A DNA stretch of 58,625 nt, the filler included, from Sphacelaria rigidula (lineage: Eukaryota), in NCBI GenBank assembly GCA_964200075.2. It is 10 parts of 10 records of this genome, joined end to end, with 100 filler letters (N's around TTAATTAATTAA, not from the genome) between each part and the next. Parts side by side here need not be neighbours in the genome. Positions count along the whole stretch, not along the records: positions 5,874 to 11,646 come from CAXNAA020024579.1; 9 more parts are not named here. The stretch is one strand, 5' to 3'. This document shows, piece after piece, positions 1-58,625 of the stretch. Both the position numbers and the translations under genes were made by a program. Under the pieces are notes generated by a model. It had not been told where the DNA came from. It did no database searches and was given only the letters and a program-made list of their open reading frames with translations. Within the stretch, counting starts at the first letter, position 1; each line of letters starts with the position of its first letter.

Positions 1-274
1 ATTCGACGGAACACGTGAAAGGAGTGGGGACGCTGTGGGGGGGGGGGGGGGGGGTGGGGGGGGTCAATCAGGCTGAAGTCAGGGGTCACCCCCATGGTTG
101 GGCAATTTCGCTGGCAGTCCTTTGTTTTTGGCCTCCTCCTTATCAGCACGGCAACGCTTGCCGCGTTCCCAGTGGGGGCCCTCAACATATTTCAGTCGCG
201 TTATTAGCATCACAACCCTTTGTCGCGGGTCTTCTTTTTCAAGCCTTTCTCCAGTGCCGTCTATGCTCATATAC

Positions 275-3104
275 CTGGTGCTTGGTCTCTTCTCTGAGTC
301 TTCTCTGCAGTAGCTGCAACTCAGACAATTTTTGCGCGTGTTCGGTTCTCCAGGCTTCTTCACGGGTGTTCAAGCTCCGTTCCCTCGCCTCCACCTCCGA
401 CAATGCCTTGCGTAGCTTCCCCTCCAACTGTAAAACAAAAAACGAAACAACACAACAATACGACGCGATTGCACCGAAAATCATGTTTGGACATTTACTT
501 CACTTTTTCAGCTCGCTCGCCGGCGCCTCAAAATTTAAAGCAGCAAAAACCAATTCAGCACGATTCTGCTGATCAGTATCTGTGATATCGTAAAACACGG
601 TGGATACCGCCCGGTAATAAGTTTGAAGGGGGTGGAGGGCGAAAAATCAATCACCCGCGGATCGTATTCGCGGAGGTGACACAGTATGTCATCGGCCTGC
701 TTCCAACCCTGCCAGTTTCTCGGAACAAGTCCGTCGTCTCAAGTAATGAACCCATCTCTCCCCCGCTATGTTCGAGTATTAATCCAAGATGAGATCAAGG
801 CCTCGTCGGGTTTGTTTGCTCCTGACATACTCACGACTTCAACGGCGGAAACCATGCTCTATCGGTGTTGCTCCACAACATCTGGACTGTATCTGTCGGT
901 ATTCGAACTCGCAACTTTTCCCGGCGTAACTGGCTATTGATTTACCATTTTGATCCAGAGCACCAGGACGCGATAGCAAACGTAACTCAACAACGAGCTG
1001 TAGACACTGTCAGAGTGCCAAAAACCCGGAAATTTATTATCCGGGAGTGCTGTTCACGGGGTGGTAAACAACGTACGGGTGATACCCAACGTGCACCCTA
1101 GCCTTAGCCCTCACCCTATGCTAAGGTACTAGCCGGATCGAACTAAAATTTGGTACCCTCAATATGACATGATGGCTGTTGTTATTGTCACTTCGGTGCT
1201 TTTTGATCTTGCCTTCGCATATTCCTGCTGAGCTTGGGCCACATCCTTCCTGCGAGCAGTCTCTCTTGCAGTCCATTTTTCCTCCAATGCTTGGTCCTGA
1301 GCAAACAAGGCAATTTCATGTCACAGGAGGAAACCGAAATTCGGTACATTAGCGCAGCCATTTGAATTGAAGATATAGGCTCAATGCAAACGTCTGCGCT
1401 TGTACTTTAGCAACAGCCTCAGCCGATGTTGTGGCTGAGAATCCCGCGTGAAGTTTTGTCGTATTTCGTAGGTTTACGTCGTCCGGCAACGTTAGGGCGC
1501 GCGTAACTTGATCCACTCATCAAATTTGACGACAGCCCATGAGCTGCGGGGGGGGCGTACTCATTTGTTGCTTGCCTTAGTCATTTGACCATTGACCACG
1601 CATCCCTTTCGAGACGGAGCACCGTGCTCATGGGGGGTGCTACCAGTCATCATTTACTGCTCCGTGCTGACGTGCAAGGTAAGGCAGGCACAGATCCAGG
1701 GGAGAAGAAGATGGGTCGATCCTGTCTCTTAGGAGCACGGTCTCATCCCCAAACGGGTGACAAGTCACACCGACAGTTTCATCAACAGATGGCACCAAAT
1801 TCAAAATTTACGTTGAAAGTACAGTTCGGAAAGGAAAAAACATATTTCAGAAACTCCCCCGAAATAACTATATATTCGCCCATGCACCGAACGGAACATG
1901 ATTTGCGAGCACTTGGCCACCAACTGCACTCGTGCTGACCTTCTCTCGAAGACGATTGGCGAACGCAGTCTCTTCTCTGACCCGCCAGTGCTCCCACTCG
2001 GCCCACACCCTCGACACATCGGCGCGCCCCTGCACCGCCTCATCCACAACTCCCTTCAACGAAGGCGGCATGGCATGTAACGCATGTACCCCCGAACCGT
2101 CAAAGGTGGCGCTAGGAAGGACCGTTGGGACACCCTGGCGATAAATCGGATATGGGGGAGTGACACACAAAATGAAGAAAAAAAAAAACATGGAACAACG
2201 GTGCATGTTCCAAGTAGATGTCGATTAGGGGTTCCGGAGAAGGTACCCCCAAAACGACCAACAAAGCGTTTCCCAGCGGTACTCTTTATTGACCGAGTTC
2301 AAACGAACAATGCACCATTTTTTTCATCAGTGCCCTATGCTGCCACCAACTATGGATCGCAACTCCGAAGACCGTGTGCCATGTACCGCGGCAGAGATTC
2401 ATATTCGCTGGGGATCTGAATTTTAGGCAAAAGCGACAAGTGATCTCCTCAGCTACAGCATACAGGTATCAGTTTATCAATGAACTTCATGGGAATCGGA
2501 TCTCGAAAGCACCATCAAAGGCTAACTTGCGTCTGATCGCTGATAATAGGACGTAAATAATGTCCATATGCCCATGATCTAATTATTCAAGCAGCACGGG
2601 TATCTTCCTGCAAGTGGAAGGACTGCCTTGCTGCCTTGTTGCTTGGCTCATAAAATCGGTACGGGAATGTTGGGCATATCTTAACTTCAAAGTTAAACAT
2701 GTTTCTGGACAGTAATCTAACCGCTGTCGGTAGTAGAGAGCTTCAGCCATGAGCAGTGAAAATTCCATTGTCTGCAATTGAGATTGGACTTGGGGCAAGG
2801 TTAGTACTACTAACACTGTTGGTTTTGATTGATTCTTTCGTCCAAAAGCAGTCCAGCTGAGCCAGTCCAAGCAGGTCAACGCAACCACCTCGCTCATTTT
2901 TGAGTCCTGTCAACGATTGCTCCTGCAGTAAACATCTAAGAGTCTTCGTGGCCACAGGGCTAACGTAATGGGGGCAATCACGGACTACGACTGCAGGGCC
3001 ATACTGCGGCTAGGTTCAGCCAGCACCTGTTGATGGAGGCCTTGTCCCTGTGTTGCTCCACGCGCGACCGTCGGCGGTGTTGGTGATTCGTCAACCGCCA
3101 CGTC
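275..3104 (-). CDS. CEP120: CEP120-like centriolar protein, partial multi-exon gene (coiled-coil region)
   Basis: Phase-0 exons 2134-1940 (GVPT...WAEWEHWRVREETAFANRLREK), 1296-1213 (DQALEEKWTARETARRKDVAQAQQEYAK) and 427-275 (LEGKLRKALSEVEARE...LQRRLREETKHQ), with AG acceptors and GT/GC donors. Joined peptide resembles the CEP120 C-terminal coiled coil as I recall it (ELEMWKE..E..F...L..K / QALAEEW..RD.ER....EY..LEGKLQK.L...E.RE). Exon 3104-3027 is tentative. Confidence 0.75.
690..960 (-). mobile_element. Degenerate tRNA-headed SINE (family S1)
   Basis: Minus-strand B-box-like GAGTTCGAATACC near 898-910. Body (AAGTCCGT..CCCATCTCTCCCC) matches copies at 27333-27660 and 31655-31790. Confidence 0.5.
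1548..1626 (-). mobile_element. 5'-truncated LINE 3' end, family A, oligo(C) tail
   Basis: G8 + CGTACTCATTTGTTGCTTGCCTTAGTC...GAGACGGAGCACCG is the reverse complement of 6080-6158. A second G-run lies on the other flank. Confidence 0.8.
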
Positions 3105-3243
3105 CTACCGAAGGCCATGACCGAGCCGAATGATCACAAGTTGCACAAACAAGCGGCAGCGCGCCACGAGCCGTAAAGAAATAGGCCCGAGAGCGAAACA
3201 AGGAGCAACAACCAAACAGAAAAAGGGTGCACAGAGGGGAAGC

Positions 3244-3556
3244 GGGTGGGGGTGTACTCATCATGTTGTCTGCCCTGGTCATGAGACCATCGACAAAGCA
3301 TCTCTACCAAGCCGGAACGGAGCACGCAGGATTTTTCGCCATAACAGCCTCGAAACCAATCACCAAGCGCGAAGCACCGTTATGTTCGTGGCGAGTTGCA
3401 TGACGGACGAGCTACATCCTGCTGAGATTGCTTGTCTCGAAGCGTACTGGATATCTTTCATGTAGATGACAGTCTCGAACTAGTTGCTTCATTTTCTGGT
3501 ATCGCCACTTTCAAAGACAACCACGGCATATACACTGCCTCATAGGTACGACCATC
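3244..3556 (-). mobile_element. Retroelement 3' end, family B (~300 bp), oligo(C) tail
   Basis: G-rich run + GTACTCATCATG...; colinear with 6624-6924 and the reverse complement of 31030-31225 (shared TTTTCTGGTATCGCCACTTTCAAAGAC..CCACGG). Confidence 0.75.
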
Positions 3557-4235
3557 CCCCTTACGCGGAGTTGAGGTTCTCCACCCCGCAACTTATGATC
3601 TAACTTGACCACCATCACGGTTACTGCAAAAAACGCAAGCGCGAAAAACCCCGGTGAAATGGTCGCCTAGCTTATGCAGTGAGTGGCGTGTTTTACAGAG
3701 TCATCGTCAACCAACGCCAACCCTGAAAGGGAGAGCGAAGGGGTGCTTTGCTCTATAAGATACGTTATATGAAGAAACAGAGTAGAGGCAATTTGCCCAG
3801 TATCTAATTTCGAACACAACGTTTTGGAGTAAAGGATGGTGGTGCATGATGGTGCACAGTGGTGCTGCTGTAAACGCGCCGAGATAAACAAAACTTTGAA
3901 TGTCAGGGAACATGACCCTACCAACACCTATTATAGTCGAGAAGACAAGGGTTGATGAAACGCATACTGAGTGTGAAACCGGTGTTGGGGACAAAAAAAC
4001 AGGACCGCACGGGCGTGTGCTAGAAAAATATGCTGCCCGGAATACGCAGGTTCCCCGTCATATGACACATCCTGTGCTGCATGCTGCATGGCACCAGTTT
4101 CGTGTCCATCGTACCCTAGCTTCTTAGGTTACACAGTGTAAAACCCCCGGGTAACGACTGTTGGAGCCCCGGCAACTAACAACTAAGTGTCCGTAGGCGA
4201 TAATTAGGTGGATGGGTGGTGTACAACGTACAACA

Positions 4236-4296
4236 GGGGTCCCAGCATAGCGCGGTGGGCTGCTAGCCCGGAATGACCGCACTATGCTGGGACCCC
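4236..4296. repeat. Hairpin / short inverted repeat
   Basis: GGGGTCCCAGCATAGCGCGGT ... ACCGCACTATGCTGGGACCCC. Degenerate GTGGGACCCC echoes follow at ~4393 and ~4433. Confidence 0.7.
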
Positions 4297-5699
4297 GCAT
4301 TATACTGGCAAACTGAAGCTACTTGGTACTATAAGTCGTACAAGTAATGTAGTGGACGATAATTATATCAAGTTTGTTCGATCACACTTTAGTGGGACCC
4401 CGCATTTTGCACTGTGACACTGTAGCACTGTGGTGGGATCCTCACCATTTCTTGACACAGTATTATAGATACGTACACACCGACATGGTGCCAAAAATCG
4501 TCGACAGTCTATCATCAGAGTCTGTTTATACAGAAATATCAGTGGTACACGAACAGTATCTGTGTCATGTGCTGTGTTATCTGGGGCGCGTAGGGGCGCA
4601 AGACGTTCCATCGCCGTAGATGAAACTACACTATGAGGCTACGCGACGAACTGCAATGTCGTGGCATTCTGTTTATATACTGTCCGCGAGGTACCAGAGA
4701 GAAGCGTTCGCCGCCTCAGGACGTCCTTCCACCAAGAAGGGTGAAGCTTCACACCATGTGTTTACCTCAGGATCCGTTCATCTGTTGGCTGCGGGTCTGA
4801 ACAAAAGGGCTGCTGGTAACATTTTGGAAAACGAATGCGGCGTCACTGTTGTGGGACTTTGATCGTCGCACATTTACTAAACCGGAAGGAACCAAATTCG
4901 TATCATAAGGGCCATTTTATGTAATACATTGGGGTTCCCACTTCACACAAGTAAAAGTTTGAGCGCCAAAACGGCATCGCACGGGTGCACCTCGATCGAG
5001 TAGAGCCTCCTACGCCACTTGGCCAACTAAGCCGGCAGGCAACACGTCTAAGAGTCCACGTGTTGACTTGGGAAATGCGTGGCCAAGCAGGCCTCCTATT
5101 CGGCTGTGTAGGAATACATGGCAATATATAATGGTAACACTTCGCGTCATCTGTGGTTTCGCTGTACTTTCAAGAGGAACTTGGTGCAACCATTCGCCCC
5201 ACCCCTCAACACAAAAATCACCAATGAAACACACGTACTTTCGTATTCGCACAATCCTGTATTTTTTGTTCTTCCTTTCAACCTTGATATTACACTCAAG
5301 CTTCACATCATAATATCAATCAATCAGGATCTGCGAATTATTTCGATCATCACCGGCTTACCCGTTCATCGGCTTCCCCCGTGGGCCCCATATCTTCGAG
5401 CAAGAGCATGACCCGCATGGAGCACAGCCGAGTCGTTCCTGCGCCGAACAAAGAGTTGGACCGCCAAAACCGTGCGTATGCGTGTTGCGTTGTTGGTGTT
5501 GGTGGGGTTAGGGGGGTAGAGGGGTTAGAGGATGCGGAGGCCCCGAACCAACGATAAGAATGAAATGGCTGTTACATATGTTACACTTGTCTGTGTGTGC
5601 CTTGACTTTGCACTGTATCTTGAACTCGCTCCCCGGTCCTGGGATGAGCCTGTAATCTAGAGAGACTAATCGCTATTTCGCACCCTACTTGCACTTGAC

Positions 5700-5773
5700 T
5701 TCGTGTAATGTATGGAAGAAGCGTAATGAGCGCCGGAATGTTGGAGGTGAGTCTATTAGGAGTAGGAACGGTG
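5700..5773 (+). mobile_element. LINE family A 3' region cut by contig end
   Basis: TCGTGTAATGTATGGAAGAAGCGTAATGAGCGCCGGAATGTTGG...GGAGTAGGAACGGTG is near-identical to 6008-6083. Confidence 0.75.
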
Positions 5774-5873
5774 NNNNNNNNNNNNNNNNNNNNNNNNNNN
5801 NNNNNNNNNNNNNNNNNTTAATTAATTAANNNNNNNNNNNNNNNNNNNNNNNNNNNNNNNNNNNNNNNNNNNN
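5774..5873. other. Artificial contig spacer 44N-TTAATTAATTAA-44N (first of nine)
   Basis: Identical spacers at 11647-11746, 17520-17619, 23393-23492, 29266-29365, 35138-35237, 41010-41109, 46882-46981 and 52754-52853. TTAATTAATTAA gives stops in all six frames. Confidence 0.99.
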
Positions 5874-5959
5874 ATTAACCGGGCTACGGCTCGAACCGGG
5901 TGCGCGCCCAATGGTTAGAGCCCCGAGGCAAGCAACACATGAGAACGCGCCCCCCCCCC

Positions 5960-6158
5960 TGGCCACAGGCGGCTAAACAGGACGGGGATAAGATATGTAA
6001 AAGGTTCTCGTGTAATGTATGGAAGAAACGTAATGAGCGCCGGAATGTTGAAGGTAGCTCTATTGTTAGGAGTAGGAACGATGCTTCGTCTCGAAAGGGA
6101 TGTGTGGTCAATTGTCAAACGACTAAGGCAAGCAACAAATGAGTACGCCCCCCCCCCC
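5960..6158 (+). mobile_element. LINE family A 3' end encoding an ORF C-terminus, then GTACG + C-run
   Basis: Reads WPQAAKQDGDKICKRFSCNVWKKRNERRNVEG...SRKGCVVNCQTTKASNK-TGA (stop ends 6142), then GTACG and C11. It begins right after the C-run tail of a shorter copy (5925-5959). Confidence 0.8.
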
Positions 6159-6471
6159 TCCCAAAGTGGTTGGTTTTGGGCGGCAAAATCTACACGTAAA
6201 TTGAAATGAAAGAAGCCGAGCACGACGAGCAGCTGGGAATCCCCACGCTTGGGTTCGTATTCCCCAATGTTGTCCATAAGAGTCGCTTCATGCAACCTGA
6301 AAACAAACATCAGGCGCTGTACGATTACGTTCTTTGTAACAGTTCTGGGCTGGCTTTCTTTTTGGGGGGGGACGGGGACGGCGTACTCATTTGTTGCTTG
6401 CCTTAGTTGTTTGACCGTTGACTAACCACGCATCCCTTTCGAGCGGGGGGGGGTATCGTAGAAAGACTCGT
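6148..6471. mobile_element. MITE family M1 copy with LINE-A tails inserted in its terminal C/G runs
   Basis: Body matches the reverse complement of 8913-9165 and 41518-41766. Right TIR TATCGTAGAAAGACTCG at ~6453-6470. LINE-A fragment at 6381-6443 sits between G-runs. Confidence 0.7.
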
Positions 6472-6623
6472 GAATTATTGTTCCTCCCCCATACCGAGTG
6501 TTTGATTGGAAGCTTGTGCCCCAACAGTACAGTCTCCGGATAGCGAATTCGTAACCTATTTCCACAGTCTTGTCCCTGGTGTTACATATTACCCGAAGCC
6601 CCGGTGTGGGTCTCTCGGGGGGG

Positions 6624-6924
6624 AGCACGCATGGCCTCGCATGCCGTAGTCGGAAGACTGTTGACTCGTCCCGACAGCGCCGGGACGGAACACGCCGGGT
6701 TTCCGCCGGATCAGGCTCGCAATCAATCACCAAGTGCGAATCGCCGTTATGTGTTCGGCAAGTCGCACGAAAGGTGTGATGCATCCTGTGAATATTGCTC
6801 GGCCCGAAGCGTACTAAATAGCTTGTATATGGATGCAAGCCTCCAACGAGTTGCTTCATTTTCTGGTATCGCCACTTTCAAAGACAGCCACGGGTTCCAC
6901 CCTACTTCATGGGTGTCTCACCAT
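6624..6924 (-). mobile_element. Family B retroelement with 13-bp TSD
   Basis: Flanked by GTCTCTCGGGGGG (6610-6622) and GTCTGTCGGGGGG (6925-6937). Body colinear with 3244-3556. Confidence 0.8.
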
Positions 6925-7621
6925 GTCTGTCGGGGGGTTCTCGGGATCGGTACCAGTTCTCAGCCTATCGTCTCTTGCTCTTTCATTTCCATCAGATTTG
7001 AGGTGCTCATTTTACCCCCCTTCTTTTTGGTGACATCCCTCGTATTTGCGAGTTTCCTTCAGAGAGTGTTCCGGTTTCTTTGGCTGGTGCGTCCATAATA
7101 CGACCACAGCGATTGGTGGCACATCCGTTGACGTATACTGCTCAACTAATCTATCCGTTGGTGGTCGTAGCTATTCCAATCGCATTGACGCCAAATTTGC
7201 AACACGACCTGGACACGTATATACTTTTATGACGCGGGCAGCTCGTTCCGTAAAATAAATACATGGCATCGTCTCTGTCCTGTTGTCGGCACGCACACGC
7301 ACTTCGCCGTTACTCTGCTGCGATACGTGCCGAGGCAGTCGCTCAGGGTCACGCAAGACGGCATTCTTCTTGTCCTCCGATAGGACGGGTCTATCTGGGG
7401 CATGAGGCCCGTAACAAGCAATGGATGATATGGCTGATCATGTACAGCGACGCGAAAGTCCGAACCAGCGACGATAATCTTTTACATCAACTCACTGCGA
7501 GCCTAAACCTCACTTGTAGCCGATGAAAAAACACAAGATTTCAAGAGGCCGTCATTGTTGTCGCCGAGATGTTCTCTCCTTAGTGCGTACATCCCCCCCT
7601 TGTCCTGTACCGGGTGCACAG

Positions 7622-10484
7622 CAACATTCGCAAGGCTATCATACAACTCATGACAGCGTCCACCACCATGCGACAACAAGGACAACAGCCACCGATATCT
7701 GGATATGATAGCACAAGGTCGGATGTGCCGAAAAGGTTGGCAACAGCGATGTCGATTGAGGGTGTGGTGGAGCCAAATCAAGAAGCGAGGAAGGACACCG
7801 ATGCGTCCACGTGCATGTTTTGGTGTGCGGCTGCTACTGGAGCGCTTCTTCGGGGCCGACCTGCCGACTCCGTGGTACGTTATTTATACATCCGCCCCCG
7901 TAAGGTCAAACCGTCACATAAACACTGGTTCGGAAGGATGTAATCCGATCTACTCCCAAGAACGTTTTCGTGAGATTGAGAGTAGAGCACGGATTGAGAG
8001 TGGCTTGGATCATTTGCTTTGATGTAGCCAATTTTTCATTCCGTGTGTGCTTTTCTTCGTCTCTATCATTGCTGTGTGCTTACAGCTACACGTCAATATC
8101 CCACTCGGGGATATCAAGGACCTCAATGACAAGCTACTACAAAAAGAATCTCAGGCCTGACGGAAGTGCATTTCGTAACCGAAACGATTCATTCACTCAC
8201 TGACCGCTTTCACTCTCAATCATATCCCCTACTCTCAATTTCACGAAAACATTGTCTTCCACAGAAAAGTGGTTTGTTTCCGGATAGCCTCATCCGAAAC
8301 TCTACATGATCGGGAGCGGTATGCCCGGGATTCGGTATGCCCAGGATTGATTGAGTCTGTGCGTGTATGGAGTCATCAGGATGTTCTGGATCTAAATAGC
8401 TGACACGTCTCAAGTCGTGGAAATGTAACCTGTTTGGAGTATGACTATTCGTTCTATAGGCCTCACGCCGGGCGACCGATGGTGTCATGCGGATCGTACG
8501 CGGAAAAATACACTGGCGCTACGTTAACCTCCTATGATTATCGAATATACGCTTATCGAATGCGGAACAGGTTCGACGATATGTCCGGCTGGCGGAGGGG
8601 GCATGCGGGGGAAATGTTGCTGGCCGCGTATCGGTGGAGATTTCCAGGTAACGGAGTCCACGTCAACACCGTGAGACATGGCACCCATCCCAAATAGCCG
8701 CACATCAGCTATAAACTCTCATTCTAGAAGACGTTCACTTTTCGTCTCGCGCCCGTGACTGAAATAGCATGGCCGTTTCAAGCATTACTTTGGCTGCTTC
8801 ATCGGTACAACATCCCTCTCTTGTGTCTCTTCTCGCACTCCCGCGCGTATCCATCTCCGTGCCAGGGCATCGGCTATTTTGGCGTACCTTCACGACCTTC
8901 TTGGAGATCATGTGAGTCTTTCTACGATAGCCCCCCGCCAAAACCAGCCGAAACCTAGCACGAAGAAAGTGGTCATAAAGCGCCTGATGTTTAGTTTCAG
9001 CCCGGGTGGAGCGCCTCAAATGGGTGACATTGGCGAAAACGAACCCAAGTGTAAGAATTCCCAGCCGCTCGTTGTGCTCGGCTTTTTTTCATTTCGATTT
9101 ATGCGTAGAGTTTTCCTCCCCAAACGAGCCACTGATTTGAGCGGGGGCCATAGTAGAATCACTCACGTGAGATGTATCATCGTGGCTTTTTCCAGCGTAA
9201 AGATCGCAAATCAAGATGATACGTCGCGGTCAATCCTGTGACACCAACGATGGATCTGTGGACATCAGTTGGAGTTGACTCAAATGCATCGAATGTGCCA
9301 CTAGGGTTTTACCACGGTTGAACGTTTTATCTCGATCGCAAAAGTCACGCGCAGCATGGAGGTAGTATGTCATCCACGGAGTGAAATCATTTCATATCGT
9401 TTCAGGTCTTTGTTCCGTTGTCTTGTTTTTGTACGACCGCAATTTAAACGGGGCGTTTTACCATTGAAGCTCATTCCAACGTTTCTCCAGTGAGCAGTCG
9501 TTACTCGTCCTTTTTTTTCAACGATAGAAACGAGCTACCATCTCGTACTTGTCGTGTGCCGTTCCATCTGAAATGAAACTCGCGAACCCCTGCTGTCCGT
9601 GCTTCACACCTTGCTGAATACGGCAGAAAAGCTCCGCTAGGTACATAGGAATCTCGCACGCGTTTCTCTGTGGCTGCTTTCAAGAAACATCAAGCGACCC
9701 ACTACCGATGGTAAGCTCTCCTCGTGTAGGATACGGATAAGGGCAGTGTTCTGCTGGGTAGCGCACATCACTCCCAGCGAAACGGAGTGGGTGCGTGTCC
9801 AAAACTGCTCATGACTAGATTGAGTCGACATGTATGTTTGTTTGCGGGATGTTCATCACGCTTCCGAACGGCACTGCTAACTGCTGTGTGACGGTTTGAT
9901 TCGGTATGCGATGCTCCGAGGAGGTTCAAAGACGCAACCAGCAGGCCATCTGCTGCAGAGCTGAATCTCACGCACGCAATCAAGCCAACGAATGTGCTTC
10001 AGTCATCCCTGCTCATATTTTCATCGTTTGATGCTGTATACAAGCGTCTTACCTAACGTTGGCCCTTCGGATCCCTTGGACTTCTCAGGGCTTCGTGGAC
10101 ATGTTGGGAAGTCTAGGCGGGTCGAGCCTCCTGCACAGCCGTTACGCCGACGCTGCTGATTTGGAGGCATATGGTGTCGGGGAGGATTCTGCCCTGCATG
10201 TGAGTCCAAGCTCCATCCTCGAACACAAGTGTAAGTCGTTTGAACTCATTGCTTTATGGGAATCAAGCGGCACAAGCGGCCCTCCTCTACCCACCCGTTA
10301 GTTTACGTTGTTCATACAACGGGGAGCCACTGCTTTGACTCAATGGATGGAACATTGAGCGTGTTGGGCATGATATTATGTCGGGTAACGCTGCCATATT
10401 TTCACGTTCTTGCCTAGTCGTGTCTACTCTGAATCCGTCCACTCGCTGTAGAGAGATGAATTGGTTGCGGAGAGATGGTGTCTG
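7622..10484 (+). CDS. Multi-exon gene of an algal FWCA-motif family (possible Zn2Cys6-TF-associated domain), partial
   Basis: Phase-compatible exons 7622-7874 (..STCMFWCAAATGALLRGRPADSV), 8571-8647 (VRRYVRLAEG..EIS), 8866-8911 (ASAILAYLHDLLGDH), 9627-9710 (KSSARYIGISHAFL..DPLPM), 10089-10199 (GFVDML..) and tentative 10452-10484, all AG/GT bounded. The motif order recalls a brown-algal expanded family; the family name is from memory. Confidence 0.6.
7961..8254. mobile_element. MITE family M2 (~45-bp TIRs)
   Basis: GTTTTCGTGAGATTGAGAGTAG...GATTGAGAGTG pairs with CACTCTCAATC...CTACTCTCAATTTCACGAAAAC. Same end at ~23330-23385. Confidence 0.75.
8913..9165. mobile_element. MITE family M1 inserted at a splice donor
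   Basis: TIRs TGAGTCTTTCTACGATAGCCCCC / GGGGGCCATAGTAGAATCACTCA. Internal sequence shared with 6148-6471, 11812-12052 and 41518-41766. Confidence 0.8.
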
Positions 10485-10719
10485 GTGAGTAGTGCCGGCT
10501 CGAGCCAACACCACAACCGCCCGGTTTCCGTTGCACCATGAGCTGTCTCCGCGCGCATTGTGTCTACACGTGCTACCCTGACACAGCGCGCAAAGATCTA
10601 CCTTGGCGCAAGCGAGAAAAAATTGTTTAGCACATGCGAAAAACAGCTGCATGCATTTCCCGCGCCAGCCATCGAGTAAAATTGTGTAGAGGTTCCTCGA
10701 AGCTGAGGTATCAGTTGAT

Positions 10720-11207
10720 CCGTACGTACTCCCGACCGCAGTTCGCAATGGGTATGAAAGCTAAGCAGTTGGTTTTTCTCAACTTCATCCACCCAATTCA
10801 AACGACTCTCTCAAGACCCGAGGGAAGGTGGCCGCCTCGGGTCCGCCTAAACACGCAAATATACCGTCGAACAGCAATACCAAACCATTCTGGGATGGGC
10901 ATCAGCCAGTCCTTGAAGAACGGAACAAAAATCGACAAGTTACCGTTCGTATCAGGAAACAACGCGCATGAAGTGCTTTGCAGGTTGGAAAACACGTATT
11001 TTCATGGAGAAGAAACTTTCCGTACCCCCATTAATGCTGTATGCGGCTGTATAAACTCTACTGCCCTTCATTAATACCTGGCGGGGGGACAGGGAAGCCG
11101 TCCTCCCTCACGTCTTGAGAGTCGTTTAAATTGTGTGGATGAAGTTGAGAAAAATCATCTGTTGACCTTTCGTACCCGTTGCGAGCTCTGGTCGGGAGTT
11201 AGTACGG
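10720..11207. mobile_element. Foldback/MITE with ~110-bp inverted arms
   Basis: CCGTAC..CTCCCGACC..TTTTTCTCAACTTCATCCAC..AAACGACTCTC pairs with GAGAGTCGTTT..GTGGATGAAGTTGAGAAAAA..GGTCGGGAG..GTACGG. Confidence 0.75.
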
Positions 11208-11811
11208 TGGCAACGAAAGCTAGCTATGTTCGGGTTTGCCTGCCGTACTACCGACAGCGTTGCGTGAAAGCCACAAGACCTTTGCTGTCGGCGGTTGATG
11301 GCGTGGGTCTCAAATACAACGACAAGCGGTTGATTGTAGAGCTACTCTCGTCCCAGCTTGTAATGCATGATCCCCTCACTTCGGAATAATTCTGGAAAGC
11401 TACTCGTAGTGTACCGAGGTGTTCACCCGAGCAGCGTGTGCTCCAGATTGCAGCATGGATGGACTCCTATGCGCCACACTAGCAACATTGAGGTCACCAC
11501 CATACGTATCTTTTTTCACTCCGCATGTCAAAAAGGTCACTACAAGTGTTTGATCTCTCATACACCCCCCTCAACTGGCAATGCGCCCCCCCCCCCCCCC
11601 CCCCGACCCGCACCCCCCCCCGCCCTCCCCTTCTCCCCCCCCCCCCNNNNNNNNNNNNNNNNNNNNNNNNNNNNNNNNNNNNNNNNNNNNTTAATTAATT
11701 AANNNNNNNNNNNNNNNNNNNNNNNNNNNNNNNNNNNNNNNNNNNNCTCAGCCGCCGGGTTTCCGGGGTGCTTGCCCAGGCCCCCCCAAAGGACATTTTC
11801 CGGGCGCGCGA

Positions 11812-12052
11812 CGACCCCCCCCCCCCCCCCCCCCCCCCAAGAAAAGTGACTGGTTTAAGGAGGTGAAACCAATATGTAAATCTAAATGACAAAAGCCGGG
11901 CACAGCGAGATGCTGGGAACTCCCACGCATGTGATCGACATGATGAGGGGCTTCATGCAGTCTTGAACCAGCTATCATGCCCTTTACGACCATTTTCTTC
12001 GTGATTTTCCTGGGGCTGTTCTGGAGGGGGGTTGCTATTGCGGAATCAGTCT
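11812..12052. mobile_element. MITE family M1, degenerate copy with expanded C-run
   Basis: AAAGCCGGGCACAGCGAG..GCTGGGAA..CTTCATGCA.. is colinear with 6190-6350. Confidence 0.6.
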
Positions 12053-12321
12053 AGCTGGTATCATTGTTGTTGATCCACTACCGTCATTATGCATATATGT
12101 TCATGCACAACCTTCTGGGAGCGCTTCCCCGTCCCATGCGGTATTTAGCGAGTGAGGGACTACAATTAAATTTATTATTGGTCATTATCTAATAACCGGC
12201 AGCTGTCATACTCTGGTGCACGCGGCGGGAGCGCTGCTTGAATGGGACGGTCTATAAGCGGACTTGAACAGCAGGTAGTGTACCACGGCAAAACAACTTG
12301 TTTTCCGAAAGCGGATGGCAA

Positions 12322-15300
12322 ATGCTGTACCGCGAATGCGAGGTGCGGGTATGCCAAGCCAGACACCTCACGGCTCGAAACAGGATAGAACAAACCAACA
12401 GCCGAGACAAGAGAACACACGTAACGGGCCTGTGTGCGCTGATCAGCCATGGCGGTCGGCACGTTCCAACCGAGGTTTGCCGCGACATCGAGAATCCATA
12501 CTGGCAAAAAATCGCGTCTTTCCCGCTGCTGATGCGCGATAGCGTCGAAGAACCAGGTGGGCGCCCGGAAAAGTCTTCCGCAACGAATAGGCTTGCGGAA
12601 GTTGCAGTTGAGGAAACCAGCCATGAGGTCATGCAATCTCTCAACCCTTTTGCGAAGAATTTCGTCCCACCGGAGTCTCTTCCGGCGCAGCCGCCTCCCC
12701 CTCAAAACCCTTCTACTCCGCCGAGGTCCCCGTCGCCGCCCAGTCTGACGGATGGTCATCTACGGACATCACTGGTCGTTCACTTTCATCTGTTGGGTGA
12801 GAACCTAATCTCCAAAGAACTGATCGGGGACGTGGCCGTCGACTTGGTCCCAATTCTTGAGACCGCGGATAAAAAGGTCACAGTCCTGGAAACTGATCGG
12901 CTGGCCCATGTTGAGGATAATTTTGATCTAGCAGGCCTCCCTCCGCATGCATCTGTCGCTGTAGACACGTGGGTTGCTCTTCGCCAAAGAAATGGAGAAC
13001 TTCGAATACAAATCCTCATCAAGCCTGTGTCTTCACTTCCGGATTTGGGTGGCCGCCAGGGTGTTCCGCTATCCTCTGCTCTGGAGGTGCGACCTATCCC
13101 ACGTGCAGCGTCAAGCGCGAACTTCAGAAGCCGGTCCAACCCCTTCGGCATGGATCGTGCAAGCTCTTTACAGCCACGACGAAACTCTGACGAAGAAGTT
13201 CCTTCTCATCCGAAAGATGCCGTCAAGCAGATTACATTGCGACAGGGTGCCCCGCCGTACAGTACGGAGATGTCGGGTCGATCGAATAGAGGAAGTGAAG
13301 GCGTGCGCGGTCCTCCCCATGGGTACGTCAGGGATACGCGCATTGGATTATGGCCGGACTTCGATAGAATCGCCAAGGATGGATTGGTCAAGGTTGGTGT
13401 GTCATCTGCGCATGGCTCCCTCGACGAGCGCCTATTAGAGATTCAGGAGCAGTACGACTTTAGCGCCGCGCGTGGATACCGAGAGGGCAAACCAGATCAA
13501 GATGCGGGAGAGGGTATGAGGGCAGTCGCTAGGGAGACTTCTGGGATCCCCGAGTGGCCAACAAGCGCTTTCGATGCTGCTCAGCTTCGCAGAGACATGC
13601 AGCTCGCGACGCTGAGGACTAGGCGACAATGTATCGGTGAGGTTAGCAGGAATCGCCAACTTTTCCCTGGAAAATCACGCAGAATCCCCACAGCTGTTGG
13701 TGAGGCTACATCTCATGGAAATTTGTTTCTACAAGGTAGTAGTATGCGAAACTGTTGAACTTAGCCAGGAATTTCGTTTTTTCAATATTGCTCTTCCTTG
13801 GTTACACTAATCTTGAAAAAATCTGTCAAATGTTCTTGATTTGTTTCGAAGTTTCAATAGTGAATTTTTTTTTTATGCTACAGGGTGGGCCGCCCAAGAC
13901 GCGGACAGGGATGTGAACACGCGATTATGCTGCTCAATTTTGGGCAGTTTTCTATGAAATTTTGACACGATGTACAGGACGTATGTGCAAAGACTCCATC
14001 ATCTCCCCCCCCCTTTTTTGTGAGTTTTTCACGATTTAGTCCCAAAAAATGTTCTGAAACGTTTAGTCGGCAATAATTCACTGAAAATTTAAACAAAAGG
14101 TAGGGGGCAGATGATGGGATCTTCGCACATACGTCGTGTACATGGTGTCAAATTTCATAGAAAACGACCTAAAATTGAGCTGCATAATGGCTTGTTCGCG
14201 TCGAACACTGGTTCCCACGTGGAGCTGGACCAGCCACGAAAAAATAAAACGCGGTTATGCTGTTCAATTTCAAGTATTTTCCCACGGAATTTTGACACGA
14301 TGTGCGTAAGGTACGTTGTAAAGACCCTATGTCCCACCTTGAGTTTATGAGTTGTCGACGATTACGTCCCGAAAAAAACGTTCCGAATTTTCGATCACCA
14401 ATAATCAAATAATTCATGAGGAAAAAAAAATATGAAGGGGAAACGATAGGGGCTTCGCACATACCTCATGCAAATGGTGTCAAAATTTCATAGAAAACGA
14501 CTTGAAGTTTACCGGCGCAACCGCGCTTTTCTGTTGAGAACCGTTTGACTGGCTTTTAGACTACAACAACGTCAGCTGGAGCTTTGACGTTCTGTACAAG
14601 CTCTCTTCGCCCGCTGCTCACCGGTTCGCGCACTAGTATCAGACGCCTTGGCGCGCTGGAGGCCTTTTCTGCGTGCCATCTCAAGCACTGCGCGCCTACA
14701 GTACGACATGCAATGGTGTACAACCAAAACTTGTGCAGCACCATCACTTTGCGGTTACGGCACAACCGACTGAAACCGAAATACGATTCAAGCCATTTTT
14801 TTGCCCTAATTCCGCCGCACATGTGACCCTCAACTCTCTACACTCCGCAGCTTACTACAGTTTGGTATTTCGTTTGAGGGGAACTTGTCGGATCGCAGTG
14901 CCACGTGAAGTGAAAGGCGCGCGTTGATTTGCAAATTACCACGATGTATCATAGTAGGCACAACTCGCGACGCATCGCCAGTTAGAAGCGGCTGAAGGAA
15001 AATCCGCTTTTTGGGCGGCCCAGCCTGCATCAATAGTTGGCGTTTCAGAGCAGCTTGGTAACTCATCGGGCTGATACCCTGAGGGTCGTGGGTTTAAATG
15101 CTTTAGGCGCGATTATTTGTAAAATATCTAAGGAATATGGCTCAGGGGTTGAGAGTGTTTGGTTCGGGTTTTTTCTTCAATATCATACCACGGTGCGATT
15201 ATTTGCGCCGAGAAAATACTGAGCCACAACGATTTGAGCACACTTCACACCCATCAACCCCAATCGCAGCGTGGTGCCTACTGTACGGGCCACCACATGA

Positions 15301-17010
15301 CCTCAGACTTGGTATGCTACTTCAGCAAGTCTGTCGATATGTTATTCGAGATATTGACTGCGATCATCGATCTGTGTGGGGAGTTAAGGGTCGTGATGAT
15401 GCGGGCTCTGGCACAGCGGGCTGAAAATACAAGAAGGATCGCGGTGGGGGGCAACTGGATGATTAAACTATAAACAAAATTCAATACTCATAAGATTTCG
15501 CCTGGGCGTGATATCACCCTTTGAGTGCGAAGATTTTGGCATTTTTTCTGCAGGAGCAGTCATACACTGATGTTATGACAACGTCCGCATTGGCTTTCAT
15601 GGAAAACTATTACTTCAAAGTCGCACGGTTAAACCCCCTGATTCCCTGACCTTTGCGTCCGGCTTTGTTGTTGCAGCTTGGGCAGAAAAACTTGGATCTT
15701 CACCCGGACTGCAGAACGCGTTGCGAAAACCTCAGCCGTTCGGCGTTCTGCGAGGGAAGATCATGGAACAAGGTGAAGAGCAAAATGTCGCTACGCCTAC
15801 GGAGTTCCAGCAGATAGGCAGTGAACTTCAAGATCTGATCATGCGAGGAGTGCCGCCGTCTCTTCAGCAGCGAACGACTGCTAGGGTAGATGTGGGGCAG
15901 GAAGGAGATAAGGTATTCGGTGGAGCGTTTGAGGGCGATGACGCTGAGCCAAGTTTTTTGGACGGTGTTAGCACGGCAATCCCTTCTGTAGAGGTGAGAT
16001 GTGGCATGTATCCATAACTCGGTGTGTTCTCACCGCCGTTTACCAAGCCACATATGTGGTGAAAGTGTGGTTCTTTTGGACTTGTGACGTAGCTCAGTTG
16101 AGTAGATTTGTAGCTGATACCTGCTTTTGGCAATGATACCGATGCAGGCGGTCACATCAAGGTAATACTTCCCCGTATCCTAGCTACGTCACATCTTGAG
16201 GGTCAATCTGATGAACCAAATCAGGTCAGAGTTCATCCACACGACGGATTGTTGCACCTACCGTAGTGTGAGGAGTTGCAGCAATGCTCGTTGAGTTTTG
16301 CAGAGAACCAGGGACTGCAAATCTCTCCGCGGGATATGAAATGACGCATCAATACTGTGTTGAAATCGCCACCTTAGCTGCACCTATTTCGTGAGGACAG
16401 TCTTGACAGTATTGTGCTAAGGAAGTAGGACATACAACGTTCGGGTACAGAGGCGCCGCCTCAAGCCTCCTCGCGTGGCTGTATGCCAGATAAGTGTGCC
16501 GCCAGATGGCTGCCAACGATTGTTTTGCGTCCAGCCCTGATCCCCATCGGCCATACAACGCCAGTACCCGAAGGCGTGTGCGTTGTACTGCGACTGTTGC
16601 TTTTTTGCAGGTGGTTCGTGTGTCCGGGCACTTGTGCTGCGCGGAGTACCGAGTCCAGGTGAGTCTTGGAGGAGCAGAGTGGCGGTCACGTAACAATTTG
16701 AAGTGAGTGGAGACGCTAGTAGGCAATGTGTGGCTATCTACGAGAGTGTTGGAGCGATGAAGGCGCTCCCTAAATGCACATCCTAATACACTTGCAACCC
16801 GTACATTGCCACGTTTGATGTGACAATTAGAACACTACTTGTCGTGCCTTGCAGGTCAGACGGGAGGTATCCAGAGACAGCTGGTTTGTCATCCGGAGGT
16901 ACTCGGACTTCAGACAATTGTACGATAATCTGCCGAGAGCCTTCGCGGCAATCACGCCGTCATTACCACCCAAAAGCTGGCGATCCTTCTCGTTCCTGAG
17001 CATGACACCG
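12322..17010 (+). CDS. C2-domain + PX-domain protein, partial
   Basis: Large exon ~12322-13735 carries C2-like strands (EVRVCQARHL..TEVCRDIENPYWQ..F.L; LVVHF..ENLISKELIGDVAVDL; DTWVAL..GELRIQI). It joins in phase 1 to 15677-15993, then 16611-16658 (EYRVQ) and 16855-17010 (WFVIRRYSDFRQLYDNL..PSLPPK), the PX signature. Start codon uncertain; intermediate exons possible. Confidence 0.8.
13916..14196. mobile_element. Palindromic MITE, copy 1 (~90-bp arms)
   Basis: ATTATGCTGCTCAATTTT..TTTTCTATGAAATTTTGACAC..CCATCATCT pairs with AGATGATGG..GTGTCAAATTTCATAGAAAA..AAAATTGAGCTGCATAAT. Confidence 0.8.
14247..14529. mobile_element. Palindromic MITE, copy 2, in tandem with copy 1
   Basis: Same arms, more diverged (GCGGTTATGCTG..TTTTGACACGATG / GGTGTCAAAATTTCATAGAAAACGAC..CCGCG). 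Confidence 0.7.
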
Positions 17011-17619
17011 GTAAGCGCCAGGTTCAGAAACGACACCCATGCCTGTGACTTTCATTAGCACTTTCGGCACATAAGTCAAGTTCCACAGAAGTTGCCTGTG
17101 CATCGCGGTGTACCAAGGTCGACGTTGCTTGTAACCCTTGTGCCGCCGGACCCTTCAGGTGGATCATAGATGAACAGATTTGTTCACATATCAAGTGCCG
17201 TACTACGCGATGTGAAGGGTGTCACGGAGACAAGTTGGTGATACGGGAGTACACTGAAACCAAGATGATCAAATCTGAACATTTTAGTAGCGATTGTGAT
17301 GAGCTAGAAGGACAAACCAGCGGGAAAGGTCAATATGAGGTTCAACTAGTACATTCAAAATCACATCACCAGCGCGGGTGAAAAAAATATTCCTGGACCC
17401 ACACTCACTTTTTTCCATTTGGGGCCGATTGGGGGGGGGGGGGGGGAGGACTTGTTGGGCCGGGTTCCGGGTGGGGGGTTTCGGGTTTTTCTCAAATTCC
17501 TATTACTTAATGCCACCCANNNNNNNNNNNNNNNNNNNNNNNNNNNNNNNNNNNNNNNNNNNNTTAATTAATTAANNNNNNNNNNNNNNNNNNNNNNNNN
17601 NNNNNNNNNNNNNNNNNNN

Positions 17620-19645
17620 GTTTCGACGTCTCTACATTTGCCTCTGCCCACGCATTGATTTCTTTTGGAATTCCTTGTCGAACTCCGTTGTTGTTTCTGA
17701 TGTTCCTAGTTTACGGTAGTGCTCGACTAGCACTTCCCTCTTTCCCTTCGAACTACCAGCCATTTTACTGTTCTATGCCCGTAGTGTAGCTATGCCCTTG
17801 TCCATCTTTCCTGCCTGATTTTGTGTGATCCCTTTTATCCTTGGCCATGTTTGTTTTACCGAGCTGTCGAAATCTTCATTTCGTTTTTCCACTACACCTT
17901 CCCAAACATCCGTTTTTTTCTGCTGTACCATCGTTTGTACTTCCTTCCGAGCTTTGGCATACTCCTCTCATCCTACCGTAATTTTGTTCGACATCCATCT
18001 CGCGTGGGCCTCTCTCCTCACTCTGATGGCCTCTTTCACTTCCTTATCCCATCAGTTTACGGCTCTGTTGCATACGATCAGCTTCTTCTCTATGACTTTA
18101 CTCGCTGTGTTCTTGACCAGCTGCCCCCATCCTTCTACAATCTTCGCTCCTTCTCGATTTCTTTCCATTCCGGTATCAATTCCACCTACGCGTTCCAGCA
18201 GCTCGGAAAGTTTCACTGCATTGTGGGCCATCTGCTCTTGGAACTCTAGCCGTTTCTCTTCCACATCTAGTTTATCGATTCTCTACTTGTACAGCTTTCT
18301 ACCCCGCCTATTTATTTGAGCTCTCGTCTGTTGGTCTTCTGTTCATGTCAGGCAGTGATCTGTGGTCCCCACGTCCTCCGCGCAAATATACACTTCCATT
18401 TCTTCACTATTCCCGTGCTCTCTCGCTAGACAGTCAAGAACGGAGCATCCCATCTTTCCTTTGTACTACCTCGTCCATGTCCATTGCGCCTCTGGCTTTG
18501 GTACTCTATCGTTCAGGGTCTTCATCTCGTTATGCTCAAAGAACTTCAGCATTTCTACCCCTTTCGTGTTCTTATTTTTTACCCCATATTGCCCAATGAT
18601 ATCATGCGGTTGACCTGCTCTTCCTACCCTTGCATTCAAATCTCCCACTAACATTACTTCTCCTTGCCTTTTGTAAATACGTACATCTGCTACGATCTCT
18701 CCAAACCTACGCTGAATACCGTCCACCGTACTCTTCGATACTGGGAGCATATAGATGTTCCCGACGAAGTCCTTCGTTCCTCACTCTCCTGGTACCCTTA
18801 TCCATATACTCTCGTCGAATTTCGTGTCATCGAACACCACTATAATAACGTCACACAAGTATTCCTTGACTGAAAACGCTACTCCCCCCGCTCCCCTGCT
18901 CTTGTCCTTCTATCCCGTTCGTTTTTTCCCTATCCATGCGTACTTCTCAAGTATGCATCCTATTTCTACCCTCTCTTTCTCCCATGATCCTTGGATTCCT
19001 ACGATATCTAGGTCGTGTTCACTCACTCGTTTCGCTATCTGTCCTCGTTTGCGCTCGTCTGTGGCGAAGCCACACATGTTCCACGATCCTATTCTCAACT
19101 TTCTTTCCGAATCATTATCTGCTCTCTTGTTGTCTTCTATCCTCTTCCCGTGTCTCGTACTTCTATTTTCCCTTGCTTGATTGTTCTGCCCCTTGCCGGT
19201 TTGGACTTCGTCTACTTGGTTCGGTGCGCTGTGTCCCCTTTCCTTCCCCATCCGGCCGTTTACCTGTTCCCGCCTCTGTTTCCCTCCGTTTGCCCGTGCA
19301 CTACGCCTTAGGTTTGTTATTCTATTAGCAATGCATGCTCTCCATCCTACCCTTCCAACCCATGCCGATACCTTACTTGTTTCTATCCTTCTCCACTCCT
19401 TGCTCGCTCCCTGTTTTAGCGTGACTCGGGAGTGTTCTCCCTCCCGTTCTACGTTTCCTGTTGCCAAACAGTATAGCCCAACTTCATGGCATTTCTTTCT
19501 AAACTCCATTCTCGTCATGCCGCACGTACTCTGAATAGCAGCACTACTAGTGCCTTACCCCACCACTCTTTACTCCTCCATCCGCCCTTTCTTACCGTCT
19601 GTCTCTCCATCTCCTTGAAGAGAATCTCCAGCTTGTTCAATTTCA
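17620..19645 (-). mobile_element. Decayed non-LTR retrotransposon (LINE), 5' region with APE endonuclease
   Basis: LRIGSWNMCG..DIVGIQ.SW, VMLVGDLNARVG and EMLKF..NEMKTLN APE motifs, broken by frameshifts. Colinear with 32190-34200. Confidence 0.92.
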
Positions 19646-20548
19646 TTGTCTTGGTAGGATACCTTTAACGTACTGGGATATCCCGCTCCTAGTATTCGTT
19701 GGGGATTGGCTTCATTCAGTTTTTTTGCTGGCTCACCGACACTAAATAATGCCTCCAACACGGGTTCGTAGCCTGAAGCCGCGTTCAACACCTTTGACAC
19801 AAGTACCCCACGTTTGTGCCAGGCGATCTTCATGGTAAACCATACAGGCGTCCCACTATCGTATCTTCTATCTTCTTGCCCCGCTGCTGAACTGGTCACT
19901 TTCCTTCGAGAAAGTCAGTTTCGTCGTAAAAGGTTCAGAGACGGCTTGCATAACGCATGGTCTTACTCACACCGGGATGTCCCGTACATCACTCTTTCAC
20001 TCCGTGTACGATTCGCCATGGGTCCCTACTCCACTGATGCTTTCGAGTAGGCCTTCGCTGCCGAAGGCTTGGCCAACGATTCCCCCACACTTTGTGCCAG
20101 CTTTTATCCTTCAAAATGTCGAGAAGTCAACGCACCGCTTGGTGCTCCCTCTAGTAGGTTATGTGGTCGAGCATCGGTAAGGTGATTGTTCCATGAGTGC
20201 AGTAGGTCTTGGCATTTATGCCATGCATTGTCCACCCCTTTCCTTCATTAGGCGCTTTTTGCACCTAATGAAGGAAATGTCTGGAAATGGCCTACCAGAC
20301 TTCCACAGCCCGATGGAAAACGGTAAGGTGTTATGGGTATCTTACCACGAGCCCCCAACCTCCATGTGAATTTGACATGGAGGTGGTGATGACCCTACCC
20401 TATCCGTACTGGTTATATCTTATGTGCTTTTGATTTGCATGTAAGGTGGTCGAACTTCATGCTGTTGTTTACATGTCTAGGTTTTGGATTTATTATTGTC
20501 TTGCACTCGTCATAATATGATGGGGAAGAATTTCGGTGTTTTCCCGCG

Positions 20549-20905
20549 ATTCCATGTCTATGTCCGGGCTGTGTTATAGTAGTTTAAATAGAAAGAAGGG
20601 TTAGCTTCTTTATTTCATGTCTATCTCCGGGCTGTGTTATAGTAGGTCAAAAAAAAAGGAGAGCTAGCTTCTCTATTTCATGTTCATGTCCGGGCTGTGT
20701 TACAGTAGTTTAAATAGAAAGAAGGGTTAGCTGCTCTATTTCATGTCTATGTCTGGGCTGTGTTATAGTAGGTTGAATAAAAGGGGGTTAGCTTCTCTAA
20801 TTCATGTCTATGTCCGGGCCGTGTTATAGTATGTAAAATAAAAACGTGGGTTAGTTTCTCTATTTCATTTCCATGTCCGGGCTGTGTTATAGTAGGTTAA
20901 AATAA
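20549..20905. repeat. Minisatellite, ~6 x 62-63 bp
   Basis: Core TTCATGTCTATGTCCGGGCTGTGTTATAGTAG repeats with an A/G-rich variable part ending (T/C)TAGCTTCT. Confidence 0.92.
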
Positions 20906-21423
20906 ATATGTTTCCGGGGGGAAACCATTGCATTGTTTAGTTTCTTGATGTTGTGTCCGTCGGCCCGGAACTTTTTTCTAGTGGCGGTCCCCGGTATATG
21001 TAGATTTTCCTAGGTGTTGGTGGCTTGTTTTACGGGGCCGTTGCCACTCGACGCCAACCCGAAAGTCTAGAGGTGAGGGGTAATCGAAAGCTGGGGGGTA
21101 ATACTGCTGTCAGTCGTTGATTTCACCCGACGTCTGCGAAACAAGGAGAACATACGGTCTGTCACATCCCAATTCGGGAAATGGATATACGAAAGATCAA
21201 AGACTCGTGTAGACCTGATTGGTATGCAGAGTGAAAAACGATTCCTTATGTGGGTGACTCAGCTCTTGCTGGCGTGACCAAAATGGAGTCTGAGATCCTG
21301 TGATCGAGCGCTATGCTGTAACCGGGTCCCATGCATGGTGAGTGTGTCGTGGGGGTGTCTGCCGCGAAAAAATGTTTTGGTAGGAGAATCATCCCAAGCT
21401 CACGCGAGATATGGTTTGTGGGA

Positions 21424-21878
21424 ACATGGGTGTCCTACGATTAACCACCTGCCATTTTGCATTCCTAATCTTTAAACGCTGACCAGGAGGGTCTTGCCTG
21501 ACAACAGCTTTCGAGAAGCGATAGTGGTAGGCAATCCGTTCAGCCCCGAGTATTCCTGCAATTTCGCTGCTGCATGTACTGACTGCCTGTAGCAGTTCGA
21601 TGTACAAACCTTGTGAGGGAAGCTCTTTGCATGATGAAGAGTTTCGGAAATCGTTTTTGGGGTCGAAGCTTTACACGATTACCCTCCTCTTCCTATAATA
21701 CAAGGCTTGTACAGTCGAATTGCTACAGGCAGTCAGTACATGCAGCAGCGAAATTGTTGTTGTATTCCGCTTGATCGTTGCTCGAAAGCTGTTTTTAAGC
21801 AAGACCTCCCCGGTCAGCGCTAAACGGCGCTTGTCAGGAATGCAATGGGGCAGGTGGCGAATCACAGGACATCCCTGT
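21424..21878. mobile_element. Foldback element, ~200-bp inverted arms
   Basis: CAATTTCGCTGCTGCATGTACTGACTGCCTGTAGCA pairs with TGCTACAGGCAGTCAGTACATGCAGCAGCGAAATTG. Pairing extends to CCACCTGCC/GGCAGGTGG. Confidence 0.85.
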
Positions 21879-21892
21879 AATTCACCATGTAA

Positions 21893-22310
21893 CGAACAAT
21901 TCTATAAAATGAGGTTCATCAATGAAATGAGGTTCGAGCCCAAGACAGGACTTTCTGCACACTTTCAGCGATGGTGACCAATTACTTTCTTGTCGGCCTT
22001 ATGCCCCTCGATCGCGTAGATACTTCTTCGGCGCATTTTATCGACCCTGTCAGCTTACAGCGCTGTCCGAAACCGTCATTTCTACTTATTTTAAAGGGGT
22101 GGGGGGTGATATCAGGAAAAACAGCGGTTTCTGTCAGCGCTGTAAGCTCACAGAATCGGCAAAATGCGCTGAAAAAGTATCTACGCGATCGAGGGGCATT
22201 AGGCCGACAAGAAAGTAATTGGGCACCATCGCTGAAAGTGCGGAGAAAGTCCTGTTTTGGGCTCGACCCTCGTTCATTTGATGAACCTCATTTTATAGAA
22301 TTGTCTGTTC
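21893..22310. mobile_element. Foldback element, ~185-bp inverted arms
   Basis: ACAATTCTATAAAATGAGGTTCATCAA..ATGCCCCTCGATCGCGTAGATACTT pairs with AAGTATCTACGCGATCGAGGGGCAT..TTGATGAACCTCATTTTATAGAATTGT. Confidence 0.9.
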
Positions 22311-23090
22311 ACTCCTGATTGGCCTTCCTGAAGGTCTGGGTCGATGCCGCTGCTGTCGAACTCCTCCTGTCCAGTCCCACTTCCACCTTTTCGTCGCCGG
22401 TGGCACTAAGCACATCGATGCATCCCAGCACCGTCAACTGGGTACGGTGTGCTTGGGAGAAGTGGTTCCCGGTCTTCACGTTCCCCGCAGAATTTCCAGG
22501 ACTCGACCTGGGCGTTGGCTTATCGTGGGTTCGCTCGTGCGGACCCATCAGGCAATAGCTGCTGCTGCTGCTGCTGCTAGATTCTGTCCACCAACGCTTA
22601 TTGCTGCTGTTGCCCCTGAGCCTGGACTCGCTGCAGGACTTGTTGAAACTGCTGTCGCTGTTTCATCATCGCTTGTACAGCAGTCATGAAGTTTGACAGG
22701 TTGCCTTTTCCCGATTGCGCAGCGCTTGACGAAAGCGTTTGCATTTCCTTAGATTTCCGTAAAATCCTTGAGAGCTAGTGACAACCTCCGTCGGTAGTAA
22801 CGTTATAACGTGTTGAAGTAATCTAACTCGATGAGGTTTACGGGTATGAACACGGGTTCTCAGTTTCAGACGCTGGAGCAATTTAAAGCTCAGGCAGTAG
22901 TCGAGCGTGTCTCGATGATGGAGATGATTGAAAACGTTTTGTTATTATAGAAGAACCGTGATGGTCCACACTCACTCTCAATACCTAACTTACGCAAGGA
23001 TATATACTCGGCATTCTATGGTCTACAGAGGAGTAGACGTGGACAGCAGTAAGTCAACTGTCAGAAGGAAGTTGGAAGGAAGTGAGCAAA

Positions 23091-23169
23091 GGGGGGGGTG
23101 TACTCATGATCATGCTTGCCATAGTCATCAGACCATTGACCTCGCATCCAGAAAAAAGGGGGGGGGGGG
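23091..23169 (-). mobile_element. Very short family B 3' end between two G-runs
   Basis: AAAGGGGGGGG-TGTACTCATGATC..GACCATTGACCTCGCATCC-AGAAAAAAGGGGGGGGG. AAAGGGGGGG occurs on both sides, like a TSD. Confidence 0.75.
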
Positions 23170-24489
23170 CTGAATTGCCTGCCTCGCTCTTCCTATCGCT
23201 CGACGTCCAGAAAACCGCTAGGGAAATCACCCCTGCTAATCACCCGCTATTCTCAAAATATACTTTTCTCGAATAACTCTTATCCCTGGAACGTACTTCA
23301 CATCGTGCCTACCGGTGCACCCACCTATAACAGTGTTTTCGTGAGATTGAGAGTAGATGATACGATTGAGAGTGAAATGCGGTCAATCAGTTNNNNNNNN
23401 NNNNNNNNNNNNNNNNNNNNNNNNNNNNNNNNNNNNTTAATTAATTAANNNNNNNNNNNNNNNNNNNNNNNNNNNNNNNNNNNNNNNNNNNNGGTTGGTG
23501 TGGGCGGGTCTGGGTGGGGGTGGGGTGGTGGGTGGGGGGTGGGGGGGTTGTGGTGTGGGGGTGGGGGGGGGGGGGGGGGTTACTCATGATCATGCGTACT
23601 AGGAAATGGGTCAAAACTTCTGGGAGCGCACAACATTCACACCACCCCCGCAAATGCATCCCACCAAGAATTTTGGGACCTCCGTGCCGTTGTTTAAATC
23701 TACCAAGCCTCCCGTCAAAACGCGTACGCTTCGAAACGGCCGTGGTATACTGAAACCCATATATTTTTATAACGAGCGGACAAACGAACATTGCAAGATA
23801 TCACGTGCATAATGGTCGACTTCGTTTGTACAATGAACTGAGGAATGTAGTCCTTTTGGTCCCTACCCAGATTCGCCTGTTGCCAGGTATATTAGTTGGT
23901 TCGTAGCCGAGCTAACGTGCTCTGGCCATCATATTGCACTGCCATAAACGCGAGAGGGCGCATATCCTGCTCGGGCACATTCGCTGGACCCCACCATCAC
24001 CAAGTCATGTCGACCCCAAGCATGTTACCAAATAATGTCGAAATGGAGACGTAGTACAGCTACAGCAACGACGACCTCGCAAGGTCAATTTTGCGGCATC
24101 ACAAAAGTGGGATATTGCACTACGAGTCTCAAGGCCCACCTTCGGATCAACGTCTTTAGAACGGGATAATATTTACCGGGACAGAATGATAACTCGCTCA
24201 CAAACATGCAGCGATCGAAGAAACGGAAACACGAAGCGGAGGACATGCATCAACAGGCACCGATATCCAATCAACACCACCAACAGCAACTGCCTCGTGA
24301 GCATGCGAGACCGTTACGTACGACTACATACTACACCGGACACGACCCATGGTATCATATATGGATATCACTAATCGAACCGAAAAAAACAATCACCAAC
24401 ACCACGCCACCTTGAGAACCAGTCAGAATCAGGCCTACGCACGGGTACACCACTCAACAACAAACAAGACATCTACGCTTTGCACACGA

Positions 24490-27207
24490 TCACGCACTCT
24501 CCTCTGTCTTCATGGCACGCGCGATGCCCCATAGGGCAGCAACTGCGCCTACAAACAATACACCGTACACTGTTCCCCCCATCGCCTCGCTAGTACCGTT
24601 CACGGAAGCTGCTTCTTCCCCTACCCCTTGTCCTCCTGCGTTTTTTCCCGATGAGGAGTCTACTCCGCTTGCACCTGCCGATCGCTTTCCATCTCCTTTT
24701 GATGTACCACCGCTCCCACTCTGATGCAGGGCACGATTGAAGTAAAAGAAGGAAGTAAATAACTGCACCAATACTACATGTTAGAGTCATGGGCGATACG
24801 AGTCATGGGCGATACGTAATATCCAATAAGCATTAAAGTTGGGCTCGGGATGAAGTACAGATGATGTTGATATATTATTTCAATCCACGCGAATTCGGGT
24901 GCAGGACAGATATGCCATACCGTGCGGGATGAGGAGTCAATTCTGTTGCGCATAATTACAACCACACACGCCAACAACCAACCATTCGCTCATGCGCGAG
25001 AGCCCTCAAAGCCTAAAATACTGCTCAAGACACACACAGAAACACAACCCGTGCAGACTAGAAAATTATTTTCCACGCACATGTACGAGCCAACTATTTT
25101 TTCGGGTGACGTTTTTCTTTAAACATCCGGAAACGCACCAAGACCCCTCATAAAAAAAGTACACAGGCCGGAACAGCTATTATATGAAAGAAAGGCTGTT
25201 GCACCATAGAGAAAACTGCACCAATCCAACGAGTCCCAGTCTGACCAGTATGGCCGAGACTCCTTAAAGTCACGAGCAACTGTTTTTTCACCAGTAATTC
25301 GTAGGCCCAAGTCTCGATTCCTACGATTTACCATGAACATTGAGTGGCCAGGTACAACATGAGCCAGACTCGTTCTCATTTTTGCCGAATGACTCGTGGG
25401 ACTCGAGTCAGACTTGATTGCAAAAACTCGTAGGACTTCGAGTCAGACTCGTCTTCATGTTTTTCTACCCGCAACCCACATTTGTCTTTTTTTTCTTTCT
25501 GAAGAGCTCGTACGGATTCAATCATACCACTCTGGACCAACAAAAGCAGCCGATACGGATCAAATTGCTGCATAACTTTTGCCCACCTTCAATTCTTTGA
25601 ACACTGTTTGGAGAGCCCGGCATCAGCACGGCTGTGCTTTCTTCATTTTCATGACCCCGTTTTTTGTACACTATATTATTTCTTGCTTCTCTTTCAATTT
25701 TTACTTCTGTTTATGGGAAGAAAAAAAAAAACGTTCGGTAAACAAAATGCATGGTAATTTCTCAAGAAGGGGTTTCGACGGGTGGCTGAAACACGCGTAA
25801 AACAAACGAAAAAAAGGGTTTCAGCCACCCGTGAGATGAAGCGAAACTTCGTATATATTTGCGGTCAGGATGGAGGAGGTTAAATGTCCCTAAAATCGAC
25901 CCGGTTTGCCCTGGAAAAACCCCGGCTATCCCCGAAGTATTTCATCAATGCCCTTCACTTGTTTTCCCCCGAGTGTCTCCGGTGTTGACTACCACCTCAT
26001 CTTGCAATAGCATGTACGCAATGTCTCACTCTGTTATATTCGTGAAATCGGCCTGTGACTCCGGGCCACCCGTTCTCGCCACTCATTTCGGTCCAGAGTG
26101 GTACAGGAAACGCGGTAAGAGGGGTAATGCGAAAGATACCAAGCCAAGCTCATCTTGGTACGTACGGTACAGCATACGGAACGAGCGTCAAGTGACCTCA
26201 CGAGTCCATAGTGCTCAGTCTCCAGAGTCAGGCCCGATGGTATACAGCACAATCTGTGCGATTCTGCACAGTACGCACACTTTGGCCGAACAACGCCAAA
26301 GCTTGCAGGGGTGTGTTGGGGCAGGGTAAATATCCAGGTACCTACCCTCCCGAATCTTCGATTGCGATGGTCCGATCTCCGAACTCTAAACAAATATTGG
26401 GTGAAGTGAGGTACGAAAGCAATACACTTCCCAATTTTCGGGTATTGATGAGCACGACCTCAACACTTCAGACACGACCTAAGTTTTGGGGTACTTCAGA
26501 CGACGATTTCGTCAACGTACTCAAATGTAGGACATATCCTACCCTACACAACAAACCCTTGAAAAACTTGCAGTACAGTGGATACTCCAGATCACTGTCC
26601 TAGTGATGAAACCGCGGACTTGGGTCGAGCTGCACCTAGCGGTTGGTTAGCAATGAGACGAATGGTTTTGGCTAGATACAGTTATTATCCACGTGAAATG
26701 TCACCATCGGAAGCATTAAGAGGGTCGGACAAATAATCATTCGTCTGGAAAATACTTGGTTTTAGTATGATTGATTCAACTCATACGAATCAATTCATAG
26801 GCTCTGATTTCAGCGTTGCAACCCAGGTACACGCAGCCCACACGCGGGGAATGGCGCAAAAGTTGCGTGGATACCCCTTGGACCAGCGGTCAGCTTTTTT
26901 TTTTTTTTTTTTGCTATTAGGCCGAAGAAATCGTGGATTTGGTGATTCGTAGTCGTGATGATTCGTCCTAACCGTGAAGCTTGCATTACCGTCGATACGC
27001 GACGTGATTTCGGCCTGCCGGTATGCCATTTTTTTGTGGATCCGCTACAGGTACTGCACACACAACAACTGGAGCAGGGCTCACCGATCCTGCTGCCGCG
27101 GCTTCCTTCTTTCGTCGCTCGTGCAGCTCCACAAGCTCTGGGAAAAGTTTGCGAAACGCAACATTTTTGCAGTTGAACTCCAGAGACTCCGCCGCATGCT
27201 TGCGTTT
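24490..27207 (-). CDS. UBE2J2: Ubiquitin-conjugating enzyme E2 J2 / Ubc6-like, last exons with C-terminal TM anchor
   Basis: Exon 27207-27085 KRKHAAESLEFNCKNVAFRKLFPELVELH resembles the Ubc6 post-UBC motif (KR.LA..SL.FN.K...F..LFPE). Phase-0 last exon 24720-24490 ends in hydrophobic VYGVLFVGAVAALWGIA + short tail. Confidence 0.75.
26780..26975 (+). repeat. Dispersed repeat, second copy at ~35880-36075
   Basis: CATACGAATCAAT..TTTCAGC.TTGCAAC.CAG.TAC.CGCAGCCCA..GGAATGGCGCAAAA.TTGCGTGGA is present in two unlinked contigs. Confidence 0.8.
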
Positions 27208-27332
27208 CTGAGCACAGTAGTGAGGGAAGTAAATTTTGACGGGCAAAGACAAAAAAATGAGCTGAACGCAGCCGAGTGAATCAATTGCTCATGTGATGGC
27301 GCGGCTGAATGTACATGATATATAGCCGCCGC

Positions 27333-27660
27333 GCCCCGGTGGTGTAGTGGTCGGACTGTCGCCATTAGGGTGGACAGAACGGGGGATCAGTTCCCGATGT
27401 GTTGGGTTTTTTCTTCGTAGTATGTAATTTCTACCTTGGAAAGCGTGAGAAGGTGAGAAACAAAAGTAGATGACTGAGTTCGTTTGACGCGAGTTGACGC
27501 GGTGCGGGAGTGCTGATAGTCATGACCCAATCTGCGAGACCAAAATGCAAGGCGTGTACCGGGGAGAGATGGGTTGATCCTTGGAGACCACGGACTCGTC
27601 CCGTGGAAGGAAAGGGGTTCAAAGTGCGACAAAAATAAATGAAAAAATAACACGGAGTAA
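27333..27660 (+). mobile_element. tRNA-headed SINE family S1, near full length
   Basis: A-box-like GGTGGTGTAGTGG and degenerate B box GGGATCAGTTCCC. 3' body shared with 31655-31790 (-) and 690-800 (-). A-rich end runs into (AAT)n. Confidence 0.7.
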
Positions 27661-27845
27661 TAAACAATAATAACAGTAATAATAAATGATAGTGATGATG
27701 ATAATGATAATGATAATGATAATGATAGGAAAAAGAACATTATATATATTGATAATAATGATTATAAGAATAATAAGAAGAAGAATTAATAAGAATAATA
27801 ACAATAATAATAACAATAATAATAAAATTAATAATAATAATATAT
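27655..27845 (+). repeat. (AAT)/(GAT)-rich microsatellite, likely SINE tail expansion
   Basis: Visible AATAATAAC/GATAAT repeats directly after the SINE 3' end. Confidence 0.85.
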
Positions 27846-28647
27846 AAAGATATACGAGGTGTTATCGACAGCTGTTTAGTTTTCCGTACGCAGCTAATAG
27901 GGAGCTTACGCCATGTACTAAAGACGACGCTTGCCATGATTCAAAGGTCCAAGATGGTAGATGATTGAAGGGAGGAAGGCCTCGTGTGTGAGATTTGGTG
28001 TCGGAACGATCACGTCCGGAACAACGAGTTACTTTATATAAGCAACAAGACCCCCCCTCAGAAGTGACAAAATAAACTACGTTTATGCAAACCCATTAAC
28101 GACTGAATGGCAAACCCGACTGTGTGTGGATTACGAAAAGTGAGTGTACATGGACTTGCACTTGGATTTTAGTGAATGCATTTGACGTGAAAACGGCTCC
28201 TACAATACTCCTTCACACATCCTTGGGCGAATGCTCTAGAGTTGTGAACCGGCTGTCAGTTTAACTGGTCAGTTTCAGCCAACCGGTATTACTGGAAAAC
28301 CGAACGGTGTCAATTCCTGTCAACCACTTATTAATAATTTCCGCGATTGACTGTCGCACGTTAACTGATCCCCGAAGGACATTATCCAGCCTTGCCTCGG
28401 TCAGTATCCACCAGATAGGTGTAACCAAGGTAAAAACAAAACGGAAACGCCCTCTAAGGCTGCTCCTCATGGCAAACAGAAAATATATATATATCCTGTT
28501 CAAACTGCCGCTTTGGTCCTTCTTCATCGTTTTACGCTGTACAAGTGGGCTAGGCGGATTTTGACACCTTGGAATGGCTTGCTCTACTCGTTGGGACCGT
28601 TCCAGGACACCTTTGCGTTTGCCGGGGGCCGCAGCTTTTTTTTCTCA

Positions 28648-28720
28648 AGGGGGGGGGGGTGTACTCATTCGACTTGCCTTGGTCGTTTGACGATTGACTA
28701 CGGTCCGTTCGAAACGGAAC
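28648..28720 (-). mobile_element. Degenerate LINE family A 3' end in G-runs
   Basis: G12-TGTACTCATTCGACTTGCCTTGGTCGTTTGACGATTGAC. G-runs also follow downstream. Confidence 0.7.
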
Positions 28721-29090
28721 AGAGTTTTTTGGGGGTTTTGGGGGTTTTGGGGGGGGGGGGGCAAGGGGAGGGTGCAAACTTGCATTCTTGTCCAAGAACG
28801 GTCAAGAACGGTCAAATCTTGAAAAAACTGCCCCTTTTTTCTGGACTTGACCGTCGTTGGACAGAAATGAAATATTGATGAAAATAATAAAATTGCGGCT
28901 ACCGGAAAACGCAAAGGTGTCCTGGAACCGTCACAACGAGCGGAGAAAGTCTTTCCAACGCGCCAAAACCCTCTCAGCCCTCTTCAGATGGGAAAATGAC
29001 GCCCAAGGACCGAAATGGCAGACATACAGGATCTTCCTTGTTCAGTATTGTTTGGTATAAAAAGCAGCCTCAAGAAAAGAAGCACGGCGC

Positions 29091-29260
29091 GGGGGGGGGA
29101 GGGGGGGGGGGCGTATGATCATGTATGCCATAGCCATCAGACAATTGACTTCGCATCCCTACAACGCCGGGACGAAGCACGCCGGGTTTTCGCCGGACCA
29201 GCGGGGGGGGGGGGGGGGGACCCGTTTGTTGCTTGCCTTGTCCTTTTGACCGTTGGACCG
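29091..29260 (-). mobile_element. Stacked family B and family A 3' ends separated by G-runs
   Basis: G-run, family B end (29113-29200), G17, then family A end (GTTTGTTGCTTGCCTT..TTGACCGTTG). Confidence 0.75.
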
Positions 29261-29869
29261 GAGAANNNNNNNNNNNNNNNNNNNNNNNNNNNNNNNNNNN
29301 NNNNNNNNNTTAATTAATTAANNNNNNNNNNNNNNNNNNNNNNNNNNNNNNNNNNNNNNNNNNNNCTGATGCGCCCACATATCCCGAAAGGGGTAGACTG
29401 GCGTCCAGAATAAATGGGACGACAACACACACACACATGGCATTGTCACTGGAACCGTTATGCCCGACGACCGACTACCCCACACTTATGCAACAGAGGA
29501 AGAACATGCATTATACATTACAATATTATACACCCATGAGGCCCGTTGTCTCGGGGAACAAGTCACGCCTCTCGTACCGCGGGGTCACTCATGGATGAAA
29601 ATGTTATATTTAGTGCACAAGCAATAGCTTCCGCAATACCCGGCGAAGGCAAATGCTATGTATTAGATGTCTTTTTTCCTTCTTTTTTTTTTCAAAATAC
29701 AGTATGGCCAGACGGGTCTATAGTAGATACTACAACAGTGTGTTGAATCGTGTCATTTGAGTGTAAAGTCAGGCACTTGTTCTTCAGCACTCAGCGCAGA
29801 CCTGCGTTAGATACATGAAGTAACCGATGTTTTCACTCGAGTACGGCCATACCGCTTTGCAATAATTGT

Positions 29870-30015
29870 GTAACCCCTTGACTGCGAGCGTCGCCTCGGA
29901 ACAGTTTCATAGACTGACAGTCCAGGGACATCCAGGGGTTGCCGGGGGGCGGGGCGTGGTTCTTGACAGGGGGGTGGGAGCCCGTTTGCAGAACAGCCAA
30001 AAAGTTCATGAAGTC
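29870..30015 (-). repeat. Dispersed repeat, second copy at ~52085-52250 (+)
   Basis: GGACTGTCAG.CT.TGAAACTGTTCCGA.GCGA..CTCGC is shared between two contigs. Confidence 0.7.
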
Positions 30016-30388
30016 AACCATGTGTATTTGGAAGTTCTTCACGGAAAATTCTAAGCCACAAACGAGGCCGTAGAGGAGCGGAGTGGCCGTTGTAAGAGCT
30101 GTGATTGATCAAAATGATCACATCAGATGGATTGAGACGGTCTACCTCGCAGTCAAAAGGTTTCACACTTGTTGCAAAGCGGTATGGTCATACTCCAGTG
30201 AAAGCACCGGTTACTCTATGTTTCTCAACCGTATTTCCATTTTGGTAAAAATGATCTCATTCAACCATAGTTCGTACAAGAGGGCGGCAATATTTTTTGC
30301 ATCTGCTGTCGACGTCCGCTCCCTTCTGAAGTTTATGCATGAATTCGAGATATATGCCCCCTATTTATTATATTGATGGTTTACGCAG

Positions 30389-30499
30389 GAGCGAAACCGG
30401 GAGCATGCAAAACGGTCGCGCATCCGGAAGAAATTCCTGCTGGAGTGCTTACAGGAGCAGCTGCTCGCCATGCGGAAGCATAACATGGCTCTGAGACAG
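30389..30499 (+). CDS. Aureochrome-type bZIP exon
   Basis: AG/GT-bounded 37-codon exon ERNREHAKRSRIRKKFLLECLQEQLLAMRKHNMALRQ. ERNREHAKRSR.RKKFLLE is the aureochrome basic region. No LOV exon was recognised in this contig. Confidence 0.82.
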
Positions 30500-30593
30500 G
30501 TACTGTACTGTACCGTACCGTACCGTACCGTACCGTACCGTACCGTACCGTACCGTACCGTACCGTACCGTACCGTACCGTACCGTACCGTAC
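30500..30593 (+). repeat. (GTACC)n pentanucleotide microsatellite starting at the intron donor
   Basis: GTACTGTACT then ~16 GTACC units. Confidence 0.97.
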
Positions 30594-31029
30594 AATCAAC
30601 AGTTCAGCAGGAGCGTCTTTTGGCGAGATACGCGAATGCGATTGGTATCATTTCGGTTACTGTAGGGGATAGCAGGAGACATGGAAATTTCCGGACGGCT
30701 ATGATGTAGTGATGAAAAGTACTTTTCTGTTCTGAAGAAGTAGCTTACTCTTGTAGCGATGAGAATTCATGAAATTCTGTACATCCAAAATATTGCAAAA
30801 AAAAAGAAGGGAAGAAATCAAGCTACAAGGGGCGCTTTTTTTTCTCCAATTTCGGGAGGTTCACGAGCCCCTTTGGCTGGCTAGACCGCCAATTCACAGA
30901 TCTTGAGTTGAGGATCAAATATTTACGTGGTTTTTGGTGGTATCGCCATCTGGCCTGATGTTGTTGCCGCTGTTGCTGCTCTTGATGCTACTGACAACGT
31001 GAACGCTGAATTTTTGGTCGATTCCCCCT

Positions 31030-31225
31030 ACCGTGGCCGTCTCTGGAAGTGGCGACACCAGAAAATAAGCCAACTCACTCACGTAGGCTGTCATCCATAT
31101 GCAAGATGACCAATACGCTTCCGGCCGAACAATGTTAGCAGGATGCAGGTCACCCTCCATGGGACTCGCCGAGTACATCACGGCGCTTCGTGCTTGGTCA
31201 TTGATTACGAGCCTGGTCCACCAAA
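31030..31225 (+). mobile_element. Family B retroelement fragment
   Basis: CCGTGGCCGTCTCTGGAAGTGGCGACACCAGAAAAT..GTGCTTGGTCATTGATTACGAGCCTG matches the reverse complement of 6710-6895. It starts after a C-run. Confidence 0.7.
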
Positions 31226-31654
31226 AACCGGTATACCGCCTGTATTTTCGCCGAAAGCCAGTATAGCTGAAAAAGTCTCACGAGCAATGCAACAAATGCA
31301 GCCACCTGATTGGTCAAATCACGCCGCCAACCGAGTTCTGGCCAAAGACACGTGCGGTGTACCTTTCAGTGCCAACTCAGTTTGGCTTTCACCGGCTTTT
31401 TTGGCTATGACTTGACCGGTTTTTGGCGATCGACGTGCCTGACCGCAGCTCTCCGGTCAGCCCCAGAACTTGTGCACATCACCATACTCCCTGCTTCCTT
31501 TCACACGTCGGACAGATCGTGATTTGTTTGCAACTAACCAAAGAAAAATCTCGAGTCCGTTTGTCCAAAAACACGAAATATGTGACCGCGGAGTCAGAAA
31601 GGCCAAGGCGCAACCTTTGCACTACTCGGCGTGCTCAGGGTCCGGCGCTTTTTT

Positions 31655-31790
31655 GTTTTTTTTCCTCCACACTTTGAACCCCTCCCCTTCCTCGGGATGA
31701 ATCCGTGATCACAAGGGATCAACCCATCTCTCCCCAGGTACGCGCCTTTCATTTTGGTCTCGCGCGGATTGGGTCAGCACTCCCGCACCG
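31655..31790 (-). mobile_element. SINE S1 3' fragment
   Basis: CACTTTGAACCC..GGATCAACCCATCTCTCCCC..CATTTTGGTCTCGC..CAGCACTCCCGCACCGC is the reverse complement of ~27498-27627. Confidence 0.75.
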
Positions 31791-32217
31791 CTGTAAGGAG
31801 CAAACGTGGAAAAGGGGGGCCAAATGATCTATATACCATATATCATGATCCCGATCAGTATCCTGAAAATAAGTAATTTTCAGACGGATCATGATCTGTC
31901 CGACGTGTGCTACCTTTCAGAGGCTGGCCGCTAAATATCGGGAGTTTTGTTTTGTCATTCTGAGTATCACCGTCCAAACCCATGAAGGGCCCTACCCACA
32001 ATCACGCGGCGGTTTCACAGCTTCGAAGGGGACGGGCAATTTGTATCACGGGCGGAGCAAGAAAAAACAGTTGATTGAAAACAGAATGCACATTTCACTC
32101 GCTGACTTGTCTCCGACTGGCGAGGGGTGTCGAGTCAACTAATGGGAAAGAGATTGAAGCGGCTGCTGCCTTTTGTTCACCCCCCAAAAGTAATGGACAA
32201 AACGAACAATCTGGAGA

Positions 32218-32219
<2 letters not shown>

Positions 32220-32257
<38 letters not shown>

Positions 32258-32275
32258 AGAGAGAGAGAGAGAGAC
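32220..32275. repeat. (CT)n-(GA)n self-complementary microsatellite inside the LINE 5' region
   Basis: TCTCTC...TCGAGAGAG...; visible directly. Confidence 0.95.
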
Positions 32276-34630
32276 GGTAAGGAAGGACGGGTGGAGGAGT
32301 AAAGAGTGTACGGGGAAAGCACTAGGAGTGCTGGTATTCGGAGTCCGTAGCGATATGACGAGAACGGCGTCTAATAGGAAATGCAACGGAGTTGGGTTAT
32401 ACTGTGTAACAGCAGGGGAAGTAGAAAGGGAGGGAGAACACTTTCGAGTCACGCTAAAACAGAGCGCGAGCAAGGAATGGAAAATGATTGAGACAAGTAA
32501 GGTGTCGGCATGGGTTAGTAGGAGGGTAGGATGGAGAGTATACATAGCTAATGGAAAAACAAACGGAAGACATAAGTGCACGAGTAAACGGAGGGAAAGA
32601 GAAGCAGGAACAGGTAAGTGCCCGGGAGGGGAAGGGGAGGGGGGTAGCGGCCCGAAGCAGATGGACAAAAATCAAACTGGAAACGGAAAGGACAATCAAG
32701 CAAGGAAAAGTAGAGGTAAAACGACGGAGAGAGAACAGTAGGCAATAGGAGAGCAGATAATGATTCAGAAAGGAAGTTGAGAATAGGATCGTGGGACGTG
32801 TGTGGATTCGCCACAGACAAGCGCAAAATAATGGAGATAGCGCAATAAGTAAATGAACGCGACCTAGATTTAGAGGGAATCCAAGAGTCATGGGAGAAAG
32901 AGGGGGGCGGAAATAGGTGCAAAGTTGAAAAGTACGCGTGGATACGGAAAAAGCGGAAGGGACATAGCCCCAAGAGCAGGGGAGCGGAGGGAGTGGGACT
33001 CCAAGAAATACCTGTGTGGCATTATAGGAGTGATGGACGACACGAAATTCGACGAGAGCATATGGATGAGAGTACTAGGAAAGCGGGGAACGAAGGACTT
33101 CTTTGTAGGGAATATCTACAAGCCCCAAGAATGGAAGAGGAGGGTGAACGATATTCGGCGGAGGTTTGCAGAGGTAGCAGCAGATGTTCAGAAGTATAAA
33201 ACGGCAAGGAGAAGCAATGTTCGTGGGAGGTCTTGATGCAAGGGTAGGAAAAGCAGGTAGGTCAACAGGATGGTATCATTGGGCAATACGGGGAAGACGA
33301 GACAAACGCGAATGGCGTAGAAATGCTGAAGTTCCTCGATAATAACGAGATGAAGACGCTGAACGATAGACCACAAAAGCCAGAGACACAGTGGACATGG
33401 ACTAGAAAATGCGAAGACGAGAGAGAATGCTGCGTTCTTGACTACGTATTGGTGGAGCATGGAACTAGTAGAGAAATGGAAGTACATGTATGCGCGGAGG
33501 AAGTGGGAACTGCAGATAATTGGCGGGGTAGGAAGTTGTACAAACGGGGAATCGATAAACTAGACATGAAAGAAAAACGGAAAGAATTCCAAGAAAAGAT
33601 GGCCAAAGATGCAGTGAAATTTTCCGAGTTGTTAGAACCCGTAGGTACAGTTGATACCCGAATGGAGAGAAATCGGGCAGGAGCGAAGATCATAGAAGGA
33701 TGGGAGCAGATGGTCAAGAAGACAGCAAGCACAGTCAAAGGGTAGAAATTGATGGTACGTAACAGAGCCGTAAAATGGTGGAATGAGGAAGTAAAAGGGG
33801 TTATCCGAGTAAGGAGAGCGAGATGCATATCGAGGTAAACTACGGTAAGATGGGAGGAGAATGCTAAAGCTCGAAAGGAAGTAAAACATTTGGTACAGAA
33901 GAAAAAGAAGGAAGTATGGGAAGATGTAGTGAAGGAAACAAATGAAGATTTCGATGGCGGGATGAAAGGATGAACAAACGTGGGCAGGGACAAAAGGGAT
34001 AACGGGAAACCAGGCAGGAAACGTAGGCAAGGGGATAGCTACACTCCGGGCACAGAACGGTGAAATGGTCAGCATTCGAAGGGGAAGAGAGAAGTGCTAG
34101 TCGAGCACTACTGTAAACTAGGAACACCAGAAACTGACACGAAGTTCGACACGGAATTCGAAAAAGAAATCAACGCGTGGGCAGAGGCAAATGTAGAGAC
34201 GTCAAAACGGGACGATAGAGACTCGAAAGAATTGCACAAAGAAGTAAAGGAGTACGTAACTAAACTCGAGAACCGAACGGCAGCAAGGGCAGACGAGACA
34301 GCGAGTTAATTTCTAAAGTACGGGGGAAAGGGAATGATTGCCATGATGGTTATGCTGTATAACTGGATATGTGAAAACGAGTACACACCCAAGAGGTGGA
34401 GAGAAGGTGTAGTTGTCAATCTCTTCAAAAAAGAAGACACGGCTGACCCAGGAAACTATAAAGGGATAACGCTACTGAGCACGGTAGGGAAAACATTCTG
34501 TAAGATTCTGACCGATAGAGAAGGAACGATGCTAGAAAAGGAGGAAATCAGCGAGAGGCAAACAGATTTCAGACCAAACCGTAGTTGCGTAGACCATGTG
34601 TACACACTATGTAAGATTATTCAGGATAGG

Positions 34631-34887
34631 GAGCAATGCTACGGAAGGGGTGCACTTTTTTCGCGGAATGTAGTCTGGTTCAGGGGTTCCTTACGATTCT
34701 AGAAGCACAAGAATATAAGTCAGGGCATCCCCGCTTGCAGATTCATTCGGGATATTTCCAGCACATTGGAATAGTAATCCTGGCGTACTTTCGCATATTT
34801 TCATAAGTCGTGTTTTGGGTGAGATAAAGGGCTCCTCACAATTCTAACCTCGGAAAATATGTGTGCACCCCTACCGTAGCATCACTC
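34631..34887. mobile_element. 257-bp MITE (family M3) inserted in the LINE RT, TSD TAGG
   Basis: TIRs GAGCAATGCTACGGAAGGGGTGCAC / GTGCACCCCTACCGTAGCATCACTC. TAGG at 34627-34630 and 34888-34891. Removal restores ...KIIQDRKDTG. Same end at ~47291-47315 and ~54375-54398. Confidence 0.88.
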
Positions 34888-36938
34888 TAGGAAAGACACA
34901 GGTTGACAACTTACTGTTTCTGTCTGGACGTGTAAAGGCTTATGACACAGTATGGAGAAATGGGTTGTGGGAAGCTGGGATAGGAGGAAAGATGTGGAGA
35001 GTGGTGAAGAAAATGACAGAATGTGCCAATAGTGCCATGATGCTAGACGGGGAAATATCGCAATATTTCGATATCTTACAAGGAGTTGCACAAGGATGTA
35101 CGTTATCATCCACTTTGTTCAAGGTATTTATCAATGANNNNNNNNNNNNNNNNNNNNNNNNNNNNNNNNNNNNNNNNNNNNTTAATTAATTAANNNNNNN
35201 NNNNNNNNNNNNNNNNNNNNNNNNNNNNNNNNNNNNNGTAATGCCGACGTAACTAGACAACTTGGGGTGATGCCAGGAAGAGCCTAATATAGGACGGCCC
35301 AACATCCCCCAAGGTCTGGGTCGCCCCTGGCGCCCACTTCTCGTCTGACCCCACTTTTTGCCTACATATACAGGAGGAAGTCATCGCCAGCCTCGGAGTT
35401 CCTTTGGCATCAGGACGGCAGTCTCCCCTCGTAGGTCTCTGACTACTCTAGCGATACGCCTTCCTTACATTTGTAAAACTTTCGAGTATCACTTTGCTGC
35501 ATGGCTTGGCGATCGCGAGGCAGCGCATGTCACAATCTGAGACACACGATTAGACCAAGCTCATCTGCATGCACTTCTGAAGCTCACTGCATGCGGTAAA
35601 AGAAAAGGTATCGCTCGACCTGTAGCTTGACATTGGTTGAATCCAATATGCGCTTCGTTGGTGCATAGGCTCTGTTTACACGCTTCACAACCGGTAGATA
35701 TTTCTGTTGGGAGTTACCCCGTTGACATATCTCTTCTTGCTGTAGTCGCCTCTACACAGCTAGACTTCCCACCGGGAGAGTTGGTTGTCCACAGGCCAAC
35801 ACTTGCGTACACTCTCCAAGGCTCGGGGGAAATCATGATTTGCCGGGAAATTACTTGATTATGATGTGATCTATTGGTAACATACGAATCAATCCTTCGG
35901 CTTTGTTTTCAGCCTTGCAACGCAGATACGCGCAGCCCAGGCACGTGGAATGGCGCAAAAATTGCGTGGAGACCTTTTTGACCAGCAGTCATCTTTTTTT
36001 CTCTTTTTCGAACAAGGGCCTGAAACAAATCGGGGATTTGATGATCCAAACCGGCGTTGGTTCGTCCGAATCATGAAACTTCCGACCAAGAGTTGTCTAC
36101 AAGCAAACAGTCGCGCGGAACACAGGCATTTTATCCGATAATCACCCGCAATGGGCAAAGTCTAGAAATGTCCGGCATGACCGTCCTGGAAATGACCGGT
36201 CTGCGGCATCTTACGTTTTCATATCGCAGGCAGTAAGAATTGAGGCAAGCTAAGCAAATGGAAGGTGGAGGGAAGAGTACTGTTGTGTGTCCTTCCTCTT
36301 GTGTGTGATTCCGGCTGGTGCTCTCTCATGCACCAGAAGCTGTAGGCGTTCAGAATAAATGGGAAAACATACGCACACATGCACGCCCTCTCTCACACAA
36401 ATATATCATGCATAGGGTACCCAGGGTGTCGATTGCCGAAGACACTCAGTATTCCAGCGTACCTAGGGTATCGACGCCCCAGAACGTCCTACTTTGGACC
36501 CTACCGTACCTCGCCTGCAGCAGCAGGCTCCGTCAACTCGATCAAGCCTCCATGCTATACACGCCGACAACCTGCGACACCAAGATAGTGTTCACCATAC
36601 CTGCGGTTATTTTGCGCCCCCCCTCTTCAACCGCCAAACAACGACGGCCTCGGTTTTCGTGAGATAGGCACTACCCTGTACTAACACATAATGTCCGCTA
36701 AATGTACAAAGGTACGTATGATAGTAGAGCACAGCGCAGTACGGTCAGGGCAGGAAGAGGAAAAAGGGGTATTGCACGTGTGTTCTGCAGTTTTGCACAG
36801 CAAGCATGTGCTTGGCTTCAGTTTACAGCGAAGGTGCAGCACTTTCATCGTCGTATGTATGGGTGTCTGTTTTCGTTGTTTCCGTTTCCCTATCTCGGGT
36901 GGGGGTCTGGCTGGTGCCCCTTCGTGATTTTGTGGCAG

Positions 36939-39900
36939 GGTGTAGACGAGTGCTTAGCCGGACTGAAAAAGGCCACCAGCAGCGACGACCTCGTCGCCAT
37001 GGCTTCGCTGCTGGCCGAGGCTGATGAGATGGGCTGCGCCGGAGAGGGCGTGGAGGAGGCTCGAGCTACTGTTCGGCGCTCAGAACTGGAGATCGAGCTG
37101 AGGGCTGGTATCAGGTGATGAGCCATTACTGTACTGTGTGAGGTACAGTACACTCGTGGTGACGGACGGGACGGTAGGCGGAGAGCTCCATCGGTTTGGC
37201 GTATATTTGTCCAGCTGCTGTCAGTCACTTCCCCCTACTGGTGCCGCTGCACTCGTCGTACCCGTGCACCCGTGTGGCCGCCTCATGAATGCCATCATGT
37301 GACACGAGCTGGGTTCGTCTCTGATCAATGCACCACCGAGGATGTAGTATGTCCGATGAACACGAGGCATGTTTCTCAGCGTCCCAACACGAGTGCGCAC
37401 TTTTGCCAGGTAACACCATCAGATGTCAATGCCCTCTCTGTACTGTCTCGCTCATGCCTATCGCTGGTGAATGATCACTCAATCGCTTCAATGCTTTACC
37501 GTCGGCTCTTCGGGGTGACCTTGCCTGCCGTCCCTCTACTCCCCGTTTGAGTGACTTTACAGAACCATGCCTTCCGTATTGTATACCTGCATGATTCCCA
37601 CGGCAAATAAACAGAGGATCGCACAAACATCAAGGCGCCATGTGGAAACAAAACACGACAATAGATAAGGCGGTAGGTGTGGCTATGGTGCCTGTTGTGT
37701 ACCCGTCAATAACTCTTGCACAGCTGCCCCGTTTCACGACTCAATCGTTTGTTTTCCCTGCCCTTGTTTCCCGACTTCTGCAACATGCCGTGTGTCGTTT
37801 GTATCCTTATATGCGCACACATCGCGTTCCGTTTGTGCCATACGTTAGCACGTCCGCAATATTCGGCGACACCGAGAGGCTCGCTTTGGCCATTGAGATG
37901 TCCAATAATATTCCCGTGGATCATGCTCTCCTGGTGGACGCCCTCCGAGAGCTTGTGAATGGCAACGTAAGAACAGCTGGGATGTGCGGGGAATGTTTTC
38001 TTTGCGGCATACAGTTCCGTGAATGTGCTGCGAAAAAATGTCGCGCGAGAACAGGTTCATTTTCACTTGTTTCGCTCTATCGGTAGCTCGAATAGGGCAA
38101 TGTCGCCATCGACTCATGCGGAATAAATGGTGGCTGGATTGGCTGCTAGTTACCTCTCAGACCGCTGTTTCATGCCCTTTCGTTCGGCTACCGACCGACA
38201 AAATTCGACGTTTCCGTTCGAAACCCTTGTAGCTGACACAAGTGAGTGCATTATCCGGTGGATGAACTGGCCGTCCGTCGGTGGACATTGTTTTTCGCCG
38301 AAATGACAGGGGTGGGTCCAACGTCATTCCGCCCCAAAATCAAGACGACGGCGTCCACTCGGGGTCGAGCGAATCGGGGTCGAGCGAAGCTCTTTTACCC
38401 CATGGTCAATACATGTATGTATTGTACATATTCTTACTCTCGATGTGGTGTCGCCGGGGGAAAGTCTGTCGTTCAGTCTCAGCCGTTTTACCGCTACAAC
38501 AGTGGATCATCGGTTGATCACAGTCATTCGTCAAGTGAGATAAAAAATGATGCCGATTCAACTCATGCCCCACCCTAGCGTTCAAAAGGTAGAGGTAGCC
38601 TTGTGATACCTTTTGATACCCTTTGACCGCCTGGGTGAACCAAATATCGAAACGGCATCCTTTTCACCTGAAACAGCGAGTACGAATTACCCAGATCACG
38701 ACATACCCTGGCCTTCGAAGAGTTGAGGTCAATTATTGGCCAAAGTGACAGTATCTCATGTTATCTATTCTACAAACTTGTTTATAAAAAGTACATCTGC
38801 ACCTGTCGCTCCAAACGTGAAATGAGTACAACAAAAGCACCGGGGACTGGTATGCCCATGGCCTCTACCGCGGGCTGGCTGTCGCGTGTCTCAGCGATGT
38901 AACTGCAGCTCTCGACGTCGGTGTAAAATACGGCTACATCAACCATTGGATCGTGGTGCAGTGCAGCGTTGTCTCGTGTGGGTAGAGCATGGCATGGCCC
39001 TTTACAGCCTTTGTCATTGCGGACTCTTCTGCCCACAACTAGGCTGTCTTTCGGAACGGCACACACGAAACACTGGAGCGGGCTGCACGGAATTGAAGAG
39101 CCAAATGATGATGCGTGTCCCCAAGAGTTGGTTGTTGAAAAATCATAATATCCTCCATTCCGTGCTGCTGATAGAAGGAACTCGCCGTTGGCTTATGGAT
39201 AGATATGTTAGAGATTTATGATCAAACTCCATGTGGTGAGCTCGCACGCCCAACAAGACTTGGCCTGGCCGCTTGAACCGGAGCAAATGTGTTCGTGTAG
39301 GTAGGTAGGGATACACATGCGTGCGACGGGGGCTTCAATGCTCCTGATCGTTCTGGTTCCTCGACAAAATGATAGCCTGCCTTCATTGTGCTGATGCAAA
39401 ATGTACACCTGGTGGCCAGAATGGGCAAGGTTTTGACAAAAAGGCGGGACCTCTATTATAGGAAACATGAAGGCCGGCATGGACAGATGTCTTTCTTGCC
39501 GCTTGTGGCCGCTTTACACGAAGCACATTTCTTCAAGTTTCTGGAACCTTGCGACTGTTCAAGTGCCGTTCTCGTGTGTCTGTTGAGAAGCACATCGATA
39601 TCGCAGGTTGGCAGCAGAAATAATGGCATCGAGTCAACCCCTCATCACTTTTGCCTCGGAAGGTTAACGGCTGACCTCTGTGTACCCTGAAGAGTTCAGG
39701 AATAAAGAGGAGCGCGTTTCCGTGGAGTATCCCTTATGATGTCACGTGTACGTGTTTGGCGTGATCTCTCCGTGTTCACGTATGGCCATCGAGTGACCAA
39801 CCATCTCCAGCTTGTCTTTCGTTGCCAATCCCCCCGTCCCCTTTTTTGACCCTGTCCGCTGTGTTTTTTGTTACATGTGACTGGAATCGCACCAAATATA

Positions 39901-40636
39901 TACCGGGCAGGCTGCGAGAGCTAGCGCCGAATCCGTCGAAGTAAAGCGTAGCGCCGCCGAGGCCTGCGAAGCAACTCTCTCTTCTGCCGAATCTCGTGCG
40001 ATCACCCGTCAAGACGCTATCGAAGCCCGCGCCAAGGCTAGTGCCGAAACTGCCGCTATGGAGACCGCGTCGGAGATCTCGGATCTCACGTCTCGGCTAG
40101 CAGCGCAGCAGCACCGGAACGACGTTGTCAAGAGCATGTTGCGGGACGCGGAGCGCCAGAGAGCGGAGGAGGTGGAACGTGCCGAGTCGACGCATCGCCA
40201 GCTCGAGACGGACGCCCAAGAACTGCTGAAGGACCATGTCACCAGGTCTGCGAATGTCGAGCAAGCTATGCAGGCTTCCCTCGAGAAGGAGCGACGGATG
40301 ACGGCAGACGCTGAGGGTGGGACGCGGGCGGCCCTGGAAAGGATCACCTCAATGCAGGCTTCCCTCGAGAAGGAGCGACGGACGACGGCAGACGCTGAGG
40401 GCAGGACGCGGGCGGCCCTGGAAAGGATCACCTCTATGCAGGCTTCCCTTGAGAAGGAGCCACGGACGACGGCAAACGCTGAAGGTAGGACGCGGGCGGC
40501 CCTGGAAAGGATCACCTCTATGCAGGCTTTCCTCGAGAAGGAGCGACGGGTGACGGCAGACGCTGAGGGCAGGATGCGGGCGGCCCTGGAAAGGATCACC
40601 CATCTAGAGGCCGAGGCGGCGCAGCGTGAGGCCAAG
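36939..40636 (+). CDS. Coiled-coil protein with internal 28-aa tandem repeats, partial
   Basis: Phase-compatible exons 36939-37114, 37849-37966 and 39911-40636 with GC-rich codon usage and AG/GT ends. Intermediate exons possible. Confidence 0.7.
40268..40600 (+). repeat. Coding minisatellite, 4 x 84 bp (MQASLEKERRTTADAEGRTRAALERITS)
   Basis: ATGCAGGCTT(C/T)CCT starts at 40268, 40352, 40436 and 40520. Confidence 0.95.
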
Positions 40637-41517
40637 GTAGGACGCCATACTGACAGGGGGTGTCACGTTCATGACCTTCCGGGGTTACTGGGAGAAGATT
40701 CCTCCTTGCGCCGACTCGCCAAACTCGACAAAGCCACAGCGGCCTCGCTTCGTATTGTTCATTGTCCCTGGTGTATCACTATATACTGGACAGACGCGCA
40801 AAGCTAAGCAACATGTTCTCCAGCAGATGAACACTTATTTCCCGGAGAGGAACACAAAGGTGTACATGTTTCAGCTTATGAAGAAATGTGTGTGTGTATA
40901 TATATATATAGTTCACCTTGCATGTTGCAATGAGAGCTGTGCATTTTCAGACAAGAATGTTCCATGGGAAGATTGAATCGTTACCGCTTGGTGCGCATGC
41001 AGCACTGCANNNNNNNNNNNNNNNNNNNNNNNNNNNNNNNNNNNNNNNNNNNNTTAATTAATTAANNNNNNNNNNNNNNNNNNNNNNNNNNNNNNNNNNN
41101 NNNNNNNNNTTGAGCTACGCCCCTGTCAAAGCCAGCCATTAGCTTGTCATCTTATCATCAAGTCTTCTCGGCTTCCAGTCTCCACTCTTCTTGTCCAAGG
41201 TGGAGTCAACTCAGGTCTACTAATACTACTGTGTGAGGGGTTTGTCACGACAATATCGATGTTTGATACCACACCGGTGGCCTATACTTACACCGTGTTG
41301 AGTGTGAGATTGTCAGACTGTGGATTCTGTATGTGTGCCGAGGCCAAAGGGTTTTACAAATTTGGCGGGGGTAGGGGGGGTGGGATAACTTGATGGGTAC
41401 GGCACTGACGTGGAGCCTTGCCCCTGACGAGTGGGTGTCGCTCAACAGCACAGTTCGAGTGTTATTTTGTTGCTGGTCAATTGTTGTAGTCGATTTGCAT
41501 TATGATACAATGTACAA

Positions 41518-41766
41518 CACTTTCTACGATAGTCCCTCCCCGAAGCCCGCCCCAAACTGTCCCGAAGTAAACGAGAATAGAGTGCCTAATTTTTAGTTTC
41601 AGGCTGCAAGACGCGCCTCATATAGGCGTCATTGGCGGAAACGGACCCAAGCGTTACAATTCCCAGCTGGTCGTTGTGCTCAGCTTTTTTCATCTCGATT
41701 TAGGTGTGAATTTTGCCTCCCCAACTCATTCACGTTTTTCGGGCGGAGGCTATCGTAGAAAGTGTC
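41518..41766. mobile_element. MITE family M1
   Basis: TIRs ACACTTTCTACGATAG / CTATCGTAGAAAGTGT. Body colinear with 8913-9165. Confidence 0.85.
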
Positions 41767-41800
41767 GAACGTATCTCTCACATTGCACGTAGGGCGCCTA

Positions 41801-43838
41801 TGTGTGCAGCAGTTGTGGTTTCCCCATATATATGTATATTGTAATGAAGATGCATACTAGCCTGTTGTCATGCCGCTTCAGGCCCGTTGTCGAAGTCTGG
41901 CTTTCGGTAATATTGGGAAGCCCAGTAGCCAAGATTGCAGGTCTGTTCAGAGTTGGTCGGGTTCGGATGTGAGCTTGTGTATTTGTAAAAAATGGCGAGA
42001 TAGATCGGCTGGGACCGATATAGCTCGCCCATCCTCCAGCACTATCAACTGCTCCTCTATTGCCCTCCAGCAAAAGAAGTCTAACTATCGGTGAGACGCA
42101 TTCGGTTGAATTGGACTGATTGAGTGGGTACTGGAGTTAGAATCAAGATAATCAAGAGAGAAGTGAAAAACCTATTCGCGTGAACCTCGTCTGATATTTG
42201 GATACTGAGCAGGTCACACGGTATCTACAAGTTGTAGCACTTGCCTGCCAAGCTTGTGCCTTGGGTTGCAAGCTGTGTCGTTGCATTATACTGCCGCTTG
42301 CTCTTTATTACATTTGGCGTTTGACTAAGGAGCTTCTTATTTGGCTATTGCGTTTCTTGTACCGATTTGTATCCCTGGCTGCCAGCTGTGTACTCCAGCT
42401 TTTTGATCATTTGCCCCTTTTCCCTTCAGGACACTTTTAGTCAAATCTATCGCCCAGGTAGTCAGTAGCTCTACAAGCTTCTGACCTGCGTGTCTCTCGG
42501 TAAAGTGTATTCGTGCCCTGCTACTTGCAATTGCTGTAGCGCTCGACGCCACATCTTGTGTGGCCAACGTGGGGTCAATGCGCACTGCATGCTATTCAAG
42601 CCGTGCTGTCAATTTGACACCACCTCCACAAGGCCCAACGGTATCAGTTCCGTCTGCACGTCTTTAAATCTTTTCGTGATTCACCAGCCCGGCGTGACCA
42701 CCGTACCAAGCCGTCGTTGGCTCGTGTATTTGGCCTTGTGGCCCCCTTCCCTTCTGCAGAATGAGTCTTCAACTACAGGTTTGTACAGAACACCAGTGCA
42801 CAAAGGCGCACTGTTGTTTATAGCCAGCCGCTGTTCCTGACCTGAGCTCCTGCCAAGTCGGCACGCTGCTGCTCTTATTTTTCAGTATCAATTGTACGCG
42901 ACTATTGTATCTTTCCTTCAAGAAATTACTGAACAAGGACAAACCGTGTTCACACAGTGTGATAACGGACGTCTGTACACGAACTTTGAATTGTTCCGGC
43001 ACTTTACCTTCGTTGCTTGTAGCGATCTTGTTGTTGTAGCTTTAGCTTCGTTGCTTGTGGCTACTTTATTCTTGTTGTCCTCTTGTGCACTTCGCACAGC
43101 CGTAAGGCAACGCGGTACATTACCATGGTAAGTAACAATACACAACATAACGTACTGTGAGTTTTTTCTCCTTTGACACCTTCTCGAACGAACAAATTTA
43201 TTGTTCCGAGACAGTTTCGTTGAAATACTACTAGTTAAAACAAACATTTCAACCTCCGTTACGTGCCTATTTGAACAGACTGCACTCGAAATTGGGGCCC
43301 CTGGCCTGTGCACTACAACTTTTTCGGCACCCGCTCTCAGCGTTGCCCCTGTAGTGCATCACATCACCTTTGTTCCACACACATAAATTGTCTCAACTTC
43401 GTTGGATAACAAGCCTTCGCTCTGCACTACGCAGTTCGATTTCGCGGTCTACAACCCAAGCTTTGTAAAAGCTTTTGTGCTGCCTTACGCTGCAGCGGTT
43501 TTGCGCGCATCTGCGAAAACAAAAATACATATATATATATATACATATATAACTCTTTTCACTTGCACACAGCCAGTCGTCCCTCAACTTGGGCTGGGAT
43601 GATAGAGTTATAGTCTGTCCGTGACGCTACACCCGGAACACGTGTAAGTTGTTCTTCCACGTACCAACGCTACTACAGACAATCGGGTCTTCGCTTGTCT
43701 TCGACGACATACGTCTGTTGTGTACACACGCCCGTGCTAGCTATCACCGCCACAACTTGAATAAAGTTCTATTAATCAGACCCCGGACATAGTTGTTACA
43801 AACCGCAATTTGCTTGAATAAGTTACTGAAGTAAATCA
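41801..43838 (+). mobile_element. LTR-like non-coding region (1.77-kb TG..CA block, then an LTR 3' part)
   Basis: 41801-43571 is bounded by TGTGTGCA/TGCACACA with degenerate TATATATGTAT inner inverted motifs. 43572-43838 has AATAAA and ends GAATAAGTTACTGAAGTAAATCA, like brown-algal LTR ends as I recall them. No second LTR in the contig. Confidence 0.45.
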
Positions 43839-44007
43839 GGTCCCACGGTCCCCTCCGGTGCTATTAGGCTTCCTTATCCAGTATTTCCGGATACAAGCTT
43901 CGGCTTTGCACTTAGCATCTCTTGGCGTCACGCTCCTTTGATTAGAGTCCGCAGATCAAACATACTGCACCTTCCTTTTTTGAGCACAAAGGCTACGTAC
44001 GATTATC

Positions 44008-46881
44008 ATGCCGCACAAAAATAACGCTGGCTCTTCCCCTCAATTGGGAAACCAACAGCTGCTGACCTGGAGTCAAACTACTGGCGGTTCGAAATCTTGA
44101 AAGATGAGCGGCACGCCACCTTCAACACATCGCCGCACGTATGCGAGCGCTGTTCGTTCTTCGGGATTTGAAGACCAACATTCGAGCGAAGTTCATTCTT
44201 CAACGCTTGAAGACCAGACTTTGACGCCGAAACCTGTTCTCTCACGTTCCGACCCGGACTCAGAGGACATGGTAGTGCAACCGGCCGAGTCATTGGTTCC
44301 TGACGCGCATGTCAGTGAGCCCATAGCGGTGGATTCCGTCGCACACCCCTCGCTGGCCCCTGCTCTCCCGAATCCCCATGTGGAATCCGGAGTTAGGATT
44401 TTGCCCTCAGTCGAGTCGTTGCCCCTGGACACACGTGTCCAGCTCGGACCTGTCACGGTTGCTTCAACCGTGGCACCCCGTCGCTTCACAGCTGACAACT
44501 CTCGAGACGATTCTGTCCCGACGAAGCGCATCGCTTCTGGAGCAAGAGACTTTGTCACACGGGATGCTTCCGTTACGGACCCCCTTCGCACGACTCTTGA
44601 TAGTCCCATGCCCCCTACTGCGCAGTCCAATGTCGGACCTGCAGTTGCGGCCATGTATACTCTGCATCGCACTTCCTCGGCATCGTCGCCATCGCCATCG
44701 CCAGCTCTCATCGAGGCATTTACGGCTTTATGCCACGCCACGCTCGAAGACCAGTCGGCATCTGCTCATGTGTAGTTCAATGATGATTCTGCACCTACCA
44801 CGCCCAAAACCCGTACGTCTGGCGATCCGTTCGGCGACATCACGTCCTCCGTTCGTCACTCATGACGAATTCAACGAACATGAGTCCAGCCCTTCCTCAA
44901 CGTCGCAGTAGAGCCATACTCGCGCTTCTGACCGGCGCCGCACACCGAGACTTGGTCATGACCATGTCTCCCGTTCTAGCAGTTCTAAACGCCACTGCCA
45001 GCAAAGCTTGAATTCATCGCGCGCTTCCGCACGCCCGAAGAACATAGCTCATGGACACAAATATGACGGTAGTTCACGCCATAGTTCCAGTTCATCTCGC
45101 GCTCCGAAGCGCCCGGTGAATGCTACCCATGGTCGTACTCACGAGGATGCCTTGCGGCCCAGATCAAGTTCTCCGCGCGTTAACTCGCGCTCGAACAACG
45201 CCGATCATGCACCTTCGCGCATCTCTACTGCTCAGCCTTTGTCACACAACCGTCATTTACGCAATGATAACACTGTACATGCTGACGATATCCAAAACAT
45301 ATTTTCGGACATGTCACCGGCTTCGGAATCCTCAATTTCAGGATCCGACCGTACCTCATCGCACAACCAACGACAACGCACGGACCGCGAACCACCGTCC
45401 CGTTCTGAAGCTGCGCTTATTCGTTCTCTGCAACAACGTTTGACAGATCTTGAACGACAACTCGCAACAGCAACCATGGGCACCAAGTGCACTACCGCTG
45501 CTGCGAAGCCTACGAGGGAGACCACCAACGCTGCTCCCACTACCACCGCAGCCGCAACTACCGTGGTCACTGCGCCTTCTGCCGCAGCCACTGCAGCCAC
45601 GACCCCAACTCCTGCTGCCGCCCAGCCTGCAGTAGACACAGATGCGGATAGTGGTCCCACCACTGGCCCTGTCGGGGACGTCTCCGTGCGCTCGCCTCCT
45701 TCGGTGGAGGATCTTCCTCCGCTCGGCGACGAGCATTGCCCCACCGGACTTTTCTTGAGATTATTCCAGGACCGCCCCCGCGCGGAACAAGAGCAGCTCA
45801 TTCGTGACTATGCGTTCCAAGCCTCGGCGCTAGCTCGCAACATACTAGACCGGCAACGCAATGCTAACGAGGCTGCCGCTCGCCTTCTTTTGGAGGAACA
45901 TGCTGCCAAGCTGAAGGATTTTCAGCGACAGGCTTCACTTGCCCAAGCCACCAAGACGGCGGCGCACAGGGTATTTATTGCAGGAAGGGCAGACTGTAGC
46001 CTTGACGGCACAAAGGAGGGTCCGCGAGCTACAAGATCATGTTCGGCGCACTGCGCAAGATGCCGGTTCGTCGATAGCACGGGTGACTCACCATCAAGCC
46101 TCCCCGCCGCCTTCCTCCGACCACTTGCTTGAAGCTCGACCTCCTCGACAGCCCACGCCCGCCAGGTCGGACTACGTGATACCACGTAAGTCCGACAGGG
46201 CGTCATCTGTCGCGGCCGCCGCCGCTCTCACGCCGCCTCGTGCACCTGGCCCGGCGGTCACTGCCAGCCCCACCACACGCTTGCAACTTGCATCACACGA
46301 ACGAGTGTGGCTTTCTCGGTCTGCGGCCGATTATACTGGCCCCTTTCACCGCAACAATCACCTGCACTGTTCCCGCCACGCTTGGAACACCATATCCCAA
46401 CGCATGCTAGACGTTATTGGTGGCTACGTGGAACAGGGCGGCTTCTTCCCGGACGCCGGCGTGTCGGCGATCACCTTGGGCCAACTGGTCCTCCAGGCGA
46501 CAATCGGCGATAGTCCGCATCTCCACCGATACGTCGACACTGTCACCAACCTTTTTGCGGCGCTACGCGCCGCTTCTACCTCTGATCCCGCCGCGACTCT
46601 CCCCGACGATAACGAAGATGAGGATGGGTGGACCACCGCGACCTCCAATTGCCGGGGTCAAAAGAAGAATCACCGTCGCGATGACGATGGCAACAATGGC
46701 GGGAATTCACGCCGCCGCCATGGTGGTGGAGAATTCTCTTCGGGCGGCTCCGGATCAAACCGCCCGCCCCGCAAGCCGAAAGGCAAGCACACTGGAGGCA
46801 ACTCTTCCGGATCATCCGCATCGGCCTGGAACCGGTCCGGTGCAGCTCTTCCCGCCTCGGGCTCGGAGACCCCCAGGCAAG
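44008..46881 (+). pseudogene. Disrupted long low-complexity ORF, gag/ORF1-like, of a probable LTR retroelement
   Basis: ORFs 44104-44775, 45008-46132 and 45939-46881 chain through in-frame TAGs (44773, 44909) and frameshifts. No introns; TYASAVRS and EDEDGWTT motifs; lies just downstream of an LTR-like end. No pol visible before the contig end. Confidence 0.55.
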
Positions 46882-47703
46882 NNNNNNNNNNNNNNNNNNN
46901 NNNNNNNNNNNNNNNNNNNNNNNNNTTAATTAATTAANNNNNNNNNNNNNNNNNNNNNNNNNNNNNNNNNNNNNNNNNNNNTGCCCTCGTGGGAGCTTGT
47001 TTTAGCTGGAACCATGGTATCCCCTGGTACTCCTACTGAGAGACTCCAGGTAATACATTCGCTTACTCCATCTATATCACACATCCCGAATGAACCGGAA
47101 AAAACTGGTTTTTGTAGGAACCCAAATATATGAGGCTTACTGTGCAAGCCAAATCTCCGGGGACAGGACATGGAGATGCACACAGGGGCTTTTTCGTGAA
47201 TCGGCATCATTCAGTCTTTTTCAAGTGAAAATGATGCCGATTCTCAAAATGATCCGTGCAACACCCCGAGAAACATTTTCGCTCAAAAAGTGCAACCCTA
47301 CCGTAGCATCACTCCTCAGCTGAACGGAAAAACTTCAGTCCACAATAAGTGGTTGAGTAGGTTATGTCCGATACCAAGACGCGCGAAGTTGGAAGTGAAA
47401 ACGGTCGTATTTTCGCACCGTTTGCGTCGTCTTGACTGGGTCATGATAAGCGTAGGTGTGATGCTGTGTGCATTCCAGCTTCACTGTTGCAGTCGCACCA
47501 CTTGGTAGCTAAAGGTCCCTGTCAAGTTCCCGACCGCCTGCCCGTTTGTGTTTTTCGAATGACCAAAAGGGTAGCAACCCTTTCGTGGTTGAGAGAACAA
47601 AATGTGCCAGAAAGCGATTAATTATAATAATATATCGGGGCCCGCCATTCACATGTCCAATAATCACAGGTCCGCCAGGATACTTCTTCCCGCTGGGTAC
47701 GGT

Positions 47704-47785
47704 GTACTCATGATCTTTCATGCCGTAGTCATATGACCATTGACCTTGCATCCTTACAAAGTCGGGACGGAGCACGCCGGGTCTT
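47704..47785 (-). mobile_element. Family B 3' end
   Basis: GTACTCATGATC..GACCATTGACCTTGCATCC..CGGGACGGAGCACGCCGGG. Flanks CTTCCCGCTGGG / CTTCCATTGGG. Confidence 0.7.
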
Positions 47786-48551
47786 CCATTGGGAGAGCTT
47801 CTTAAAATACGGGGGGGGGGGGGGGGAACTCGGATAAGTGCCGTTTTGACTCGCTTTCTGTGTCGCCGGGCGTCGGAGGGGAGGACTAGGCGTCATACGA
47901 TAGGATAGCTCAAGATGACTTTGCGTTTTCCAAGGCACCTTGGTGTTTGCCGTGATCGCAGTAAAATATTTCATGCAGATCACGTATCGACTTCTCGGAT
48001 GAATAATCAACGGTCACGAGGGAAACGTTTTTTTCGTGGGTTCCCGCGCATTTTGCATTTTTTCTTGGTCGATTGCGAAAACCCCGAGTCGCTCGAAGGT
48101 CAAACTATGTGCAACGGAAAACGAGAGAGTATGCCGGAATTATCTCGGATAGTAGACCAAATCATTCCGATCGGATGGTGGACCACATCATTCCGAGGGG
48201 GGAAAGGGACAATCCGTTCCCCTCTCGGGCTAAAAAACGTCGTTGAAGGAAAAAAAGGCACCTTCCCGAGATATGTCTCCCCCAGGCTCATAGGAAGAGG
48301 CCTTAGTCGAAGAAAGGGATCCCAAATCGGGATCAATATACAAGCTAAGGGATGGTGTGCTTCCACAGAGATTACGAGAGGCGATGTTGTGGCATTCTCT
48401 CCATGACAAGCCTAAAGCTATCCGCAAAAGACTACTATCTGCTGCAGATGGAAAATCATGCGCGCCAGCAGGCAAAGCTCGGAATGGTGGGCGAAATCTT
48501 GTTCACTGTTTCTCACAACAGACGGGCAAAACGACCCTCCCGCGTGACGAG

Positions 48552-50049
48552 TTATTGAGAAAATATTCCCAAGACTGCCTTCTCTTCTTCGTCAAACATT
48601 TTGCTAGCAGCCTCTCGAGTCCATTGAACACCGCTGTCGTCCTCCGAACCGGTACTGAACACTCGTTCCGCAACGGCAGAGAGTGCACTTCGCTTCGCCT
48701 CTTGCTTACGAATCTCTGCGTCGTGTCGTTCCCAAAGAGTTGGGCGGTACGCCATCGCCTGGTCGGTAAAAGATTACAAGCGCATCGAATCAGTGTATGT
48801 TTCAAGGCGGTGCACATCTTGCGAGTTATAGGCGAGGCACATATACTGCATATATAAAATGATCAGATTTCATACACTGTCGAACGTGAGTATGTGCGTT
48901 CCACAAACGGCGTATATACTGTAGTCATACATTTTCCAGCGTGGCTTTGTTCTCCCGCAGAACCTGACGGTACTTTTCTCGGGATTCCCTGGCCCTTAGC
49001 TGCATATAACGGCTGCTATCCCGCCGTGGCCGTGTGCCCCGTTGGTGATTGGCCTCCTTCATGACTTCGGCGAGAGCTCTACTCGTTTCCCGCTCCCGGA
49101 TGCGGCGCTTAACTTCTTCTTCTTTTTCCTGCTCGACAGCGGCCCTCTCCCTCTCCAGTCGTGCTCGCACCTCTGCAGTCTTGAGCAGAAAACTATGGGT
49201 GGTGCGGGGTATAGGCGGGACTGGGGCTGAGAAAGCCTTTTGTCTGTTTCGAAGAAGGTCTTCCTCTTCGCGGCGTCGAGCTTCAGCAGCCTTCTCCAGC
49301 TCCCTCGTGGCTCGCGCCTGTCTTCTACGAGCATATGTTTTTTCCCGCTTCTCCATCGGCGAAGCCTGAAACGACGAGCATGATCATGGTTGTGCGATGG
49401 TCAGTGGGCACATGAGACGGTACAGCCGAGTGACCCACCAACGTATCCCATTATATTTAGCAGGGAAATAAAGTCGGAGGGATACGGTGTTAGACCCACG
49501 TTGCCTATGGTAGCACAAGAGGGTCACGTCCGTTCGACTTGGCCACGCACTCGACGCTTCTTGTACGCGACGATTTCAAATGGTACGCATTCCTTCCTGT
49601 TGGCCACAATACATTGAGTATGCAAAGAAAATACTGAATACTGTACCGTGCGCGGTGGGAATGGGACGTTGGGACAACAAAGACGTGTTATCACGACGAC
49701 ACATACGGTAGTTATGATACTAACAGACGCACAGGGTGCACTACACACAATTCCCGCGATATCATGCTGCATGCTGCATGCTGCTGGTACCGCTCTGGAG
49801 AGGACGCACCCTGGGAGCCACTCGTCTTCGCTTTTGTTTCGTGGCGGCGAGGACTTGATCCCATCGTTGTTGCTTCCTGCTCAACATATCTCGAATCTGT
49901 TCCGGTGGCACCGGCCTAGCGCGACCGCGAGCCGTGTGATGACCGTTGCTATCTTCGAATCGCGCATTTTCAGATGCCGCGGCCGCCATCAGTTTCTGCT
50001 GGCGTGCGTGCATTTCCATTCGGCTGGGGAGGTGAGAACAGGATGCCAT
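48552..50049 (-). CDS. FAM161: FAM161/UPF0564-like centriolar-ciliary protein, last three exons
   Basis: Phase-0 exons 50049-49810 (SHLPSRMEMH..), 49365-48931 (..KYRQVLRENKATLEN) and 48758-48552 (AMAYRPTLWERHD..stop). The C-terminal Y...L.E......RP.L.ER pattern recalls FAM161A/B. Confidence 0.62.
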
Positions 50050-52683
50050 CTGCACGGGAGGGGACCGACGAGGAAGAGCCAGAAACATACGTGGCATGCG
50101 TTGCAACTTCAGATCATCCGGGACGTTGAAGCTACTGTAACTTTACGAGAACCCGGAGCTTTCTCACGTAAACCCCCGGGCAGGGCTACAGAGCTGGAAG
50201 CGAGTCTCTTGTTGAGATTTCAGAGAGCTGTTTGGGCTGGTGCGAGTAGTGTTGCTAAGCTACATAACGCGTAGGGACCACGAAAACGGGTGACATGCGT
50301 TGACTGATATAGTAGTCAGCATCAGAAGTCTTCGGGGTTGTTTGAGGATTTTTTTCGCGTACTAGCCTTCGATAGAACTTGAAAGTGCTAGCGTCAGTAC
50401 ATTTTGGTCAAATAAACAGATCGTCCGCAGAACACAGTGCCCAAGTTAGTGTTACTTGGTGTTATCGGGTGATACGAGTAGAAACTCCATTTATCAGGAG
50501 GGTCTTTTTGACCGTGAAACACAGTTTTTCGGCTCTAGAGCAATGAGTAGGTAGAATGAAAAAAAAAACTTTGAGTTTTCTCCTGAATACAATCCGAATA
50601 GGCTCGATCGATCAAAAATACCGAAGAGTCAGAATCTGGGCTAAAAAGTGGCAGGACCCCCGATGACTGGTTGGGCCGTAAGTCACTCAATATTGAGTAC
50701 AGCTGATTTCTTTATGCTCGGAATGTGAAGTGAATACGAGTATCTTCAGATCTCCAATTCGATGAGCGGTGGCAAGCGAAAGAGCCTGAGAAAATCGCCT
50801 ATTACGAAGAAATTACAAAATGAATAGTTCAGACGCTAACTACTGATATTGCTCAAGTTTGACAGCAGGCACAATCATTGCTTTCGGTGAAAGAACAACA
50901 CCGCGGACGAAACTATTCGTATAACTCCCTCAAACACGTCGGTCTATCATTAAGATGTTTCTGTCGCAGGCGTTGCACACACGCAATATGCTTGCCCGCG
51001 GTAGACCACCCGATGAGTGCTATACGGTAGGCCAGGACCCGACAGCTCTCTCTCAGCCGTCTACCCCTCCGTTTTGGAGGTTCAGACATATCTATTGTTT
51101 TACCACAAAGGTAGCTGTAAAACACTGCAGGCAGTTACGTGTCAGCTGCAAGAGTGGCATCATGTACCTATCGACTCTTAACGTGAAACTGACATTTTTT
51201 CCCCCGTGTTTAATTCAAGAGAAATCAGCGCCATAGAGAGGGAAAAAAAATGGCATACCCTTTTCTGAGTAGCCAAGGTAAGAATTCATGAATTCTGATC
51301 GGCCGATATTCCTTCGCCGACTGCTGACGTCATCCACGGCGCTTTGAGGTGGAGGGACTTTTCAAGGTCATGAGGTATTTTCGGGGTTTTTTGGGGGGGG
51401 AGGGGGAAATATATGTGATATTTATCTGCCGAACAAAGGGTGATATCAATGAGCGAAGTGACGCGAAGGCTTCGGATTGATCGGCAAAGTTTCCCAGACA
51501 ATCTGTTCGGTCGAGAACATTCCACAATGTGTGGTATCCAAAAACATTTTTGAAATGTACAAAGGGACCCATCAGGGAGGCTCTAGACATGGGATAAGAC
51601 GTCGAAATATGTTTAACCCTTAGACAGCGACCCCTCCGCAGGTGGACTGAGTTGGACTGTGCCACATTTGGGATTCAGAACTGCTCTTTTCTCGCTACAC
51701 AAGACGCATTTTTCAGGAAGATGAGGATATTTGTCATCTATAAAGAAAATAGTCCCGGAGAACCCCTGCTGACCAGTTCTGATCCTGCAGTCAATTGCGT
51801 GCAGAGTCGGTATGCATGTGTGCTGTATGTCTTCACTGGATACAACGGCAAGAGACAGTATAAGTGTGCCATTGCTCTCCACTGAACACAATTTACTGCA
51901 TGCTGCTGATGCATCTGCCTAGTTCTCAGCAACAACACTACAGACAGTATGAAGCTATGCTGGCAGCACATCAGGGGTCAGGCAGGCGGCGTAGACCACG
52001 AGCACAATACAAAACAAGTGATATATACCCATGTAATCTATGGTTGATTTCTTATGACCAAAATGAGTCGTGGGAGTGTTTGGAAGACTTGGTGCGCTTT
52101 TCGGCTCCTCTGCGGACAGACACCCCCCCTCAAAAACCACAAATTCAAAAACCACAATCCGCGGCCACTGAAGACCCCCGAATATCTCCGGACTGTCAGC
52201 CTGTGAAACTGTTCCGAAGCGATACTCGCTGTCTAATGGTTAAGGGATGGAATACGGTAAAATACCCCAACTCAAAACTTAGATCCTGAGACCCATGCCG
52301 CACCATACTTCGAAATGTCTGTGAATGGAAAATTGAAGAGAGTGACCGCGTAACCTGTAAGTGTTATCGAAGCGTGTACAGAGACACGACCCGTGATAGG
52401 TTTCGTTGATCATCTTTCTGGCTCTACGGAGGTTACGGAATGGTATCATCAGGCAAATATTCAAGTCAGTTCAGTCTGTTACTCCCCGACTTTCAGAACC
52501 TGACGGCGATTTCTCTGAACCGCGGCCAGCAGCAGTGATCTCTCACACGCTATTTCGTGCATCCTTACTCTGAATACAGTAGAGTGTAAGCCACTATATG
52601 TGTTTTAGTCAACTTGACTTCAGAGGTCTGAGTAGGCCTGATAGATCAGTTACTTAGATATAATGCACTCTCCCCTGCCCCCC

Positions 52684-52753
52684 ACGGTGCTCCGTCTCGA
52701 AAGGGATGCGTGGTCAACGGTCAAACGACTAAGGCAAGCAACAAATGAGTACG
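52684..52753 (+). mobile_element. LINE family A 3' end; contig ends where the C-tail should start
   Basis: C-rich flank + ACGGTGCTCCGTCTCGAAAGGGATGCGTGGTCAACGGTCAAACGACTAAGGCAAGCAACAAATGAGTACG. Confidence 0.85.
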
Positions 52754-53127
52754 NNNNNNNNNNNNNNNNNNNNNNNNNNNNNNNNNNNNNNNNNNNNTTA
52801 ATTAATTAANNNNNNNNNNNNNNNNNNNNNNNNNNNNNNNNNNNNNNNNNNNNAGGCGAAAAGGTGCTTTCGCACATACGTTTTGGGGGCACGGAAGCCG
52901 GGCAACCCCCAGAATAGTATTAAGGAGGTCGGGGGGCATGGGGTCGTCTATGTCAAATTCATTGGTCATGACTTTAGGTCGGGGAAAGCACTGTTTTCGA
53001 GTTGAAACTCATTAAAATGTTGAACCTCAAAAACGGATCCAGGCTGTTATTGCGAGAATTATCACCAATAAGCACTTGGTTGAGGCATTTGGGTAAAAAT
53101 TTGCTGCGGAATAAGCTGAATCCCCAC

Positions 53128-53184
53128 CTGCTGCTGCTGCTGCTGCTGCTGCTACTGCTACTGCTACTGCTACTGCTACTGCTG
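53128..53184. repeat. (CTG)n/(CTA)n microsatellite
   Basis: Visible trinucleotide run, apparently intronic. Confidence 0.9.
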
Positions 53185-53500
53185 CAAATATCTCTTCCGT
53201 TGGTACAACGCACTCTGCCGCAAAGTTACGTACAGCTTCGTTGGATCACATACTTACGGATATACAGGGTCCAGATCACACACGTGCTGTCCGCAGATTG
53301 ACTGAATGATGTCTATGTACCAATCGTTTCGATATCCGAATGGTGTTTACCGGGTCACACATGTTTGCATGTGCGTGACATGTACACGTATTATTATCAC
53401 CAGATGTTACAGTCACAGAGAAATCCCATCATTATTCCTACTTTTCATCAACTTCGCGTTTCTCCCAATCCCTACCGCCCCCCCCTTCCCCCAAATCAAG

Positions 53501-56500
53501 GTATTAGAACTAAAGACCAAACTGCAGAGAGTGCGGACGTCCAACGAACGCCGGGCTGCTAAACTTTTCCAGCGATGGAGCGAGAGAGCGTCGGCAGCGG
53601 CGGTCGAGCGAGAGACAGTGGCAGACAGACAGCGCTCGTTCGTTAGGCAGCTAGAAAACGACGTGGAAGGCATGGAAGAGAAACTGGGAGCTCTGGAGAG
53701 ACAGGTGCGCCGCTACTGTACTGTAGGACCTCCAGCACGTGAAGAAGGGAGGGCAGCGCCTTGTTTTCGCGTTCCTATGCAGCTGTTACTGTGCAGCTGC
53801 TGAAGATCACTAGTTGCGTTATCCGCGCGAGAGGACGGGACGAACGTAGTTCTCTTCCAAGGAAGGCGCTACTAGTTCCACCACCAGTCAGTTAACGTCT
53901 GGGATAATGGAAGCACAATTGACCTGCCACGTAATTTCCAAGTGTTATTGTCTACATCCGCTTACCGGGTAATGTGTCCCACCTTGGGCACCGCTCTTAT
54001 GAATATTCGGACGACCGCCGGCGATCACTCGCTCCTCCCTACCCAGCTTGGTTAAGCGATGGCTGCTGAAGAGGCGGGGGAGAGCGGAAGTGTTTTGCAT
54101 GTCCACATGTCAATTCGAGATGCGCGCAGCTATTATTGTTATCGCGCGAAACGTTATCACGCTGTAAAAGACATGAAGCATTGCCATCCAAAGTACCGGT
54201 AAAACACTCTAGGCTTCTTCAACCAGATAACATATACATACATGTGTGTATCAAGTGGTTTCACGGCAGAGGTTTACAAGTTTGTTTCGGAGACTCTGAA
54301 CTATGGGAGCCTCTCGATGACAAACATCTGGGCTTGAGTGTGCAGGCCTCCGAAAACCTTTCGGACTAAAACGCGCATCCCTACCGTAGAATCACCCTTT
54401 TCACATCTGCACTCCGGAGAAAGTCGCCCTCGCGACCTGTTTGTGCCTTGAGTAAATGTTTCGCTGCGTCGGGTGCATGTATGTTGAGTATCCCTGTATA
54501 CCAGGTGTCTCGATCTGAAGAGGGAAGAGGCCGCGATTGTGCACTGGCCCGAGCCGCGTGCTCCAAAGAGCTCAAGAGAGCAAGAGAGGCATGGATGTCA
54601 GCAGAAAAGGCAGGTGGTATGAAAGCCGTAGATTGCGTCGGATAACGCCCCCCCCCCCATCCAGGTGATACTTCTTGCACCTGCAAGTTTTGGAAAATCA
54701 ACATGATTACCGGAGCCAATACCTATGCCGTGGCAAAAGCGGCTCTTCCGCGTTTGAGAAAGGAAATTTTGTACGGAGAAGAGCTGAGACCATGATATGG
54801 ATGAGCGCAGTACCACGGGGGGCAGAAAATACACCATGGATACTACGTGGTACATAATCCTCACAACCACCGAAGACCCTTAGGAGAATAGACCAAAAAC
54901 CGGTCAAAAGGATGTAACATGTTACACATATCAGGTGCGGAGCCCTTGGTTACTTGCTCGTGTTTACGAGGCCCTGAGTCTGGTGCACAGGGCGGGACGT
55001 GGGTTGGGGAAACGGGAGGAAAAGAAGGACCGCCTTCGACCGCTTTCAGCGTTTACCGGGAAATAATTCCGCAGCGATAGTGTCCGTGCTTGAGGAGACT
55101 AGCGTGGGGGGGGGGGAGCAACAACAACGTTGTTCGGCAGTTCGCACAGTATTGTTGGTGTCATTCTCCGTTTTCAAACGGAAGAGAAAAAGTTATCTCA
55201 ATATTTCCCATGAACATGACCCCCCCCGCCTCCTCCTCCCACGCACGCACGCACGCACGCACGCACCCTGCCTCTCTTCCTAACGTTGACCTCTTTGAAA
55301 GCAGGGCCGACTTCACCGCTTATCGGAAAAAAAGGCCGGAGCCATCAAGCAGGCGGCGGTGCGAGCCTTAGAGCCGCAGCTTTCGGAGCTCGTGATGTCG
55401 AACCGCGCCGAACTCAGGACGCATACCGAAGGGATGGAGGATGACTTCATGGCTCTGCGGGCTCGACTAGAACGGGAGGTTGCCGACCAGGTAACCAACT
55501 AGCATATACGGTTGACGGCACCCCCTTGGACCCCTTTGAGCGTATAATATTTTTGAGCCAAGGAGAAACCCGTGCACCACCAAATGGCCCCAGTCATATG
55601 TGCAGATCTTGACGATAGCTCTCCAGTAATGGAAATCCAAGTTATGGTGACGCGAGTACGGCATTCTTGATAAGAAACAAGGCACCGAAAACCACCACAA
55701 AGAGGGCGGGGGGAACGGGAGGAGAGGAGTCGTGTATAAGAATATGCATCGTACTCGAAAGGAAACGCAATTGATGTTGAGATGCCGCAGATGCCATTGC
55801 GCTAAGAACGCACGCTGACTGTTTAGCTCAGTCTGGTCTGTGAGATGTGAACAAAAGCCCATTCCAGGGTTCAGTGTCCCCCGTGATTTACGTTTGATTA
55901 TTAGTGGTTTTTAAGGGGGAAAAGATACATGGGTGCTGGATCAAAGCGACGGCGACTATGGATCACTCTCGGCAGGAAGAATCATATACATATACCCTAC
56001 TTATACCACAAGGACAGCTAGCAAGAACGGCGCTGAATACAGGGGTGGCACCCGTGGGGTAAACACTCGGGTCCGATGGCTCAACAACATCGAGAGATCC
56101 GTAATCGACTTTGGTGAAGACGTCACGAATACCATTAATCTCAATGGTCAATGTTGACTATTTAGCCCAGTGATATAAGAAACATATTCTTTAACAATTA
56201 TTGACAGCATCAGACGGTTCAGGCAGGGCATCAACAAAAGAGCAGATCAAAACCAAAGAGATCTTGAAGGCAGGGTGCTAAAAAAAGGCGGATCGAACCT
56301 ATCAACTACTTACCTCCCCCACCGTTCGGATTTTTTCAAACAGTGGTTCTACAACAGGAAAAAGCTCGCGGGGTACATCTACTGTAGTATGTATCTTTTA
56401 GGAGGATACATACTACAGTAGATGAAAACAAAGAAATGTTGGCGACACTCAAATTACCGTCCGAAACAGAGAGTTCCCCAGGGTACACGTCCAGGCTTTC

Positions 56501-57944
56501 AGTGTCTACAGTATTCTATTTTACGGACGGGGTGTCCGTGGCTCATCAAGCGTATGTTAGACGTATGAATACGCTTCGCCAGATAACCTGCAAAGTAACC
56601 ACGTAGCCTGCAGTATGTACCCGGTATCGCAGGGTATACGGGTCACCCACTTCCTGCTGACATACAGTGTATAGGCATAGTCACGGTGCCACGGTAGTCT
56701 ATACAACTGGTACACAACTACATTCAGAGTTAGGATGGAAGGTTTCGTCTTCGAATCCCGGAAGATACGATGTTTTTGAGCCAAATCTAGGTCTCGTCGA
56801 TGAAGGCGCAGGGAATGAACACGCCACTCGCCCATTACCGTCTTTTCAGAGTATGTGGCTCGCCGTGTAGTTGAGTAAATTCATGATCGATCAGTTGATT
56901 GATTGATTGATTGATTATCGCCCAATAACGGACCATCCGTCACGTATCCAGCGGTGGTATGACCATCGGAATAGACATCAACAAGACACGCATGCGTTTC
57001 ATTTCCAAAGATGCAACATCGTGGCACCGCCTGATTTTTTTGTTTCTGTACTCCCTCTTATGAATCTAGAAGAAACGACATGCCTATACGGATCATGATG
57101 ACTTGTTCGTGCGCGGCTGCGGGCGACTACCTGGATCGAAAAATCCACCCTGTCTGTGTGGTGTATGCCGTTGACAGTTTTTTTCTTTTCTTCTCAATTG
57201 CCTTTGACACCCCCTCCCCCCCCCCCCTCCTGGGGACGAGTCAAAGGTCTGAAGGAATCAATTGACCTGTCTCTCTCCCGGTACGGCACTTCGTTTTGCT
57301 GTCGGGCATTGAACAAGTTACATACTGTCGCAGACCATCGTGGACTTTCAGCATCGAACTTCAATTCTACGCACAGTATATACTTTGTACATTGTTAACC
57401 GTGCTTATACTGGTCTACAGTACAGTGGCCGGCCACCCAGGTGGCTCAGTTGGTAATATCGAGAACTTCTGACGATTGGTACGCGGATTCGAGTCTCGGT
57501 GAAATCACACGATCTGGGTTAGTTTAATCTCATACCACGCCCAACAGTGGGGGAGCGACTGTGTCGTGGGCACACAAAGTTCGACTCTACGTCGACGAGG
57601 AAAAGGGACCACTGGAACCCTTTCTCGCGATAAAGAGGATGACAAGGACCGCAGAAGGAAGGTGCGGTATGAACACGAACAATTACGTCTACGCTGACTT
57701 TCCTCCTGCGTGACCCCAGTTGATGCGCCCACCTACACCGAAGGTATAGACTGGCGTTCAGAATATACGGGATGCCAACACACACATCGATCGTTTATTC
57801 CACGTTTATATCCAACCCATGTAGGGACACGAAAAGGCTAAGGACTACCAGATGATGCTGGAGGCGGAGGTTGAGGAGGAGAGACGGCTCGAGGAGCACC
57901 AGCTCAGACTTCTGGCGAGGGGAAACGAAGTGGAAATACAGGAG
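53501..57944 (+). CDS. CEP131: CEP131/AZI1-like centriolar-satellite protein, partial
   Basis: Phase-0 exons 53501-53704, 54505-54609, 55305-55490 and 57825-57944. AWMSAEK|GRLHRLSEKKAGAIKQAAVRALEPQLSELV resembles CEP131 (..SATEKARREKWISEKTKKIKEVTVRGLEPEIQKLI) as I recall it. A missed exon is possible. Confidence 0.68.
56376..56424. repeat. Perfect 20-bp hairpin
   Basis: CATCTACTGTAGTATGTATC - 9-nt loop - GATACATACTACAGTAGATG. Confidence 0.9.
57435..57786 (+). mobile_element. tRNA-headed SINE family S2 with (CA)n tail
   Basis: A box GGTGGCTCAGTTGG and B box GGATTCGAGTC. 3' end TGATGCGCCCAC..AGACTGGCGTTCAGAATA..GGGA..CAACACACAC is shared with 29366-29437 and ~36300-36380. Confidence 0.72.
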
Positions 57945-58625
57945 GTCAGATATCTTCAGTGTTACCAGAAGTACGGCACTACCAGACGGCACTACATACT
58001 TACGCTGTACAACACTCTCACGCAACATCACAGGTGATGAACAATACGCACCTGGCGAATCAGGATTCTCGCCAAAACCGGACAAATTATGACGATTCTT
58101 GCAAGTTACTTGTCATTTCCACGTGCTGTTGAAGATTTTAGGCTGTAATCGAACGGTACATGCCAAGATTTTCTGCAGAGAAAATAGGGCACAAACCGTG
58201 GGTTGGTTTTGCTGAAGAAAGGCGGGAATATACACCTATTTCAATCATTCCAATATTTCGGGGTCAGTCGGACGGATAGTCTGGGAGGAGAGGGGACTCG
58301 AGGGAAAAACGAAAGAAGGGCTCAGCACTGAGCGCCTGCCTGTACTACTTGGAAGTAGCTACCACGGGGGACGTTCGTCACTAATTCATCACTAATTGTG
58401 ATTGATCGTATTTGCCCAACTGGCTCAGTCAGGGTTGAGGAAATACAAGCAACTTCATCTCCCAGTTTGCCTAGGCCCGAGCACGACGCTAAAACGAGCT
58501 GGAAAGGACCCCAAGATGTCATCGCACGCATTAGCATTGAATCCTGTGTCATATCCCCCCCCCCCCCCCCTCACCTCTAGACTCTTGGGTTGGCGTCGAG
58601 TGGCAACGGCGCTGTAAAACAAGCC

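Follow-up and report, generated by a model that had tools for sequence, protein, structure and literature searches.

Probable RTE-X-type LINE ends and a presumed non-coding partner, followed by C-runs and inserted at C/G runs, in the brown alga Sphacelaria rigidula

Introduction

In L1-type target-primed reverse transcription, a poly(A) RNA meets a T-rich nicked strand, and the target-site duplications (TSDs) that result are led by A. Among other LINEs, the microsatellite-targeting elements of the R1 clade have repeats as their targets, and the eel pair UnaL2 and UnaSINE1 are a LINE and a SINE with a common 3' module.

The systems closest to the one considered here have been described in Ectocarpus, where RTE-X is the most abundant LINE group with 16,418 copies (PMC12477816, Genome Biol 2025). 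Supplementary file 1 of that paper annotates RTEX-1a_Ec32 as 'single EN-RT ORF; (C)n 3'' with a 'C-rich' TSD and RTEX-2_Ec32 as '(C)n termini/TSD', while RTE-1/2 carry (CAA)n tails; the best blastp matches of the (C)n-tailed LINEs are RTEX-4_NV and RTEX-1_BF (PMC12477816). Listed with them are RTEX-N1_Ec32 (607 bp, non-autonomous, '60 bp 3' end 83% RTEX-1/RTEX-2', 'can be present in tandem') and RTEX-N2_Ec32 (188 bp), whose 3' 60-100 bp are in common with the LINEs (PMC12477816). The C trait is recorded there in the form of annotation notes, and the accessible main text contains no discussion of tail, target or mechanism. Apart from this library, the literature on poly(C)-tailed retrotransposons yielded nothing relevant in such text as was accessible, and the RTEX passages of PMC5753468 and PMC11203168 are silent on tails.

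Here we analyze a window of 58,625 nt from Sphacelaria rigidula, which consists of ten unlinked pieces of 5772-5773 nt (~5.8 kb) each, with N spacers between them. An earlier note on this window had proposed a poly(C)-tailed, C/G-run-targeting non-LTR system, possibly undescribed, and had named RTEX entries as a place to look; the lead was a good one, as the annotations of RTEX-1/2 quoted above testify. A C-tailed LINE system is consequently not new, being already on record in the annotation of the Ectocarpus library (PMC12477816), and the window appears to show the Ectocarpus RTEX system in another brown-algal genome.

Results

The window contains 13 retroelement 3' ends belonging to two families, A and B, at positions 1548, 3244, 5925, 6147, 6381, 6624, 23091, 23580, 28648, 29113, 29221, 47704 and 52684 (Table 1). 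An nhmmer profile built on the terminal 75 nt recovered 12 of these tails, and the thirteenth, at 23580 and only about 16-20 nt long, was spotted by eye. The earlier note had listed about 15 ends on six contigs; all 15 positions do belong to family A or B and lie in six pieces, but at two of them no end is visible, since 5701-5773 is cut by a piece end and ~31030-31225 is 3'-truncated. What had been called contig breaks are in fact breaks between sampled pieces joined by N spacers.

Read in element orientation, the 3' ends have the form ..ATGAGTAC(G/A), followed by C-runs. At ten of the 12 ends that are free of a piece break, the tail is an unbroken run of 7 or more C (C7 to C17), the two exceptions being 3244 (C5AC3, decayed) and 47704 (CC, short), and an A-run or poly(A) follows none of the 12, in agreement with the earlier statement that such ends are never polyadenylated in appearance. 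The base composition of the window is even, at about 25% for each base, yet its homopolymers of at least 11 nt comprise 17 of C/G and 3 of A/T. C/G runs of at least 7 nt number 37, about half of which adjoin no end that can be recognised as belonging to family A or B.

Table 1. Copies of families A and B, LINE bodies and a host repeat in the window (element orientation is used for 5' and 3'; P0077 is a protein with both LINE domains, described in the text)
Feature	Coordinates	Strand	Evidence
Family A 70-nt copy with C8 tail (1548-1555); C6 run 6 nt upstream of 5' end	1548..1626	-	profile, tblastn
Family B copy with decayed tail; 5' limit approximate	3244..3600	-	profile, sequence comparison
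Family A fragment, P0077 aa 1319-1341, truncated by piece end	5701..5773	+	tblastn
Decayed family A (LINE ORF2) 3' end 5883-5949 with C10 tail 5950-5959; 5' part missing, cut by piece start	5883..5959	+	nhmmer match 5883-5945; sequence
Family A copy, last 60 codons of LINE ORF2 (aa 1302-1360 of P0077)	5960..6158	+	tblastn 5960-6139, 72% identity; poly(C) loose ends in four runs
Body of unrelated TIR-bearing repeat R	6163..6357	-	paralogues ~8918-9100, 41520-41760
Truncated 64-nt family A copy (6381-6444), inside left-TIR C-run of repeat R; 3' flank CCGTCCCCGT + C8 (6364-6380), 5' flank C9 (6445-6453)	6364..6453	-	empty paralogues; empty-form joint
Family B copy 6624-6924 with target-site duplication	6610..6937	-	sequence comparison
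Decayed LINE body covering endonuclease and linker (P0077 aa 27-643), truncated by piece start	17662..19600	-	tblastn 62% identity; translation
Truncated family B copy of about 55 nt; 3' C8 + TTT, 5' C12 + TTT..	23091..23169	-	profile, sequence
Family B end, extremely truncated, C17 tail into C-rich degenerate array	23563..23600	-	sequence
Divergent family A copy (28660-28725) with C11 tail; 5' side C13 then (A4C5)2 A6	28649..28761	-	profile, sequence
Family B copy (29112-29202, tail C11 T C9) directly after C17 tail (29203-29219) of family A end (29220-29265), same orientation	29091..29265	-	profile, sequence
Internal family B fragment, 3' module absent	31030..31225	+	sequence comparison
Decayed LINE body: 5' end, endonuclease, RT start (aa 1-890 of P0077), cut by piece end	32190..35137	+	weak RVT_1; translation; tblastn
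Family B copy (about 47704-47800); 3' side CC GTA, 5' side C16 GTA.. (47811-47826)	47704..47826	-	profile, sequence
Family A 70-nt copy, C6 directly before; tail removed by piece end	52684..52753	+	profile, tblastn

Family A can be assigned through its protein matches. The 60-codon frame of the 5960-6139 copy matches 76 proteins, one of which is named Sphacelaria rigidula. P0015 (655 aa) joins an RVT_1 domain (2e-32) to the ..GAPSRKGCVVNGQMTKASNK C-terminal end, and P0077 (1360 aa) combines an AP-type endonuclease (PF03372, PF14529) and a reverse transcriptase (RT; PF00078) with that same end; P0078 and P0079, the latter from Ectocarpus sp., likewise unite endonuclease domains, RT and this C-terminus. 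P0079, which has the family A C-terminal peptide, is 70% identical, and named relatives reach only about 70% identity. When P0077 was used in tblastn, it aligned with two LINE bodies of the window, at 19518-17662 (aa 27-643, 62% identity) and 32277-35135 (aa 1-890, 53-58%), and with family A tails at 1564-1626, 5704-5772, 5960-6139 and 52683-52745. Because P0015 and P0077 tie the ..GCVVNGQMTKASNK end to the LINE bodies, family A is the 3' end of that LINE, and the suspected link to the endonuclease-RT bodies at 17620 and 32190 is thereby borne out. Pfam searches of the 161 ORFs of the window gave only a weak RVT_1 match (34310-34699) and weak matches to bZIP, FPN1 and BBS2, the LINE bodies being too decayed for better.

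The LINE has one ORF, which, as seen in P0077, carries an AP-type endonuclease on the N-terminal side of the RT; it has no ORF1. Its RT is an ordinary non-LTR RT whose best solved relative is human L1 ORF2p (8uw3, E 7e-21). Both window copies start about 90 nt upstream of the ORF, and a C6 run in the copy at 32190..35137 adjoins the start of homology between the two; the element would thus be about 4.2 kb long if that point is its true 5' end. Taken together, the family A copies probably derive, by 5' truncation, from a LINE of the brown-algal RTE-X type with one endonuclease-RT ORF, with the RTE-X membership adopted from the published classification of close relatives and accordingly provisional.

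In the copy at 5960, the stop codon TGA (6140-6142) is followed by GTACG and then by a C11 tail (6148-6158), just as had been claimed, and the copy itself begins directly after the C10 tail of a preceding family A copy in the same orientation. The only sequence common to families A and B is the last ~70 nt, a 3' module that falls within the final 23 codons of ORF2 and ends ..TGAGTAC(G/A) before the genomic C-run, so that practically no 3' UTR is present. In single-sequence folds, GUGCUC pairs with the terminal GAGUAC and closes the module; the consensus RNA fold of 12 tails is weak (-5.9 kcal/mol), with almost no covariation.

No LINE ORF was detected in family B by blastx against 196 proteins; it is a non-coding, non-autonomous partner and not a second LINE, and presumably owes its mobility to the LINE, in trans. 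The head of family B has no Rfam match at the gathering score, and no tRNA was found anywhere in the window; a canonical SINE head (tRNA, 5S or 7SL derived) was not found in family B, of which the window holds no certain full-length 5' end.

Regarding the sites of insertion, a C-run of at least 6 ends 0-25 nt upstream of nine of the ten mapped 5' junctions, and four of the runs abut the element directly; the sole junction without one is 5701. Only 1.39% of window positions satisfy the same definition (binomial P about 2e-16), which bears out the earlier proposal that these non-LTR 3' ends insert at C/G runs. The duplications are C-rich and begin with C. For the 6624-6924 copy, the TSD, CCCCCC(C)GA(C/G)AGAC, is present as a 5' copy at 6925-6937 and a 3' copy at 6610-6623 (13/14 nt), with one mismatch and one extra C, and starts with the C-run as the earlier note had it. 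A C-rich duplication that begins with C is also found at 23091/23158, where a run plus AAA stands on both sides as previously read, and at 6364-6453 the duplication is the run only. Among protein matches, PP immediately precedes the start of homology in 8 of 20 N-terminal extensions, a count blurred by gene-model artefacts, which is suggestive of a C-run at 5' junctions there as well.

An unrelated repeat with terminal inverted repeats (TIRs), repeat R, hosts some of the insertions and carries a C/G-rich run in each TIR. It has paralogues at about 8918-9100 and 41520-41760, and a third copy spans 6163-6470 on the minus strand.

The two paralogues are empty, and they supply the comparison of filled and empty sites that had been proposed, with the proviso that the site is paralogous, not allelic. 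They read ..CTTTCTACGATAG, then C6-7, then CAAAACC.., and this C6-7 run sits exactly where the copy 6381-6444 was inserted. The empty-form joint 6353>6445 was recovered in all four Logan runs, from 1-3 contigs per run. The G-rich run of the other TIR of repeat R holds the 5925 and 5960 copies, which are oriented the other way in the genome. Wherever seen, the sense strand of the element is the strand that reads C. A pre-existing run of this kind, together with the C-runs at 9/10 of the 5' junctions, contradicts the idea that the C residues were added without a template, by terminal-transferase activity of the RT or by RNA 3' tailing, and with no target preference; this is highly improbable, even though tails of differing length, some of them interrupted (C11 T C9; CCGTCCCCGT), would speak for it.

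How much of the flanking C belongs to the element can be approached by comparing run lengths on the two sides. The 3' run is the longer at some copies (7 vs 6, 11 vs 10, 8 vs 6, and a surplus of about 10 bases at 6364-6380) and the shorter at others (8 vs 12, 2 vs 16, 11 vs 13). As it is not consistently longer, the element's own share of C must often be small or nil, which means that tail and target are not cleanly separable; the C residues contributed by the RNA seem to be small and variable in number. These lengths leave room for an account in which the RNA ends or is read at ..GAGTAC(G/A), the endonuclease cuts C/G runs, and all of the flanking C is split or duplicated target, with no C:G pairing. 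The insertions would then be like those of microsatellite-specific LINEs. Copies whose 3' run does not exceed the 5' run (8 vs 12; 2 vs 16) speak for such pure target specificity, as do the run already present in the empty R paralogue and the Ectocarpus annotation '(C)n termini/TSD' in the library (PMC12477816). Against it stand the copy at 6381, where about 10 additional C-rich bases separate the element end from the C8 duplication, the many genomic copies that have at least 11 C more than the 11 of the reference, and the fact that any read-through transcript of a copy necessarily contains the C residues downstream. On balance we consider it unlikely.

Copies also lie within one another. Two in the window sit in the tail of another copy, at 5950-5960 (into a C10 tail) and at 29203 (into a C17 tail), and both are arranged head-to-tail. 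Joints that go back within the element are head-to-tail too (for example 6158>6082, in 6-25 contigs per run), and among contigs of the four runs there are head-to-tail joints from a family A tail to family B. The abundance of such joints and the recurring start points at 6081-6083 could be explained by recombination or template switching between C-runs, in which case tandem and nested copies would not represent independent targeted insertions. However, isolated copies (6610-6937, 23091-23169) have unique duplications that reach past the run, and insertions are found in the C-runs of an unrelated TIR element as well, and we regard this explanation as very unlikely.

The C tail is not peculiar to the window. 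A search of Logan contigs with 5874-7000 at 80% likeness returned 40,172 to 86,545 contigs per run (four runs from two studies), as befits a very abundant repeat; none of these runs is recorded as RNA. Behind 6156-6162, all 15 of the loose ends listed go on with at least 11 C and then diverge, each supported by 277-954 contigs in the four runs; the source of the window may itself be among these runs, so that the evidence is independent of locus but not necessarily of organism. A metagenome scan for the terminal 22-mer gave three marine loci, too few for duplication statistics, and in 3/3 of them ..GAGTACG leads directly into C8, C11 or a C-rich stretch. Protein predictions are consistent with this: the stop is lost in 21 of the 76 family A-matching proteins, and in 17 of these 21, PP occurs within 12 residues of read-through, set against 3.2% of 16-residue windows as background. 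Support for the runs being sequencing or assembly artefacts was not found, whereas unique sequence flanks them on both sides, they recur in the four runs (two studies), three metagenome assemblies and proteins from many assemblies, and C ends feature in the manually curated Ectocarpus library (PMC12477816); the chance that they are artefactual is negligible.

More distant LINEs, of about 40% identity, keep a ..GCVVNG..AMA.. C-terminus, and their read-through gives YYYY, LLL or II, with PP in 0/8 of the distant ..GCVVNG.. LINE proteins. This suggests that they have a tri-nucleotide-type tail rather than a C tail, and the single-C unit accordingly seems to be a variant, confined to one lineage, of the simple repeats that RTE-type elements usually have as tails.

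Discussion

The features described here resemble those of RTEX-1/2 and RTEX-N1/N2 of Ectocarpus, namely LINEs with one EN-RT ORF, C-rich TSDs and a (C)n 3' end, non-autonomous partners with the last 60-100 bp in common, tandem copies, and a copy number above that of all other TEs of the genome. In this comparison, which was made by library annotation and not by consensus alignment, one difference concerns length, which is 5.5-5.9 kb for Ectocarpus RTEX as opposed to ~4.2 kb for the window element if its 5' point is true. The sequence-level parts of the earlier reading of the window are all supported by the present analysis.

The window elements resemble L1 in that the homopolymer at the 3' junction passes unbroken into the duplication, copies are often truncated at the 5' end, and a partner is presumably mobilised in trans. 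Unlike in L1, the homopolymer is C and not A, the partner shares a specific 3' module, which may point to recognition of the stringent type, and not the tail alone, and there is no ORF1. The two marks of L1-type insertion, a poly(A) tail and A-led TSDs, are accordingly absent from the 12 uncut ends and from the duplications. With one kind of target and one orientation throughout, 5701 excepted, the elements behave as target-specific LINEs do. They further resemble RTE-type and other LINEs with short tandem repeats as tails in having a templated simple-repeat tail able to pair with a like target and a 3' module common to the LINE and its partner, but the repeat unit here is a single C, and the targets are therefore mononucleotide runs that each insertion multiplies.

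We favor an explanation, with a probability of roughly 0.7 for the whole, in which a LINE and its trans-mobilised partner possess a C tail acquired by read-through and insert by reverse transcription primed from G-runs. Transcription would pass through the C-run downstream of a donor copy and produce an RNA with templated C residues 3' of the module and no poly(A) tail. At a C/G run elsewhere in the genome, the endonuclease would nick the strand that reads G, and the freed ...GGG-3'OH could pair with the C residues of the RNA and prime reverse transcription right beside the module. A second nick would fall at, or a few bases past, the far end of the run, which would explain why the duplication begins with, or is made of, C. 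Each insertion would turn one run into two, so that copies could pile head-to-tail into one another's tails and the family could seed its own targets.

Several considerations bear on the individual steps. The sense strand runs on into the C-run and the duplication begins with C, from which it follows that the G-run strand must act as primer. As for the homopolymer itself, polyadenylation cannot make C, and C residues in the RNA would have to be templated from the run downstream of the donor. Run lengths that vary on both sides fit a primer that anneals anywhere in the run. Against the explanation weigh the 5' junction at 5701, the C/G runs that lie apart from any family A or B end, the 3' runs that are no longer than their 5' counterparts, and the weak consensus fold of the 3' module. 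Reverse transcription primed by a G-run on an oligo(C) RNA end would fit every junction mapped here and is, we infer, well supported, while the 3' end of the RNA, the specificity of the nick and base-paired priming are steps that we infer from the arrangement of the copies.

A more far-reaching proposition, to which we would give even odds, is that brown-algal RTE-X is a true G/C mirror of L1, which nicks G-runs, uses the G-run as a primer on read-through C, needs neither polyadenylation nor a 3' UTR, has its recognition module within the ORF and duplicates its target at every insertion. According to this proposition, the surplus of long C/G homopolymers in the genome would stem mainly from the LINE and its partners, which would build up head-to-tail arrays as well, including very abundant module-only copies of ~70 nt.

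Since the C trait already stands in a curated library, the value that is left is mechanistic and does not lie in discovery. The system would offer a natural test of how far target-primed reverse transcription is simple primer-template pairing, as it would have the geometry of L1 with C:G in place of A:T and a homopolymer that does not come from polyadenylation. For these very abundant elements it provides an annotation rule and may help in understanding assembly breaks at their tails. Finally, it would account for the origin of many long C/G runs in brown-algal genomes and, if true, the long C/G homopolymers left by the LINE and its partners would constitute G-quadruplex-prone tracts.

Start points and landing sites

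Many copies of family A, the 5'-truncated 3' ends of a single-ORF endonuclease-RT LINE with C-run tails, share a recurrent 5' start where the ~70-nt 3' module (ACGGTGC..) has its base. Two of the five family A 5' ends mapped in the window start there. Among the contigs of the four public sequencing runs, joints (contig junctions) leading back to 6081-6083 are far more numerous than those leading back elsewhere. The shared start point may represent a distinct, module-only mini-element or, alternatively, a preferred stop or switch point of the RT.

C-tailed elements also use the runs in the TIRs of repeat R as landing sites. The termini of this repeat read TTTCTACGATAG and then pass into a C-rich run, and contig depth at 6216-6329 shows it to be abundant in the four runs.

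Runs, motifs and other repeats

At eight further places in the window, long C/G runs (C11 to C24) and C-rich degenerate arrays have no recognisable end of family A or of its non-coding partner, family B, beside them. They may be tails left by older copies or by copies cut down to an extreme degree, or else tails of other families. The minus-strand (AAAACCCCC)2 A6 sequence is a short motif resembling a telomere repeat or a product of slippage.

Among the remaining repeats, the 84-nt tandem array is enclosed by a 308-codon open frame (39881-40807), and one copy of the further repeat family is terminated by a T18 run; that copy may represent a minus-strand retroposon with a poly(A) tail.

Repeat features and C/G runs in the window
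Feature	Position (strand)	Remarks
Family A 3'-module segments	6078-6147; 1556-1626; 52684-52753	
Repeat R	6163-6470 (-); 8918-9100 (+); 41520-41760 (+)	TIR-bearing, MITE-like
(AAAACCCCC)2 A6	28762-28785 (-)	between a C13 run and a family A 5' end
C/G runs and C-rich degenerate arrays	37-63; 11586-11646; 11815-11838; 17431-17446	
C/G runs and C-rich degenerate arrays (continued)	54648-54658; 55106-55116; 57216-57227; 58555-58570	
(GTACC)n microsatellite	30500-30594	pentanucleotide, ~19 units
84-nt tandem repeat	40266-40685	4 copies
63-nt tandem repeat	20535-20901	5 copies
Inverted repeat, 199 nt	21891-22309	near-perfect (86%), 21-nt spacer
Further repeat family	26731-26912; 35830-36008	two copies, 78% identity

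C-terminal motif of the LINE protein

The extreme C-terminus of ORF2 carries the motif G-C-V-V-N/D-G-x-x-A-M/R-A, which is conserved across LINE ORF2 proteins whose RTs are only ~40% identical (database proteins P0080-P0090, P0101, P0109 and P0197-P0284). This conservation may stem from the function of the protein or from the 3' RNA module that overlaps it.
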